Part shown: piece after piece, positions 1 to 64,000 of the stretch
Numbering within the stretch: the stretch's first letter is position 1
Layout of the letters: each line of letters begins with the position of its first letter
DNA from: Scenedesmus sp. PABB004
Taxonomy: Eukaryota
Direction of reading: 5' to 3'
Assembly: GCA_014905635.1 (NCBI GenBank)
Contig: CM026547.1
Coordinates: 3,720,001-3,784,000, forward strand
Length of the DNA: 64,000 nt
Made by a program: the position numbers and the translations under genes
Notes under the pieces: model-generated
Database searches by the model: none
The model's input: only the letters and a program-made list of their open reading frames with translations
What the model was told of the DNA's origin: nothing

Positions 1-41
1 GGGCGCGGAGCTCAGTTCACCGAGCCGAGCGACGCCGCCAT
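1..41 (-). CDS. Possible first exon (MAASLGS) of a gene running off the left edge
   Basis: ATG at 41-39, then GCG GCG TCG CTC GGC TCG and GTGAACTGAG, which resembles the GTGAGCTGAG donor in midasin near 19843. No homology can be judged. Confidence 0.3.
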
Positions 42-295
42 GTTCTCCTGGCCTAGCGGCTCCCACTGAGATGACGGGGCGCGATCGAGCTGCGGCCTGC
101 TGCCAGGACGAGCGGCGGCAGCGGCAGCGGCAGCAGCGGCGGCGCGCGGAGCGGGACCACGATCGCGGTTGCGGCAGTGGCCCCTCAAGCTCTCCCGGCG
201 ACCACCCCGTTCACTGGGCCACTGCGCGCCGCCGCAGCCCACCGCCGCTGCGCCCCGCCGCGCCCCGCCGCTGCGCCCTCGCGGCCGCCACATCG

Positions 296-582
296 TCACG
301 ACTCCAGGAGCTCGCGCAGCCCGGGGATCACCTCGCCCAGGGCCGCCTCGACGCCGGCGTCGCGCCAGCGCAGCGTCTTGATCGCCCAGACCACCTTTGC
401 CGCCGCCTCGGTGTCGGACTCGAGGCTGAGCGTGCGCGCCGGCAGCACCTGCGGCGGCGCGGCGGCCGCGGCGGCCCTCGGCGCCCCGCCGCCGCGGGCC
501 GGGCGTCGCGCTCGCGCCGCGCGCGCCCACCACCCACCTGCGCCACGGCGGCCAGCAGCGCGTCGTCGCGCAGGCCCAGGCT
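296..582 (-). pseudogene. Orphan two-exon 3' gene fragment encoding a helical-repeat-like peptide
   Basis: Exon LGLRDDALLAAVAQ, GTGGGT donor, intron, CAG acceptor, then exon VLPARTLSLESDTEAAAKVVWAIKTLRWRDAGVEAALGEVIPGLRELLES*. No ATG between it and the midasin stop. Confidence 0.4.
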
Positions 583-674
583 GCCCCCGCCGGTACCGCG
601 CTCGCACGGACCTCCAGCTCTGCGTTACCGCGGCGCGCCTCCCGCGCACGCGCACGCGCACGTGCGCCGCGCGC

Positions 675-3600
675 TCAGCTCGCCGCGGCGTTGAGCTCAA
701 ACCACTGCCGCAGCAGGTCGGCGAGCGTCGCCGGCAGGGCCGCGATGTCGCGCAGCACGATGTAGTAGGGGAAGGGGAAGGTGTCGAGGTAGCGCTCAAA
801 CACGGGCTTGCCGCCGACAAACTTGACGCTCTGCATGTCGAGCAGCGACGACGACCCGCCGCTGCCGCCGCGCGCGCGCCGCCGCCGCCGGCAGCGGCGG
901 CGGCCGGGCCAGAGGGGCCCCCGCCGCCGCCGCCGCCGCCGCCGGGCGCGCTGCCGCCGGGCGCGCTGCCGCTGGGCGCGGCGTCGAGGGCAATGAAGAC
1001 GGGGCACACGCCCTGCGCCTCCACGAGCCGCCGCACGCCGCCGAGCAGGGCCTCCTTCTCGTGGAAGCGGCCGTCGCCGAGGACGAGCAGCAGCTGCCGC
1101 AGCTCGCCGCCGCCGCCGGCGCCCGCGCCCGCCGACGCACGCGCGCGCGCGGCCTCCAGCATCGCCTGCGCCGCGTCGACGAGCTGCAGCATCGGGCGGT
1201 CGGTGATGGTGTTGTCCTGGTCGAAGCGCAGCGCGGCCATGATGCCCGCGCCCGCGGCGTCGCTGAACGGCGCGTCGAGCGGCAGCAGCGGCGACACGCC
1301 GCCGCCGCCGCCGTATGCGAGCACGCCGAGCTCGCCGACCTCGAGCCGGCTCATCGCCTTGCACAGCAGCGCGAGCGCCTCGAGCGCAAACACGCCCGCG
1401 CGCGTCTCGGCCATGCTGCGGCTGTCGTCGACCGCCAGCAGCACCTGGTAGCGCCGCTTGTCGGGCCGCGCGCGGCGCATCCAGATCTTGTCGCGCCTGA
1501 ACTGGCTCGCGATGTAGCCAATCACGCGCCGCATGTTGAGCCGCTTGCCGCTGCGGAACTCGCCGCCGAGGCGGCTCGCGAGGCTCGGCTCCAGCAGCAG
1601 GCGCAGCTGCTCGCTCAGCTCGCCGGCCAGGCCCGACACGAGCGCGTCGCAGCGCGCCCACATGTCGCGCCCGTACGACGCGGCGGCGCCGCCGTCGCCG
1701 CCGTCGCCGCCGGCGCCCGCCGCCGCCGCGGCGTCGCGCAGCCGCGCGTCGAGGTCGGCGCGCAGCGCCTCGGCCGCCTCTGCCGGCATCTCCCTCGCCA
1801 GCAGCGCCGCGGCGTCGCCCTCGAGCCCCGCCGCGTCGTCGTCGTCGGCCAGCTGCGTGGCCGCCAGCCGCGCCGCAACCAGGCTGGGCAGCTCGCCCGC
1901 GTCGGCGGCGGCCGCGCCGCCCGCCGCCGCCGCGCCCTGCTCCAGCAGCTGCTGCCGCTGCGCCGCCTCGGCAGACGCGGCGTCCTCGGCCGGCTCGCCG
2001 TCGGCGCCGCCGCCGGCGCCGGCCTCGCCGTCGCCCTGCGCCTCCTTGGGCTGCTGCTGCTGCTGCCCGGGGCGCTTCTGGCTGCCGCTCCACACCTTGG
2101 GCGGCGGGCCTGCGGCCAGCTGCTCCTCCGCGGCGGCGTCGGCCTCCGGCGCTGCGTCGGCGTCCATGGGCGCGGCGCCCGCGCCGTCGTCGCCCGCCTC
2201 GTCGCCGCCCTGCTGCTGCTGCTCGCCCCCGTCGTCGGCGCCCTGGTCCGCCAGGGCCGCCGCCTCCTGGCCCTGCTGCGCCGCCTGCTCCTCCGTCGCG
2301 GGCGCGAGCGCCTGCGTCGTTCCCTCCAGATCCCGCTCCTGCGCGCCCACAAACTGGTACTCGTCCGCCGCCGCCGGCGGCTGCTCCGGCGCCGCGGCGC
2401 CGTCATCCTCGGCGCCGGCGGCGGCGCCGTCGTCGCCCTCGGGCTGCTGCGCCGCCTCGTGCTGCACCGCCAGGTCGGCGCGCCAGCGCTCCAGCGCGTC
2501 GCCCAGGCTCCGGAAGGGGTTGACGTCGGGCTGCTGCTGGCTGCGCTGCCGGCGCTGCTGCGCGCCGCCGTCCTGCTGCTGCTGCTGCTGCGGCCCGCCC
2601 TGCTGCGCCAGCGGCGCCACCTGGCCCTGCTCGGTCGCGCCCGCCGCGCCCAGCTGCGCCTGCTGCGCCTGCTGCGCCGCGTCCTGCGGCGGCTGCTCCT
2701 CCCAGTCCATCGCCTGCGCGTCGGCGCCGCGCGGCTCCTCCTGCTCCTGCTCGCCCTGCGGCTGCTGCGCGTCGGCGGCGCCCTGCGCCTGCGCCTGGGG
2801 CGCGGCGGCGGACGACGCGACGCCCTGGGGCCCCGCCTGCGGGATCTCCTCGGGCGGCTGCTCCGTCTGCTCGCCCGCGCCGTGCGCCGCCGCCGGCTCC
2901 AGCTCCTCCTCCGGCGCCGCCTCGTCGGGCGGCGGCTGCTCCTCCGGCTGCTGCGCCGCGCGCCTGCTGCCGTCGGCGTCGGCGCCGTCGTCGGGCTGCG
3001 CCTCGGGCTCCTGCTGCTGCTGCGGCGCGGCGGGCTCGCCCGGCGCGCCGTCGTCGCCGTCGCCGCCCTCCGGCTGCTCCGGCTCGCCGCCAGCGCGCTC
3101 AGGCTGCTGCTCTTCGCCGCCGCCGCCGGCGTCGTCCGCGCCGCCGGCCTCCTCCTGCTCCTCTCCCTGCGCACCGCCGTCGGCCGCCGCGTCTGGCTGC
3201 TGCGGCTGCTGTTGCTGCTGCTGCTGCTGCTCCGCGGCGTCCGGCGGGCCCTCCTGCGGGGGCTCGGCGCCGGGTGGCTCGTCCTCGTCCATCGTGTCCA
3301 GCGCCAGCTCCTCCGGCAGCTCCAGCTCCGCCTCGGCCGCCTGCGGCGCGAGCTGCTGCTGCTGCTGGTACTGGTCGTCAAAGTCGGGCGCCGGCGCCGC
3401 GCCCGGGTCCTCGCCCTCCGCGCCCGCCTGCTCCTCCTCGTCGTCCGAGCCGCCCCCCGGCGGCTGCCCGGCGTCGGGCCCCTTGCGCTGCTGCTCCTGC
3501 TGCGGCTGCGTCTTGGGGTCCTGCGGCTGGTCGTCGTCGCCGCCGCCGGCGGCGTAGTCGAGCTGCGACGCGTCCTCCACGCTGAGCTGCTGCTGGCGGT

Positions 3601-6600
3601 CGACGTCATCGCCGCCCTTCTGCTGCTGCTGCGGCTCCGCCCCCTCCTCCTCGTCCTCGTCGCCCCACAGGCGCTCGTCGACGCGCTCCTCCTTCTCTCC
3701 CACCTGGGAGAGCGGCGGGGGCGCGAGCGCCGCGGGCAGCGCGCGAAGCGCGTGAGCGGGCGGCAGCGGCGGGCGCCCAGCAGGGCAGGCTGACAGCCGA
3801 GGCAGGTCACTCCACACGCGCCCACGCCCACGCGCACGCGCGCCGCACCTCGCCCATCTGCTGGTCGATGCGGTCGTCGTCGCCGTCCTCGCTCTCGCCG
3901 CTCTCGTCGGGGCCCTGCTGGCGCCGGTCGTCGGCGTCGTGCAGCTCGCCGTCAAAGTCGCCGTCCATCTCCACGCCCGCCGCGCGGTCGTCCTGCTCCT
4001 GCGGCCCCGCCTCGGGCGGCGGCGGCGGCGGCGCGTCGCGCTGCTGCGCGCCGAGCAGCTGGTCCTCGTCGTGGATCTGGTCAGACACGTCCTTCTTGCC
4101 CGTGCCCTCGCCCATGCCCGTGCCGCCGGCGTCCTGCCAGCGCAGCTCGCCGTCGCCGTCGCCCTCCTGCGCCTCGCCCTCGCCGCCGTCGGGCATGCAG
4201 TAGCCCTCGGTGATCAGGCTGCAGGCGATGCTGCCGCTCACGTACGCGAGCTTGGCGCCCGACTTGTGCAGCAGCAGCAGCGCCGACGCGCGCCGCTGCG
4301 CGCCGCCCGCGAGCAGCGCGAGCAGCGGCAGCGCCGCGCCCGCCTGGCGCGCGAGCGCGGCGGCGCCCGCCGGCGGCAGCGCCTGCCCCGGGCGCCGCCG
4401 CCGCCGGCGGCGCGCGCCAGCAGCCCGAGCATCGTGCGCGTCGACTCCGCCACCGCCGCGAGGCGGGCGGGCTTGAGCGCGTCCGCGGCCTCGCACGTCC
4501 AGGCGGCCGCGCCGGCTGGCGGCGCCGCCGCCGCCCCGGGCGCCGTGGCGTCGGCCGCGGCGGTCGCCGCGCCGGCGCGCAGCGCCTGCGCTGCGAGCAG
4601 CACCTCTGACACCAGCTGCTCGAAGCAAGCTGAGAACTCGCGCTCCAGCGCGCCGTCGCCGGGCCGGCCGCCGCCGCGGCCGCGGCCGCGGCCGCCTGCT
4701 GCGCCTCGAAGCGCTCCGCCTGCCGTGCGGCCGCCTCCAGCGCGGCCAGCGCGCCGTCCCAGGCGGGCACGATGCCAGCGACGGCGGCGCGGCCCCGGCG
4801 GCGCCGGGCTCGGCCTCGCCGTCGGAGAGCGCCCCCGCGTCGCGCGCGGCGGCGGCCATCGCCGCGGTCGCGGCGCCGGCGTCGGCGGCGAGGTCGCGCA
4901 GCGCAGCGTACGCGGCGCCCACCGCCGCGACCGCGCCGCGCGTGACCACGGGGCAGCCGCCCAGGCGCACGCGCGCCCAGTGCGCCTCCACGGCGCCCCG
5001 GTGCGCCTCCACCGTCGCCACGTAGCTGCCGAGTTTGGCGGCGGCGGAGCTCGCGGCGCGAAGCACATGCGGCGGCGCGGCGCTGCCCTGCTGCATGGGC
5101 AGCACCGCCGCCACGAGCTGCCGCGCACCGCCGAGGTCGTACGCGAGGCTGCAGAGCAGGCGCTGCGCGCCGCACAGCGCGGCGTCGGCCGCCGCCTGCG
5201 GCGGCAGCGGGCCGTCGCCGTCCCCGGCGCCGGCGCCGGTCACCTCTGCCAGCCAGCCGGCCGCCTGGACGAGGCCCGCAAACGCGGCGCTGAGCTGGCC
5301 CAGCAGCGCGCGCTGCGCGCGCAGCAGGTAAAGCTGGTGCTGCGCAAAGCCCACGACCGCGAGCGCCTCGTGGCGCGCGAGGTCGTGGTGCGGCGCCTTG
5401 GCGCCCGCCTCGAGGCGCTGCACGCGCGCGAGCGCGCGGTAGTAGTAGGCGTCCGCCCGCGCCCAGCACGCGCCCGCGAGCGCCAGCAGGCGCGGCTCGA
5501 CCGCGCCGGGCGCGCCGGGCGCGGCGGCGAGGCCGCCGAGCCCGCGCAGCAGCGGCGCGCCGGCGAGGCAGGGCTGCTCCGCGGCAAACCAGGCCGCCGC
5601 GTCGCGGTCGGCCGCCGGCACGGCGCTCGCGCGCTTCGAAAACCCCGCGTCGGCGAGCGCGTGCAGGAGGTCCGTCAGGGCCTTCTTCTTGCGCAGCCGC
5701 GCGCCCTTGCTGCCGTCGCCGGCGAGCGCGAGCGCGCGCGACGCCGCGGTCGCCGCGAGGTCGTCAAGCAGCAGCGGCGGCGCCGCCGCCTCGACGGGCG
5801 CCTGCGGCGGCTCGCCCTCCACGGCCGCGCGGTCGGCGTCGTCCGCCGCTGGCGCCGGCGCCGGCGGCGGCGCCAGCACGCGCGTCATCTTGGCGGCCAG
5901 CTGCGGCAGGCGCGCCGCGTAGCTGCTGCCGCTGGCCTCGCCGCCGGCCGCGCCGGGCGCACCCTGCAGCACGGCGGCCGCGAAGCTCGCCCACGCCGGC
6001 TGCTCCAGGGGCAGCAGCACCTCCAGCGCGTCCGCAAGCGGCGCCGCCGCCAGGTCCGCGGCGGCGGCCGCCGCTGCCGCCTTGCGGCTGGCGCGCCGCG
6101 CCGCCTTGCTGGCCGGCGCCTTGCCGGCCACCGGCGCGGCGCCGTCGCCGTCGCCGGGCTGCTGCGGCTGCCAGCCCGCGGCCGCGAGCGCGGCGGCGGC
6201 AAAGCTGTCCAGGCTGCTGGTGACGTCGCCGGGCGCGGCGCCGCCCTGGAGCTCGTCGGGGTCCAGCTCGGCCAGCAGCGCGGGGTCGACCTCGGCCGCG
6301 GCGGCCGCGGCGGCCGTGATCGCGGCGGCGCCGCCCGCCGCGGCCGCGGCCTGCCCCGCTGGCGGCTCCGGCTGCTCCGGCGGCGGCGCCGCCGCCGCGC
6401 CGGCCGCCGCCTCGGCCGCCGCCGTCTTGGCCGCGCGCCGCGCGGCGAGCTTGCCGGCGGCCGCCGCGGCCGCCGCGGCGGCGCGCGGCGCGCGCACCTG
6501 GCCCAGCCCCATCGCGAGGCTCGCCTGCGCGAGCACGCCCGCGGCGGGCTGCTTGAGGCAGGCCTCGGCGCGGCGCGAGAGGCGGTGCAGCTGGCGCTGC

Positions 6601-8641
6601 GCCTTCTCGGTGGAGACCTTCATCGCATAGTAGCCCCGGTCCTCCCACTTGGCGAGCTTCACAAAGTCGGCAAGCTCCTTGGACAGCGGCCCCAGGCCCG
6701 CGTCGAGCGCGGCGGCGATCGCGGGCCCAAACTGGCCGTAGTAGGAGAGCACGCTCCACAGCAGCGCCGCGAGGCGCGGCCGGCCGGGGCCGGGCGCGCC
6801 GGCGGCGGCGCACCCCGGCGCGGCGGTGAGCTGGCACGCAAAGCTGTGCAGCAGCGTCAGGCGCGCCCCAAACTCGCCGATCGTCGAGGTCTGCACAAAC
6901 GCCTCGACCAGCGACGCGACGCGCCGGTAGGCGTCGCCGCCGGCGGCGTCGGCGCCGCCGTCCTCCGCCGCGCAGGGCTGCTGCGGCGCGGCGGGCTCGC
7001 CGGCGGCGTCGCCGCCGTCGTCGCCGCCGCCGAGGAGCAGGAGGCGATAGAGGTGGTACCAGCTGCGGCTTGCGCCGGCCGCGTGGCGCGCCTGCACGCG
7101 CGCGAGCAGGCCCTTCCAGCTGGCGAGCTCGAGCTTGCGCCAGCGCGTCGCGAGGCCCGCCACCGCCGCCAGCTGCGCCTTGAGGCTGACGTGGCGCGCC
7201 GCGGTCTCCTCCCACACCTGGGCGCGCGCGAGCAGCAGCTCCAGGCCGGTGAGCGCCTGCTTGAGCGGCACGCCGAGCGGCAGGGCCAGCAGGCGCTCAG
7301 TGATGGCCAGCAGCTGCTGCAGCAGCGGGTGCTCCGGCCACTCCTCCAGCAGCGCGGTCAGGCGCTGCGCCATCGCCGCGACGGGGGCCTGCATCAGCGA
7401 CGTCTCCTCCACCAGGGGCTGCTGCATGTCCAGCTGCGCCTCGCCCGCGCCGCCGGCGCCGGCCGCCACGGCCGCCGCGGCCGCGCTGGCCGCCGCCGCG
7501 GAGTTGAGCGCGCGGTGCTGCAGCGCGAGCGCCATGGCGCACCCCGGCGCGGCGGCGGCGTCCAGCGCCGCCGGCAGCAGGCCGTGCTGCGCAGCGACGA
7601 GCTGCTGCCCGAGGTTGAAGCACAGCGCAAACGCCCGCTCGCGCGCGCCGTCGCCGCCGGCCGCATCGCCGCCGGCGCCGCCGGCGCCGCCCGCGGCGCC
7701 GTCGGCGCGGGGCGGCGCGAGCTGCTGGCGCACGCGGCGCGCCGCGAGCGCGACAAAGAGCTGGCGGTGCAGCGCGACGACGTCGGCGAGCAGCTGGCCG
7801 GTCATGACCGACTTGGCCGCCGCGGAGCGCGCCTGCGCGGCGCTCGCCGCGGCCGCGGCGTCGCCGGGCGGCGGCGCGTCGCAGTCCATCGCGTCACCCG
7901 GCGCGGCCGGCGGCGGCGCGCTCGCCGCGAGGTGCGCGTCGGGGTCGGCCTGCCCCGGCTCGCCGTCGTCGGCGAGGTCTGCAAAGGCGGCAAAGTGGTC
8001 TGGGAAGCTGGCCTTGTACTCGGCCTCCGCCTCCTCCTGCGCGCAGACGGCGCGGCGCGGGCGGCCGAGCGCGGGCGGTCGGGCGCGGGTGGTCAAGCGC
8101 GGGCGGTCGGGCGCGGGTGGTCAAGCGCGGGCGGTCGAGCGCGGGCGGCCGAGCGCGGGCGGGCGGCGCGCGCGAGCTGGCGGGCGGCGCGCGTGAGCTG
8201 GCGGGCGGCGCACCTCCTCGGTGAGGAAGGTGCTGCTGTGGGTCTTGGTCTTGAAGAGCGCCGCCGCCTCGGCCGCGGCGGCCGCCTCGTACGCGCACAC
8301 GGACTGCCACACGCCCAGCAGCTGGGCCATGAGCGACTCCACCGCCGCCAGCGCGGCGGCCGCCGCGGCGGTCAGGCCGTCGGCGGCGGGCGCCGCGCCG
8401 GCGCCGCCGTGCGCGCCGGCCGCGGCCGCGGCCGCACCGGCGGGGCCGCACGCGAGCAGCTCCTGCACCGCCACCAGCAGCGCCGCGTGCACGGCGCGCA
8501 GCTGCCAGCCAAACTCTGCGAGCTGGTCGGCCGCCGCGGCCGCGGCGCCCGGCTGTGCCGCCTGCTGCGCGGAGCGCACGGCCGCGTATGTGGCTCGCTG
8601 CCACTGCGGCTGCGACAGCAGGCTGGCCGGCGCCAGCGCCA

Positions 8642-8689
<48 letters not shown>

Positions 8690-11600
8690 GCGTGGCCAGC
8701 GGCGGTGGGAACGCGAGCAGCCCCGCGGTGAGCGCGAGCAGCTGGCTGCCGCCGCCAGCGGCGGCGGCGGCGGCTGCCTGGCTGCCGCCCGCGAGCAGCG
8801 CGAGCCCGTGCCGCACCTCCAGCACCGCCAGGCCGACGGGCTGCAGCACGTCGACATAGCCGGGGAATGCAGCGGCCGCGCGGTCCGACCACGCCGCCGC
8901 GCTGCCGCCCCACATCTCTGCCTCGTGCACCGCCGCGGCCGCCGCGGCGGCGCCACCGCCGGCGGCGGCGCAGCCCTCGAGCAGCGCGCGCCCGAGCGCG
9001 AGCAGGCGCTGCGGGTCGGCGAGGCCGCGCGCAAACGCGGCGACCTCGGCCTGCACGTGGAGGTACGCTGGCGGCTGTGGGCGCGGCACGCAGCGGCTCG
9101 CGAGCTCGCGCAGCCGCGCGACGAGCGCGGCGCGCTGCGCGTGCAGCGCCGCGAGCAGCGGCGCCTCGTCGGGCCCGCCCGGCAGCTGCTGCAGCAGCGC
9201 GTACGCCTGGATGGTCGGGTCGAGCGCCTCGCCCGCCCAGCGCGTCAGCGCCGCGGCCTTGAGCCCAAACCGCCCCGCCGGGTCGACGCCCGGCGGCGGC
9301 GCCACGAGCTGCAGCCGCGCACAGCCGAGCAGCAGCCAGGCCCAGCCCTGCGCGCCGAGCGTCGCAAACCAGGGGTGCTCCGCCGCGCCGCCGCCGCCGG
9401 CGCCGCGCAGCAGGATGGCCTGCGCGCACGGCGCCAGCAGCGGCTGCGCCAGCGCGGTGAGCGTGGCGTGGCCGCTGCGCTGGAGCACGCCCGCCAGCTG
9501 CTCCAGCCAGGCCGCCGCGTCGGCGGGCGGTGTGGGGTCGGCGCCGCCGCTCCACGCCAGCAGCTGCCGCACCAGCGCCGCCAGCGCCGCCGCGTCGGCG
9601 GCGCAAGCGCACGCGCTGGCGTGCGCGGCGAGCAGCTGGCCGAGCAGCAGGCCCAGCGTCGCCCAGGCCGCGCGCGGCGCGCCGCCGCCCGCCGCCGCCT
9701 GCAGGTGCTGCACCGCCAGCGCGAGCTGCTGCAGGCGCGCCGCCTTGCTCGTGCCGTCGCTCGCGCCGGCGGCGCAGATGTGCAGCGCCGCGGCGGTGCG
9801 GGCCGCGAGGTGCAGGCACAGCGGGCTGCCCGCGACGCGGGCGGTCGGGATGGTGAGCCCCCGCAGCAGGCCGAAGCCGCCCGCGCCGTCGCCGCCGCCC
9901 TGCTCCGCGCCGCCGGCGGCTGCGCCGCCGGCCCACAGCCCGCGCTGCCAGCTGTGCCACGCGTCGTGCAGCAGCCCCGGCAGCGCCTGGTCGAGCAGCT
10001 GCGCCGCCGGCAGGCGCTGCGCCTTGTCCTGCATGCTGGCGAGCAGCCACGCGAGCTGCTGCAGCGGCGCGAGCGCGGCCGCGCCACGGGCGGCGGCGGC
10101 GGCGGGGCCGGGGCGCCCAGGTAGCGCACGAGCCGGCCCGCGACCGCGCCCAGTGCGCCGCGCTGTGCCGGCGCGAGGCGCAGCGCCGAGCCCGGCGCCG
10201 CCTCGCCGGCCGCCGCATCGAGCAGCCACTGCAGCGCCGCTGCCACCAGCCCGCGCTCCTCAGCCACGCCGGCGACGTGCACGAGCTGCTGCAGGTCCAC
10301 CTGCAGCGCCCGCGCCGCGCACGACACCATCGCCCGCGCCGGCAGCAGCGCGAGGCCGCCGCCGCCGCCACCGCTGCCGGCCCTCTGCTGCGCAGCGGCG
10401 GCCCTGAGCGCGGCCGCCACCGCCGCCGCGCCGGCGGCCTCCTGCTGCTGCGGCTGCGGCGCGGCCAGCAGCTGCGTCAGCACCGGCAGCAGCAGGCCGG
10501 CCGCCTGTTGCAGCAGGGCGTCCGGCACGCCCAGCAGCGCGGCGCTCCCGCCCGCGGCGTCGCCGCCGGGCGCCGCCGCCGCGCGCCCCGGCTGCTCCTG
10601 CTGCGCCTCCTGCTGCTGCAGCAGGCGCATGTGGGGCAAAAAGCCGAGCATCGCCTGGCCCTGGCACACGCTGCGCCGAAAGCTCGCGTCGCAGGCCAGC
10701 ACCGCCGCGGCAGCCGCCGCCAGGCGGTCGCGCAGCTCCGCGCTGCCGCCGGGCGCGCCGTCGAGCCCCTCCAGGCCCTCCAGCGCCGCCAGCGCGTCGC
10801 TGGCCGCCTGCCGCGCCGCCTGCGCCTCTGCGTCGTTGTCGCCCCCGCCGCCCGCGTCGGGGCGCTGCAGCTGCAGCGCCTCGTGCTGCTCGCGCGCAGC
10901 CGCCACCGCCTGCTGCAGCAGGCCCTGCCAGTCCAGGCCCGCGGCGACGAGCGCGGCGGGCTCGCCGCGCCCGCTGACCGCAAAGCCGGCGCCGCCGGCC
11001 GTTGCCAGCGCGCCCGCCAGCGCCGCGGTGCGCTGCTGCGCCGCAAGCAGCGCCGCGCTCGGCGGCAGCTGCGGGTGCCCGGCGTGCTGCCACGCGAGCG
11101 GCTTGGGGCAGTCAGCGTCCAGGTGCAGAGCGGCGGCCATCTGCTGCGCCAGGAAGCGCCAGCGCGCGGCGCCCTCGCCGCTCGCGAGGCCCGGCTCCGC
11201 GGCCAGCAGCTGGGCCGCGGCCTTGGCCAGCTGCGACCACGCCCAGCCGAGGCGCTCCGGCTGCAGCTCAGCCACCACGGCGCTCGCGATGCCGCCGCCG
11301 AGGCGGACGTGCGCGTGCAGCGGGCCGTGGCAGGCGTCCCACACCTCTGCGCGCGCGAGCTGCAGCCGCCGCACCGCGTCGGCGAGCCGCGCACACGGCT
11401 GCGCTGCCGCACCGCCCCCCGGCGCCGCCGCGGCGAGCGCGCTCCGCAGCGCGGCGGCCTCGAACTCGGCCACCGCCGAAATGCACGGGTGCAGCCCGTC
11501 GACTGCCGGATGCGACGCCTCCGCCCGCGCCCGCTCGGCAGGGCTGGCCGCCCGCCAAGCGCTCTCCTGGTACGGCGTGGCCGCGCCCGCGGCCGCCGCG

Positions 11601-14600
11601 CCCGGCGCCGCCGCGGCCGCCGCGGCCGCGACCGCCGCGTGGCACGCAGCCTGCTGCAGCAGCGGCAGCAGCAGCGGCAGCGCCTGCTGCGCCTGCTCAT
11701 CCGCCGCCGCCAGCAGCTGCTGCAGCGGCGCCGCCCAGGGCGCGAGCGCGGGCGGCAGCGCCTGCACCAGCTGCGCCAGCTGCACGCTGCTGCCCCCTGC
11801 GCCGCCGCGAAGCGCGGCCGCCGCGCGCTCCCGGCTGCCACCACCTGCGCCAGCCGCACCTGCAGCAGCCGCTGCGCCAGGGCTGCGCCGCCGGGCGCGG
11901 CGCGGCACAGGCTCGCCGCCGCGGCGCGCAGCGCCAGCTGCGGCAGCAGCAGGCCGCTGCCGCCGCCGGCCGCGCCCGGGCCCGCCAGCAGCGCCACCGG
12001 CAGCAGCGCCTGCTGTGCCGCCGGCAGCTGCGCCAGCAGCTGCACGGCGCCGTCCGCTGCGCCGCCGCTCGCCGCGAGCTCGACCGCCAGCGCCTGCGCG
12101 AGCAGCCACGCCGGCAGCGCGGCGTCGCGCGCCGCCGTCGCGAGCGTCGACTGGCGTGCGAGGTCGCCGAAGCCCAGCCAGACGGGCCACTGGCACGGCC
12201 GCAGCAGCTGGTTGGGCCAGGCGTGGCCCACGGCGCCGGCGGCAGCTCCGCCGGCGCCGAGGCCGGGCCCGTCCGGCATCTCGGCGTCCTGCTCCGCCTC
12301 GTTGCTGGCCTCGGCGTCCGCGGGCGCGAGCGCGTCCAGCGCCATGGCGGCCTCCGGCGGCGCGAGTCCCAGCGCGTCGCACAGCGCCAGGAACGCAGCC
12401 TGCGCCTCGGCGGCGAGCGCCGGCGTGGCCGCGAAGCCGCGCACGTACGCCTGCACCCAGCCGCCCCACAGCGCGGCGGCGAGGCAGCGCCCCTGCGCGC
12501 GCAGCGCGCCCGCCGACGCCGCCCACGCCTTGGCCTCGCGCAGCCCGGGGGCACGGCGGTGCGCCGCGGCGCACGCGGCCGCCATGGCGCCGTGCGCGGC
12601 GGCCATGGCCGCCAGCGGCGCCGCGCCGACGACACCCGCGGCGGCCAGCTGGTCCTCCAGGTCGGGCTGCCCCGACAGCGCCCAGCTGGGGTGCAGGTGG
12701 GCGGTGCACTCCGGGATGCGCACCAGCGCCTGCGGCGGCGGGGGAGGCGCGCGCGCGGCGCGTGAGCGCGGGTGGGCGCGCGCGCACGCGCGCTCGCGGG
12801 CGCTGGCGACTCTGGCGGCGGCGCTGGTGCATCAGTATCAAAGTTTTTGGAATTGTTTGTGCCCTCACGGAGGGTCAGGCAGCGAAAGCTCTCATCCTCT
12901 GCAGCAGCGCGCGCCGGCCACGCCAGGCCCACACCGCAGCGGCCGCACCCCGTCTGCCCGCGCCGCGCACCTGCTCCGGCGGCGCGCCGTCCGCCTGCCC
13001 GCCAGCCGCCGCGCCTGGCTCCGCGACGCCGCCGCCGCCGCTCGGCAGCAGGCAGAGCTCCACGCCGCGGTTGCGCATCGCGCGCGACACCTGCGCGGGG
13101 AGCGCGGCGGCGTGAGCGTGCACGGCAAGCGCGCCCGCGCGCCCGCGCGCCCCCCGCGCCCCGCGCCCGCGGCGCACCTCTCCGTGGCGGGGGTCGTACG
13201 CGAGCAGCAGGCGGAAGGCCGGGTGCGGCGACACCACGCGCCCGCCGCCGCCGCCGCCGCCGCCGGCCTCGTCGAGCTGCAGCACGCCGTGGGGCTCGAG
13301 CAGGCCGTTGAGGCGGTCCAGCACGGTGGGGTTGACCAGGTTGGCGTTGTCCAGCAGCACCCAGCCCCCGCCCGCGATCGCGCGCGTGAGGCTGCCGTCG
13401 ACCCACTCGAACCGGCCCGCCGTCGACGCGCCGCCGGGCGCGTCCAGCTCGCCCAGCAGCGCGGCGGCGCGCGCGGACAGCTCCGACACCGTCGCCTGCA
13501 GGCCCGCGAGCGCCGCGAGGTGCTGGAGCTGCTGCGGCGGCGCCGCGTCGACCGCGTCGGCCGCCGGCAGGCGCGCCGGCAGCGCCTGCAGGCGCTGCAG
13601 CAGCGCGTGCAGGCGCTTGAGCTGCCGCAGCGTGTCGGCCACCGACTGGCCGTCGGCGGCGCCGCCGCCGGCCTCGGGGTCGGCGCCGGCCGCGCGCGTG
13701 CCGTGCGGCTGCAGCGTCTGCGCCTCCTGCATGCCGGCGGCCGCCAGGGCGTAGCTGTCCCAGCCGTCCTGCAGCTCCGCGGCGGCCCGCACGTACGCGC
13801 CGCCGGGCTGCTGCGGCCTGTCGCCGCCCCCCGGCGCCGCCGCGCGAGCAGCAGCAGGTGCTGCGTCGCCACCGTGAGCGCGGCGTGCGCGGCCGCCGCC
13901 AGCTCCTGCACCTTGCGCGCGGGCTCCACCTGCTCAAAGCTGCCCAGCAGGTCGCTGGTGTCGGTGCCCTGCGTGAGCGCGAGCTCCTGCAGCTCCACGC
14001 CGACGAGCTGCGCCGCGAGGCGGGCGAGGCTGGTCTTGCCGGCGCCGCTGGGGCCGACGAGCAGCACCATCCACCCCGCCGCGAGCGCCGCGACCGCGCT
14101 CTCCAGCAGGGGCGCCTGGGCGGCCGGCAGCAGCAGCTCGCGCGCGCGGGGCGGGCCCACGGAGGGCGGGCCGCCCGCTGCCGCCGCGCCGACGGCGCGG
14201 GGAATGACCGCCAGGCCCACGCGCAGCAGCTCTGGCGTGACGACCACGCCGGGGCGGCCCGCGGCCGCGGCGCCGGCGCCACCGGCCGCCACCGCCAGGC
14301 TGCTGGGCGCGGCCAGGGGGCGGCCCCACACGCGCGCGAAGAGCGCGGCCAGCGCCTGCCGGTCGGCGTGCGTGCGCAGGCGCTGCGTGAAGAGGGCGCC
14401 GACAAAGTGCTCGGCCGCCGCGTCCAGCGCCGCGCCGTCGTGCGCGCCGCCGCCCGGGTCCAGGTCCATCGCGTCGCGCGCCTCTGCGGACGCGCCCTGC
14501 GCCGCCGCCGCGTGCGCGCACACGAGCTCGCACCAGCGCAGCAGGTCGCGGAGGTTGAACTCCCACGGCCCGCCCGCCGCCGCAAACGGCGCGCCGCCGG

Positions 14601-17600
14601 CGCCGCCGGCGCCGCCGCCGCGCCGCCGGGGCTGCTGCTGGCGTCCTGCATCGCCGCGAGCAGCGCGACCATCCGGGCGACCAGGCCCGTCGGCAGCTCC
14701 GGGTGCAGCGCCGCCGCGATCGCGGCGAGGTCGGGCGGGCCGAGCAGCTCCACGCTGACGCGCGTGAAGCGGTTGAGGAACGACTTGGGCAGGCCCTTGC
14801 GCCCGCCGCCCTCCTGCAGCGGGTTCTGCGCCGCAAAGAGCCGGAAGCGGCCGTGCGCGGCGAAGCTCGCGCCCAGCTCCGGCACAAACAGCGCGGCGCG
14901 GTGGTCCAGCAGGCCGTTGAGGCCCTCCAGCACGCTCTGGCCCGCGAGGTTGAGCTCGTCGAGCAGCACCCAGTGCCCCGCCTTGACCGCGCCCAGCAGC
15001 GGCCCGTCGCACCTGCGCGCGCGCGCGCGCAGACGCGGGCGCGGGCGCGGCGTGGGCGGCGGCGCGGCGGGCGGGCCCGGCCGCGGCGCGCGCGTGCCGC
15101 GGCCGCGCCGGCGCCCCGCCCCGGGCCCGGCGCCGCGGCGCACCAGGCAAACTGCCCCGCCGCGCCGCCGGCGGCGGGCAAGTCGGCGCCGAGCAGGTCG
15201 GTCATGTCTGTGTGCTCGCTGCAGTTGATGCGCACCAGCCGCGCGCGCCGCCGCGCGCGCGAGCGCCGCCACCAGGCTCGTCTTGCCCACGCCGGGGCTG
15301 CCCTCCAGCAGCACCGACTTGCCCAGCTGCGGCGCGGCGGCGGGGCGGGGCGGAGAGGGGCGCGCAGCGGGGGCGTGGTGAGCGGCCGCCGATCCCGCGC
15401 CGAGGCGGCGGCGGGCGCCACGCCGCGCCGCACCTGCATCGCGCGCAGCAGCCGGAAGGCGTTGCGGCACGTCGTCGGCGCCGCCCAGTTGAAGCGAGGC
15501 CCGCCAGCCGCGCCGCCGCCGTCGCCGCCGGCGTCTGCCGGGGCGCCCCGCGCTACAAAAAATGGCGGGATGCCCCAGCGTCCGTCCTGTGTGGCCACGT
15601 CCACGGGCGCGCCGGGCGCCAGGCGCAGCTCGCCCGCCGCCTGCGCGACCGCGGCCGCCGCGTCGCCCGGCGGCAGCGCGTCGCCGTCGCGGCCGTCGGC
15701 GCCGGCGAGCTGGCGCTCCAGCAGCGCTCGGCACTTGGCGCGCAGCGGCGCGAGCGCGGCGGGCGGGATGCCGAGGCCCAGGCCCAGGCCGTCGAGCAGC
15801 GTGAGGTGCGCGCCGTGCGCGTACGCCGGCAGCGGGCCCAGCGCCGGCGACGTGGCGTTGATGAACCCCACCCAGGCGAGCAGGTCGCGCACGCTCAGGC
15901 CGCCGCGCGCGCCGGGCGGCGCGGCCGCGGCAAAGGCGGCCCAGAAGTCGAGCAGGCGGCGGCTGAGCGCGGCGCGCGCCGCCGACGCCGCGAGGCGGCT
16001 CTCGAGGATGGCGAGCAGCTCCGCCTCGTCCGTCAGGGCGGGCACCCAGATCTGCACGCGGCGCCCGGCACGGCAGGGTCAGCGCGCAGGCCGCGGCGCT
16101 GCGGTGCGCTGTGGCGCGGCGGCGGCGCGCTGCGCGCACCTGCGTGAAGCGGTTGCTGAGCGCGGGGCTGAGCTCCTTCTTGCCAAAGTCGCCGCCGGGG
16201 TTCATCGTGGCGAGGACGAGGAAGCCGGGCCGCCCGACCACGAGCTCCGCGCCGCCGCCGCCCTTCTCCGCCAGCGTCAGGCTGCGCCCCGGCTCCAGCA
16301 CGCTGCGGCGGCGGCAGCGGCGGCGGCGGCGGCGGTGCGCGCGCTCGGCGGCCGCCACCCAGCGCGCGGCCGCGCCCGGGCTGCCGCGCCGCGCGCGGGC
16401 AGGAGGGCCCCTCCCTCGCCACCGACCGCGGCGCGCGCGCGCCGCCGGGCGCACCTGTTAAGCCGCTCGAGCACCGCGTCCTCGGCCAGGTTGAGCTCGT
16501 CCACCAGCAGCAGCTCGCCGCGCCGCATCGCCACGACCAGCGGGCCGTCCTCCCAGCCAAATGGCGCGCGCGCGGCGGCCGCGGCGGCTCGCAGCGCCGC
16601 GACGCCCGCGGCGAGGCCCTCAAGCGCGGCTGAGAGCTCGCCGGGCGGCGAGGCCGCCGCCGCGGCGACGTGCTCGGCCGGCGGCTGCGCGGCGCCGGGC
16701 CTCGGCCCCGCGTCGGCGCCGCCGTCGGGCTGCTGCGCCGCCAGGCCCGCCTGCAGCACCGCCTGCAGCCCCCCGGCGTGCGCGAGGAGTGCCTGCAGCA
16801 GCTCCTCCACCTCGACCGGGCTCGCCGCCTCGGCCGCGGCGGCGCCCAGCGCCGGCGGCGGCGCCGCGCCCGCCAGGCGCCAGCCTGGCGAGGCCAGCAG
16901 CTCCTGTGCCTGCGCCCTGAACTGCGCAAGGTCCCTGCACGGCGCGCGCAGCGCGGCGGCGTCGGCGCGGCAACGCCAGCGCCGCGGCGGCGGCGCCAGC
17001 GCGCGGCCCTCGCAGGCCGGGCCGCGCAGCGCGCCGCGCGTCGCCGCTGGCCCACCTGTCGCGGCTGCGCGTGGGCCTGAAGCCGCCGAGGAAGTCAGAG
17101 GTCTCGGTGTGCTGGTTGCAGTTGAGCACGTGCAGCGCGGTGCTGCGCATGAGCGCCAGCAGCTGGCACACGCTCGTCTTGCCCGTCCCCGTCTCGCCCA
17201 CGAGCAGCACCGGCTCCTGGTGCCGCAGGCACCGGTCGACCAGGGTGTAGAGGCGCCGCAGGCTGCGCGTCCACACCATGCCCTGCAGCGCCGCCTCGAT
17301 CGTGGCCGCCTCGCCCCGCGCCGCCGCGGCCGCGCCCGCCGCGGCCTCCGCCGCGGCCGCCGCCGCGAGCGCCGCAGCGGGCCCGGCCGCGGCGGCGCCG
17401 GCCGCGGCCGCCGCCTGCGCGGTGGCGGCCGCCGCGCTCGCGGCCTGCGCCGCGGCGAGGGCCTCCGCGAGGCGCTGCTGGGGCTCGCCGCCGACCTGCT
17501 CGTACACCTGCGGCGGCGCGCAGCGCAGCGGGGCCGCGTCCGACGCGCGTGCGGGGCACCACCGCCGGCGCCCCCGCCCGCCACGGCCGCTGCGGTGCCG

Positions 17601-18406
17601 CACAGGGCCTGCACGCAGCAGCCGCACCTGCTCCATGTCGAGCTTGACGCGCAGCACCGCCTCCAGCACCTCCACCACGACGCCGCGCTCCTCCGCGCCG
17701 CGCAGGCGCTCGCCGAGCACCATGAAGCCGTCCACCGCGAGCGCCTCGTACCCCACCGCGCCGCGCTCCGCCCACCTGCGCCGCAGCGCAGAGGCGGCGG
17801 GGTGGGGCGCGCCGACGCGGCGCGTCAGTCGCACGCTGGCGAAGGGCAGGCGCGCGCCGCGGGCCGCGGCCTGGCGCAGCGCGCGGACGTGCGCGCGGTG
17901 GCCGCTGGCGCGGCGGTGCGCTGCGCGCCTGAAGAGGTCGCGGGGCGTGATGAAGCCGTGGCGCCCCGCAAAGACGTTGCTGCGCTGCCGGCGGCGCTGC
18001 AGCTCGCGCATGACGGCGACCATCTTGGCCGCGTAGCTCGGCGCGACGCCGCAGCGCTGCGCGTGTGGTGTGGTCGCGCGGCGCGGGGCGGGCAGGCGGC
18101 GTCGGCGCGCGGGGCGGGCCGGCGGCGGCACACGAGGCTGCGGCAACGGGCTCCGCGCCGCCGCGCCGCGCGCGCCGCGCCGCCGCGCCTGGTGCAGGAT
18201 GTCTGCGAGCTCGCCGTCGGGCAGCTCCTCGACGTGCAGCTCCAGGAAGCGGCCGCGGAAGGCGCGCGAGAGCGCCTTGCGCCCCGCGTACGCGCCGGGC
18301 GGGTTCTGCGTGGCAAAGAGCATGAAGTGCGGGTGCGGGCGCACGACCTCCTGCAGCTCCGGCACAAACAGCTCGCGGTTGTCGTCCAGCAGCCTGCCGG
18401 CGCGGC

Positions 18407-18473
<67 letters not shown>

Positions 18474-20145
18474 TCAGGCGCGGCGCCGAGGGCCGCGGTC
18501 GCGGCGGGCGCTGGGCGGCGCCCCGAGCCGGGGGGGCCCGGGCCTGCAACAGGTGTGTGGCGGGCGGGTCACCTGTTGAGCGCCTCGAGCACCTCGGTGG
18601 GCGCAAGGTTGAGCTCGTCCAGCACCACCCAGTGCCCCGCCCGCAGCGCCGTCACGAGCGCGCCCTCGCGGAACGCGAGGCGGCCTGCCGCGGCGGCGCG
18701 GCGCGGGGTCAGCGCTGCGCGCGCGCGCGCGCGCGCGCGCGCGCGGGTGCCGCTGCGACAGCCGGCGGCGGCGGCGGCGGGCGCCGCGCGCGCACCCTGC
18801 TCGTCGGGCACCCAGCTGCCGAGGTACTCTTGAAGGTCTGTGTGCTGGTGGTTGTTGATGCGCACGCACGTGTGCCCCGTCTGCGCGGCCAGGTAGGTCA
18901 CGAGCGAGGTCTTGCCGCTGCTTGTGGGGCCCTGCGCGGCGCGGGCACGGCGGGGCGCGCCCGGGCGGGCGGCGGCGGCGGGGCGTCGGCGCGGGCGCGG
19001 CGGACCCGGGGCCGTGCCCGGCGCGGCCAGCGGCCGCCGCCGCAGCGCGCGCAAGCGCCGCCGCCGCCGCCGCACCTGCAGGAGGATGGGGTGCCGCCGC
19101 GCGAGCACGCAGCGCGCGAGGTTGCACAGCGTCTGGCGCACGCTCGGCGTCAGCACAAAGCGCCGCGTGCTGCCGTCGTCGTCGGCGCCCAGCGCCGGCA
19201 GCGGCAGCGGGCCGCGCTCGAGCCAAAACTGCTCGAACAGCACGTGCGTGTCTTGGCCGGGGCAGGGCGGCGCGCGCATGAGCGACTGCGGGCGGCAGCG
19301 GCAGTTCGCGGCGGCTCGCGTGACGCAGTCGTGCGCTGTGCTGTGCCGCGCGTGCGCGTGCGCGCGCGCCACCGCCGCCGCCGCCCCGGGCCGCGGCCCA
19401 CCCACGCGCACGCGCACGCGCACGCCCACGCGCGCACCTTGAGCGCCTTGGCCCCGCCGGGCACGAGGTGCTGCAGCATGAGCGCCTCCAGGCGCGCGAC
19501 GCCGGCCGGGGAGAGCTGGGTGAGGAAGCTCATGCTCACGCCGTCCCACAGCGCGCGCGTGAGACCGTACGCCGGCGCCGCGCGGCGCGCGTAGTCGAGC
19601 GCGCGGCACAGCGTACGCAGCGAGTATGCGGGGCGCTGCCCCGCGCCGTCGGTGAGCCGGCACTCCTGCGGCGCGGACGGCGGCGCGGGCGGCGGCGTGG
19701 GGGTGCCGGCCGAGTGCCCCCCGCACGCCTCGCGCGGCCCCCACCCTCGCCCCGGCCCCCGCCCCCGCCCCCGCCCACGCCCGCCAGAGCTCGGCCCGGC
19801 TCGGCCTTGCTCAGCTCAGCTCGGCTGCGCTGAGCTCAGCTCACCGCCTCGGCCTTCGCTGCAAGGTAGAGGTCGACCACCCCTTCCACGGGCGGGCTCG
19901 GCGCCGCGCCGCTGAGGTACGCGCCGGCCAGCTGCGCCAGGTCGGCGCGGCCGCGCGGCTCGCCGACCCAGAACTCGCTGAACCGGCTGCGCAGCGGCGG
20001 CGGCAGGTCGCGCTTGCCCGCGTCGGTCGCGGGGTTCATCGCAGCGACGAGGCGGAACCCCGGGTGCCGCGCCACGACCGCGACGTCGCCGCGCTCGACG
20101 AGCAGCAGCCCGGTCGACGCGTCGTCGCCCCCTGCGAGGCCGCCA

Positions 20146-20182
<37 letters not shown>

Positions 20183-22095
20183 GTGCGCCGCCGGCCGGCG
20201 GCTGGGCCTCCAGGATGCCGGCGATGCGCTCGAGGACCTCCGGCGGCGCGAGGTTGATCTCATCGAGCAGCAGCCACCAGCCGTGCCGCAGCGCCTTGAC
20301 GAGCGCGCCCTCGACAAACGCAAACGCAAAGCCGCCCTCCGCCGCCGCGCTCGCGCGCTCCGCGGCGTCCACGTCGGCCGCAAAGCGCCGCCACTCGCGC
20401 AGCAGGCCCGCCGGCAGCGGCGGCGCCGCGGGCGCGGGCGCGGCAGCCGCCGCAGCGTCGGGCGCGGCGCCGGCGTCGGGCGCGGCGCCGGCGTCGGGCG
20501 CGGCGGCGGCGCCCTTGCCCACGCGGCGCTTCTTGGCGGGCGCGCCGCCGGCCGCCGCGCCCGCGGCCTTGCCCTTGCTGCCCGCGCGGCCGCGGCCGGC
20601 GCCGGCGCCGGCGCCCGGCGCCGCGACGCCGCCGCCGGGCGCCGCGTTCTCCTGCGCTGCGGGCGCGGGCACGGGCGCGGGCTGCGCCGCGGCCGCCGCC
20701 GCGTTGGGCTGGTCGAGGTGGAGCTTCGCGAGCGCCGTCTTGTACGCGGACAGCAGGTGGCTCCACTTCTTGCGCTGCGCGTACTTCAGCGTGCGCCCGA
20801 GGAACTCCTCGTTGTTGCCCCTGGGCGCGGCGGCGCGGCGGGCGGCGCGGCGGGCGTGGCGCGCGGCGCGCGGGGGCTGGGAGCGGGGCCGCTGGCGGCA
20901 CGGGCGGCCGGCCGGCTCGCCGCGAGCCGCCGCGGCGCACTTCTTCCAGGTGCGGCGCAGCAGCTCGCCAAACGGCTCGAGCAGCGGCAGCAGCGCCTCG
21001 CCGACGCCCACGGGCTTGTAGCCGCCGAGGAGGTCGCTGCTGTCGGTCTGCTGGCTCATGTTGAACGCGACCAGCTGCGCGCCGACCAGGCCCGCCAGCT
21101 GACTCAGCGTCGTGGTCTTGCCCGTGCCCGTCTCGCCGACGAGCAGCACGGGCTCGCCGCGCGCGAGGCACACGCCCACGCGCTCCATCACGCGCAGCGC
21201 GAGGCCCGTGGGGCTGAAGCAGCCCAGCCCCGCGGTGCCGGCGGCGCCGGGCGCGCCGGGCGCGCCGCCGCGCGCGAGCGGCAGCACGGCGCGGCCGACC
21301 TGCGCCGCCGCGCAGCAGGCAGGCGAGGGTGAGGGGGCGGCGGACCAGCGCGCCAGCCTCGCGCGGGCGGCGGCGTGGCCCGCGCGCCCGTGCCGCCGCC
21401 GCCTCCGCCGCCGCCGCACCTGCAGCTCCGCCGCGCCGACGCTGAGGTTGGGCTTGGCGAGCTCCTCGTACTGCGCCGCCGCCTCGGCGGGCCCGGCCAG
21501 GCCCCACAGCCCGGCGAGCGCGGACAGCAGGCGCAGCTTGGGCTCGTGCTTGGCCACGAGCCCGGCGAAGAGGTCGGCGGCCTCCGCAAACGCCGCGCCG
21601 CGCAGCTCGTGGTCAACGCGGCTGAGGTCAACGCCAGCGCTGGGCGGCGCCGCCGCAGCCGCTGCGGCAGTTGCGGCCTTGGCTCCCTTCTTGCCCTTCT
21701 TGGGCTTGCCCGCCGCGGCGGCCGGCGCCGCCAGCTGGCGCAAGCCGCGCGCCAGCAGCGCGCCGTGGCCGGCCGCCATGCGGCCGCACCACTTGATCAA
21801 GTCGCGCGTGCTGAACTGCCGCCCGAGCGACAGCGAGAGCTCGCCCGGGCGCAGCCCCGCGCCGCGCAGCGCGGCGGCCGCGGCCTGCAGCGGCCACGAC
21901 GCGGCCTCCCCGCCCGCGGCGGGCGCCGCCGCGGCGCCCTGCCCCGCCGCGAGCTGCACCAGCCGCACCGTGGCCTGGGCCACCGGCAGCAGCGCGCGCA
22001 GCTCCGGGAACAGCCCCTCCAGCACCTGCAGCTGCTCCGCCTCGCTCGGCGCCTCGAGGCGCACGCGCGCCCACAGGCCGCCGAGCACGTCCTGC

Positions 22096-22132
<37 letters not shown>

Positions 22133-23820
22133 TGGGCATGGCGGTGTTGACCGTGCCGATCACCTGGAGGCCCGGCGCGGCGGCGAGGACCTGCCCGCGG
22201 CTGGGGATGTGCAGCAGCCCGCTCTCCAGCAGCGGCAGCAGCGCCGCGAGCACGTCGGGCGGCGCCGCGTCGACGCCCTCGACGACGACCCAGCGCCCCT
22301 CGGCGACCGCGCGCGCGAGCGGGCCCGCCTGCCACACAAACTCGCCGGGCACCGCGGTGCAGCTGTAGCCTCCCAGCAGCGTCTTGGCGTCGGCCTGGTC
22401 GTCGAGGTGCAGCCACAGCGCGCTCGCCGCGTTGCCCGTGGCCGCCGCGAGCGCGCGGACGAGCGTGGTCTTGCCGCACCCGGGCGGGCCCTCCACGACG
22501 ACGGGGCAGCCGCGGCACAGCGCGAGCGCCGCCGCCTCGAGCGCGGCGGCCATGCCGGGCGTGCGCACGAGGCGGCCCCACTGCAGCGCGGCGCCGGCGG
22601 CGCCGGCGTCGCCGCGCGCGCTCGCGGCCGCGCCGTCGTCCCTGGCAGGGACCTCGAGGCCGCACACGCGCACAAACCCCCTGGCCGGCGGCAGCTGCTG
22701 CTGCGGCGCGTCGTGCGGCTGCCCGCCGCCGGCGCCGCCGCAGCAGGGCGCGCCGGGCGGGCACGGCTGCCAGCGCTGCGCCAGCTGCAGCGCCACGGCG
22801 GTGCGCTCCTCCTCCCACCTGCGGCCGAGCGGCGGCGCGCGGCGGTGAGCGGCGGCTGCGAGCGGCGGCTGCGGCTCGTGCTCCCTCCCCGCAGCAGGTG
22901 TCACGCAGCGGGCCGCCGCCGCCGCACCTGAGCTGCGCGGCGACCAGCTCCTCCTCGCTCAGCTGCCGCGCCATGAGCTGCCCCTGCACCGCGTCGCTGA
23001 GCCCGAGCAGCTGCGTGATGCCCCGCACCGCCGCCCAGCGCACGAGCGCGCGGGGGTCGTTCAGCAGGCGGAACCACAGCGCGCCGCGCCAGCTCAGCCC
23101 CAGGCGCGGGTGCAGCTGCAGCGCGTGCAGCGCCGCGAGCGCCAGCAGCTCGGGGTCGGGCGGCGCCGCCGCGCCGCTGGCCACCGCCCCCTGCTGCGCC
23201 GCCGCGCCGCCCGGCTGCGCCGCCAGCAGCGACGTCAGCGGGCACTCGGCGTGCCGGAACAGCCGCGCCAGCAGTCTGCGCGCAGGGCGGGGGCGGGGTT
23301 GCTCAGCGCGCTGGCGCGCTGGCGGCGGATGCGGCGCTGCAGCCGCCGGCCCGCCGCGCGGCGGCGGCCGCCGCCGCCGCACCGCGCGACCGCGGGGTTG
23401 AACTCGAGCAGCCGCAGTGCCGCCGTCGCGGCGGCCGCGGGGTGGATGCCCGCGGCGGCACCGCGCCCGCTCTCCACGCCGTCCACGAGCAGGCCGGCCA
23501 GCGCGAGCAGCTGCCCGCGCGCCGCGGCGGCCGCCGCCAGCGTGCTGCCTGGCGCCGCCAGCAGGCGCAGCCATGCCTCCAGCAGCGCGCCGTCATCCTG
23601 CACGGCGGGGCGCGGCGGCGGGCGTGGGGCCCGGCGCGCGCCGCGGCGGCCGCCGCCGGCGCTCCGTGCGGCGGCCGCCGGCGCGGCGCGCGGCGCGCGC
23701 GGGCCGCCGGCGCGGCCGCCGCCGCACCTGTGTGTTCGACAGGGCCTCCAGCTCCGGGTGCGCCCCTCTGGCGGCCGCGTCGGCCGCCAGGCGTCGGAGC
23801 GCGGCGCCGAGGGCCGCCAT
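675..23820 (-). CDS. MDN1: Midasin (Rea1/MDN1), six-AAA ribosome biogenesis ATPase with C-terminal MIDAS; multi-exon, with several apparent frameshifts
   Basis: Six Walker A motifs: GPPGCGKT ~22480, GETGTGKT ~21125, GPTSSGKT ~18920, GETGTGKT ~17185, GSPGVGKT ~15290, GPSGAGKT ~14045. Walker B motifs LLDEINLA/LLDELNLA; PWEFNLRDLLRW; D/E-rich tail ~1800-4150; SGKRLNMRRVIGYIASQFRRDKIWMRR; MIDAS VDDSRSM; C-terminus YLDTFPFPYYIVLRDIAALPATLADLLRQWFE. Start codon inferred. Confidence 0.97.
18409..18471. repeat. (GGC)n microsatellite, about 21 units, in a midasin intron
   Basis: Uninterrupted ggc run read directly from the sequence. Confidence 0.9.
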
Positions 23821-24100
23821 GCCGCCTGCTCAGCGACGGGTCGGCAGCGGCGCCATGTCTCGCGCCGAGGGCGCGCGTTCTCGACCGAACTGGCGCTGGC
23901 GCGCCGCCACGGTGATGTTATCGGCCATCGCCCCGCCCGCCCCCTCCTCTCCCGCCCGCCTCGCGCAAGTGGGCGGCCCCTGCCTCCGGTCGTGCACACA
24001 CACCGCCGCTAACAACCGATCCCGCCCGCTGCCACAACCCCAGCCCGCGCACGCCGCGGCGCAGCAGCGGCGGCAGTTGGGGCGCCGCGCCGCGCGAGGC

Positions 24101-25688
24101 ATGGGCAACGCCTCCTCCCGCAGCGACCGCGTGTATGGCGACTACGAGAAGTGCTTCGAGCGGGTGGAGAGCTCGGTGGCGGCCGTGAAGGCGCGGCGGC
24201 GCGCGGCGGGCCCGCGGCGCGCTCCCGCACGCACGCCTCACGCCGCGCGACCGGCGCAGGCCCGCGCCGCGGCGCGCGCGCGCCGGCGGGAGGCGCTGGG
24301 GCGCTGGGCGTCGGTGGGCGTCTCGCTGGCGCTGGCGCTGGCCGCGGCGGTCATCTACCAGGTGCGCGCAGCACAGCGGCAGCGGCGCAGCGCCGGGCGC
24401 GGCGCTCACCCCCCCGTCACCCCCGCGCCGCGCCCGCCGCCGCGCAGGTGCAGCAGCAGCCGCCGGGCACGTTCACGTACCAGCAGCACTTTGCGCGCGT
24501 CGGCGGCGCGCTCGCGCTGCCGGCGGCCGCGGGCGCGCTGCACTGGCTCGCGGCGCTCGCGCTCGGCGTGCTGCAGCGGCGCGACGCGGCGCGCGTGAAG
24601 CGGCTGGAGGGCATGAAGCGCAGCATGGTCAAGGAGCTCAAGGTGCGCCGCCGGCGCGGCGCGGGCCGGGCGCGCCGCGCGGCGCCGCGGCGGCAGCGCG
24701 GGCGCGCGCGGGGGCTGCCCGGCGGCGGCGGCGGCCGCGCCCGGCGCCCGGCCCACGCACACAGCGGCATCTCGCAGGACATGTCGCGCTACGATCGCAT
24801 CAAGACGCTCATCGACAAGTACGACCCCGACGCGCGGCCGCCGCCGCCGCCGTTGCCTGCGGCGGCGGCAAACGGTGCGCGCGGCGGTGGGCGCGCGCTG
24901 CACGCGCGGCGCCCGCGGCGCGGGTGCGGCGCCGACCGCCGCCGCCCCCGCTCCGCGCGCAGGCATGCGCCGCCACGGCGGCCCGCGCGGCGGCGCTGGC
25001 GGCGGCGGCGGCGCGCAGGGGGGCCGGGGCCGGCGATGCCCGCGCTGCTGATGAAGGGCTCGGGCCAGGTCGCGGGCGCGGCGGCGCTCGCGGTCGCGGG
25101 CGCGGGCAAGGCGCTGGTGCCGCTGTTTGACAAGCTCGCGACGTCGCTCATCTCCGACAACCCCATGCTGCTGGAGGACCTCCGGTGGGGGCCGCGGCGT
25201 GGCGCGGCGCGGCGGCGCACGACCGCCGCGGCCGGCGGCGCACCCCGCGCCCGCGCGCCCACGCGCCGGCCGGCCGGCCGCCGCGCAGGCGCGCGCAGGT
25301 GCAGCTGCAGGACGCGGAGGCGCGCGCGATGGGCGCCCTGCACGAGAGCTGCGGCGTGCGGCTGGAGAACCTTCACCTCCGGCAGCGCCTGCTCGAGCTC
25401 GAGGGCGAGCTCGGCCTGCCGCCCTCGTTCGACGCGGAGGCGCTCGCCGAGGCGCTCGCCGCGCAGCAGGCCGCGGCGGCGCAGCTGCCGTGGTTCGCGC
25501 AGCAGTGCGCCGCGCCGGGGGCGGCGCCGGCGCCGCAGCCGCAGCTCGCGCTGCCGCAGCCCGGGGACGGCGCGACCGGCAGCGACGGCGCGAGCAGCGA
25601 CGGCGGCGGCGGCGCCATGGGCGAGGGCCTGGGCGAGGGCGGCGGCGAGCAGCTGGCCCTGGGCGGCGGCAAGCCCGTCGCGACGTAA
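24101..25688 (+). CDS. Lunapark-like ER junction protein with no recognisable zinc finger
   Basis: MGNASSR (myristoylation-type start), DYEKCFERVE, two hydrophobic segments, KRSMVKELK|DMSRYDRIKTLIDKYDPD, and LFDKLATSLISDNP follow the Lunapark layout as I recall it. Confidence 0.7.
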
Positions 25689-25871
25689 CAGCCCCTCGCG
25701 CTCTGGCCACAGGGGCTGCGCGCTGCCGCGCCCAGTGTCATCAGTGCATCGTCGCGCGGCGAGGCCAGCCCCGCGCAGCTCAGCAGCAACGCGCGTCGCC
25801 GCTGCTGCTGCTGAACGCCGCTCGCCCAGCCAGCCACGTGCGGTCGCGCCGGCTCTCCCGTGCTCCCGACG

Positions 25872-27212
25872 ATGCATTGCCGCTCGACGACGATGCGCAG
25901 CAGCATCAGCAGCAGCGTAGTGCGCGCCGCCGGGCGCGGCGCACGCGTGGTCGCCGCTGCTGCCGCGCCGCCGCCCAGCCCGCGCGCCGCCGGGCGCGGC
26001 GCACGCGTGGTCGCTGCTGCTGCCGCGCCGCCGCCCAGCCCGCGCGCCGCCGGGCGCGGGGCACGCGTGGTCGTCGCCGCCGCAGCGCCGGCGCCCGGGC
26101 CCGGGGGGTCGGTGCGCGTGCCTCGCGCGCCCGAGGCGCAAGTGAGCCAAGCTGCGGCGGCGGTCGAGGCGGCCTGGCGGGCGGGCATCAAGCGCCAGCG
26201 CGTCGAGCTGCTGCTGCCGCTCATCGGCGCGACCGACCTGGACGACTGGCCAGGCGGCATACGGCAGCAATTCAAGGCCGCCGCGCCGCTGGTGGAGGGC
26301 CTGCTGAAGCAGCTGAAGCAGATTGACGAGCTGCGCGGGCCGCTCGACGTGCAGATCTGGGACCAGGGCGACGCGGGTGCGAGCCGCCGCAAGCTGCATG
26401 CTGGCGCCGCGCCGCCCCTCCCGCGCCGCGCCGCCCGCACGCCGCGCCGCCCGCACGCAGCGCCGCCCACCCCGCGCCCCGCGCCGCCCGCGTGCGCGCC
26501 GCAGTCGGCGCTTGGTTTGGCGACAAGCTCGCTGCGGTGCTCTTCCCGACCGCCGACGTGTACGAGCAGCTCAAGGCGCTCGCGGAGCGCGACCCCGCCC
26601 CGGAGCTGCTGCTCATCGTCAACCCCCAGTGGGAGCTGCAGGTCCGCCCGCGCGGCGCCGGCGGCCGCGCGGCGCCGGCGGCGCCGGCGCGCCCGCGCCG
26701 GCGGCGCAGGCGCGGCCTGAGCGTGCGCCACGCCGCGCCGCGCCGCGCCGCACCTGGGCAGGGCAACCTGCGCAACGACTTTGGCTGGGGCAGCCGCAAG
26801 GACGCGGCGCTCGCGCTGGTGGAGTCGTTCACGCCGACCTACTGGCTGCGCCAGAGCCGCGTGGCCGGCGACGACCTGCGCGTGCTGCGCGCGCACCCTG
26901 GGCAGTGGCAGGTGTGCGCGCGCGCGCGCGCGCCGCGCCTGCGCGCGAGCTGACCGAGCTGTGCGCGCGCTGACCGAGCTGTGCGCGCGCTGACCCAGCC
27001 GCGGGCGCTGCGCGCTGCTGCAGGTGCACCTCGTCGCGCGCGACGGCAGCGACCGGCTGCTGCAGAGCTTTGCGGAGCAGCCGACGTACGCGCAGCTGAC
27101 GGAGACGCTCAAGGCCCTGCCCGAGGCGGCCATCAACAAGAGCCTCATCGACCGCCTCCGGGACGAGGCCAAGTGGCTGCAGGACTCGACGACGCAGCAG
27201 CCCAAGCAGTAG
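25872..27212 (+). CDS. DUF1995-family protein, probably plastid-targeted; 4 exons
   Basis: QAAAAVEAAWRAGIKRQRVELLLPLIGATDLDDWPGGIRQQF, LLLIVNPQW, DFGWG, LRVLRAHPGQWQV and EQPTYAQL motifs; Arg/Ala/Ser-rich N-terminus. Start is 25872 or 25893. Confidence 0.8.
25919..26090 (+). repeat. Three 60-bp tandem repeats in the predicted transit peptide
   Basis: The lines starting at 25921, 25981 and 26041 are near-identical and encode RAAGRGARVVAAAAAPPPSP. Confidence 0.9.
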
Positions 27213-27400
27213 TGACGCGCGGCGCGCGGCGGGCCGGGGCGGGCGCTGGCGTGCGGGGGGCTGGCGCGCGGGCGCGGCGCGTGCGAGCCGGCGAGTAACT
27301 GGTCCCGGCGAGCGCGCCCGTCGCTCGTTGAGGTCACACGGCGCGCGCCATGGCAACGCCGCGCGCTCGGCGCGCTCGCCACGCTGCGCGCGCCGCCAGC

Positions 27401-28717
27401 TCACCCGCGGCAGTCCTTGCCCTGCGCGCACATCTCCCACTCGGGCGGCGGCCAGCCGAGGTTCTTGGGGTCGAAGTGGCACTGGCTGTGGTGCATCCAG
27501 AGCGGGTGCGTCGCCCGGAACTGGCGCGCGAGGTCGGTCTCCGTCTTGTGCACGACCATGGCGTTGCAGAAGCAGGGCTCAGACGTGAGCGCGCGCCAAA
27601 ACCAGGTGTTGAAGAAGGGCTGCTTGTGCTCGCCGTGCGTCGCGTACACGGGCGCGATGCCGGCGTAGCCCGCGGCGAGCGTGCCGATGGAGCTGCTGGG
27701 CGTGAGGATGATGTTGGCGCACTTGGATAGCAGCATCCAGTCCACGATCGCGCTCAGCTCCGTCCCCGGGTTGCCCGCCGCGGTCTTGCCGTCCGCCGCG
27801 AGCCCCTCCTCGGTCGCCTTGGACCACCACACCAGCCGCGGGCGCAGCGCGGCGGCCATGTCGTCAAAGAGGCGCGCGTCGACGGCGAGGAAGACCGTGC
27901 CCGGCCGCGACCCCGTGATCGCGCGCGCGATGCCCGCAAACTGCTCGACCTTGGCGCTCGTGCCGGGCTTGCGCGTGCGCATGTGCATGCCGACGGCGCA
28001 CTTCTCCGACAGGTGCGCGTACGGCGCCATCGCCTCGAGCACCACGGGCTTGGGCTTGAGCAGGTACGTCGACAGGCGGTGGAAGACGTCGCCGTCGGGG
28101 AAGAGCCGCTCAAAGTGGCGCTGCAGCGTGGGGTTGATCTGCAGCATCGGCACGTCTGCGCGCGCGGCGCAGCGCGCGGCGCGCGCGGCGCGGCATGGGC
28201 GGCGCGGGGCGGGCGGGCGGGGCGGGCGCGCAGCGCGAGCGCCGCGCCGCCGCGGCGCCGGCGTGCGCGCCGCACCGTAGTCCCAGCGGCACGTCGACAC
28301 CAGCACCGGCGCGTCGGTCGGCTGCCCTGGGCGGCCGCAGAACTTGAGCCCCGGGTCGGCGAGGCGGGTGAAGTGGGAGATGTCACACGACGGCACGCCG
28401 TCGTAGAGCGACGAGTGCTCGGTCCACTGCGTCGGCATCGGCGTCTCCATGAACTCGTGCAGCGTCGACTCGAGCAGGAACACGCGGCCCGTGAGCAGCG
28501 CGATCGCAAACGCCGCGACCACGCCCGGCACGCGGTTGCCGAGGCCGTGGCCCTGCCCCGTCTGGCACCGCATCGTGCGCGCGCCCTTGGTCTTGGCGGC
28601 GAGCACCGAGAGCTGCCACGCGCGGTGCGTCGCCAGCAGCATGTCCAGGTCGATCTGGGCGTCCAGGTCGTACGGCATGCCGTCCGCCGGGCCGCCGGCG
28701 GACGGCGGCGGCGGGGG

Positions 28718-28749
<32 letters not shown>

Positions 28750-28918
28750 TCACCGCCGTCGCCGCCGCTGCTGCTGCCCCGCCGTCCGGCGGCGCCTGCA
28801 GCAGCGCTCTGACGCCGCCGTCCAGCGCCTGCTGCAGCGCATGATGGTGTGCCTCATGTGGGCTGCCCGGGACGCCGCGCAAGGCCAGCGCCAGGAGCAG
28901 CAGGCGCGCTCCGCGCAT
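27401..28918 (-). CDS. Fucosyltransferase, GT37 (xyloglucan FUT)-like; one intron ~28156-28275
   Basis: N-terminal signal/anchor and Pro-rich stem, then GHGLGNRVPGVVAAFAIALLTGRVFLL, AVGMHMRT and AIVDWMLLSKCANIILTPSSSIGTLAAGYAG. Confidence 0.8.
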
Positions 28919-29619
28919 GGGGGCCCTCCGCGGCCCGTGCGGCGCCCAGCAGCCCAGCGCGCCCGGGTGTTTAGCGTCTGTGCGTGACAGGCGAGGTGTT
29001 GAGCAGCAGCGGAGCTCTGCCGGCGAACTCTGCGCGGCGCGCACTGTCTGCGCCGGCTCGCCGCGCAGAGAGGCGCGGCCTGGGCACGTCAGTTATGGCG
29101 GCGCGCTTTTGGTTTGACGATGTGTCGGGACGCATGGGGACGGATCGTCCACGAGCAGCAGGGACTGGGTTCAAGCGTCGCCAGCTGCTGCTGCGCGCGT
29201 GCATGCTCTCCCGCGCAGTGTGGATGCAGCTCAGGTCGGCGGAGCATCCGCCGCGGCTCACCACGCCGCGCCGCGGCGTCCCTGCTGCGCGGACGCCGCT
29301 GCTGCTGCCGCGGTGACGCCACGAGCCGCCGCCCGCCCGCGCGCGACAGCACCGCCCTTACCCTTCCCCCAGAGCCACCCCCGGCGTCGCCGCGACACAG
29401 GGCCCCGCGCGCCGCGGGCTGCAGGCAGCCGCGCCAACCGCCGACAACCGCCGATACTCCCACGCTCACACGCGTGCGAGCCCCCATCAATGGTTGTGAT
29501 GATGCGGGGGCGGCGCCGGCCAACCAGGGCGGCGGCGCGCGCCCCGCGTGTGCAGCAGCAGCCCCCGCCCCCGCGCCCGCGCTCCCACCAGCCTGCGCCG
29601 CGCGCGGCGGCCGCTCAGC

Positions 29620-29797
29620 TCAGCTCTGCACGAGCTGCGCCGGCGCGGGGCAGGGCCCAAAGTCGTGGATGATCTCACGGTGGCAGCTCCACACGAGGCG
29701 GATGGCCTCGGGCGTGCCGATGCCCGCGCCGCGCGGGTCGCCGGCGGGGCCAAACCAGTGGTTCTGCGGCGCGCCGGTCGTGCGCGCGCGGATGCCT

Positions 29798-29831
<34 letters not shown>

Positions 29832-32455
29832 GGGCGGCGCGCGTCGGCAGGGGCGCGCGCGTGCCGGCGCGGGCCGGGGAGCCGCGCGCCCTCTTGCTTG
29901 GCGCGCGGCGCGGCGCGCGCGCGCACCCGCGTAGGTGGTGCCGTTGACGGTGTGCGCCAGCACCTCTTGCAGGAAGGGCAGGTCGTTGGACACGACCGCC
30001 GCGGTGAGGTGGTGGGCCATGCGCTCCAGCAGGTCCAGGACGCCGCGCAGCTGGTCGTCTGCGCGGCACGCGGCGCGGCACGGGCGCGGGGCGCGCTCGG
30101 CGCCGCGTGCGGCGCCGCCGCCGGGGCGGCTCCGGCGCGCCGCGCAGCGCGCAGACGGCGGCGGAGCGGCGCGGCGCGCGCCTGCGGCCCGCGCGAGGAC
30201 GGCGCGCGCGCGCGCGCGCACGCGCGTGCGCGGTCGCGTCTCACCGTCGTACTCTGTGACGACCTGGAAGGGCCCAAACACCTCTGTCGTGGCGAGCTCA
30301 AACGCGGCGGGGTCGCGCAGCGCCTTGAGGGGCACAAACACCGCGGTCGGTTCGATCGCGCCGTAGCACTCGGGGATGGCGTGGCCCTCCAGCGCGCGCC
30401 CGCCCCACAGCAGCTGCGCGCCCGGGAGCGCGAGCAGCCTCTGCGTGTGCTCCAGCATCGCGCCCGTGGTCCAGGTGAGCACGGGGCCGATCGTGAGGTC
30501 GGCCAGGCGCCGCGCCGCCGCGCGCGCGCGCATGCGATCCAGCAGGCCGGCCTGCGCCGCGGCGGCGCGGCGCGCGTGGGCGCGCGGCGCGCGCGGCGTG
30601 CGTGGGCGCGCGACAGAGGCAGCGCCGCCGCGGCCGCGGCCGCCGGGGGTACGCCGCCGGCAGCAGCACCTTGCGCCAGTTGGTGTGCATGACCATGAAG
30701 CTCTGCGCGCTGCACTTCTGGCCGCTGCACGCGTACGCGTCCTGGTCCGCCTGCCACGCGACGTAGTCGACCTCCGACACGTCCGGGCCAAGCACCTTCC
30801 AGTCAAAGCCCGCGTCCTCCAGGAACACCTGCGGCGGCGCGCCGAGGCGGCACGCCGCTGCTCAGCGTCGCGGCGCAGCGCGGCCGGGGCCGCCGCGGCG
30901 CAGCGGCACCGCGCCGGCCCGCCCCTGAGGGGCGCTGCGCGGGCCCGCCCCTGAGGGGCGCACCTTGCCCTTGAGGTCGACGGCGAGCCGCTCGGCGACG
31001 CGCTGGCTGCCGGTGAAGAGCGTCGAGCGTGGCACGCCGGAGAGCAGCACCGCGTGCATCGCGGCGCCGCCGCCGTGGAGCAGGTCGGCGTCGGTGCGCG
31101 GCATGCCGCAGTGGTGCAGCAGGCGCAGCAGCTGCTCCATCACGATGCTCACCTGCGCGCCGCGGCGGCGGCCGGTGCGCAGCGGCCGTCGCCGCTGCGC
31201 GCCGCCCCGCGCCGCCCCACGCCGCGCGCCACCCCTCGCCGCGCGCGGCCCCCTCGCCGCGCCGGCGCCGCACACACACACACCCTGTGGTCCACATGCA
31301 CGAGGGGCTTGTTCCCCATGAAGAGCGCGCCCATGAGCTGGAGGGCGGGGATCTCGAGCGGGAAGTTGAACGGCGTGATCAGCGCGACCGGCCCAAACGG
31401 CCAGCGCAGCCCGTTGCTCGTCTGCCCCGGGTGGTCGCCCGGCACGCTGAAGCCGCGCGCGAGGAAGCGGACCTGGCGGCGGCGGCGGCGGCCGCGCCCC
31501 CGCTCAGGTCGGGTCGGGTCGGGTCGGGTCGGGTCGGGTCGGCGCGGCCGGCGCCGCTGCAGCTGCCGCGCCCGGCCGCGGCGGCGCACTGCCGCGGCGC
31601 CGCCGCCGCCGCCGCGTGCGCGCCCGCGCGCCCGCCGCGCTTCCACGCGCGCTCCCGCGCGTGCTCCCGTGCGCGCGCCTGGTCGCCGGAGAAGTTCTCG
31701 AAGAAGCGCCGCGTGACGACCGTCTCGGCCATCGCCTGCGCGTGCGACTTGGGGCTGGTGCGCTGGATGATGCGGGCAAAGAACTCTGCGACCTCGGGCT
31801 TGCGCATCTCCTCCGCGACGCGCGCGCACACCGCGCCGTACATGGTGTACCTGGGGAGGGAGGGCCCGCGGGGCGGGGGGGGGGGGGGGGCGGCGCGGCG
31901 TGGGCGGGCGCGCGGCGGCGGCGGGGCGGGCGCCCTGCGGCACGCCGTCGGCGTGCGGGCGCGGGCCGGCGAGCGCCGCCGCTGCGGCGGGGGCGCGCAC
32001 CGCTCCGGGTTCTTCAGCGGGTTGTGCAGGCCGCTCTTGGGGCACTGCCCGAGGCTGGCCACAAACGGCGCGACCTCGTCGGCGGCCGTGTCGGGCAGGC
32101 GGACAAACGGCTCGCCGTTGAGCGGGTCAGGGATCGCCCGCGTCTTGGCCGCGCTGCTCCAGCGCCCCGCCACTGCGACGGCGCGGCCGCGGCGGCGGCA
32201 GGGGTGGCGGCGGCGGCGGCGCAGGGGCGCCGGCCGGCTCGTTGCCCGGCTGGCGCGCGGCACCAGCAGCGCTGGCGGCGGCACGCGCGCCACACCCAGG
32301 TTGAACGCCTCCGCGGGCTTGTCGCCCGACCAGGCGTCGGGGTCGACGGTGGCCCACGACGACAGCAGGCGCCGGCCGCCCACGGCCGCGCCCAGGGCCG
32401 CGGGGGCGCCCGAGAAGAGGCCGCGCACGGCCTGGACCGCCACGGCGGGCAGCAT
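29620..32455 (-). CDS. ALDH12A1: Delta-1-pyrroline-5-carboxylate dehydrogenase (ALDH12), mitochondrial
   Basis: CPKSGLHNPLKNPERY, RWPFGPVALITPFNFPLEIPALQLMGAL, LFTGSQRVA, LEDAGFDWKVLGPD, AYACSGQKCSAQS, EVFGPFQVVTEY and TTGAPQNHWFGPAGDPRGAGIGTPEAI. Confidence 0.96.
31507..31541. repeat. (GGGTC)n pentanucleotide repeat, about 7 units, intronic
   Basis: Read directly from the sequence. Confidence 0.85.
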
Positions 32456-32943
32456 GGTCGCGCGCGCGCGGTGACAGGCGCGGACGAATGCCCAGGCGCC
32501 GCGCTCTCTCGGGCCGGCGAGGCGCCGCGGGCGCGTGCTGCACGGCGACGCGGGGCGCGGAGCAGCAGCGGCCGACGCGCACGCCGGCGGGCAAGTGTAA
32601 TTTGGGGCGATCGAGCGCGGCGCCAGCCGGTGGCGATACGGCGGGCTGGACACGGACCAGGAGCGGGCGGGGCGGGGACGGCGGCGAGCGTGCCGGCGCG
32701 GCGGCGCAAGGGAGCGGTTGCGGCGCGGCGGCCGCCCGGCGATCAGGGCGTGCGATCTTGCCGCCATCACACTCCACTTCTCTCTGCTACGGCCGCGGGC
32801 CCGCCGCCAACGGACGAGCCGGCGGGGCACCAGGCGCCGCCGCAACCGCCGCCGCCGAGGCGCCCGCCCGTCAGCGCCCGCCCAGGCGCCGCTGGCAGCC
32901 GCCTGGCGCGCGCACCATGACGGCCTGAAAGGCCGGAAGCGCC

Positions 32944-35900
32944 ATGCCGGGCTGCGGACGGCGGCGGCGCGCCGGCGCGCCGTCGGCTGCGGCGGCGCTG
33001 CTCAGCGTCGTCGCGCTGCTCGCGCGCGCCGTCGCGGCCGGGGCGGTGGCGGCGGAGGACGTGCACGTCGTGTTCCTGACCGACTGCACCTCCTACTCCG
33101 ACTGGCAGACGCTGGGCATGGTGTTCAGCTGGAAGGAGGCGGGGCAGGTGCGCGGCGGGCGGGCCCCGCGCCGGCGGCGCGGCTGCGGCCGCCGGGGGCG
33201 CCGGCGGTCACCGGGGCAGCCGCGGCGGCGGGCCCACGCGCACGCCGCCGCCGCCGCCGCGGCCGCCGCCGCGGCCGCCGCCGCGGCCGCGGCCGCAGGC
33301 GGGCCCGCTGAGCAAGGTCATGTGCTGCACGCCGGCCGAGGCGGCCGCGTACCGCGCCGACATGCTGGGCATCGTCAAGACGCACGTCGCGCCGAGCTTT
33401 GCGGTCCACCCGCGCAGCCACGACGAGTACCCGGCGTACAACAAGCCCGAGGCGGTCGTCGACTGGCTCGCGCACGTCACGCCGGCGCAGGAGTGGCTGC
33501 TCGTGCTCGACAGCGACATGCTGCTCCGCCGCCCCTTCCTGCTGTCCGACTTCAACCTCACGCGCGGCTCCGCCGTCGGCGCCAAGTACGACTATATGAT
33601 CGGCGTGAACAACGCGCTCGCGGACCGCCACATCCCCGAGATCCCGCCCCGCAACGACAGCGCGGCGGGGCCGCCCGGGCGGCGCAGCGACCGCGTCGGC
33701 GGCTTCTTCTTCATACACCGCGACGACCTCAAAGCGCTCGCGCCGCTCTGGCTCAAGTACACGGAGGACGTGCGCGCCGACCCCGAGGTGCGTGCGCGGG
33801 CGGGCGGCCGCGCGCGGGGGTGCTCGGCGGCGCCCGCTGCCGCCGCGCCACACACCGCGCCGCACGCCGCGCCGCACCGCGCCGCACAACACGTGTTCAC
33901 GGCAGGCGTGGCGGCTCACGGGCGACGTGTACAGCAAGCACCCGGGGGACAAGCCCTGGATCAGTGAGATGTACGGCTACAGCTTTGGCGCCGCAAAGGC
34001 GGGCGTGTGGCACACGTACGACGAGGAGTCGATGCTCTACCCAGGGTACCTCCCAAACGGTGCCTTTGTTCAACACACGCGCGCCGCGCCGCGCTGTGGC
34101 GCGCCGCAGGGGGGCCCGCGCACCGCACCGCGCCGCGCCGCGCCGCCCACGCGCCGCCGCTGGGCGCGCCGCCCCCGGCGCGCGCGCCCCGCCCCGCCAG
34201 GCGTGCCGCGCGTACTGCACTACGGGCTGCTGTTCAGCGTGGAGCACAAGCGCGGGCGCTGGTCGTACGACAAGCACTGGTACCACTCCTTTGACGTCCA
34301 CAAGTGCCCGCCCTGGGACCTGGCGGCGGAGCACCCGCAGGAGGGACTCTTCCCAGCGCCGCCGGGGCCAGACGACCTGCTCGACAACGTGCGCCCCCGC
34401 GCGCCGGGCGCCGCGCGCGCTGCGCCGCGACAAGCCCGAAACAAGCGCCGCACACAGCAGCTGCCGCACGCGCGGCGCCCTCGCGCGCGCGCGCGCCGCC
34501 CGAGCCGCCGCGCCCGCCCGTCCGCCCGCGTCCCGCCCGCGTCCCGCCGCCAGCTGACGCGGGCGGAGCGGCACCGCGACCTCATCGCCATCAGCGTCGT
34601 GCACACGCTCAACGCCGCGCTGTGTGAGTTTCACCTCGCGCACTGCCCGCCGAGCGAGCAGCTCAGGGCCGCGTGCGACGCGGCGGCGGCCGTGTACGCG
34701 GCGACCAAGGCCGCGGTGCGCGCGATGGACGTGGAGATGTCGTGCGTGGACCAGCTGGTGCGCCGCGCCGTGCCGCGCCGCGCGGGCTGCAGCCGCGCCG
34801 CGCGGGGCCCGCCCGCCGCCGGGCCGGCGCGGTGGCCGGCGTGCCCTGCTGCGCGCTGGACGCGCGCCGCCGCCGCCGCGCCGCCGCGCAGCCGGACAAG
34901 TGCAAGACGTGGGCGGACGCGGGCGAGTGCACCAAGAATGCGGGCTTCATGCATGCCTCGTGCCGCAAGTCATGCAATGCCTGCAAGCCCCTCGTCTTTC
35001 CGCCGCCCCGCGTGCTGCTGGCCGACGCCGACCTGGCCGCCACGGGGCACATGGCCGCGCACGTCACCGGCGGCGCGGCGGCGGCCGGCGCCGTGGCTGG
35101 CGGCGGCGGCGCGGTGGACGCGGCGGACGCCGAGGACGGCGCGGACGACGCCGCCGAGGCGCCGAGCCCGCCGCCCCCACCGCCGCCGAGCCCCCCGCCG
35201 CCGCCGAGCCCACCGCCCCCGCCGCCGCCGAGCCCGCCGCCGCCCCCGAGCCCGCCGCCGCCGCCGCCGCCGCCCCCGAGCTGGGAGAGCCTGCTGCGCG
35301 CGAAGCACCCGCCGGCGAGCATGGCCTACAGAGACCTCATACACCGGTGAGCGCGCCGCGCAGCCGCGCAGCGCGGGCCGCAGGCCCGGGCGGCGCCGCG
35401 CTGGCAGCAGCGCGCGCCGGCGCGCCGCGCGGGCGGGCCAGCGCGCCGCCCGCGCGCTGGCTGGCGGCGGCCCGCCGACCGCCCGCGCACCGACCGTTCG
35501 CGGCGCGGCGGCGCAGGTGCTACAAGATGGCCGGCCTGACGATGCCGGAGGTCAAGGACTGCGTCAAGTGCGCCGCGCTGGGACTGCAGTTCCTTGAACC
35601 CCACCCCGGCGCGGCCGCCGGCGCGGGGACGCTCGCGGAGCAGCTGGCGCGCGACCTCGCGGCCATGGTGCGCCGGCCGGGGCGGCGCGCGCGGCAGCGT
35701 GGTGGCGCGGCGCCAGGCCGCACGGCGCAGGCGCGGCACCGACGCCCGCCCCCGCGCCCGACGGCGACGCCCGCCCCCGCGCCGCAGGACGTGTCGCCGC
35801 CCCCGCCGCCGTCGCCGCCGCCGCCCCCGCCGCCGCCGCCGCCCGCGCCCGCGGGCGAGGAGGGCGCTGCGGCGCTGGGGCGCGCGGGCGGCGCGCGGCT

Positions 35901-36069
35901 GCGGGGCGCCAAGGTGCACCTGCGCCTCGGCGACGCGCGCCCCGGCGCGCCGCGCGTGAGCACGGCCGGCGCACTGATCCTGTGGCTCATCCTGGTGGCG
36001 CTGTTCTTGCTTCTGCTGCCGCTGATCTTCCGGCGGCGGCGCGCCAAGTCGGGGCAGCGCAGCGACTGA
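32944..36069 (+). CDS. Peptidyl-serine O-alpha-galactosyltransferase (SGT1/SERGT1, GT96)-like; also has an ShKT domain, SP-rich stalk and C-terminal TM
   Basis: Signal peptide; HVVFLTDCTSYSDWQTLGM; HPRSHDEYPAYNKPEAVVDWL; LVLDSDMLLR; WISEMYGYSFGAA; LHYGL; ShKT-type CVDQLPDKCKTWADAGECTKNAGFMHASCRKSCNAC; TM ALILWLILVALFLLLLPLIF followed by RRRR. Confidence 0.85.
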
Positions 36070-36573
36070 CGCGCGGCCGAGGGAGGGGCGCGCGCGGGCG
36101 CGGGCGGGGTAGGCAGGGCGGGGTAGGCAGGCCGGGCGGGCGGCGGAGCCGTGTGAACTGCGAGCGAGCCCTGCGGCGCGGTCAGGCGGCGGCTGGCGGC
36201 GAGGACGGCCGGCCGTTTCCGTGGCAGCTCCGCCCGCTGCGATGCCCGCGCCCTGCCCCCCGTCGCCCGCCGTGCGTGCTCGTGCGCGAGCTGCACGCTC
36301 GACGCGGCGTATGAATCAGGAGGCGGGCCACGGGCCCGCACGACAGGGACGGGAGATGACCAGGCGGCCGCGTGCCAAAATCGCGCCCTGCCCAGGCGCG
36401 GCAGCCTCGCTCGCTCACCCGATCTCCTCGTCTGCATCGCCGGTGCCATGACGCGCACTGAGTAGCCTTCGATAGCGCCACCGCCGAAGAGCTCGTGCCG
36501 ACACGCGCTCCGACACCTCCGCTCGCAGCCGACGCCACCGTCCCGGGCCCGTCGAGCTCCCGTCCGACACGGC

Positions 36574-38070
36574 ATGACTGTCCAGATGCAGCGCCGCTGG
36601 CGGCGCGCCGCGCAGGTCACTGCGCTGGCGCTGCTCTCCGCGCTGGCGGCAACCGTGGGCGCCGCCGGCGGCGAGCCCGAGGCCGACCGCGTGGACGTGT
36701 GGGTGCAGCTCATCATCAAGGCGCCCGACGGAGGCCTTTGCACGCGCGGCGCAGCGACGCAGGCCAGCGCGGCAGCGGCGCTGCGCGGCGCGCTCGCGGC
36801 CGACGCAGCGGCCACGCTCGCGGGTGCGGTCACCGCGGGCTGCACCTGGCGCTCCGCGCGCAAGGTCGTGCTGCTCACGGTCAAGCTGACCTACTACGGC
36901 CCACTGGCGGTGCGGGCCCGCTTCATGCGTGCCGTGCGCGCCAGCGCCACCGCGGTGTGCGGCCTGCCCGGCGGCGTGTGCGACGTCGTCAGTTCTGGCG
37001 CTGCAGGCGCCAGCGTGGTGGGCGCGAACGCGTCTTCCAAGCCCCCCGGTGGGTGGGCGCGCGCACGGCCGGCTGCACTGCCTGGCTGCCCGCCGCGGCG
37101 CGCCTGGCGCGCCGCGCCGCGCCGCTGACCCTGGCCCACGGTGCGCGCCCGTAGCCGCGTCGCGCAACTGCACGGGCCCACCACCGACGCCGCCCTATGC
37201 CAAACCGTTTTTGTTCTGCACCGGCATCCAGCTGCCCGGCACCTCGTGCTTCTCAGAGTGCCTTGCCGGGCACCCCAATTATCCAGGCATGTCATACTTC
37301 ATCACCGCAGCCTGTGCCACCAACGGGGAGTGGGAGCTGCAGACTGGCCCCGAGCACCCCAGCTGCAGCGCGGCAGGTGCGAGGCGCACCGGCGCGGCGC
37401 GGCGCAGCGGGGGCGGGCCGCGCGGCGAGCGCGCCGCCGCCACGCGCTCGCGCGCGCCCCGCAGCCATGGCAAACTGCACCGACGCGCCTGAGCTGGCGT
37501 ACGCCGACTTGTCTACGTTCTACGTCCTGGACGGCGAGATCGGCGTCCCCTGCAACGGCAGCCGCGTGCCCGGGACGACCTGTAGCGCGTGGTGCGCGGA
37601 GGGTCACCTCGGCAACGGCTACATCGTCGAGTGCTACAACGGCAGCTGGAGGGTGATGGACCATGGCAACGGCACCGCGCTTCCGTCTGGCTGCAGCGCA
37701 GATGGTGGGCGCGCTTCAGCAACGTCCCGCGCCGCGCCGTGCCGCGTGTGAGCGCAAGCGTGGCCTGTTCCGCGCCGCCGCGGCTCCTGCCCAGCCGCGC
37801 GCCCGCGCGCCGCGCGCCTGCCCGCCCGCAGTGCACCCCAACTGCGTCGGCCGGCCGCCGGCGCCGACCGTGCCTGGCGCGTACTGGCCGAAAACCTGCA
37901 CCAACCTCCCCGTCAACGCGGTCTGCTTTGGCTCCTGCAGCGACGGCTACACCGGCTTTGGCTTGCAGGCGCGCTGCGTCGCGGGCGGGCAGTGGGTCAT
38001 GACCACAGACTTCTCAGACATGCCCGACTACGGCTGCACACGTGCGCCGCGTGGGCAGCCGGGTAAGTAG
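36574..38070 (+). CDS. Secreted Cys-rich protein, array copy 1: N-domain plus 3 sushi/CCP-like modules; truncated or short form
   Basis: Signal QVTALALLSALAATVGA; three phase-1 exons with a C..PGT.C...C..G...C..G.W...C pattern. Similarity to copy 2 ends ~38040. Confidence 0.7.
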
Positions 38071-38207
38071 TCTGAATGACTGGTTCACGGCTGCAGGGCG
38101 GGCGGGGTGCAGGCACGTTCGCGGACGCGCGCCCTCGGCAACAAAGCCGGCCGTGCCCAAGTTCACACCGTCGTGATCGGGGACGTCTACCACGCCTACA
38201 AGGCGCT

Positions 38208-38780
38208 GCAGTTCCTGCTGCTGCCGCTGATCTTCCGGCGGCGGCGCGCCAAGTCGGGGCAGCGCAGCGACTGACGCGCGGCCGAGGGAGGGGCGCGCGC
38301 GGGCGCGGGCGGGGTAGGCAGGGCGGGGTAGGCAGGCCGGGCGGGCGGCGGAGCCGTGTGAACTGCGAGCGAGCCCTGCGGCGCGGTCAGGCGGCGGCTG
38401 GCGGCGAGGACGGCCGGCCGTTTCCGTGGCAGCTCCGCCCGCTGCGATGCCCGCGCCCTGCCCCCCGTCGCCCGCCGTGCGTGCTCGTGCGCGAGCTGCA
38501 CGCTCGACGCGGCGTATGAATCAGGAGGCGGGCCACGGGCCCGCACGACAGGGACGGGAGATGACCAGGCGGCCGCGTGCCAAAATCGCGCCCTGCCCAG
38601 GCGCGGCAGCCTCGCTCGCTCACCCGATCTCCTCGTCTGCATCGCCGGTGCCATGACGCGCACTGAGTGGCCTTCGATAGCGCCACCGCCGAAGAGCTCG
38701 TGCCGACACGCGCTCCGACACCTCCGCTCGCAGCCGACGCCACCGTCCCGGGCCCGTCGAGCTCCCGTCCGACACGGCAT
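38208..38780 (+). repeat. Near-identical duplicate of the SGT1 3' end plus the intergenic region (copy of ~36005-36575)
   Basis: ctgccgctgatcttccggcggcggcgcgccaagtcggggcagcgcagcgactga and the following ~500 bp recur at a 2205-bp offset. Confidence 0.92.
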
Positions 38781-41700
38781 GACTGTCCAGATGCAGCGCC
38801 GCTGGCGGCGCGCCGCGCAGGTCACTGCGCTGGCGCTGCTCTCCGCGCTGGCGGCAACCGTGGGCGCCGCCGCCGGCGGCGAGCCCGTGGCTGAGCCCGT
38901 GGCGCTGTGGGTGCAGCTCACCATCAAGGCGCCCGACGGCGGCCTTTGCACGCGCGGCGCAGCGACGCAGGCCAGCGCGGCGGCGGCACTGCGCGACGCG
39001 CTCGCGGCCGACGCGGCGGCCACGCGCGCGGATGCGGTCACCGCGGGCTGCACCTGGCGCTCCGCGCGCAAGGTCGTGCTGCTCACGGTCAAGCTGACCT
39101 ACTACGGCCCACTGGCGGTGCGGGCCCGCTTCATGCGTGCCGTGCGCGCCAGCGCCACCGCGGTGTGCGGCCTGCCCGGCGGCGTGTGCGACGTCGTCAG
39201 TTCTGGCGCTGCAGGCGCCAGCGTGGTGGGCGCGACCGCGTCTCCCAAGCCCTTCACGCCCGTCGGTGGGCGCGCGCGCGGCCGGCTGCGCTGCCTGGCA
39301 CGCCGCCGCGCCGGGCGCGCCGCTGCTGCGCTCCGCTTACCCTGGCCCACCGTGCGCGCCCGCAGCCGCGCCGCGCAACTGCACGGGCCCGCCGCCGGTG
39401 ACGCCACCTTATGCTGGCGCGTTCATTGGCTGCAATGGCACCCGGCTGCCGGGCACCTTGTGCTACGCACCCTGCCTTCCCGGGCACCCCGCGCCGCCTG
39501 GCATGCCAGACTCCGCCTCCGCGCTCTGCGCCACCAGCGGGGAGTGGGAGCTGCAGACTGGCCCCGACCACCCCAGCTGCAGCGCGGCAGGTGCGCGGGG
39601 CACCGGCGCGGCGCGGCGCAGCGGGGGCGGGCCGCGCGGCGAGCGCGCCGCCGCCACGCGCTCGCGCGCGCCCCGCAGCCATGGCAAACTGCACCGACGC
39701 GCCTGAGCTGGCGCACGCCGGCTTGTTCCACACCGTGGCCGGCATGGGCGTCCCCTGCAACGGCACCCGCGCGCCCGGGACGATCTGCGCCGCGGAGTGC
39801 GCGGAGGGGCACCTCGGCAACGGCTACAACGCCAAGTGCTAGGCGGCAGTTGGGCTGTGATCGACTTGAGCAACCGCACCTGGGGGGCGCTTCCGTTTGG
39901 CTGCAGCGCAGAGGGTGGGCGCCCTTCAGCAGCGCCGCGCCGCGCCGCGCCGCGCCGCGCCGCCGCGGCGCCCGCCCAGCCGCGCGCCCGCGCGCCGCGC
40001 GCCTGCCCGCCCGCAGTGCACCCCAACTGCGTCGGCCGGCCGCCAGCGCCGACCGTGCCCGGCGCGTACTGGCCGAGCACCGCCTGCGCCAACACCCCCG
40101 TCAACGCGGTCTGCTACAGCTCCTGCAGCGACGGCTACACCGGCTTTGGTGTGCAGGCGCGCTGCGTCGCGGGCGGGCAGTGGGTCATGATCACAGACCT
40201 CTCAAACGCCCCCAACTACGGCTGCACGGGTGAGCCGCGCCCCCCTTTCCCCTCCCTCCTCTCCTCCTCCCCCGCGCGGCGTGCGCCGCCGCTGGCGCCG
40301 GCGCCCAGCGACGCCCGCGCGCGCCGCGGCCGCAGCCTCCGGCCCGCCCGGCTCCTGCTCGGACCTGCCGACGGCTGGAGCGCCGGGCGCCTACGCCAAC
40401 GCCTGGCCGGTCAGCTGTGCCGGCGCGGCGATCGGCGCCACCTGCAGCACCACGTGCGCGCCAGGCTTTGTTGGGGGCTACACCGCGACCTGCGGCGCCA
40501 GCGGGAAGTGGGTCGGCGTGTCGGGCAGCTGCAGCAGCGGTGCGCGCTCCGGCCTCACGCGGCGGCTGCGGCGGCGCGTGGCTGCGGTGCGCGGCGACAG
40601 GCATGAGAGGCGGCTCACCGCCGCCGCCCCGCCCGGCGCCGCAGAGCCGCTGAGGCTCAACTGCACCAGCGTCCCCACCGACAGCGCCGCGATGCGCGCC
40701 GCGGGCGTCTCCTTTGCTTCGGCGGGCTGCGCCGGCAGCCCCGCCGGCTTTGTGTGCACCGTGCCATGCACAGGCCCCGGCCAGTCTGGCAGCTGGACCT
40801 CAGCCTGCCTCCCGACCGGGAAGTGGGGCGCCGCGCAGGGCAGCTGCACCCAGGGTGAGAGCGGCGTGTCTGTGCGCCGCGGCGCGGCGCCGCCCGACCG
40901 CGCGCGGCTCACCCCGCTCGGCCGCCTGCCCTGCGCGCCTCAGCGGGGCCGATCTATCGAGTGATGGTGTACGACGCCCGCTCGATGGACCAGGGCGGCG
41001 GGTACAAGCTCTGGCGGAGCACGGCCGGCGTCACCGGCACGTTTGCCGAGACCGCGCCCCCGGCGGTGGGCGGCGGCGATGTCCGCTGGGCGGGCAGCAG
41101 CAACCTGCAGACGCAGGTCGTCGCGCGGGCCACCCAACCACACTACGGCATCGTCGACAATATAGGGTCGTCGCTGCCCCTGCTCTCCGCCGACGGCGGC
41201 TCCGTGTGGCTCAACACGACCGGTCCCACCTTGCCTGTGGATGCCACCTTTGTAGCGCTCGCGTCGTCGCGGGGTGAGCGGCGCGCGTGCAGGCCGGCTC
41301 ACGGCGGCACGCGCTGTGCGGGGCGGGTGTGGGGCGAGGGCACGCCATGTGCGCCGCTCACGCCGCGACGCCCGGGCGCAGACGGCTCCCGCGTCGTGGG
41401 CGTGACAGCACCGGTGTTGCGGAACGGCGTCGTGGTGCAAGCCGGGGCCGTGACGGCGCTGAGCCCCAGCGCCGGCGCGTGGGTGGACATCACCCCCTGG
41501 CTGGCCCCCGTCAGGTGGCGCTCCGTCGCCTGCGACGCCGCGTGCGACACGATCTACCTCGCTCCCTCCAGCTCCACCCCGGACGGCACCGCCCTGGTCG
41601 ACCAGCTCTACAGGTCCTCCGACGGCGGACGCACGTTTGCCAAGTTTGGCGACGCCAAGCTCTGGGCATACGTCGCCTCCAACCACGACGGTGGGCTGCC

Positions 41701-42327
41701 AGTTGGGCGCGCTGTGCACGCGCAGCTGCCGCTCGCTTTGGCGCGCGCGCCGCTCACGCGCGCGCCGCTCACGCGCGCGCCGCGGCGGCGCCGCTCGCCG
41801 CGCCTGCAGGCACGCGGCTGCTGGCGTCCACCAGCGAGCCTGCCACGTACGTCTCCAGCGACAGCGGCGCCACGTGGACCAAGGTCAGTAGCCTTGCCAC
41901 GTGGAGCAGCTTTGGCGACTGCGCCATCGCGGCGCTGGCCATCGACGGCACGGGCTCGCACATGCTGGCCAGCACCGTGTGGTGCACGGGCGGGTCTGGT
42001 CGCTGCCCGGTGTGGTCGTCGCGCGACGGCGGCGCCAGCTGGGAGGTGCGCTACAACCTGAGCTGCTCGGCCCCGGGCATCCACCACATGGCCATCAGCG
42101 GGAGCGGGGAGGTGCAGCTGTTTGCCATGGGCAGCACGTTTTACTACTCGGAGGACTACGGCGCGACGTGGCAGTCGCGCTGGGTTGGGCCCGACATCAA
42201 CAACGCTCTCGCGCTCCGCATCAGCGACGTGTGCGACGCCTGCGCCAACGGCAGCTGCGACGCCGGCGGGTGCTGGTGCAACGCCGGCTACGCTTGGAGC
42301 GGCAGCTCGTGCCGCCAGGCGGCCTAG
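38779..42327 (+). CDS. Secreted protein, array copy 2: N-domain, 5 sushi-like modules, Asp-box (BNR) propeller-like region, EGF-like end; one frameshift at ~39840
   Basis: Paralog of copy 1 at a 2205-bp offset. Asp-boxes YRSSDGGRTF, YVSSDSGATW, WSSRDGGASW and YYSEDYGATW; C-terminus CDACANGSCDAGGCWCNAGYAWSGSSC. Confidence 0.75.
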
Positions 42328-42494
42328 CCCCGGCACGGCGGCCGGGCTGCGATCAGCGGAGCGCTCCGTCACGGGTGGAGCGCCGCGGCAGAGCCGTGTC
42401 GACCCCTGCGCGGTGACCAGGGGCTGGCCGGGCTTCAAGGGGCGGCACTACCAGAGCAGCTGCTTGGTGCTGGCGAGCCGCCACCCGCGCCTGC

Positions 42495-42795
42495 GCGGGC
42501 GAGGCGGGCGCGGCGGCGCTGGGGCGCGCGGGCGGCGCGCGGCTGCGCTGCGCCAAGGTGCACCTGCGCCTCGGCGACGCGCGCCCCGGCGCGCCGCGCG
42601 TGAGCACGGCCGGCGCACTGATCCTATGGCTCATCCTGGTGGCCCTGTTCTTCCGGCGGCGGCTGCCGCTGATCTTCCGGCGGCGGCGGCGCGCCAAGTC
42701 CGGGCAGAGCGGCGACTCGCGAGCGGCCGAGGGAGGGGCGCGCGGGAGAGGCGCGCGGGTGAGCGGGCGGGGTAGGCAGGCCGGGCGGGCGGCGG
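42495..42795 (+). pseudogene. Duplicated, degenerate SGT1 last-exon fragment
   Basis: Encodes KVHLRLGDARPGAPRVSTAGALILWLILVALF...RAKSGQSGD, matching ~35850-36150; the stop is mutated. Confidence 0.85.
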
Positions 42796-43243
42796 AGCGA
42801 ACGGCGCCTGACGCGTGCGGCAGCCCTGGCAGCAAGGCTGCTGCCGCCCCGGGCCCGGTTCGGCGGCTGCGGCGCGCGTGTTCTGGCTGGCCGCCGCGCC
42901 AAACGCGAACGCTCTTTGCTGCTGCGATCGCCTGCATGTTTGCGTGCGCACGCATGTGGACAGACCCTGGCAGCGTATGAACGAGCGGGCTGGCCCGCCT
43001 GGCGCAAAACAGGCCGCACGATGACCCGCGCGCAAAATCGGGGCGCGCGCGCTGCTGCGCGCCTAACCCCTCGCTGGCGCCCGCCCGTTGCTCGCCCGCA
43101 ACACCAGTGACACGGAGGGCGCCGACAGCCCCGCCGTCCACGCTCGCACAGCGGACAGAAGCCCCAGCTTCGGTCTGAGCCACCGCCCCGACCTGGCGAG
43201 CGCTTCCACGACCGATCGAGCTCGCCCCCCGACACCCGACAGC

Positions 43244-45406
43244 ATGCCCGTCCACGTGAAGCGCCGCTCGCGGCGCGCCGCGCAGGTCACCGCGCTGGCG
43301 CTGCTCTCCGCGCTGGCGGCAACCGTGGGCGCCGCCGGCGGCAAGCCCGAGGCCGACCCCGTGGCGCTGTGGGTGCAGCTCATCATCAAGGCGCCCGACG
43401 GCGGCCTTTGCTCGGGCGCAGAGACGCAGTACAACGCAGCGGCGGCACTGGGCCAGGCGCTCACGTCCGACCCGATGCTGCAGCCGCGCGTGGAGTTTTA
43501 CGCCACGGACTGCCGCTTGGATTCCGCGCGCAAGGCCGTGCTGCTGACGGTCAAGCTGACCTACCCCGGCCCACTGGCGGTGCGGGCCCGCTTCATGCGT
43601 GCCGTGCGCGCCAGCGCCACCGCGGTGTGCGGCCTGCCCGGCGGCGTGTGCGACGTCATCAGTTCTGGCGTCCAGGGCGCCAGCGTGGTGGGTGCGACCG
43701 CGTCTTCCAAACCCCTCGGTGGGCCGGCGCGTGCACGGCCGGCTGCGCTGCCTGGCACGCCGCCGCGCCGGGCGCACGGCGGCGCGCCGCTGACTCTGGC
43801 CCACCGTGCGCGCCCGCCGACAGGACCGATCCCCTGCACCAGCGCGCCTACCGACAGCGCCGCGATGCGCGCCGCGGGCGTCTCCTTTGCTTCGGCGGGC
43901 TGCGCCGACAGCTGCCCCGGCTTCAAGTGCATCGTGCCATGCACAGGCCCCGGCCAGTCTGGCAGCTGGACCTCGGCCTGCCTCCCGACCGGGAAGTGGG
44001 GCGCTGCGCAGGGCGGCTGCACCCAGAGTGAGAGCGGCGGCGTGCCCGCGCGCCGCGCCGCGGCACCGCCCGACCGCGCGCGGCTCACCTCGCTCGGCCG
44101 CCTGCCCTGCGCGCCTCAGCGGGGCCGGTCAGCCCTCCAGGGCTGTCCTACACGGTCCTGGTGTATGACGCCCGCGCAATGTACCAGGGCGGCGGGTACA
44201 AGCTCTGGCGGAGCACGGCCGGCGTCACCGGCACATTTGCCGAGGTCAAAACGCCGCCGCCGGTGGGCGACGCCAGCATTCGATGGGCGGCCAGCAGCAA
44301 CCTGCAGACGCAGGTCGTCGCGGACACCAACAGCGGCGCGCTGCCCCTGCTCTCCACCGACGGCGGCTCCACGTGGCGCAGGACGACTGGGGTCGACCTG
44401 TCTACCTCCTTCGTTGACACGCTTGCGTCCTCGCGGGGTGAGCCCGCCTTTGCCAGCCCGCTGGCGCGGCGGCCGGCGCGCGGCGCCAGTGGGGCCTGGG
44501 CAGCGCAAGACGCACCACCATGTGCGCCGCGCGCCGCCGCCTGCCTGCCTCGCTCCCAACAACGCTCGGCGACGCGCACGCAGACGGCTCCCGCGCTGTG
44601 GCCGAGGTGATTAATGAGAAAACGATCGGAGACGTGTGGGTGCTGACCACAAGCACCGGCGTGTGGGTGCGGAGGAACCCCCGGCTGGGCGCCTACAAGT
44701 GGTGCTCCGTCGCCTGCGACGCGTCGTGCAACGTGATTTACACCGCCCCCTGCAGCCTCCGGCAACGCTTCGCGCTGGTCAGGTCATCTGACGGCGGAAA
44801 CACCTGGGCCAGCGTCGGCCCAACCATGTTCTGGGAGAGAGTCGTCTCCAACAACGACGGTGACCCTCGGCTGAGCCGAGCGCGCGCCCACCAGCACGCG
44901 CCCAGTCGGGCGTGGTGCAGCTGTCGCTCGCTTTGGCGCGCGCCGCTGACGCGCGTGCCGCGGCGGCGCCGCCCGGCGCGCCTGCAGGCACGCGGCTGCT
45001 GGCGGCCGCCCGCGAGGCCACGTACGTCTCCAGCGACAGCGGCGCCACGTGGGCCAATGTCAGCCGCCTTGCCACGTGGAGCAGCTATGGCGACTGCACC
45101 ATCGCGGCGCTGGCCATCGACGGCACGGGCTCGCACATGCTGGCCAGCACCGTGTGGTGCACGGGCGGGTCTGGTCGCTGCCCGGTGTGGTCGTCGCGCG
45201 ACGGCGGCGCCAGCTGGGAGGTGCGCTACAACCTGAGCTGCTCGGCCCCGGGCATCCACCACATGGCCATCAGCGGGAGCGGGGAGGTGCAGCTGTTTGC
45301 CATGGGCAGCACGTTTTACTACTCGGAGGACTACGGCGCGACGTGGCAGTCGCGCTGGGTTGGGCCCGACATCAACAACGCCGTCTCGCTCCTCATCAGC
45401 GGCTGA
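43244..45406 (+). CDS. Secreted protein, array copy 3: N-domain, 1 sushi-like module, Asp-box region; EGF-like end lost
   Basis: MPVHVKRRSRRAAQVTALALLSAL start; same intron positions as copy 2; last exon nearly identical to copy 2 until DINNA, then stops at LISG*. Confidence 0.75.
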
Positions 45407-45614
45407 CGGCAGCTGCGACGTCGGGGGGCGCTCGCGCTCGTGCCGCCAGCGCACACGGCGGCACGGGCTGCGATCAGCGGAGCGCTCCGTCACGGGTGGA
45501 GCGCCGCGGCAGAGCCGTGTCGACCGCTGCGCGGTGACCAGCGGTCAGGCTTTGAGGGGCGGCAATACCAGAGCAGCTGCTTGGTGCTGGCGAGCCGCCG
45601 CCCACGCCCTCGCT

Positions 45615-45870
45615 CGAGGCGGGCGCGGCGGCGCTGGGGCGCACGGGCGCGGCTGCGGGGCGCCAAGGTGCACCTGCCGCTGCTGCTGCCGCTGCTGCTG
45701 CCGCTGCTGCCGCTGATCTTCCGGCGGCGGCGGCGCGCCAAGTCGGGGCAGAGCGGCGACTCGCGAGCGGCCGAGGGAGGGGCGCGCGCGGGCGCGCGGG
45801 TGCGCGGGCGGGGGCTAAGCAGGCCGGGCGGGCGGCGGAGCCGTGTGACCTGCGAGCGAGCGGCGCCTGA
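45615..45870 (+). pseudogene. Internally deleted SGT1 last-exon fragment
   Basis: Encodes RLRGAKVHL joined directly to PLLLP...PLIFRRRRRAKSGQSGD, followed by SGT1 3' UTR-like sequence. Confidence 0.8.
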
Positions 45871-46198
45871 CGCACGCAGGAGCCCCCGTCGCAGCAGCCC
45901 GGCCGTGGCGGCCGCCGCCCAGACCCGGGCGTCGGCGCGCAACGGCCTGCCCGCCGCCGCCGCCGCCGCCGGCCGCGCCGGCGGGGCGGCCTCTGCACCT
46001 AGTCGTGTTCAACGGGTGCGTTGGCCGCGCCGGAGCCCCTAGCTGACGCGCGCGGGCTCGGGTGCAGGGCCCAGCCGCCGCATCCATCAGCGCGCTCAAC
46101 TCCCCGCCCCCGCTCGCCGCCGCCCTCTTTCCGCTGCGACGCAGGTTAAAGTCGCCTGCCGGCTGTTTACCCGGCTTGGTCCTGCGTCGCGCGCCAAG

Positions 46199-48376
46199 AT
46201 GCCGTCCGCCAGCAAGCTCGAGAAGAAGGAGGCGGTGCGCGGCCGCGCCGGGGCCCGCCGCTCGCGCGGGCGGCCGATCTCGCGCCCCTGACGCCCCTCG
46301 GCCGCGTGCGCAGTACCACGCCCGCCTCTGCGAGTACCTGAACACCTACGACAAGGCGTTCGTGGTGGGGGCCGACAATGTGGGCTCCAAGCAGATGTCC
46401 GACATCCGCGCGGTGAGGGAGACCGCGGGGCGGCGCCGCGCCGCCGGCGGCGCGCCGGGCGCGGGCATGCGGCCGCCGCCGCGGCGGCGGCTGGCGCTGC
46501 TGCTGCTGCGCCGCCGGCGGCGGCCGGGGGCCGGCGGCAAGGCGGCCAGGCGGCCGGGGCCGGCGGCAGGCGGCCGGGGCGAGGCCCCGGCGGCCGGCAG
46601 CGGCGCCCCGGCGGCGGCGAGGCGGCGGCTCACGCGCGCGCGCCGCCCGCCAGGCGCTGCGCCCCGAGACCATCATCCTGATGGGCAAGAACACCATGAT
46701 GAAGCGCTCCATCCGCCTCTACTGCGAGGAGACGGGCAACGACCAGTGGGCCCCGATCCTGGACGAGCTCGTCGGCAACGTCGGCCTCATCTTCACCAAG
46801 GGCGACCTCGCGCAGGTGCGCTGCGCGTCGTGGCAGCAGCGCGACGCGCAGCGCGACGCAGCAGCTGGCGCGGGGCGCGGCGGGCGAGCGCGGCAGCAGC
46901 TGGGGCTGGACGCGCCGCGAGCGGCGGCGCGGGCAGCGGCGCGCGGCGAGGGGCGGCTGGCGGAAGACGCGGCAGCGCCAGCGGCGCCAGCGCCAGCGGC
47001 GGCGGGAGCAGCGCCAGCGCCAGCGCCAGCGGCGGCAGCGCCAGCGCCAGCGGCGGCAGCGCCAGCGCCAGCGCCAGCGCTAGCGCCAGCGGCCCCTGTA
47101 ATGGCAGAACCGCGCGGCGGCGCGGTGCCGCCGCGGTTTTGACAGGGGCCAGAGCGGCGGTGCCGATCTCCGGGGACGGGAAGCGAAACGCATATGCACC
47201 AGATCTTCGAATATCGGCACCAACATGCTGCACCCGCCGCGGCGCCCCCGCCACGCCACCCCACGCTCGCGGCGGCGCCGCGGCGCGGCGCGCGCCCTCG
47301 CCCCGGCCCACACCACGCGCCCGCCTCACGCGCCCGCCGGCCCTGCCGCGCAGGTCAAGGCCGAGATCGCCAAGTACAAGGTCGGCGCGCCCGCGCGCGT
47401 GGGCCTGGTCGCGCCCAACGACGTCACCATCCCCGCCGGCGGCACGGGCATGGACCCGTCCCAGACCTCGTTCTTCCAGGCGCGCACGCGGCGCAGCGCG
47501 CACGCGCGCACACACGCGCCGCCGCCGGGCTGGCGCGCCGTCGCGCCCGCGCCCCGGCCCGCCGCGCCCGTGCCCGCGCCCGCCGCCCGTGCGCCCGCGT
47601 CGCCCACCCCGCCCCCTCCCGCTCCCCCGCGCGCCCGCCGTCGCCCGCCAGGCGCTCGCGATCGCGACCAAGATTAACAAGGGCACGATCGACATCGTGA
47701 GCGACGTGCACCTCATCAAGGCGGGCGACAAGGTCGGCGCGAGCGAGGCGGCGCTGCTCGGCAAGCTCGGCGTCAAGCCGTTCAAGTACGGCCTCGAGAT
47801 CGTGCGCGTCTACGACAGCGGCTCGCTCTTTGAGCCCGCCGTGCTCGACATCACCGACGCCGACATGGAGGCGACCGTCGGCGCGGCGCTGTCCAACATC
47901 GCGGCGCTCTCGCTCGCGATCGACGTGCCCACGCTCGCGAGCATCCCGCACAGCGTCATCAACGGCTACAAGAATGTCCTCGCGATCGCGGTCGAGACCG
48001 ACTACTCCTTCCCGCTCGCCGACAAGGCGCGCGCCGGCGGCACGCGCGCGCGGCGGCGGCGGCAGCAGCGGGGTGGCGGCAGCAGCGGCGGCGGGGGCTG
48101 CAGCGGCGGCGGCGCAGCGGCGGCGGGGGCTGCAGCGGCGGCGGCGCAGCGGCGGCGGGGGCTGCAGCGGCGGCGGCGCAGCGGCGCCCGCGCGCCGTGC
48201 CGCCCATGCGCGCCGCGCCGCCCCCGCGCCCGCAGGTCAAGGCGTACCTCGCCGACCCGAGCGCCTTTGCCGTGGCCGCCGCGCCCGCGGCGGGCTCCGC
48301 GGCGCCCGCCGCCGCGGCGGCGCCGGAGCCCGAGGAGGAGGAGGAGGAGGACATGGGCTTCTCCCTCTTTGACTGA
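46199..48376 (+). CDS. RPLP0: 60S acidic ribosomal protein P0 (uL10); 6 exons
   Basis: [60 protein letters not shown], and C-terminal [14 protein letters not shown]. Confidence 0.98.
47091..47228 (+). ncRNA. Intronic box H/ACA snoRNA candidate (pseudouridylation guide for 18S rRNA)
   Basis: Two hairpins (47091-47150 and 47159-47221), hinge AGAGCG, ACA at 47223-47225; both pockets are complementary to conserved 18S sequences. Confidence 0.85.
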
Positions 48377-48679
48377 GGAGCCACGGCCCACTGCCCACAG
48401 CCCCAGCGCGACGCGCCGGCGGCGCGCGCCGCGCGCCGCGGCCGGCGGCCGCCGGCCGCCGGCGGCGGCCGCGGCGCGCGCCCGGCGCGGCGCCTGGGGC
48501 GGAGCGCGCGTGGCGGCGGCGCGGCGCTGAGCGCCGCTGGTGCGGCGCGACGCCCGCGGCGGACCGCAGCCGCCCTCATCGTCAGCGGTGTAAATGCCTC
48601 ACAGGCTCGCGAGCGAGTCGGGCACGAGCGAGTCGGGCGCCGCATCATCGCCAGGGCTTACACCGCCGCACGCCAGACG

Positions 48680-49147
48680 TCACCGCGCGCCCCCGCCGCC
48701 GGCCGCCTGCGCGAGCGCCGCCGCCGCGCGCTCCACCGCGTGCGTCAGGCCCAGCGTCGTGATCAGCCGCGCCTCCGATGCGCTGCCGTGCCACTCGAGG
48801 TCGGCGGCGCACGCCACCGCCGGCACGTGCCGCTGCTGCGACCCGTCCGCGACAAACATGGGAATGCCCCCAGCGCGGCGATGCTGCCCGGCTCCGCGCC
48901 CGCCGGCGGCGGCGGCAGCCGCGGCCCGCGCGCCAGCGCGCCCGGCGCCGCGGCCGCAGCCGCCGCGTGCGCGGCCGGCGCGCCCAGCGGCGCCCACGTG
49001 GTCAGCACAGCGTCCAGGAACGGCGCGGGCGCGAGCGCCAGGAGGTCGGGGTCCTCCGGCGGCGCTGCGGGGGCCGGCGCAGGTGGAGCTGCCGGTGCTG
49101 GTGGCGGCGGCGGCGCTGCCGCAGGCACGGCGTCAAAGTCGCCAAAG

Positions 49148-49186
<39 letters not shown>

Positions 49187-49448
49187 GCGCCCGCGGCGCC
49201 CGCGGCGGTCAGTGCTGGCGCCGCCGGGTGAGCTGCGTCCGGCGCCGCTGCTGCTGCTTCTGGCGCTGCTGCCGCTGCTGCCGCTGCTTGCGCTGCTGCT
49301 GCTGGCACTGCTGCTGGGGGAGCCGCAGGCGCCTCGTCAAATTCGCCAAAGTCGTCTGCGCGTGCGCAGAAGCAGCGGGCGGTTGGCGGCGCGCGCGTCG
49401 CGCACCCCATCTGCTGCTCTGCTGCTCAATCACACGCCCACCTGACAT
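48680..49448 (-). CDS. Small acidic protein with DFGxF motifs, aftiphilin/Laa2-like; one intron, apparent frameshift ~48870
   Basis: ATG TCA G, intron 49441-49356, then AC GAC TTT gives MSDDFGEFDE; a second motif DDGFGDFD; C-terminal LEWHGSASEARLITTLGL; minus-strand TGTAA at 48662-48658. Confidence 0.6.
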
Positions 49449-50218
49449 GCTCCTCCACCGACGCCCCCTGGCGCCTCCGGGCGTGGCGTGCTGGCCGGGG
49501 CGACGCGAGAGATGCGGCGCCGCCGCTGCTCCGCCGGCGCCGGTGCGAGGATGCGGGCTGCGCTAGCGCGGGCCGTCGCAGTTGGCAGCGATGTCACGAT
49601 CACGCAGACGGGAGCGGCACGAGCTGCCGCGTGCGGCGGCGAAGGAGCGGCGGGGCGAGCTGCTGAGGCGTGCGGCGAGGCGGCGAGCTGTGGCGAGCTC
49701 GCCACAGCTGCGGCGAGCTGCCGGTGACGCAGACTGTGGTGGGGCCGTGCCACGGCTGGCCGGCCGCAGCGCGCGCGCCAAGCGGTGGGGGCCGTGCCTG
49801 AGCCCTGCCTGAGCCCTGCGGCACTGAGACGCCGCCGCTGCCGCGGCGGCGGCACGCGCGCGCGGGGCGGCGCGGCAGCAGCCGTTGCTTGGTGGTGCCA
49901 GCCGCCCGCGCGCGGCGTCGCTCCCACGCACGCGCGCAGCCCGCGCACGCGTTGCCACTCCCACAAAGTGTGCAGCCCCTGCCACAGCCAGCCCCGCACT
50001 CGGACCGCCCCCGCAGCCTGCCCGCCGATCCGTGCTGTGATCAATCGCGCGCCAGATGGCACACCGTCGCACGGTACGACCCGCCCTGCGCGCGCGCGGC
50101 GCGCCACGGCCGGCAGCCCGCCGGCGAACGCGCCGCCCGCGCGACGCCCGCCCGCCCACGCACCGCGCGGCGCGCGCTCCCGCGCGGCGCGCGTCGGCAG
50201 CAGCGCCGCCGCGCTCGC

Positions 50219-50620
50219 TCACTCGTAGTAGAGGCCAAACACCTGGCAGACGCAGTAGAGGGAGTCGTTCTCGTAGTACTCGCTCACGAAGCTGTCGGTG
50301 GCGGTGTCCCAGAGGCAGCGCGACACGATGCGCATCGCCTGGCCCTTCTTCTGGCCGAGCGTGACCTGCACGACCAGCTTGTAGCGCTCGTAGCCCAGCG
50401 CCTTGACCTTCTCCCGCAGGTCCTCCGCTAGGTGCTTGGTCGTCTGCGCGGCCTTGACGGGGTCGTACTGCTGCTTGTCCATGCGCTCCTTGAGCACCGC
50501 CTTGAGCACCGCCTGCACGCGGTGCCGCGCAAACTTGGCGCCCTCGCCGTAGCCCGCCGGGCCGGTGATGTAGGTGTTCTCGTACACCACCTCCCGCGGC
50601 GGCGCGCCGCCGGCGTCCAT
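50219..50620 (-). CDS. Tctex-family dynein light chain, resembling outer-arm LC2; intronless
   Basis: VVYENTYITGP...KALGYERYKLVVQVTLGQKKGQAMRIVSRCLWD...CVCQVFGLYYE*. Confidence 0.92.
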   Translation of the reverse strand: MDAGGAPPREVVYENTYITGPAGYGEGAKFARHRVQAVLKAVLKERMDKQQYDPVKAAQTTKHLAEDLREKVKALGYERYKLVVQVTLGQKKGQAMRIVSRCLWDTATDSFVSEYYENDSLYCVCQVFGLYYE

Positions 50621-51096
50621 GGCGGCGCCGCTTGCCGGCGCGGCGGTGCTGCTCGCGCGGCGGGGGGCTCGCTGCGCGCTGGTGGGGCCGGCCTGCGCGG
50701 TGCCCCGTGTTGAGATGAGCGCGATGTGACTCCCCGGCAGGCGCGGGCGGCGCCTAGGGGCCGGGAGAGCGAGGTGTCGGCGAGGTTTGACCGCGTGACA
50801 TCCCGCCCAGCTCCTGACCTTCCCACAAGCTCTGGCGGCGCAGAGCGGCCCGTCAGAGTCTCCACCGTGCTCGCGTGCTGCTCTGGGGCCGCACCAAGCG
50901 CTCGGTCGATCCGCAGGCCTGGCACCGCGCCGCACCGGCCGCCGCTGCTCGTGGGTGCGCGCACGCGGCGCCGCGCCTGCGGCAGCGCCTCGCGTCTGGT
51001 CCGCTCCCAGCCGCACCAGCCTCCCAGCCGCGGCGCGGCCCAGCCGGCGCGCGCCGGCCGCGCGCACACGCGCACCAGCAGCGGCGGCCGCCCGCC

Positions 51097-51820
51097 ATGG
51101 CGGCGGAGGCGGCGGCGCCGCTGGACATGGAGACCTTCTTCCGCCAGGTGCGGCCAGGCGCCCGCCGGCCGCCGCGGCGCGCGGTCGCCCGGGCCCACCG
51201 TCCCCGGCGGCGCCGTGGTCCAGGCGAAGTACCCGCTGGTCAAGTTCACAGACATGGCCGCCGAGATGCGGGAGGAGGCGCTCGACATCTGCATCGCCGC
51301 GGTGGAGAAGCACCCCGCCGACATGGAGAAGTGCACGCAGGCGCGCGCGCTGGCCATGGCTGCATGGCCCGCCGACCCGCGCGGCCGAGCTCGGCCGCCC
51401 TCGCCGCGCGCTGCGAGCGCTGCGGGCGCACGCGTGCGCGTACGCGCGGCTCCGGCCGCAGCAGCGCGGCGGCCAGACGCCAACGCCGCGCATGCCGTGC
51501 GCCCCGCCGCGCGCCAGATGATCAAGGACCAGCTCGACCGCAAGTTTGGCGCGCCGTGGCACGTCATCGTGGGCAAGGGCTTCGCGTACGAGGTCACACA
51601 CGAGGCGCGCCGACAGCACAGCACAGCACAGCGCGCCCGCCGCCGCCGGGGCGGGCAGCAGGGCCCGCCGCGCGCGGGCGCTCGCGCGCAGGCGGCCGGC
51701 TGATCAGCGCGCCTGAGCGCGCCGGCCCGCCCCGTCGCGCCCCCGCGCCGCCTGCAGCTCCGCACCATTCTCTGCCTCTACGTCGGCGGCACGACGGCCG
51801 TGCTGATCTGGAAGATGTGA
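51097..51820 (+). CDS. DNAL4: Axonemal dynein light chain LC10/DNAL4 (LC8 family); 4 exons
   Basis: YPLVKFTDMAAEMREEALDICIAAVEKH, MIKDQLDRKFGAPWHVIVGKGFAYEVTHE and LYVGGTTAVLIWKM*. Confidence 0.9.
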
Positions 51821-52051
51821 GCGGCCGCGGCACGGGCCAGCGAGCGCGGCGGCGGCGCAGCGGGCTGGCGGCCCCTCTGACCAGGGGCGGGCCGGCGGCC
51901 GCGTGACACGCGGCGGTCGGGTTGTGTCCGAGCGTTACTCGCAAATGCAGCCAGCAACTCGGCACGCTGCGGCCGCCACGCGCTCCAGTCCCAACGCGCC
52001 GCCGGCGGGCTAGCTATAACCAGAAGAGATGCGAGGGAGGCACGCGACCGC

Positions 52052-54003
52052 TCACCCGCTGGCCCCGCCCGGCGCGGCCGCGGGGGCGCCACCGCCGCCG
52101 CCGCTGCCCGGCTGCTGCCGCAGCAGCGCGTCGCGCAGCGCCTGCTGCGCGTCGGGCCCGAACCCCGCGGCCGCGAGGTACGCCGGCACGCCGCCGTGCT
52201 CGTCGCGCAGCATCTGCAGCGCGGCGTGCATCGCCTCGCGCGGCGCGCGCTCAAACGCGGCGCGGTCGAGGCCGCTGACCTTGGGGTTGTCCTCCAGGCC
52301 CGCCAGCGCGACCATGTGCCAGCGGTCGCTCAGCACATAGTCAGCCAGCACCTGCGCGGCACCGGTGCCACGGCGGTGGCCGCACCGGCAGCGCGAGGTG
52401 TGGGCGCGGGCAGCGCCGCCGCCGCCGCCGCGGGCGCGTGCCGCCGCGGGCGCGTGCCGCCGCGGGCGCGTGCCGCCGCGGCCGCACCTGCTCCTCGCTC
52501 GCGCCCAGCACGGAGAGCAGCAGCGCCGCGACGAGGCCGGTGCGGTCCTTGCCGGCCTTGCAGAAGAACAGCACCGGCCGGCGCGCCTCGGCCGACGCTG
52601 CGGCGGGCGAGGGGGTTGCGGGCGGCGGCGGCAGCGGGCGGGCGAGCGTGGCGGTGAGTGAGCATGCGGTGCTCAAACAGCGCGCGTCGCGCTGGTGGCG
52701 GCGGGGCCGCACCCAGGATGTGGCGCAGTGCGGCAGCAAACTCCTGGGGGCTGTCCTCCAGCAGCGTGCGGTACAGCCCCGCCAGGCCGCCCGCGTTGAC
52801 CTCCCTGCGCGCGCGGGGCGCAGTGCGGCGCCGCGGCAGTCGGCGGCGGGCGGGATGCGCGCAGGACGGACGGCGCGCGCGGGCGCGGGGCGGGGCGGGG
52901 CGCTGCTCACGCGATGGCCATGCGCCGGCTCGCGGGCTTGTCCAGCAGCGACGTCGCGACGAGCTTGAGCGCGCGGCGCTTGCCCATGCGCGAGAGAATG
53001 CTCCAGTAGTAGCGGTGCCTGCGGGGCGCGCGTCAGCGGCCGCGCGCGCCAGCGGCCGCGCGCGCTGCGCCCCGTGCGGGCGCGCGCGTGCAGCGAGCCC
53101 GCCGCCGCGCCGGCCCGGTGCGCACTTCTCCATGACCGCGATCTGCACGCGCAGCACGCCCTCGCGCTCGGCGCCGTGCACGTACGTGGTCGCGTCCGGC
53201 ACGACCTGCGCGCCGCGGCGGCGGCGCAGGCGGGCGCTCGGCGGCCGCCCCGGCGCGCGACCCGCTCGCGCGCCCGCCCGGGCCGCCTGCGCGCCCTGGT
53301 CACCCGTCCGGTCGCGGGGTCGCGGCGGCAGCGGCAGAAGCTGATGCCGTCGAAGACGTGGCTGCCGCCCTCCGCGGCTACCTCCTCGGAGCTCCGAAGG
53401 TCAATCTACGCGCGCACGGCGCTGCGTCGGGCGCGCGGCGCCGCGGGCGGCTGGCCCAGCGGGCCACCCACCCCCCGGCCGGGCGCGCGGGCGCACCAGG
53501 TCCTTGATGCCCAGGTCGGCGAACAGCAGCCGCAGGTCGCCGGGCGTGGCGCTCACGGGCGCGGCCGTGCGGAACACCGCGCCTGCGCGTTGCGCCGGCG
53601 GCGCGCGCTCGCCGGCGGCGCGCGCCTGACCGCCGGCAGCGCAGCGCCCCACGGCATCGCAGCGCCCCACGGCATCGCAGCGCCCCACGGCATCGCACCC
53701 GGCCTCATGGGGCTGTACGCGTCCGCCAGGTCCCTGAAGTTTTTGACCGCGTCGAGCTCGACTGACGCCGCTGCTGCTGCCGCGCCGCCGGCGGCGCCAG
53801 CGGACGCGCTGCGCCGGCCTGCGGGCGCGCGGGGGCAACGCTGCAGTCACGAAGTGCCTGCGTGGGGCGGAGCTGCTGGCGGGCGGCGCGGCAGCAGCAG
53901 CAGCGGCCGCACCTGAGCGCGTGAGCACCATCGCTGCTGCCCCGCCGCCGCTGCCCCAAGCCCTGCACAGGCGGTGGTGGGCCAGCGCCCGCGACAGGAG
54001 CAT
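52052..54003 (-). CDS. Protein tyrosine/serine phosphatase family (Y_phosphatase3, PtpB/IphP-like)
   Basis: VKNFRDLA, IDLRSSEE, CX5R loop FFCKAGKDRTG, LADYVLSD and HGGVPAYL. Start is 54003 or 53931. Confidence 0.9.
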
Positions 54004-54222
54004 CAATCTCGCCTGCGGCCCGCAGCCCGCAGGACGGCGGCAGCGCGAGCGCGTGCGGCGAGGCGAGCCGGAGCGGCGGCAGCGCGCGTGCGCTCGGCTA
54101 GCCGCGGCGAGCGGTCAGCGGCGCCAGGGCTGAGTGGGCGCTCAATCCCCAGAGGCGGCCTGTGTCGGTGCCGTCTAACGTGGTTTTGTTCGCGCGGTTC
54201 AGCGCTGGCCCGCGGCCGCCGC

Positions 54223-55127
54223 CTACGCCGCGCCACCGCTGCGACGCAGCAGCTCGTCCGCGCTCGGCGCGCCGCCCGGCGACTCCACCTCCCGCAGCGC
54301 GTGCCACACGAGCGTGGAGGTGTTGGTGAAGGCAAAGAGGCCGTGGAAGCTCTTCCCGGCGAGGAAGAGCGGATACCTGGGCGCAGGCGGCGGCGGTCGG
54401 CGCTGGGTCTCACTCTGTGGTCCGAGGCAGTGCAGCGGGGGCTGCGAGCCGCTGCGGCGCCGCGGCGCTGCAAGAGCGGCCGCGCCGCACAGCCACCAGT
54501 GCCTGTCGTCCTCCCACATCGCGTCAAAGTTGATGCGCGCCGCGTCGGTCCAGACCGGGCACATCTCCTCCGTCTCGACCGGCTCGCCGACGACGCCCGG
54601 CGCGTGGAACACTGCGCGCCGCGCGCGCCGGGGCGGCGCGCTGGGTGCGGCGCCGCCGGAGAGCGCGGCGCCGCTGGGTGCGGCGCAGCCGGAGAGCGCG
54701 GCGCCGTCTCGCAGCGGCCAGGAGCCTGTGCCTCGCACCGTGCACCTCCCAGGGCTCGGGGTTGTCGTCCCACACAAACGTGAGCACGCCGCGCAGGTCC
54801 AGGCGCGTCGCCGCGACGCCCGCCTCCTCGGCCAGCTCGCGCGCGGCCGCGGCGGCGACGGTCTCGCCGGGCTCGACCTTGCCGCCAAAGCCGTTGAGCA
54901 GGCCCGCGCCGAAGCCGCGCTTCTTGCGGCCCAGCAGCACGCGGCCGCCGCGCTCGTGCACGATGGCGAGCTGCGGCGCGCGCGGGCGGGCGGGCGCTCG
55001 CCCGGCTGCCAGCGGCCAGCGGGTGCGCCGCGCCGCCGCGCGCCGCCGCCGCGCGCACGGTGAGCAGCTTCCGGGCGCCCGCGGCGCGTGCGAGCACGCC
55101 GCCGACAAAGGCCGGCGCGCCGGCCAT
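54223..55127 (-). CDS. NUDT1: Nudix hydrolase, MTH1/NUDT1-like (8-oxo-dGTPase)
   Basis: RKLLTL, VLLGRKKRGFGAG, Nudix box GGKVEPGETVAAAAARELAEEAG, ETEEMCPVW and MWEDDRHWYPLFL. Confidence 0.9.
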
Positions 55128-55601
55128 GCGCGCCGGCGCGCCGTTCGAGCAGCAGCAGCGCGGCGCGCGGCCGCGGGTGTGCGCGCTTGATCGGCGGCGG
55201 CGGGGGCGCGTTCCGGCGCGGGGCTGGCTTGGCTGCTCGCGGGCGTGGTTGAGGAGGGGCGCTGGAGCTGCACGGGGTGGCGCTGCCCCGAGCGGCGGCG
55301 CGCTGCGCCGAGCGGCGCGCGGTCCTGCGAGGACCGCTGCGGCTCAAGCCGCGCCGCCGCAGCCGCCGCAGCCGTGCCGCCGTCGCGCCACGAATCAGAG
55401 AGCCACCCAGGAGCCGCAGCGACCTCTCCCCCGCCACGCGTCCGCCCCGCCACGCCGGCGCAGCCCGAGAGCGGCTCGAGAGCGGCGCTGCAGCGCTCGC
55501 CAGGTGCGCGGCGCGGTCTCGGTGACGCCGCCGGCTAGCGGGCGCGAGGTCGCGCCGGCTGACCCGCCGCGGCGCGCGCAGGCGAGAGGGGCAGCGGCTC
55601 G

Positions 55602-56423
55602 ATGCTGCGTTCCGGCGCCTCCCCCGCGTGCAGCAGCCGCCCGGCGCCGCGCACGGCGGCGTGGACGTCTCCGGCTTCCCGGCGACCGGTCACGCGGGTG
55701 CGGGCTCGCGCGCGCGGCTCGAGCGGCGGCGGCGGCAGCGGCAGCGGCGGCCGCCGCCCGTGGCGGCCAGCGCGGCGCGCTGCGTGAGGGCTGCTGCGCC
55801 GCGCGGTCGTGACGCCCGGCGCTCGCTGACGCAGCAGCGCCCGTGGCCGCCGCCCGGCCGCCGCAGGCCGCCGGCGCCAACGGCGCGTCCGCTGCCGCCG
55901 CCGCGGCGCCGGCGCCGCCAAAGCCCGCGGCCGCGGCGGGCGCCAAGCCGTTCACCAACACCAACCGCTTCGTGGTGCCCAAGCACGTGCAGCCGGCGTT
56001 CCTCGCCGAGTGGCGGCGGCGCGAGCGCGAGATGCAGGCGTTTGCCGGCTTCACCGCCTTCAACGTCATCTCCGACGGCGACAGCTTCACCGTCAGCAGC
56101 AGGCGCGCGCGCGCGCAACCGCCGCGCCCGCTGCGCGCCGCGCGTGCGGGGGGCAGCGCGGCCCGGCGCCGCGCGACGCGGAGCCTTGCGCGCGCCGCGC
56201 CGCCCGCCCGCCCGCCCGCCCGCCGCCCACTCGCCGCCGCCGCTGCCGCCGCCGCAGCTGGGCGAGCATCCCCGAGTGGGAGGCGTGGTCGCTGAGCGAC
56301 CCGTGCCGCCGCTCGCACCTGCCCTGGGGCATCTGGCAGCTCGTGCCGGCCAAGGGCGAGGGCTTCCCCGAGGACTTTGTGCCCTTTGTCGGCTACGACA
56401 CGCCCGTCAACGCCAAGTACTAG
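55602..56423 (+). CDS. ABM-domain (IsdG/antibiotic biosynthesis monooxygenase-like) protein, probably plastid-targeted
   Basis: TNRFVVP, FLAEWRRRE, GFTAF, SSSWASIPEWEAWSLSDPCRRSH. The 5' exon structure could not be resolved. Confidence 0.65.
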
Positions 56424-57000
56424 CGGCGGCGGCGGCGGCGGCGGCGCGTGGGCGGCAGGGCGGGGCGCGGCAGGGGTTGGCCGCGGCAGCCCTCGCTTAT
56501 CGCAGCCGGCCCCTAGCCAGCAGCAGCAGCAGCAGCACGCAGGATGTGTGGGCGCGCGGGAGTGCTGCCGCGGCGGCGCGGCCTGTTGGCTTGCACCAGA
56601 ACGTAACCTGGAACCTGTCCCGCCATGCCGACCGATCTCGACATCCACAACGACCGATCAAAGTCACCGCCCACCCCGCATTCCCAGACAGATTTCGGAT
56701 GGATGCCGCGTGGCTGTGTGAGTGACCCACGCGCCGGCACGTGTCGCGTGACACACGAGGCGTCAGAGAAGCAGAAACAAATCGGCCGCACATGCAACCG
56801 AGCAGTGCAAATATCTGCCCCGCGCGCCCGCGTGTGCGTGCGGTTGACCGAGCGGTGCACCGATCCACGTCTGATCACGTCACCAACAGCCCCGCGTGCG
56901 TTTGTGCTTGAAGTGCGCATTCATTGACGCGAGCCGCTCGACGCTGAGGGGACGCCGAGAAGGCCAAGCCAAGGAGGAACCGAAGCCAGCGCCGCGCCGG

Positions 57001-58645
57001 CTACGGCTCCTGCTTGAGCGCCGGCCCGGGCGCCGGCGCGGGCGCCGCCGCGCGCTGCGCGTGGTATGCCTCGGCCACGGCGGCCGCAAAAGCGGATGCG
57101 TTTGAACTGTGGGGGTGCAGGAGCACCTGCAGCCGTGCCAGCTGGCGGTAGCTGAGCACGCCATACAGCTGCGCGCCGGCGATGCCGCCGAGCAGCCCAA
57201 ACTTGGCCAGCAGCAGCTGCATCTCGCGGAGCCGCTCCGCCTGCACCTCCACCCTCCCCAGGTGCTGCAGCATGCTGCTCGCGAGCAGCGCCTCGCCGCC
57301 GGCGCCGGCGCCAGCGCCGGCGGCGCCCGGCGGGGGCAGCCCCACCTCGGTGAAGAGCAGGCAGATTTTGCTCATAACGGGCGCGGAGACGCGGCGGAAC
57401 ACCTCGAGCCCGGCCACAATGTCGCGCACCTGGTCGGGCGACAGCCCCAGGCGCCCGGCCGCCCAGGAGAACAGCGCCCGGCTCTGGGACGCCTCAACCA
57501 GCTCGCCCGTCTCCAGGTTGCAGCAACCCAGCGCGCTGATCACCTCGGAGCGATTGGCGAGGATGATGGCCGCCACGAGGACCATGTAGCGATCCACCAG
57601 GCGCGCGAGCGCCGCTGGCGAGGCGGCCACGGGCGCGCCGTCTGCGCAGCCCTGGGGGCCCTCACCCAGCTGGTGCAGGGCCACCGCGATGTCTTTCACC
57701 ACCTATACCACGCGGGACCGGCGGGAGCGGCGGGCAGCGCGCGCGGGTCAGCGTCGCGGGCGCTCGGCGCGGCGCGCGCGGGTCAGCATCACGGGCACGC
57801 GGCGCGACGCTGCTGCCGCTGTGCGGGCAGCTGCGCCCGCAGCCGTACCTCTGCCAGCCGCCGCTGCATCTGCTCGAGCGTGATGGTCAGCGCCTCGGGC
57901 GGCATGGGCTGCGCGCGGCGGGGGCGGCGCGGGCGCCGCTCGGGGTTGGCGCTCGCCCCCCCCCCCTGCCCGCGCGCTGTCTGCCGCACCTGCGACAGCA
58001 GCTCCCGCACCCAGTGCAGGGGGTCGTGCGGCGGCGCGATGCGCTCGTGTGCCGCTGCTGCTGCTGCTGCCTCACGCCCCGGTGCGGCCGCGGCGCTGTG
58101 GTGGTCACTGCTGCTGCGTTCCGACGCCGTCGGCTGGCAGGTCGCCCCTGCTCCAGGGCCGCCACTGAGCGAGGCGGCGTGCAGCTGCTCCAGCAGCAGC
58201 AGCTCCTCGCCGTCCGCGCCAAGCTGCGCGGCCGCGAGCAGCAGCGGCCCGGACGCGTCGCCGCTCTCGGCGGCCGCGGCCAGCTGCTGCTGCTGCCTGA
58301 TCCAGCCCATGGTGTCAACGTACGCCTGCAGGAGGTCATGCTGCGGCAGGGTGCGGCGACGGCGGCGATCGTCGGCTGCTGCTGCCGCCGCTCCGCCAGG
58401 CGTTGCGTGCGGGAGGCCCGGATCAGCCACTGCCGCTGCGGGAGCGCGCGGCCCGCATCACCGCCGTCCTCACGGCCAGTGCGATGGGCCCTTTCGGGCA
58501 GCCACGGGGCGGCGCGGCCCACCTCGCGGGCGATGCTGTCGCGCTCCTCCTCCAGCCGGCGCAGCTGCGCCTCCTGCTCCTCCACCTGCTTCAACAGCCG
58601 CGCAACCTGGTCACGGTGCGCGGCGCAGCGGTTCTTGACAGGCAT
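57001..58645 (-). CDS. Coiled-coil/bZIP-like protein with a DOG1/TGA-like C-terminal helical region
   Basis: N-terminal basic and heptad segment (RDQVARLLKQVEEQEAQLRRLEEERDSIARE); WAAGRLGLSPDQ and GVLSYRQLARLQVLLHP; paralog at 61302. Confidence 0.55.
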
Positions 58646-58995
58646 CGCAGCTGCCGCGAGGGCCGGCCGCTCACGCTGGCCGGGACATGGCGGTGCGCCC
58701 AATCGCGGGCTCCTGGCGGGCGGCTCTGGAACCGGGAGGCCGGGGCTGCAGCGGGCAGGGGCTGCGGCGGCGGCCAGGAGCGGCAGCGGCCCGGCCTGCG
58801 CCCTGCACCGCCGCCAGCGCCCGCGCGCCGCGCGCCGCAGCTCAGCTGTGCGTGCGCTTGCCAGCGGCCTCACGCTCCCGCTGTGCCAGCGTCACCCAGC
58901 GAGCAGCCGCTGTCTGAGCAGGCGCAGCGTGAGGGGCAGCTGCGCGCGGTCAACCGCGCGGCGGGGCCCGCCGGGCGTGCGCAGGCGCAGGCGCG

Positions 58996-60453
58996 ATGGT
59001 CAGCTACCAGCGGCACGCGCCGCTGGCCGAAGGGAGCTCCCAGACGGCGGGCCGGCCGCAGAGGCCGCACAGCGCCAAGCTCGCCGACGCCGGCGGCGGC
59101 GCGAGTGCGCTCACGGCAACCAGCGCGCGCGCCCGCGCCGCTCCGGCGCTGCGGCACGCGCGGCACCTCACGCCGGCGCGCCCCCGCCGCCGCCGCAGGC
59201 CTGAAAGTCTATCCCAACACCCTCTACGACGCCGGCGGCGACGTCCTGGCGGCGCAGGCGGCCGACGGCAGCGCGGTCGTCCCGGTGCCGCCGCGGCCGG
59301 CCTTGAGCAGCAGCCAGAAGTTCCAGCAGCAGCGTGCGCTGGCGGCACAGAAGCGCCTGGAGCGCCTGCAGCTGGGCGGCGTGGCGCAGAGCAACGACAG
59401 CATTGCGGTCGTCACGCTGGGCAGCCGCCCGGGCACGCCCGGGTGCGCCAAGCCCCCGCCGGGTGGCGCCGCAACGGGGCCCGGCCTGGCCGGCGGCGAC
59501 GCGAGCTCCGCGCCTGCCGCCAGCGGCGGCGGCGGTGCGCAGCCGGCGCTGGAGGCCTGGGCGAGCAGCGGCGCCAGGTGCGCGCGCGCTCGCCGGCCTG
59601 GGCGCGCGCGCACCGGCTGCTGGCCCTCTGCTGGCCCTCTCACCCCGCGCCCTGCACAGGCCCCGCAGCGCCGCGTCGGCCGCGCTGGCCGCCAAGGGCC
59701 TCGCCGGCGTGTACGACCCCCATGCCGCCGCGCCCGGCCGCCCGGACAGCACCGCCACCGACGACGACAGCGGCGGCGGCGACGGCGCGCCCGCGGCGGT
59801 GCCGGCGCCGATGCCGTCCAGCAGGTCCGCAGGCGGGCTCGCCAACGGCGCCGCGGCCGCGGCCGCGACAACCCCCTGCCAGCTGCGCGTCGCGGCGGCT
59901 GACGTCACCTTCTTCGCTTCCCTGCCCTCGTGCCGCGCAGGCTGGACGCGAGCGAGCTGGCCGCCTTCCTGCTGCGCCCCGGGCCGCGCGCGGGGCAGGT
60001 GCTGTGCTTCATCGAGCGCGAGAAGGGCGGCGTGGGCAAGGCGCCGTGGTGAGCTCGCGCGGCGAGGCCCCGAGGCGCCGAGACGCCGCTGCCAGGCGCC
60101 GGCGCCGCCCTGCCCGCCGGGCGCGGCCGCCGCCGACGCCGCGCCCGGCCGCCCCGCGCTGCGCCGCAGCTACCGGCTGCACCTCGACGACAGCCGGGCG
60201 CTGCTGCTCACGGCGCGCAAGCGCGCGTCGGCGTCGGGCGCGCACTACGTGCTCAGCACCGCCCCGCCCGGCGAGCTCGCGCGCGGCAGCCCCGGCTTCC
60301 TCGGCAAGCTGCGCAGCAACTTTGCGGGCACCGAGTACTCGCTGCTCACGGAGCCCCAGCTCGCGGCGCAGGGCGGCGCCGCGCTCGTGCCGCGCGGCGG
60401 CCGCATGGTCGCCGCCGCGTCGAGCTCGACGCGCCAGCTGCATCGCAGCGCGA

Positions 60454-60488
<35 letters not shown>

Positions 60489-61032
60489 TGCAAGGGCCTG
60501 GTGGAGGTCGCGGCAGTGGCGTTTGAGCTCAACCTGCTCGGCACGCGCGGCCCGCGGCGCATGGCGGTCGCGGTGCCTGCGCGCGCGCCCGACGGCGCGC
60601 CGCGGTGGCGGCCGGCGGGGCCCAGCGACTCGCTGATGGCGCGCCTCAGGCGCGCGCGCGGCACGGCGCGCGCAGCGCGGCGCAGTGCGGCGCGGCACAG
60701 CGCGGCGCGGCGCGCTCACGCACGGAAGCGTGCGCGCGCGTGCGCGCAGGTCGGGCGCGGGCGGCGAGGGCGCGGCGGTGCTGCGCAACCGGTCGCCGCG
60801 CTGGAACGAGGCGCTGAACGCATACTGCCTCAACTTCAGCGGCCGCGTGACCGAGGCGAGCGTCAAAAACTTCCAGCTCGTCGCCGCCGAGGGCGAGGGC
60901 GAGGGCGTGGTGCTGCAGTTTGGCAAGGTCTCGGACGGGGTCTTCACGTGCGACTACGCCTGGCCGCTCTGCCCGCTGCAGGCGTTTGGCATCGCGCTCG
61001 CGTCGTTCGACGACAAGCTCGCGTGCGAGTGA
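58996..61032 (+). CDS. Tubby-like protein
   Basis: [64 protein letters not shown] and [18 protein letters not shown]. Confidence 0.95.
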
Positions 61033-61301
61033 GGCCGGTGGGGGTGTCACCGGGGCTTTGCTTTGGAGGTGTTTTTCGTGCGTGCCGCCACGCGTGTGCC
61101 GACGGCGCTCGATGACAAAGACGCGACCCAAGACCGCCGCCGCGGGGGTCTGCTGCCGCGCGCGCGCTCGCGCCGCCGCGCCTGCAGCCCGCCACGACCC
61201 GCAGCCAGATCCTGAGCGGCCGCTGGGGGAGGCGCTCTGCCTCCGCGCCGCGCAGCGGCAGAGCAGCGCCACGCAGCAGCGGCAGCAGCGCCGCGGCCGC
61301 G

Positions 61302-62600
61302 ATGCGCTTCTTCACGCTCCGCAAGCGCCGCGCCAAGGGCGCCGAGCAGCTGCTGAGAATGGAGAGCGCGAGGGAGCAGAGCTCGGCGGCGCTGTGCGCG
61401 CTCGAGGAGGAGCGCGAGCGCCTGCTGCTCGAGCACGCCCTCGCGCAAGCGTCGTGCCAGCTCCTGGCGTGGCTGCGGCAGGCGCTGTGCGACAGCGACG
61501 CCGTCAGCGCTGCGGAGGCGCAGCTGCTGCAGCAGCTCTGGGACGTGCCGGCGCCGGCTGGCGCGCCGCAGCTGCTGCCGCCGCGCGCGCCGCCAGCGGC
61601 CCTCGCGCCCGGCGGCGCGCCGCAGCAGCAGCGTCTCGCGGCGCCGCCTGACGACGTGCTCCAGGCGCTCCGGCGCGCGCTCGAGCAGCCGCCGCCGCCG
61701 GGCCTCGCTGCCATGGGGCGTCCAGAGATTGCCGCCGAGTATCGGCGCTGCATCGAGGTGGGCGCTGCTGCCGCGGGGGGCCCGGCCCGCGCGCCCGCGC
61801 CCGCGGCCGCCCAGGCCGCCGCCGCGCCGCGCGCAGGAGTGGAGCCTCAACCTGAGCCTCGTCGACGCCTACGAAGCCGCCGGCGCGCCCCCGGGGCTCG
61901 GGGCGCGCGCGCAGCTCCCGCTCGCGCAGGTCGAGCAGGTCTCCATACGGTGCGGCACCCGCACGCGCCCGGCCCGGCGGCGCAAGCGGCGCGCCGCGCC
62001 GGCGCGCGCCCGGCCCGCCCGCCGCGTCCCCCACCCCCAGAGCCCGCTCCCGCCCCTTCCCCCAGGTGGTTTGGCATTCAGGCGTCGCTAACGCTCGCTG
62101 ACCGTGCGTCACATGTGACCGAGCTGTTAACCACAGACATGCAGACGCTGGCGCAGCTGCCAGAGCCTGACAAGGAGCACCACGCGTGGGCCGTCGCCCA
62201 GGTCGGCCTGACGCGGGCGCAGGAGCGCCGCATCGTCGCGGGGCTCGCGTGGTTCAAGCGCAACCTGAACCCCATGCTGGAGGAGCTCGCGGCGCTGCAG
62301 CAGGCTTGCGCCGACAGCGGCGGCGGCGGCCGCGGCGACGGCGACCGCACCCGCGCGGCGGTCGAAGCGCACGCCGAGTACCGGCAGCGGCTTGCGGCCG
62401 AGGCGGCGCGGGCGGATCGCATCGGTGTGGTGATGCGGAAAGACTTCCTGCACCGCATGGTGTGGGCGGGCTTTCTGTGGGGCTCTCTCACCTGGACGCA
62501 GATCGCGCGGCTCCACGTGCTCATGTTTCCCTACGTTCCGATGCCCGCCTGCATCGGCACCGTCATTTATGGCGCGTCGGTGGCCACCGCCAGCTGCTGA
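61302..62600 (+). CDS. Coiled-coil/bZIP-like protein with a DOG1/TGA-like C-terminal region (paralog of 57001-58645)
   Basis: LRKRRAK plus heptads; WAVAQVGLTRAQ and GSLTWTQIARLHVLMFP; probable introns ~61758-61835 and ~61950-62065. Confidence 0.55.
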   Translation: MRFFTLRKRRAKGAEQLLRMESAREQSSAALCALEEERERLLLEHALAQASCQLLAWLRQALCDSDAVSAAEAQLLQQLWDVPAPAGAPQLLPPRAPPAALAPGGAPQQQRLAAPPDDVLQALRRALEQPPPPGLAAMGRPEIAAEYRRCIEVGAAAAGGPARAPAPAAAQAAAAPRAGVEPQPEPRRRLRSRRRAPGARGARAAPARAGRAGLHTVRHPHAPGPAAQAARRAGARPARPPRPPPPEPAPAPSPRWFGIQASLTLADRASHVTELLTTDMQTLAQLPEPDKEHHAWAVAQVGLTRAQERRIVAGLAWFKRNLNPMLEELAALQQACADSGGGGRGDGDRTRAAVEAHAEYRQRLAAEAARADRIGVVMRKDFLHRMVWAGFLWGSLTWTQIARLHVLMFPYVPMPACIGTVIYGASVATASC

Positions 62601-62934
62601 GCAGGAACGTTGTTGCATTTCAGCGCCGCCGCGGCTGCAGCAGCCTGGGAGGGGGCGCCTGGAGCATCGGGCATTTGGTGCGCGCTGTGCTTGCAACACC
62701 CGGTGGGCTTGGCATGCAGGGGAGGAGCTACCGCGTGGGGCTGGCTGGAGGAAACCGGTGTGCTGGACACTCACAGCATGTGCGCTCATGTGTGCTGGTC
62801 ACTTTGCAGCGCGCGATGATAAATGATCGCGGTCGCTGGTTGCTCGCTCGTCTGTTCGTCTGTCCACAACCTTGGGGGGCCGCGCGGTGCAGCTGTGCAG
62901 CTGCCCCACATTTGGTGGCGGGGGAGGCAAAACC

Positions 62935-62950
62935 ATTACAACGTTGTAAT
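62935..62950. terminator. Palindromic double TGTAA poly(A) signal between convergent genes
   Basis: ATTACAACGTTGTAAT is a perfect 16-bp palindrome carrying TGTAA on each strand. Confidence 0.6.
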
Positions 62951-62994
62951 CGTTGCGGAAGTCCCGCACGCCCGCGGCGCGCCCCCGCTCCCGC

Positions 62995-64000
62995 TCACAG
63001 CAGCGTGTGCAGGCGCGAGAGGCGCTCGTCGTCGCGCAGCGCGAGGCCGACGTCCTCCTTGTCCACGTTGAGCGCCACGGCCGCCTTGAGGTGCGCGCCG
63101 TCGCTCAGCAGCAGCCGCACGCCCGCGAGCCGCACCAGGCACTGCTGCAGCACGCCCAGCGGCGGCGGCGTGAGGCCCACCAGGGCGGCGATGCTGTTGG
63201 CCGCGCGCTCAGCCACGCTCTGCGGGCGCGCGCGCGCGTGCGTGCGGCGCGGGCGTGTGAGCGCCGGCTGCGCCGCGCCGGCGGCGCCACGCCCGCCGGC
63301 TGCCCCACCGCCTCTGCCCGTCCCTCCCTCCGCCGGCGGCGCACACCTGGATGATCACGGCGCTGCGCCCCGTCGCGCGCGCCTCGACCACCACCGCCAC
63401 GAGCAGCACCTTCTCCCACGTGCTGCGGCTGCGCAGCAGCTTGTGGTGCAGCGCGCTAAACATCTCCTGCTGCGCCTGCGTCACGTGCGCGCGGCGCACG
63501 AGCGGCGCCTGCCCCTCGGCCCACGCCACGCGCGGCTGCACGCCGCCGCCGTCGCCGCCGCCGGCGCCGCTCTGCGTGACGCTGTGCTCCAGCAGGTGCT
63601 GCTGCCGCGCGATCTCGACCGCGCGGCGCAGCAGCTCCAGCGCGCGCCGGACGTCGCCTGCGAGCGGTGGCGGCGGCAGAGGCGGCGGCGGCGTCAGCCG
63701 GCGGCAGCGCGCCGGGGCGCCGCCGCGGCGGGGCGCGCGCGCGGCGCGCGGCGCGCGGCGCGCGGCGCGCGGCGCCTGGGCGCGCCGCGCCGCGCACCGG
63801 TCTCCGAGGCGACCTTGCGGCAGGCGAGCTGCACCGCCGCCTCCTCGACCGCGCCGGCCGCGGCGCTCGCGTGCAGGCGCGCCCTGACGATCGCGAGCAG
63901 CGCCTGCACGCCGTACGGCGCAAACGGGAGCTTGGCCTGGTCGAGGCGGCTCGCGATGCGCGGCAGCACGCGCGCGTCGAGGTCGTGCGTGTTGCTGATG
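62995..64000 (-). CDS. ORC1: Origin recognition complex subunit 1 (ORC1/Cdc6 family), 3' part only
   Basis: ISNTHDLDARVLPRIASRL, LPFAPY, RKVASETGDVRRALELLRRA, and a winged-helix end LNVDKEDVGLALRDD. Confidence 0.85.

Follow-up and report, generated by a model that had tools for sequence, protein, structure and literature searches.

Copies 1 and 2 of the gene array in this window, by which we mean the whole 64-kb stretch of DNA analysed, are probably old tandem paralogs that were patchily overwritten by recent gene conversion. The locus is best read as three paralogous genes that form an old tandem array, in a green-alga-like nuclear genome of ~78% GC. The encoded proteins would be type I membrane proteins with a signal peptide, an N-terminal domain and two to five six-cysteine Sushi/CCP-like modules, followed C-terminally by a BNR/Vps10-like propeller, an EGF-like piece, a TM segment and a basic tail. 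Copy 1 (36574-38041) was compared with the copy 2 portion 38779-40229, using a global alignment of 35997-38060 versus 38202-40250. The features are as follows.

35835..36069, + strand: last exon of the upstream HPAT/ShK gene; TM segment and RRRRAKSGQ tail; TGA 36067-36069
36013..36659, + strand: near-identical tract 1 (= 38218-38864), 451 + 195 nt with a single mismatch at 36464
36574..37048, + strand: copy 1 exon 1; signal peptide and N-terminal domain, family unassigned
37049..37154, + strand: copy 1 intron 1, GT..AG; counterpart is copy 2 intron 1 (39266-39365)
37155..37376, + strand: copy 1 exon 2; Sushi/CCP-like module, phase 1-1, 222 nt
37377..37464, + strand: copy 1 intron 2; 86/88 identical to 39591-39678
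37465..37704, + strand: copy 1 exon 3; Sushi/CCP-like module, 240 nt
37705..37831, + strand: copy 1 intron 3; 3' part inside the identical tract 37789-37859
37832..38041, + strand: copy 1 exon 4; Sushi/CCP-like module, 210 nt; Pfam Sushi E=0.01; predicted fold
38042..38274, + strand: copy 1 3' end; remnant 38052-38201, then 3' part of a tail exon 38202-38274
38779..39265, + strand: copy 2 exon 1
39366..39590, + strand: copy 2 exon 2; Sushi/CCP-like module, 225 nt
39679..39914, + strand: copy 2 exon 3; Sushi/CCP-like module, 236 nt
40017..40229, + strand: copy 2 exon 4; Sushi/CCP-like module, 213 nt; Pfam Sushi E=0.002
40336-40539 and 40645-40854, + strand: copy 2 exons 5 and 6; Sushi/CCP-like modules absent from copy 1; Sushi E=8e-4
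40944-41273, 41382-41690 and 41810 to ~42315, + strand: copy 2 exons 7-9; BNR/Asp-box, Sortilin-Vps10-like beta-propeller
42477..42700, + strand: copy 2 tail exon; TM and basic tail
43244..45760, + strand: copy 3; exon 1, then directly an exon 6-like module (43832-44026), propeller exons and tail

Pfam detected HPAT and ShK in the gene upstream of copy 1. An alignment of four tails shows homology between its last exon and the corresponding exons of copies 2 and 3, and self-BLAST found 35835-36149 and 42477-42798 to be 90% identical. Near-identical tract 1, shared with the next unit, begins within this upstream tail exon at 36013 and spans the tail-exon 3' end, the 3'UTR, the intergenic DNA, the 5'UTR and 86 nt at the start of exon 1. 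The third copy, at 43244, had been overlooked in the first-pass annotation; it provides the third sequence for an incongruence test.

The modules are divergent six-cysteine Sushi/CCP-like domains, each in a single phase 1-1 exon. Pfam Sushi scores just under its gathering cut-off (best 20.2 versus 20.7), the module profile retrieves proteins carrying Pfam Sushi, and the best 50 PDB matches to the predicted module fold are all listed as CCP-containing proteins. Exon 1 of copy 1 gave no significant Pfam match and no usable Atlas match, and its intron 2 matched no Rfam family. The propeller carries SxDxGxTW repeats and scores 38 bits for Pfam Sortilin-Vps10 (1.2e-9; cut-off 33), its distant relatives carry PF15902, PF14870 and PF02012, and in copy 2 an EGF-like Cys-rich end follows it. 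Copy 2 exon 6 matches copy 3 at 43832-44026, and the copy 2 tail exon reads TCG where the other tails read TGA.

Two features of the coding frames were missed earlier, the end of copy 1 after exon 4 and the 236-nt length of copy 2 exon 3 with its putative frameshift. At 38042 lies a putative donor GT, homologous to that of copy 2, 38052-38201 is a degenerate remnant with merely residual similarity to the tail exon, and 38202-38274 opens the next unit (identical to unit 1 from 38218, with TGA at 38272-38274). Frames read from the sequence of the copy 1 3' end offer no GT-AG join that preserves the TM/tail frame, so the copy 1 product is probably truncated after exon 4 and would be without TM. 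Copy 2 exon 3 has one base fewer than copy 1 near 39840, a putative 1-nt frameshift leading to an in-frame TAG at 39840-39842, and the Trp and Cys past this site are preserved in the shifted frame.

Divergence between copies 1 and 2 was analysed by segment, and the peptides quoted in the first-pass annotation were reproduced by translation. Its report of nearly identical upstream intergenic DNA and intron 2 was confirmed: the 3'UTR, intergenic and 5'UTR DNA differs at 1/504 sites and intron 2 (37377-37464 versus 39591-39678) at 2/88. Intron 1 (37049-37154 versus 39266-39365) differs at 18/104 sites and intron 3 at 5/102 (plus 25 gap columns); for exons 2, 3 and 4 the counts are 46/222 (plus 3 gap columns), 34/230 (plus 16) and 22/218. 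The earlier claim that exons diverge faster than introns therefore holds for exon 2 against intron 2 (p=8e-6) and for exon 3 against introns 2 and 3 (p=1e-4), but exon 2 does not differ from intron 1 (p=0.55) and exon 4 does not differ significantly from intron 3 (p=0.14). Intron 1 differs from intron 2 (p=6e-4) and from the intergenic DNA (p=7e-14), and the synonymous sites of exon 2 (NG86, 13.1/55 differences) also differ from the intergenic DNA (p=3e-13).

Identical runs between the two copies measure 451, 203, 195, 114 and 71 nt. When 36660-38049 was permuted (1407 columns, 201 non-identical), the longest run had a mean of 37.5 and a maximum of 89, and 0/5000 permutations reached 114. The tract 37386-37499 comprises 79 nt of intron 2 and 35 nt of exon 3, the tract 37789-37859 comprises parts of intron 3 and exon 4, and 36825-37027 lies wholly within exon 1, beside variable patches at 36661-36720 and 36721-36850. 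The exon ends had been described as kept, and they are identical, but at synonymous sites too and as single tracts with the adjoining introns (37386-37499 and 37789-37859). In exon 2 the variable part extends from about residue 15 as far as the fifth Cys and stops at the start of the identical tract, and in exon 3 divergence starts at 37500, indels included. At least three divergence strata are present (about 0.2%, 5-10% and 20%).

In exon 1 and intron 1 the nearest neighbour among the three copies switches from stretch to stretch. Over 36574-36660 and 36851-37027, no site separates copies 1 and 2, and copy 3 differs at 7/87 and 13/177 sites; over 36661-36720, however, copies 1 and 2 differ from each other at 8/60 sites and either differs from copy 3 at 5/60, and over 37028-37154 the counts are 23/125 and 17-19/122. 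Sites at which copy 1 equals copy 3 interleave with sites at which copy 2 equals copy 3. The pair of copies 2 and 3 is just as patchy, with the roles reversed: one propeller exon shows 100% identity over ~300 nt (41913-42210 in copy 2), pN in the adjoining exon 8 is 0.36, and upstream of exon 6 the DNA identity is ~50-60%. For exons 2-4 just two sequences exist, and conversion there is read from heterogeneity rather than from a three-way test.

We suggest that copies 1 and 2 exchanged sequence through repeated short-tract gene conversion (concerted evolution). Recently converted tracts would be identical regardless of content, covering the intergenic DNA, intron 2, part of intron 3, the exon ends and half of exon 1, while unconverted tracts (intron 1 and the cores of exons 2, 3 and 4) would retain old divergence at synonymous, intronic and replacement sites. 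The tract borders probably lie at indel-rich, already diverged module cores, where heterology may halt heteroduplex extension, and the exon/intron contrast would be a by-product of where these borders fall. The mosaic, its statistical excess, the neutral-site divergence and the switching nearest neighbour are observed; the source of the tracts (conversion, not unequal crossing-over), the order of events and the placement of borders in module cores are the inferred parts of this reading. Intron identity is thus largely attributable to recent conversion, an outcome that the first-pass annotation had named as contrary to its own interpretation. Both strongly diverged stretches are module cores, as selection against homogenisation would also yield, and this speaks against conversion alone. 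Conversion alone also does not explain the A/T bias of copy 1, which is a lineage-specific process: 58 sites in exons 2-4 and intron 3 have A/T in copy 1 and G/C in copy 2, and 25 the reverse (p=4e-4).

The first-pass annotation had proposed, as one of two mechanisms, diversifying selection on exposed loops. An alternative of this kind, in which diversifying or balancing selection keeps ligand-facing Sushi-like cores different while conversion and drift homogenise the rest, appears unlikely. The coincidence of the diverged stretches with module cores, between homogenised exon ends and two homogenised introns, is in its favour, as is the excess of exon 3 over introns 2 and 3. As noted earlier, Cys and Trp are kept in the diverged modules: all 21 such codons in exons 2-4 (18 Cys and 3 Trp) are conserved, while 57/217 codons alter the amino acid (hypergeometric p=0.001), so the divergence is not free drift. 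In CCP modules, a hypervariable loop is said to sit between the first and second Cys, and exon 3 is indel-rich in that segment. Against a focus on exposed loops, the variation in exon 2 extends across strands as well as loops.

The selection tests argue against this alternative. Under a codon-bias-aware model (GY94, F3x4, ML), omega for exons 2, 3 and 4 is 0.60, 0.82 and 0.44 (pooled 0.45), and dS is 0.40, 0.22 and 0.16, which is 10 to 100 times the divergence of the intergenic DNA (0.002) or intron 2 (0.023). Because the variable exons have diverged strongly at their synonymous sites too, the exon/intron contrast cannot come from selection on amino acids, and intron 1 is as diverged as exon 2. 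By NG86, omega for exon 3 reaches 2.15 (29.6 replacement versus 4.4 silent differences), but this value is unreliable because GC3 is ~0.9 and NG86 also gives about 1 or more outside the modules (copy 2 versus copy 3: exon 1 1.79, propeller exon 8 1.4). Exon 3 may have a modest replacement excess, since its synonymous divergence is not significantly higher than that of intron 2 (p=0.19). The putative frameshift in copy 2 exon 3 and the truncation of copy 1 also count against selection, and the A/T enrichment of the copy 1 cores (GC 0.60 in that of exon 2, 37186-37325) looks like mutation pressure under relaxed constraint. Diversifying selection is unnecessary for the observed pattern, and the evidence for selection for diversity is unclear; such selection, if real, would resemble the regimes of MHC or venom genes and imply that the proteins act in recognition (mating, self/non-self, virus or symbiont).

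Cassette-style conversion from other paralogs, also proposed earlier, names in conversion the right class of mechanism, but the donor search, which reached the 64-kb window and public proteins, found no outside donor. In its full form, this reading starts from a very recent tandem duplication of 2.2 kb, reaching from the tail exon to exon 4; conversion from distant paralogs elsewhere in the genome would then have overwritten the exon 2-4 cores and intron 1. We consider this highly unlikely, even though the tail, the intergenic DNA and the 5' end of exon 1 together show only 1 difference in ~650 nt, the units keep a constant length of 2205-2214 nt, and copy 1 resembles a partial duplicate (exons 1-4 only, then a tail-exon piece). 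The module profile finds solely the 9 known modules in the window, tblastn with the exon 2 and exon 3 cores gave no further match, no public protein exceeds 47% identity, and in intron 1 the three copies are about equally distant from one another. Left of the identity border weak homology persists (local score 19 versus 11 +/- 1.9 for shuffled sequence, maximum 17), suggesting an old unit partly overwritten rather than a fresh duplication junction, and the number of divergence strata demands several events anyway.

In 3 freshwater metagenome runs, short contigs agree with copy-specific stretches and with several tract borders, at 0-2 differences per contig.

37524-37674 (1 difference), 37568-37839 (2 differences), 37717-38016, and 38027-38176 (exact): metagenome contigs
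38756-38906, and 40006-40180 (1 difference): metagenome contigs

In copy 1 these contigs lie over the exon 3 core and over intron 3 to exon 4, in copy 2 over exon 4 and the exon 1 patch; the two distinct copies and several tract borders are therefore no artefact of this assembly. This support is confined to the stretches named: no such contig spans the exon 2 cores or the copy 2 frameshift site, and the latter lies only under a relative's contig of ~93% identity. An assembly artefact, with collapse, chimeric consensus or repeat mis-polishing producing the identical tracts or diverged cores, is scarcely credible given these matches, although the window comes from one assembly only, the sampled words present in any one run amount to 10% at most, and the frameshift in copy 2 exon 3 might reflect an error in the consensus.

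Short-tract gene conversion in tandem duplicates is known from the globin, growth-hormone and RH gene pairs. As in those pairs, identity blocks alternate with blocks of old divergence, the tracts are blind to exon/intron status and the nearest neighbour shifts along the sequence; unlike them, the host here is very GC-rich and green-alga-like, the family is a Sushi-like/propeller receptor, the borders coincide with module cores and one partner is truncated. In MHC class I/II, recombination homogenises introns and the peptide-binding exons remain diverse. Compared with that system (excerpts of PMC12674619 and PMC3434948), intron 2 and the flanks are likewise nearly identical here and the adjoining exon cores differ at 15-21% of sites. 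However, divergence here is as high at synonymous as at replacement sites, one intron has escaped homogenisation, ML omega is below 1, and the comparison is of two gene copies in one assembly. Snake-venom toxin genes show accelerated evolution, exon-segment exchange and conserved introns. The likeness to them (excerpts of PMC2474615 and PMC6062510) lies in small disulfide-rich modules with a kept cysteine scaffold and in replaced within-exon segments beside similar introns, whereas here omega does not exceed 1 after modelling codon bias, the donor search found no donor segments and intron 1 is diverged.

The modules share with Sushi/CCP/SCR domains (PF00084) a length of ~65-75 aa, the single phase 1-1 exon and invariant Cys, Pro, Gly and Trp spacing, but have six invariant cysteines, not four, in an algal host with a BNR/Vps10-like propeller as partner domain. 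Six-cysteine variants are known in the selectin repeats. The propeller resembles Sortilin/Vps10 and Ycf48-like BNR (Asp-box) propellers in its repeats and Pfam score, but is fused to Sushi-like modules and an N-terminal domain outside known families, with just 24-34% identity to any public protein. Taken together, the patchwork of copies 1 and 2 is read as the ordinary footprint of gene conversion between tandem paralogs.

The contrast between alike and unlike stretches in the first two copies of the tandem receptor array is real, and its mechanism is ordinary: the pattern is most probably concerted evolution by short-tract gene conversion. GC content is ~75-82% across the whole window. The introns are of the GT-AG type, therefore the locus is eukaryotic nuclear DNA. 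Self-comparison of the window detected three related units, with exon borders set from homology and GT/AG sites.

Units of the receptor array (window coordinates, forward strand)
Copy 1, 36574-38041, ATG at 36574: exons 1-4 only
Copy 2, ATG at 38779: exons 1-6, three BNR/Asp-box propeller exons, EGF-like end, transmembrane (TM)/basic tail
Copy 3, 43244-45760, ATG at 43244: exon 1 with an exon 6-like module as its next exon, then propeller and tail

The module exons are phase 1-1 throughout, with 222, 240 and 210 nt in copy 1 and 225, 213, 204 and 210 nt in copy 2 (exon 3 of copy 2 has 236 nt). Exons 5-9 are absent from copy 1. An in-frame GT-AG join from copy 1 to its tail remnant was sought and not found, and judging from the sequence its product is probably a TM-less protein with three modules. 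Copy 3 is without exons 2-5; at 43717-43832 it passes from exon 1 and intron 1 into the exon 6-like module. This short form seems to be present in a related strain too, since a contig of freshwater metagenome run X2, from a ~93% identical relative, has a similar join (39363 to 40661, 1297 nt skipped).

The module framework C4, P8, C22, C31, C35, G38, C48, G52, W54 and C68 is invariant in all eight aligned modules and fits a Sushi/CCP module of about 60-70 aa, but with six cysteines and not four. Pfam Sushi (PF00084) matched three of the eight module exons tested at 16.6-20.2 bits, below the gathering cut-off of 20.7, and gave no match for the other five. Copy 1 exon 4 was modeled by AF2 with a pLDDT of 84.4, and the best 50 Foldseek matches listed against the PDB were all CCP-containing (CD55, C4BP, CR2, CD46, factor H and others), though weak (best E 5e-3, none at <=1e-3, TMq 0.39-0.57). 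The module profile detected 274 proteins at E <=1e-3 among 1.84 billion representatives, <=47% identical to any module of the array. Pfam Sushi was above its cut-off in 6 of 11 such relatives scanned, and one of the 11 combines modules with a weak Vps10 match. With copy 1 exon 2 as query, 21 candidate proteins were returned, none at E <=0.01. Because of the framework, a tentative fold likeness and the relatives, we call the modules divergent six-cysteine Sushi/CCP-like, Pfam itself not assigning them to the family.

The propeller exon matches Sortilin-Vps10 (Pfam PF15902, E=1.2e-9, 38 bits versus a cut-off of 33), SxDxGxTW (Asp-box) motifs are present in the propeller translation, and all 30 propeller relatives found carry PF15902, PF14870 and PF02012. 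Public proteins are <50% identical to the modules and to the propeller exon tested, and a 24-mer taken from the conserved propeller exon had 0 exact matches in the metagenome contigs. The exon 1 domain (36574-37048) comprises a signal peptide and ~120 aa with four cysteines, and among the three copies it has conserved flanks and a variable centre. It gave no Pfam family and no usable Atlas match; 295 stretches of the metagenome contigs fitted protein patterns of exon 1, with 0 relatives among them.

Divergence between copies 1 and 2 was counted by segment from a global alignment of the 2.2-kb units.

Copy 1 versus copy 2, differing sites and gap columns by segment
Intergenic with 3'UTR and 5'UTR: 1/504 sites, 0 gap columns
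Exon 1: 20/475 sites, 3 gap columns
Intron 1: 18/104 sites, 2 gap columns
Exon 2: 46/222 sites, 3 gap columns
Intron 2: 2/88 sites, 0 gap columns
Exon 3: 34/230 sites, 16 gap columns
Intron 3: 5/102 sites, 25 gap columns
Exon 4: 22/218 sites, 3 gap columns

The first-pass annotation had proposed that exons diverge faster than introns between these copies, and the peptides and kept Cys and Trp residues that it quoted were correct on translation. Its proposal describes intron 2 and the intergenic DNA well, both being much more similar between the copies than are exons 2 and 3 (p=8e-6, 1e-4), but does not extend to intron 1, which is diverged like exon 2 (p=0.55), and is weak for intron 3 versus exon 4 (p=0.14).

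The differences cluster by block and not by sequence class. Copies 1 and 2 share identical runs of 451, 195, 203, 114 and 71 nt, and the runs of 203 and 114 nt fall within 36660-38049. When the 201 non-identical columns of this interval were shuffled among its 1407 columns, 0 of 5000 permutations reached a run of 114 (mean longest 37.5, maximum 89). The identical runs extend across exon-intron borders, and in the kept exon ends the silent sites do not differ either. Neutral divergence is stratified, from ~0.2% in the intergenic DNA through ~2-5% in introns 2 and 3 to ~17-24% in intron 1 and the silent sites of exon 2 (intron 1 vs intron 2, p=6e-4; synonymous exon 2 vs intergenic, p=3e-13).

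A comparison of three copies, covering exon 1 and intron 1 (exons 2-4 are compared in two copies), was incongruent along its length. Copies 1 and 2 differ from each other at 8/60 sites in 36661-36720, versus 5/60 to copy 3, and at 23/125 sites in 37028-37154, versus 17-19/122 to copy 3; at 36574-36660 and 36851-37027 copies 1 and 2 do not differ, and copy 3 stands apart. Copies 2 and 3 have the same mosaic texture, and here it is an exon that is homogenised: the propeller exon (41913-42210 vs 45088-45385) is 100% identical over ~300 nt, and the preceding exon (41384-41689 vs 44586-44858) has a pN of 0.36. Left of the ~36013/38218 border the copy 1 3' region is weakly similar to the tail exon, scoring 19 against 11 +/- 1.9 (maximum 17) in shuffles, and an old unit partly overwritten fits this border better than a fresh duplication junction. 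As donors of the diverged exon centres, other Sushi-like modules were sought with the module profile over the 64-kb window, which found only the nine known modules, and weak tblastn matches elsewhere in the window did not hold up.

Diversifying selection on exposed loops was one of the explanations offered at first pass, which would lead to dN/dS above 1 in the variable stretch. NG86 counts gave omega values of 0.99, 0.82, 2.15 and 0.78 for exons 1-4 of copies 1 and 2, and for copies 2 and 3 values of 1.79 in exon 1 and 1.4 in a propeller exon. GC3 is 0.79-0.93, and because of this NG86 assumes too many silent sites. Codon-frequency-aware maximum likelihood (GY94 F3x4) lowered omega to 0.59, 0.60, 0.82 and 0.44 for exons 1-4 (0.45 for exons 2-4 pooled), and thus the variable exons (0.44-0.82) give, at the low power of two sequences, no support for omega above 1; the NG86 value of exon 3 is the only one to exceed it there. 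YN00 gave 0.75 for exon 3, but its dS of 1.09 for exon 4 was erratic and YN00 was not relied on. A modest replacement excess may exist in exon 3, given two sequences.

The silent sites point the same way. Maximum likelihood dS was 0.40, 0.22 and 0.16 in exons 2, 3 and 4, above the non-coding divergence of 0.002 (intergenic), 0.023 (intron 2) and 0.049 (intron 3), contrary to what diversifying selection leads one to expect. Because this silent divergence is high, the cores, i.e., the diverged centres of exons 2-4, are old and not recently accelerated. We consider it improbable that in these Sushi/CCP-propeller surface receptors of a unicellular green alga the binding cores are kept different between copies, with conversion homogenising promoters, introns and scaffold exon ends; if so, the regime of diversity would be MHC-like or venom-like, though outside animals, and would point to the recognition of mates, kin, viruses or symbionts.

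Targeted hypermutation was rejected. At the 147 mismatches copy 1 has T 43, A 37, G 37 and C 30 times, without the adenine bias of diversity-generating retroelements, and the 76 transitions and 71 transversions are unlike the transition-only spectrum of RIP or deaminase editing, which argues against a dedicated mutator. The mismatches are asymmetric in base composition: in exon 2, copy 1 has A/T versus G/C in copy 2 at 27 divergent sites and the reverse at 8 (p=0.002), and over exons 2-4 with intron 3 the counts are 58 and 25 (p=4e-4). The exon 2 core of copy 1 (37186-37325) is richer in AT than any other part of the locus, with a GC content of 60%, versus 71% for copy 2 and 0.74-0.87 for the identical tracts. 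The A/T excess fits AT-biased mutation where GC-biased conversion or strong constraint was escaped, and it moves copy 1 residues toward F/Y/I/K/N. Free decay of both copies as pseudogenes is rejected as the sole cause, with Cys/Trp codons intact at 21/21 and the amino acid changed in 57/217 codons (p=0.001).

Exon 3 of copy 2 is one base short relative to copy 1 near 39840, leading to an in-frame TAG (39840-39842), and the downstream Trp and Cys are kept in the shifted frame. The TAG may reflect a lesion of very recent origin or an error of the consensus, or it may be bypassed by exon skipping; skipping of exon 3 would keep the frame because the module exons are all phase 1-1.

That copies 1 and 2 are two distinct copies is backed by the metagenome runs X1, X3 and X4, contigs of which match copy-specific stretches with 0-2 differences.

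Stretches matched by metagenome contigs with 0-2 differences
37524-37674
37568-37839
37717-38016
38027-38176
38756-38906
40006-40180

The four freshwater metagenome runs share 6-10% of the sampled words with the window, and no RNA run was listed as containing them. In these four runs neither the frameshift site nor the exon 2 cores had near-exact contigs over them, and the relative in run X2 is the sole cover of the frameshift site. The support for the assembly is partial, because the contigs are short and may come from the source environment.

Genes next to the array, a ribosomal P0/L10-like exon (weak match) and an upstream gene (33300-36069), suggest a green-alga-like organism. In the upstream gene a glycosyltransferase region of the HPAT family (E=7e-7) is combined with a ShK domain (E=6e-7) and SPPPP-rich stretches, and the last exon has a TM segment and an RRRRAKSGQ tail. 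At 35835-36149 vs 42477-42798 that last exon and the tail exon of the Sushi-propeller genes share 90% identity, therefore the tail exon has been shared or converted across unrelated gene families. The tail stop is TGA in the upstream gene (36067-36069) and in copy 1 (38272-38274). In copies 2 and 3 the position is TCG (~42690, ~45740), and therefore their open frames extend well beyond the basic tail. GC-rich tandem repeats were seen at 25922-26096 (period 60, 2.9 copies) and 48046-48186 (period 32, 4.3 copies). No Rfam family reached the gathering score in 35500-46500, and no tRNA was detected in 33000-47000.

An MHC-like or toxin-like regime is recognised by omega above 1 and by silent divergence that does not exceed the divergence of introns. 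The array shows neither, and its likeness to those genes is on the surface only. Homogenised introns with diverse exons are known from MHC genes, and conserved introns with variable exons from toxin genes. Published reports on these genes include PMC12674619 and PMC3434948 (MHC) and PMC2474615 and PMC6062510 (toxins). Literature searches on Sushi domains in chlorophytes and on introns more conserved than exons found nothing pertinent.

Read in this way, the array is a clear textbook case of patchy concerted evolution. It also cautions that greater likeness of introns than of exons between two paralogs is by itself no indication of positive selection, above all in a genome with GC3 near 0.9, in which simple counts of dN/dS come out too high. 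In this family, from a poorly sampled green-alga-like lineage of extremely high GC content, Sushi/CCP-like modules with six cysteines are joined to a BNR/Vps10-like propeller. If selection were shown in populations to keep the cores diverse, the array would be a candidate algal recognition locus.

Follow-up and report, generated by a model that had tools for sequence, protein, structure and literature searches.

According to one review (PMC8001218, section 2.3.1), extracellular proteins assembled by class 1-1 exon shuffling hardly occur outside animals. In algae, Ectocarpus has exon-shuffled ROCO-LRR and NB-ARC-TPR receptors, for which diversifying selection was reported (PMC3341825), and Chlamydomonas has SRCR/C-type lectin proteins with animal-type extracellular recognition domains (PMC8226300). 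Immune roles have been proposed for the families of both organisms (PMC3341825; PMC8226300). Among the domain types considered here, SEA domains are cut in the β2-β3 loop in MUC1, Notch-2, and GPR126, at GSVVV or (R/K)-X-K-R motifs (PMC6954182), and a study of Asp-box propellers places their ligand-binding residues on the BC/DA face (PMC2716378).

We analyzed a tandem gene array in a 64,000-nucleotide stretch of contig CM026547.1 of Scenedesmus sp. PABB004 (the window). On balance, we judge it somewhat probable that the array is a birth-and-death cluster within an algal toolkit of class 1-1 modules, whose genes would encode secreted binding proteins, rich in disulfides and of a stalk-and-head type, with a putative ligand. 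An architecture of SEA-like domain, sushi modules, and Asp-box propeller is not described in the literature covered, mostly open-access articles, and the searches made here did not return a pairing of sushi modules with an Asp-box propeller. In the literature on sushi domains, green algae, and Scenedesmus, one table entry names a gene with a sushi domain whose expression is lowered by salt (PMC12638912).

The tandem array and its three copies

All features are given in window positions and lie on the forward strand. Three co-oriented paralogs start at 36574, 38779, and 43244 and share a first exon of 475 to 487 nt. An earlier note on this DNA had proposed a signal peptide and N-domain followed by three, five, and one Cys-rich modules in copies 1, 2, and 3, respectively, and our gene models agree, the modules being of a six-cysteine type. 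All 15 array introns are GT-AG, 88 to 146 nt long, and in phase 1, as that note had said of the introns flanking the module exons; those within the propeller, which it did not mention, share this phase. Repeats A1 to A4 all correspond to the upstream gene's 3' end. A1 (35835..36170; hydrophobic C-terminal segment, stop, and 3' flank) forms the left border and A4 (45594..45861) the right border, before the ribosomal protein P0 gene. A2 (38202..38374), a partial copy, was found like A1 by self-BLAST and as a member of repeat families, and the A3 copy (42477..42798) by the latter. Genes near the array include a fucosyltransferase-like one and a putative serine galactosyltransferase gene. Only copy 3 is plainly intact, and copies 1 and 2 are damaged as assembled.

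Copy 1 consists of exon 1 (36574..37048; signal peptide and SEA-like N-domain, its fold assigned by homology to copy 3), sushi module 1 (37155..37376) and the intact module 2 (37465..37704), both phase 1-1 exons, and module 3 (37832..38070), whose module part ends at 38041 and is followed by read-through to a stop at 38068-38070, giving a product of 391 aa. There is a further phase-1 donor at 38062. The missing Asp-box region had been recorded earlier, and Asp-box matches are indeed confined to copies 2 and 3; what had been missed is the duplication breakpoint that truncates copy 1. It has no propeller because the duplicated segment (35997-38051) stops just past module 3. The breakpoint carries a unique 150-nt spacer (38052..38201), which occurs once in the genome and for which DNA and protein searches gave no source. 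Contigs of a diverged strain, from one study, span the breakpoint. We also considered whether copy 1 might make a membrane-anchored isoform with the upstream gene's hydrophobic tail, which is present in duplicate, and judge this unlikely; the two acceptors in frame are weak and yield just part of the hydrophobic segment.

Copy 2 has exon 1 (38779..39265; signal peptide and SEA-like N-domain) and five sushi modules (39366..39590, 39679..39914, 40017..40229, 40336..40539, and 40645..40854). Its propeller is encoded by exons P1 (40944..41273) and P2 (41382..41690), with about two blades each, and P3 (41810..42327), with three blades, the closing strand, an EGF-like tail, and the stop; P2 has the lowest likeness to copy 3 (49% aa identity). 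The earlier note overlooked that the 236-nt module-2 exon is one base short, with the break near 39841-39843, which leads to a stop. As assembled, copy 2 would thus encode no five-module protein, and skipping of the module-2 exon would leave an open frame of 831 aa. A related strain has an in-frame module-2 variant (joint 37649-39870).

Copy 3 has exon 1 (43244..43718; signal peptide and SEA-like N-domain), a single sushi module with a seventh cysteine (43824..44027), and propeller exons P1 (44120..44437), P2 (44584..44859), and P3 with the stop (44988..45406). All splice sites are present, and the spliced product of 563 aa has no internal stop. Its module is 87.6% identical in DNA to module 5 of copy 2 and 50 to 60% identical to the other modules, in line with the earlier proposal that copy 3 retains the last module. 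That proposal missed a further loss: copy 3 has lost its EGF-like tail, whose deleted remnant follows the stop (45407..45450) when both 3' ends are aligned as DNA.

Identity between the copies is patchy, spanning 55 to 100%. The 3/5/1 series appears to derive from duplication in tandem and truncation, together with patchy conversion and the deletion or gain of one module, all of it probably inside 10 kb. The phase-1 modularity in the earlier proposal of exon shuffling stands, but the series does not represent three independently shuffled functional genes.

Domains of the predicted proteins

Each protein has one N-terminal hydrophobic peak and no second peak, which agrees with the earlier description of the proteins as secreted and predicts a signal peptide without a membrane anchor. 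The two spliced products carry 6 and 2 N-glycosylation sequons. Directly after the signal peptide, DSSP assigns β-α-β-β-α-β to the N-domain model of copy 3, a predicted ferredoxin-like fold that comes closest to SEA domains: the GPR126 SEA region was the top structural match (Z 9.9, rmsd 3.3, 103 aligned), and SEA domains make up 4 of the top 9 rows. The model was built from a single sequence (pLDDT 61.9), and generic ferredoxin-like folds come to a near tie (PheRS, Z 9.1). Pfam gave no SEA match to the N-domain, and Foldseek returned nothing at E≤0.001. Homologs beyond the genome numbered zero among 8000 scored candidates from mostly prokaryotic libraries and zero at E≤0.001 among 1.84 billion, mostly prokaryotic, representatives, and the Atlas gave nothing usable. 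The β2-β3 loop (model residues 62-65) ends in Arg-Lys and has neither the MUC1-type nor the GPR126-type motif. A cleavage motif is not universal among SEA domains.

Profile and structure tests uphold the earlier assignment of the six-cysteine modules, which are predicted to be sushi/CCP domains. PF00084 matched 3 of 8 array module exons just below its cutoff and 20 of 52 aligned family modules at E≤0.05. The module family profile matched 47 PDB sequences, 46 of which bear CCP domains, judged by name. The model of copy 2 module 4 (pLDDT 90.4) has a CCP fold; its best structural match has Z 6.5, rmsd 2.4, and 58 aligned residues, and 47 of 50 structural rows are presumably CCP-bearing, judged by title. 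The Foldseek rows agree with CCP, with none at E≤0.001. The Trp and six Cys are invariant in all 52 aligned modules, which had been preselected by the six-Cys pattern.

The C-terminal region (327 to 348 aa, seven repeats) is predicted to be a seven-bladed Asp-box propeller, with five boxes each in copies 2 and 3 plus two degenerate ones, spaced 41 to 52 aa apart. In the model, the products of the copy 3 propeller exons assemble with a score of 0.86 against 0.14 for the best control, runs agreeing in at least 96% of contacts and partner pLDDT being 81 to 83; the assembly mark was reached by 51 of 78 solved pairs and 2 of 108 mismatched pairs, and the pass may owe something to likeness to solved propellers. 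The propeller fold proposed earlier thus holds, while the label sialidase/VPS10-type was too narrow. GH33 sialidases are marked by a RIP motif and six blades; the two spliced proteins have no RIP motif and seven repeats. VPS10/sortilin marks were likewise absent from the array proteins (no ten blades, no 10CC, no second hydrophobic peak), and the compared part of a sortilin-like locus of the same genome (L055) gave no BLAST match to the propeller. P3 does score above the Pfam Sortilin-Vps10 cutoff, via the repeats. The nearest solved sequence is YCF48 (E 0.002 over 54 aa). Orthology to YCF48/HCF136 is not indicated; a separate gene on C76, which we take from its motifs to be HCF136-like, gave no match at E<0.1.

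The closest propeller relatives found are highly repetitive bacterial and giant-virus repeats with 25 to 35% identity and an ambiguous repeat register. A giant-virus origin was considered but not retained: once 81 bacterial and metagenome loci had been included, the first rank went to bacteria, and viruses were interleaved. Among 112 metagenome candidates there were no algal relatives and two confirmed ones, both bacterial-type. A search of phage records gave none, and PHROG gave 0 of 6.

The earlier note had also given copy 2 an EGF-like end. A six-cysteine tail with a C-x-C-x-x-G-Y end does occur there and only there (about 42223-42315, by cysteine pattern only), without an exon of its own. 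Pfam gave no match to it, and a PDB sequence search gave no EGF match.

Module reuse in the genome and explanations of the array

At least 85 sushi modules occur in other genes of the genome, in other architectures and mostly with phase-1 borders. Of the donors called at module borders outside the array, 27 of 30 are in phase 1, as are 21 of 26 of the acceptors called there, against about one-third at random; in a deposited gene model the figure is 8 of 10. In the neighboring P0 gene, three of three checked introns are in phase 0, and these three are the baseline of ordinary genes. One gene (C13) encodes a signal peptide, a SEA-like domain, and about 26 sushi modules without a head; another (P0043) combines sushi with a link domain; and SEA-like domains occur with other Cys-rich and choice-of-anchor-X-like parts in C7, C8, and C76. 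Sushi modules thus occur with SEA-like domain and propeller in the array, with a SEA-like domain alone in C13, and with a link domain in P0043. Domain borders at same-phase introns and module reuse across unrelated architectures, which define class 1-1, are both found, and this genome-wide reuse of the same modules is stronger evidence of shuffling than the array.

If the array is the birth-and-death cluster that we favor, it would have grown by tandem duplication of a unit flanked on both sides by the upstream gene 3' end. Later, copy 1 would have been truncated, copy 2 frameshifted, and copy 3 changed by losing or gaining modules and by losing its EGF-like tail, with sequence exchanged in patches between copies. 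The protein would be exported to the wall or mucilage, where the SEA-like domain would anchor or oligomerize it and may be cut in the β2-β3 loop. The sushi run, variable in length with its frame intact, would serve as a spacer, and the propeller, through its variable top face, would bind a glycan or the surface of a microbe and not act as an enzyme. We infer this recognition function from sequence, and diversifying selection was not significant in any of 11 comparisons by Nei-Gojobori counts (lowest exon p, 0.07). If the heads do bind microbes or glycans, the array is a candidate surface-recognition family in algae, whose immune receptors are largely unknown.

The pooled modules have a pN of 0.133 and a pS of 0.137, a dN/dS of about 1, which is also compatible with relaxed constraint. 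Such a ratio outside the cysteine frame would suit structural wall or mucilage glycoproteins, with the sushi run as spacer or cross-linker, a passive head for oligomerization or matrix binding, and variation by drift under loose constraint; the headless related gene with its long sushi run, the sequons in both products, and the two nearby glycosyltransferase-type genes fit as well. We nevertheless think this unlikely. Between copies 2 and 3, head divergence is focused in P1 and P2 (70% and 49% aa identity) beside 92% in P3, and all eight indels fall in BC or DA connections by our blade assignment, that is, on one face. Top-face variability is general in Asp-box propellers (PMC2716378) and therefore weak evidence of ligand diversification. 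In comparison with copy 1 module 3, the diverged strain shows at least 10 nonsynonymous and 2 synonymous differences, with the cysteines kept, which is not significant and again argues mildly against passive variation. Were the proteins purely structural, the array would represent a family of wall proteins that lacks annotation and is of limited interest.

The same dN/dS, the copy 2 frameshift, the copy 1 truncation, and the copy 3 EGF loss could also mean that the gene is out of use and the array is a by-product of duplication beside a housekeeping gene. The TGTAA poly(A)-type motif, the signal in Chlamydomonas, is absent 3' of all three copies, and the upstream gene is without it too. This decay is improbable in our estimate: copy 3 is open with complete splice sites, none of 59 differences in four module pairs changes a Cys or the core Trp (joint P, 0.0013), 6 of 7 paralogous exon pairs differing in length do so by multiples of 3, GC3 is 0.79 to 0.94 in all 18 array exons, and the related strain keeps module 2 in frame. 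About as improbable is a new Asp-box-type secreted glycoside hydrolase on a sushi stalk, for wall remodeling or digestion of external polysaccharides. Most structurally known Asp-box propellers are carbohydrate-active (PMC2716378), and a glycosylhydrolase model (F510_1955) matches weakly (24 to 26 bits; cutoff, 175). Against this stand the lack of a RIP motif, a single seven-bladed unit where GH33 has six blades and GH74 a tandem arrangement, nearest relatives that are highly repetitive repeats of bacteria and viruses, and top-face loops that, unlike an active site, are poorly conserved between paralogs.

A broader reading, which we offer tentatively as rather doubtful, is that the lineage independently evolved animal-style class 1-1 shuffling of extracellular modules (sushi, SEA-like, link, and EGF-like) and domesticated a horizontally acquired bacterial or giant-virus propeller, yielding a variable recognition family under microbe or grazer pressure. 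The propeller would have been placed downstream of a phase-1 intron and divided close to the borders of its blades; reach would vary by module number and exon skipping, and specificity by top-face loops and conversion between copies. The diagnostic signs of PMC8001218 do occur in this green alga, with more than 80 sushi modules in several architectures. Whether phase-1 modularization comes with secretion, and not with animal multicellularity, can thus be tested in an outgroup.

Comparison with known systems

Like GH33, GH74, VPS10/sortilin, and YCF48/HCF136, the propeller has S-x-D-x-G-x-x-W boxes at 41- to 52-residue spacing, and its blade turn, W-x-x-V-A-S-S-x-D-G, is as in the bacterial and giant-virus repeats. 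Unlike these Asp-box (BNR) propellers, the head has seven blades with C-terminal closure and no membrane anchor. The sushi modules resemble those of CR1/CR2, factor H, DAF, selectins, PAPP-A, and CSMD1 (PF00084) in their C-x-x-x-P start, second-half cysteines, and core Trp, and complement-type sushi in their length of about 60 residues, modeled CCP fold, tandem arrangement, and phase 1-1 exons. They differ from the family in falling below the Pfam cutoff and from canonical four-cysteine sushi in having six invariant cysteines; selectin and PAPP-A modules have extra cysteines too. Algae are not known to have a complement system. The N-domain is predicted to be, like SEA proteins (MUC1, MUC16, GPR126, and TMPRSS6), extracellular, ferredoxin-like, and about 115 residues long, with a basic tip on the β2-β3 loop, the place of cleavage in MUC1, Notch-2, and GPR126 (PMC6954182). 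In contrast to them it has 7 to 12% identity, four conserved cysteines, and an N-terminal, not membrane-adjacent, position in a soluble protein.

The Ectocarpus and Chlamydomonas families (PMC3341825; PMC8226300) share with the array one repeat per exon and high birth and death, or animal-type recognition domains. The Ectocarpus families shuffle LRR/TPR repeats of signaling proteins, whereas the array proteins are predicted to be secreted and built of other modules, with selection not significant. In comparison with the animal class 1-1 mosaics described by Patthy (PMC8001218), the host is a green alga, in which the review finds next to no evidence for such proteins, and the SEA-like domain and EGF-like tail are not intron-bounded on both sides. 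As in those mosaics, domain borders of the array coincide with phase-1 introns, and its modules are extracellular, mainly β, disulfide-rich, and reused in varied architectures.

Gene structure of the array and its surroundings

The array lies on contig C1 of the host genome assembly (40 Mb, 80 contigs), in a window with a GC content of 78 to 80% and short GT-AG introns; the genes present suggest that the host is a green alga. Splicing by coordinates gave three genes in one orientation, starting at 36574, 38779, and 43244, in agreement with an earlier note that described tandem paralogs with three, five, and one modules. In copy 1, exon 1, for a putative signal peptide and an N-domain, is followed by three modules. 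In copy 2, the corresponding first exon leads into five modules and then into three propeller exons (P1 to P3), the last of which closes with a six-cysteine tail; copy 3 shares this order but has a single module, no such tail, and an open frame of 563 residues. The note's phase-1 introns around module exons were recovered as well: all 15 introns of the array are phase 1 and GT-AG, with lengths of 88 to 146 nt, and every intact internal exon has a length divisible by three. Along each product, hydrophobicity peaks once, at residues 15 to 33, and nowhere else, so the products look secreted and without a membrane anchor.

The module counts stood, and three features of the architectures had been overlooked. 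The module-2 exon of copy 2 (236 nt) is one base short near 39841-39843 and runs into a stop; without this exon, copy 2 has an open frame of 831 residues. Copy 1 ends at a duplication breakpoint, with a read-through product of 391 residues. A deleted remnant of the cysteine tail lies 3' of the copy 3 stop, which indicates that the tail was lost in copy 3. The copy 3 module (43824-44027) also has a seventh cysteine, probably unpaired, which could permit covalent dimers. A TATGAA hexamer and a few short adjacent motifs (36310, 38515, and 42976) precede the start codons of the three genes by similar distances; they persist even in the copy-3 flank, where identity is as low as about 60%, and are possible promoter elements.

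Upstream, the array is flanked by a multi-exon secretory-pathway gene (32944-36069, plus strand) that encodes a ShK domain, a region rich in Pro, and a hydrophobic segment at the C terminus; the motifs of this gene resemble those of peptidyl-serine alpha-galactosyltransferase, with no library match. Downstream is the ribosomal protein P0 gene (46199-48376, plus strand), in which ARAGORN called a tRNA-Gly (46992-47091, minus strand), probably falsely, in an intron of GC repeats. A Pfam scan of the window's long frames gave matches in 5 of 24. Genes with Pfam matches include a midasin-type AAA protein (11700-22553), a xyloglucan fucosyltransferase-like gene (27404-28918), and Tctex-1 (50222-51493), all on the minus strand, and a Tub-family gene (59811-61112) on the plus strand.

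Domains of the encoded proteins

Pfam Sushi matched three of eight window module exons, each just under the cutoff. A profile of 52 modules chosen by their six-cysteine pattern (5 from the window and 47 from other loci) had matches at E ≤ 0.01 to 47 PDB sequences; of these, 46 are CCP bearing as judged by name. The model of copy 2 module 4 (pLDDT 90.4) likewise retrieved CCP-bearing proteins in 47 of its best 50 structural rows, with a best match of Z 6.5 (rmsd 2.4, 58 aligned), a modest score for a small domain. By profile and model, the window modules belong to the sushi type, as the note had proposed, and they carry one additional pair of cysteines. They are common in the genome. PF00084 was matched at E ≤ 0.1 by 23 of 26 candidates, 17 above the cutoff, and a profile from the window modules alone found at least 85 modules in 17 of 18 fetched 10-kb stretches. 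Among 67 pattern-defined modules, 14 join the next one without an intron. The free ends (53 per side) have phase-1 donors in 27 of 30 called cases and phase-1 acceptors in 21 of 26, with 23 donors and 27 acceptors not called and a random expectation of about one third. Of the ten introns in a deposited model with a link (Xlink) domain and about ten sushi modules (P0043, L038:4054-7333), eight are phase 1; of the other two, one lies within a module and one at a doubtful fusion. All three checked introns of the P0 gene, the sole comparison set, are phase 0. P0043 appears fused to an unrelated downstream gene via its doubtful last intron. Elsewhere, contig C46 has near-identical sushi genes about 50 kb apart in inverted orientation (L048, L049), and C8 has three near-identical single modules (L041, L042, L053).

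The N-domain returned no family of substance from Pfam, NCBIfam, or PHROG, and homolog searches of mostly prokaryotic libraries found no homolog outside the host genome. A single-sequence model (pLDDT 61.9) has the order beta-alpha-beta-beta-alpha-beta. In structural comparisons, it comes closest to the SEA-bearing region of GPR126 (Z 9.9, rmsd 3.3, 103 aligned), tied with a PheRS ferredoxin-like domain (Z 9.1), and the top nine include SEA domains of MUC16, TMPRSS6, and another protease. From the predicted fold and the extracellular position, we call the domain SEA-like. Cleavage of MUC1, Notch-2, and GPR126 is located in the beta2-beta3 loop, according to PMC6954182. This loop ends in Arg-Lys in the N-domain model and lacks the motifs of these three proteins, so its cleavage is only a lead.

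A search of the genome with the N-domain gave eight matches, three of which were not homologs on inspection. A diverged homolog (local score 64 to 73, equaled in 0 to 4 of 1,000 shuffles) heads a secreted C13 gene (L039:3392-9992 and L098:1-990) in which roughly 26 sushi modules follow, some of them sharing an exon in groups of two or three, with no anchor at the end. Four further homologs, on C7, C8 (two), and C76, have a C-terminal half motif in common, and differing cysteine-rich and choice-of-anchor-X-like parts follow the N-domain. At the junctions examined, in the C13 gene and one C8 gene, a phase-1 intron lies 3' of the N-domain. The C7, C8, and C76 genes (L060-L063, L095-L097) are large paralogs with a Cys-rich domain, a SEA-like domain, Cys repeats, a weak choice-of-anchor-X match, and further EGF-like repeats; their middle part is bacterial looking.

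The head, 327 to 348 residues after the stalk, has seven repeats of 41 to 52 residues, with clear Asp-boxes in five, and its last strand would close blade 1 (assignments by eye). Its two introns fall in the same turn of blades 3 and 5, within one codon, so P1 and P2 hold two repeats each and P3 holds three. When the exon products of copy 3 were modeled as three separate chains, their assembly scored 0.86, against 0.14 for the best control, a pass that may reflect likeness to solved propellers; 51 of 78 solved complexes attain the pass mark, as do 2 of 108 mismatched pairs. Contact agreement between runs was at least 96%, partner pLDDT was 81 to 83, and, among the nearest contacts, the final strand of P2 pairs with the first strand of P3. 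The Asp-box propeller of the note is thus upheld by its repeats and assembling exon products, but not its sialidase/VPS10 type, since no RIP motif, ten-blade layout, or anchor was found in the head proteins. The EGF-like tail of copy 2 is assigned from its cysteine pattern only.

The propeller occurs twice among scored genome candidates; fetched parts of sortilin-like and HCF136-like loci, where introns lower sensitivity, did not match it. The head was compared with 42 proteins, 25 viral loci, and 81 loci from bacteria or metagenomes. Repetitive actinobacterial proteins ranked first (32 to 33% over 267 to 310 residues), closely followed by giant-virus proteins. Among Asp-box frames, the characteristic blade turn was present in 58 of 84 from bacteria and 12 of 26 from viruses, and it was present in none of the 42 other proteins, in a sample biased by fetching loci with the head query itself. 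A horizontal origin of the propeller is plausible from these comparisons.

Duplication history

Sequence from the 3' end of the upstream gene borders the units and is present four times (35835-36170, 38202-38374, 42477-42798, and 45594-45861), three of these being extra copies within the array. Copy 1 ends where it does because the duplicated segment (35997-38051) stops directly after module 3. A unique spacer follows (38052-38201), with no second copy found in the genome; one frame is protein-like and continues in frame into the copied upstream-gene tail. Pieces of the locus occur in four freshwater metagenome runs from three studies, and two runs of one study bridge the copy-1 breakpoint at about 92 to 99% identity, which rules out an assembly artifact. 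One of these two carries an in-frame module-2 variant. The other, over 39607-39913, has 305 letters and 4 gap letters, by arithmetic one inserted and three omitted; this count, without gap positions, is compatible with an intact module-2 allele. The copy 2 frameshift may be either a mutation of this strain or an error in the assembly.

Identity between copies ranges from 55 to 100% in 60-nt windows. Between copies 1 and 2, identity reaches 99.8% in a 5' flank of 504 nt and is 78 to 94% in exons; copies 2 and 3 are 96% identical in P3 and 64 to 70% in the adjoining P1 and P2. This patchwork suggests repeated conversion or unequal exchange. Copy 3 retains intron 1 nearly to its acceptor and continues with module 5 from its first cysteine, so the copies differ by four modules at an exon border, either through loss in copy 3 or through gain in copy 2.

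Possible function and known systems

Sequence and models together demonstrate a secreted architecture, the predicted folds, modular exons, and a history of duplication. We lean toward a protein that would be exported to the wall or mucilage, with the SEA-like domain as a base, the sushi run as a spacer of changeable length, and the propeller as a noncatalytic head binding glycans or microbial surfaces. All eight indels between the two heads lie within BC or DA connections; according to PMC2716378, this face of known Asp-box propellers carries ligand-binding residues and is variable in general.

A loosely constrained structural wall protein is conceivable, at a clearly lower probability. Pooled module pairs had a pN of 0.133 and a pS of 0.137, and no selection test on array exons was significant (P2 and exon 1, omega 1.7 to 1.9, p about 0.07). 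The 59 amino-acid differences between module pairs spare every cysteine and the core tryptophan (joint P 0.0013), and where the exons of a pair differ in length, they do so by a multiple of three nucleotides in six of seven cases. From these comparisons, the protein frame appears constrained and the surface free or diversifying. The same constraint bears on a decaying cluster, which we consider unlikely even with two copies damaged. Similarly improbable is a tethered glycosidase, given an Asp-box head with no RIP motif. The array is a real feature, with two of its copies damaged and its modules found genome-wide.

Every domain type in the array proteins is already known. The array architecture was neither described in the literature searched nor returned by homolog searches. 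A related alga has annotated sushi-domain genes (PMC12638912), and a sushi protein of an oomycete has been proposed to act in adhesion (PMC7409359). According to PMC8001218, modular proteins built by exon shuffling are practically confined to animals; the sushi module of this algal genome bears both signs treated there as diagnostic. Nonanimal precedents are exon shuffling of LRR/TPR in Ectocarpus (PMC3341825) and SRCR/lectin expansions in Chlamydomonas relatives (PMC8226300).

Follow-up and report, generated by a model that had tools for sequence, protein, structure and literature searches.

The third intron of the gene for ribosomal protein P0 (RPLP0) in Scenedesmus sp. PABB004 very probably encodes a box H/ACA snoRNA that is the counterpart of CrACA42-5 and CrACA42-6 of Chlamydomonas reinhardtii and that guides the modification of two uridines of 18S rRNA, U301 and U378. 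The window, that is, the whole stretch of 64,000 nucleotides that was analysed (G000:C1:3720001-3784000, in a 40-Mb genome of 80 contigs), is rich in GC and in introns. An earlier note on this DNA had proposed an H/ACA snoRNA at 47091-47228 from the letters alone, and all the elements that it named were found at the places it gave. The argument developed below draws on the host gene, on the predicted fold, on the fit of two guide pockets to the rRNA of the same genome, and on related copies in Scenedesmus, in a metagenome and in Chlamydomonas.

Host gene and intron

The gene and its third intron have the following layout, in window coordinates:

46199-48376, plus strand: host gene RPLP0 (uL10/P0), six coding exons, 312 aa
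46199-46234, 46314-46412, 46654-46815, 47354-47479, 47652-48026 and 48236-48376, plus strand: RPLP0 coding exons
46816-47353, plus strand: host intron, the third coding-region intron of RPLP0, 538 nt, GT..AG ends

The host was identified as RPLP0 by the Pfam domains Ribosomal_L10, RL10P_insert and Ribosomal_60s, with matches in four of the five exons scanned, and its product matched P0 chains in the PDB (E 4e-45). Together with the exon model, and with RNA contigs of related organisms that show a 538-nt gap with GT..AG ends at intron 3 in three of four runs, these matches bear out both the gene and the intron that the earlier note had named. A search of sequencing runs found none of this organism, and the RNA evidence comes from runs of related organisms, of which ten were listed, all at shares of 0.05-0.08, and four of the ten aligned; their contigs leave 47138-47213 without cover (four runs) and are uninformative on expression of the snoRNA. 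The candidate also stands out by composition, just as had been noticed from the letters: its 138 nt form a lower-GC island with a GC content of 0.66, against 0.80 for the whole of intron 3 and 0.87-0.91 for the other four RPLP0 introns. A literature search on snoRNAs hosted by RPLP0 introns of algae found no report, and no relative of RPLP0 was found in viral contigs.

Several features of the gene are observations in their own right. Introns 4 (47480-47651) and 5 (48027-48235) start with GC and not with GT, and relatives' RNA contigs show a gap of 172 nt at intron 4. The transcript may start at a pyrimidine run at about 46124-46134 (within 46124-46198), and the 5' leader at about 46166-46183 resembles loose ends of the relatives' RPLP0 contigs, which hints at a conserved leader element. 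Imperfect short repeats of the CAGCGC/CAGCGG type occupy 46985-47090, directly upstream of the snoRNA.

Anatomy of the predicted snoRNA

The 138-nt stretch is predicted to fold into the hairpin-hinge-hairpin-tail form of a box H/ACA snoRNA, with two hairpins and z = -4.16, and none of 200 shuffles was as stable. The 5' end was inferred from the base of the stem, and the 3' end was set as ACA plus three bases. The parts of the molecule are:

47091-47228, plus strand: predicted box H/ACA snoRNA, ~138 nt, two hairpins, in RPLP0 intron 3
47091-47150, plus strand: hairpin 1, lower stem 47091-47099/47142-47150, upper stem 47109-47137
47103-47108, plus strand: pocket 1, 5' guide strand GGCAGA, predicted to pair 3' of 18S U301
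47138-47142, plus strand: pocket 1, 3' guide strand TTTGA, predicted to pair 5' of 18S U301
47151-47156, plus strand: hinge, H-box variant AGAGCG (ANANNG), directly after hairpin 1
47159-47221, plus strand: hairpin 2, lower stem 47159-47167/47213-47221, nine of nine pairs
47167-47173, plus strand: pocket 2, 5' guide strand (T)CTCCGG, predicted to pair 3' of 18S U378
47207-47212, plus strand: pocket 2, 3' guide strand TCGAAT, predicted to pair 5' of 18S U378
47223-47225, plus strand: ACA box, with three bases more to 47228

The reverse strand of the same stretch also folds well (z = -3.37), so that the strand is set by the boxes and the host gene and not by folding. In the minimum-energy structure each pocket is partly shut by pairing within itself, and two bases, U47167 and A47142, each belong to both a stem and a pocket as counted here. 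In H/ACA snoRNAs the target lies about 14-16 nt from the box. The guide-to-box spacing, which the earlier note had put at about 13-16 nt, measures 13 nt from pocket 1 to the H box and 16 nt from pocket 2 to the ACA; both values fit an H/ACA snoRNA, with pocket 2 at the long edge.

The window has 662 ACA sites, two of which passed a loose scan for two-pocket geometry; shuffled windows gave 0.2 each on average. The second of these sites (about 43854-43910) has no stable fold (z = +0.9) and was rejected as a snoRNA. The Rfam check that the earlier note had suggested gave no match in the window at gathering scores, and Rfam gave no match of the RPLP0 snoRNA to the family of yeast snR49. When the search around RPLP0 was relaxed to E 10 it returned four weak matches, one of which overlaps the snoRNA (STnc310, E 0.54), and these were taken as chance.

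Predicted targets in ribosomal RNA

The exonic 18S, 5.8S and 28S rRNA of the same genome, 5298 nt in all, was scored U by U for its fit to each pocket, a scan that could overlook sites at the edges of introns. Both pockets pair in two parts around an unpaired UN in rRNA, and each predicted site is the best that the genome's rRNA offers. For pocket 1 this is 18S U301, with 5+6 Watson-Crick pairs and a score of 11 (next best 8); for pocket 2 it is 18S U378, with 6+7 pairs, of which twelve are Watson-Crick and one is G-U, and a score of 12.5 (next best 8.5). The two target motifs, which the earlier note had already named, are both present in all five rDNA copies found in the genome. With the register held fixed, 14 of 1000 shuffled pockets matched rRNA as well as pocket 1 does and 5 of 1000 as well as pocket 2; with free registers the counts were 149 and 16 of 1000. 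The match of pocket 2 is beyond chance by itself and that of pocket 1 is not, and with 149 free-register shuffles in 1000 comparative evidence is needed for pocket 1.

Known pseudouridines of other eukaryotes bear on both sites. Of the base identities that the Arabidopsis table gives from 304 to 475, all 14 match the 18S of this alga at an offset of +3, the next best among 17 offsets giving 10, and U301 therefore corresponds to Arabidopsis U304 and U378 to Arabidopsis U381. Both Arabidopsis positions are mapped pseudouridines whose snoRNA is entered as 'nd' in Supplementary Table 3 of 2021; U304 is the equivalent of yeast U302, the region to which the earlier note had assigned its first target, and U381 is without a human or yeast counterpart (PMC8351944). 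According to a table in the available part of PMC5699541, pseudouridine 302 of yeast 18S is guided by snR49, which shares a target with the predicted pocket 1, homology not being implied. The other targets given for snR49 are 18S U120 and U211 and 25S U990, and the site U378 has no match among yeast positions (PMC5699541, in part; PMC8351944). A literature search on snR49, U302 and pseudouridine found no report, and the passages available from PMC10281867, PMC10743738 and PMC7464842 hold nothing on sites equivalent to U301 or U378, which their supplements may list.

Further copies in Scenedesmus and in a metagenome

A pattern search of the genome gave three matches in all, and its reversed control gave none. 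Besides the copy in RPLP0 there are two on contig C13, about 1.9 kb apart (L011, G000:C13:2312188-2314206, minus strand), in two apparent introns of one gene with GN3L_Grn1 and MMR_HSR1 domains, which from its domains we take to be a Nug1/GNL3-like GTPase; many introns of this gene, too, appear to start with GC. A run of 191 nt, 49 nt of which belong to the upstream flank, is identical between the two C13 copies and suggests a duplication or conversion event in the recent past. What they have in common with the RPLP0 copy is the hinge, the stem of hairpin 2, pocket 2, the ACA and the 16-nt spacing, whereas the upper loop of hairpin 2 and the flanks have diverged. In the upper stem of hairpin 1, four of the 11 pairs differ between the C13 and RPLP0 copies, and all four still pair, one of them having changed on both sides.

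The first pocket of the C13 paralogues is different, and the RPLP0 copy is the only one found with pocket 1. In the register that matches the RPLP0 copy, and with one U unpaired, it fits 18S U254 with 7+3 pairs, a position that at offset +2 (four of five identities) corresponds to Arabidopsis U256, another mapped pseudouridine without a guide (PMC8351944). This prediction is weaker than those for the RPLP0 copy: other registers find 28S sites scoring 10.5-11.5, of which 10.5 is reached by 236 of 1000 shuffles. The first pocket on C13 may be aimed at 18S U254.

Metagenome contigs were scanned with a loose pattern that included pocket 2, giving at least 120 loci, and among the 120 matches listed a single one (L013) has the full 9-pair stem around pocket 2; the others, which do not, were dropped as chance. 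L013 was selected for pocket 2 and its stem, and these two features are not independent evidence: its (T)CTCCGG strand is the same as in the RPLP0 copy but was part of the search pattern. In the lower stem of hairpin 2 six of the nine pairs have changed on both sides relative to the RPLP0 copy. Features for which L013 was not selected are the GGGGCC-AGA-N-CG hinge context and a first hairpin, and the region as a whole folds with z = -3.07. It lies between GT..AG ends just before an exon with an SLX9 domain, and its pocket 2 is one nt closer to the ACA than the 16 nt of the RPLP0 copy. In the register that gives a perfect upper stem, the first pocket of L013 prefers this alga's U301 (score 8.5, with several G-U pairs); other registers score higher, and the target was scored on Scenedesmus rRNA and not on L013's own. 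The earlier note had suggested looking for conservation in the RPLP0 introns of other chlorophytes; the homologues found sit in other genes.

The two boxes can be followed through all of these copies. The hinge has the form AGANCG in all four sequences, as AGAGCG in the RPLP0 copy and both C13 paralogues and as AGATCG in L013. It misses the last A of the strict H-box consensus ANANNA (PMC5699541, in part), a departure that the earlier note had rightly pointed out. Hinges ending in G are annotated in three of 15 CrACA entries among the matches listed from the available part of PMC5122169, and also in some land-plant entries, and on this comparison we treat AGAGCG as a putatively tolerated variant of the H box. 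An ACA follows hairpin 2 in all four sequences, and the likeness between copies stops just behind it; both C13 paralogues keep the box, and the DNA behind it has diverged.

The counterpart in Chlamydomonas

Judged by its pocket strands, this is not a new family, since its apparent counterpart has already been catalogued in Chlamydomonas reinhardtii as CrACA42, a circumstance that lowers the novelty of what the earlier note observed. The family name reportedly goes back to Chen et al. 2008. According to the supplementary entries available from PMC5122169, CrACA42 forms a single tandem array of six copies, about 1.1 kb long, whereas Scenedesmus has three single copies in separate introns of two genes. 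CrACA42-5 and -6 carry TGGCAGAACC and TTTGA in hairpin 1, and CrACA42-1 to -6 carry CTCCGGG and TCGAAT in hairpin 2, in each case as in the RPLP0 copy (PMC5122169); compared by eye, CrACA42-5/-6 and the RPLP0 copy agree in all four pocket strands and in their order. The lengths are similar as well, CrACA42 measuring 136-144 nt by its listed coordinates, and CrACA42-1 to -4 resemble the C13 paralogues in having GTGAA/TCAA in hairpin 1 (PMC5122169). The differences are that TCGAAT stands 15 nt before the ACA in CrACA42-1 to -5 and 16 nt before it in the RPLP0 copy, that the annotated hinges are ACAGCA or AAATCA as opposed to AGAGCG in Scenedesmus (PMC5122169), and that to the eye the stems and loops do not resemble those of the RPLP0 copy. 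Four ordered strands and a matching second subtype make common descent likelier than convergence; shared targets alone force shared pockets, so that orthology with CrACA42 is probable and not proven. By its pocket strands, compared by eye, the RPLP0 snoRNA is thus probably the orthologue of CrACA42-5/-6.

The set from which CrACA42 comes was reported as confined to Chlamydomonas, which its authors blame on weak homology search (PMC5122169, in part). CrACA42 has no entry among the targets listed in the available part of that source, and the name is absent from the main texts of the literature searched. Intron-nested snoRNA genes are well documented in Chlamydomonas and in Ostreococcus tauri in the available parts of PMC8226300 and PMC7671301. 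A search of the O. tauri H/ACA supplement entries for the pocket motifs found none, a weak search in that line breaks split the sequences. Among the matches listed from the PMC5122169 supplement, as far as available, no land-plant guide with pocket 2 was seen; the orphan snoR109 was considered as one and rejected, its look-alike words forming a plain stem by eye.

Proposed mechanism and alternative explanations

Going by established H/ACA biology, the snoRNA would be transcribed within the RPLP0 pre-mRNA and released when intron 3 is spliced out and trimmed; a Cbf5/dyskerin complex with Nop10, Nhp2 and Gar1 would bind it at its hinge and its ACA box. The internal loop of each hairpin would pair with both sides of one unpaired uridine of the pre-18S rRNA, and Cbf5 would turn U301 (hairpin 1) and U378 (hairpin 2) into pseudouridine. 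The genome codes for a dyskerin-type domain. All three host genes (RPLP0, Nug1-like and SLX9) concern the ribosome, and hosting of this kind would tie the supply of guides to ribosome production.

The molecule might instead be a real H/ACA snoRNA with one working pocket, either because U378 is served mainly by the paralogues, this copy mattering for U301, or because pocket 1 is inactive and a different guide acts on U301. This is unlikely, although pocket 2 does occur in three copies, its spacing of 16 nt is long, and pocket 1 taken alone is weak against the free-register null. The long spacing is common to the paralogues, however, and every copy has the same pocket 2 strands, even though the upper loop has diverged; pocket 1, for its part, is identical in CrACA42-5/-6 (PMC5122169, in part) and aims at a site that is modified in both yeast and Arabidopsis.

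We consider it very unlikely that intron 3 merely received a decayed or unexpressed copy that yields no stable RNA. The family duplicates and moves, as the identical 191-nt run of the C13 copies illustrates, but all 11 upper-stem pairs, all nine lower-stem pairs of hairpin 2 and both boxes are intact, and no other copy found has a U301 pocket. Hardest of all to credit is a chance pair of GC-rich hairpins, or a splicing or autoregulatory element of RPLP0, that is not a guide RNA at all. High-GC DNA folds easily, here on the reverse strand too, and the loose geometry scan yields its 0.2 false matches per window; such an account is nevertheless largely refuted by homologues in unrelated hosts (Nug1-like and SLX9) and in the Chlamydomonas tandem cluster, and by conservation that is centred on the strands complementary to rRNA.

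Implications for the CrACA42 family

Read as a two-pocket guide, the RPLP0 snoRNA and its relatives would extend the CrACA42-type family from a Chlamydomonas-only set to two more organisms, and would offer concrete guide pockets for Arabidopsis pseudouridine sites that have no guide in the 2021 table (PMC8351944). With one family, three ribosome-related hosts and two first pockets, they make a compact candidate case of guide RNAs that move and retarget. A broader interpretation, which we put forward tentatively and at somewhat less than an even chance, is that CrACA42 goes far back in green algae, as a guide family whose 3' hairpin is constant (for the plant Psi381 site) and whose 5' hairpin comes in two alternatives (for the Psi304 or the Psi256 site); the two subtypes would both predate the split from Chlamydomonas, and single copies would have hopped among introns of the ribosome genes RPLP0, Nug1-like and SLX9. 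If this were true, the CrACA42 pockets could serve as search templates for the guides of Arabidopsis U256, U304 and U381. What goes beyond routine annotation is this pattern of subtypes and relocation and the link to the guide-less Arabidopsis sites, the biology being otherwise ordinary.

The rDNA unit

The rDNA unit of this genome, about 11.7 kb in length, lies on contig C17 (L009, L010). Its 18S gene is interrupted by 1059 nt (L009:7652-8710, minus strand; 18S span 395-1453) that match a group I intron. The insertion begins 16 nt after the target U378, so that guide pairing and intron splicing would take place on neighbouring bases of the pre-18S rRNA. Within it, an ORF of 151 aa has a weak match to the His-Me homing endonuclease family PF05551 (E 2e-05, 25.2 bits, below the cut-off of 27). 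The 18S gene contains a second group I intron, the 28S gene of the same unit has two insertions, one of which Rfam recognises as group I, and the rDNA spacer holds a 5S gene on the same strand.
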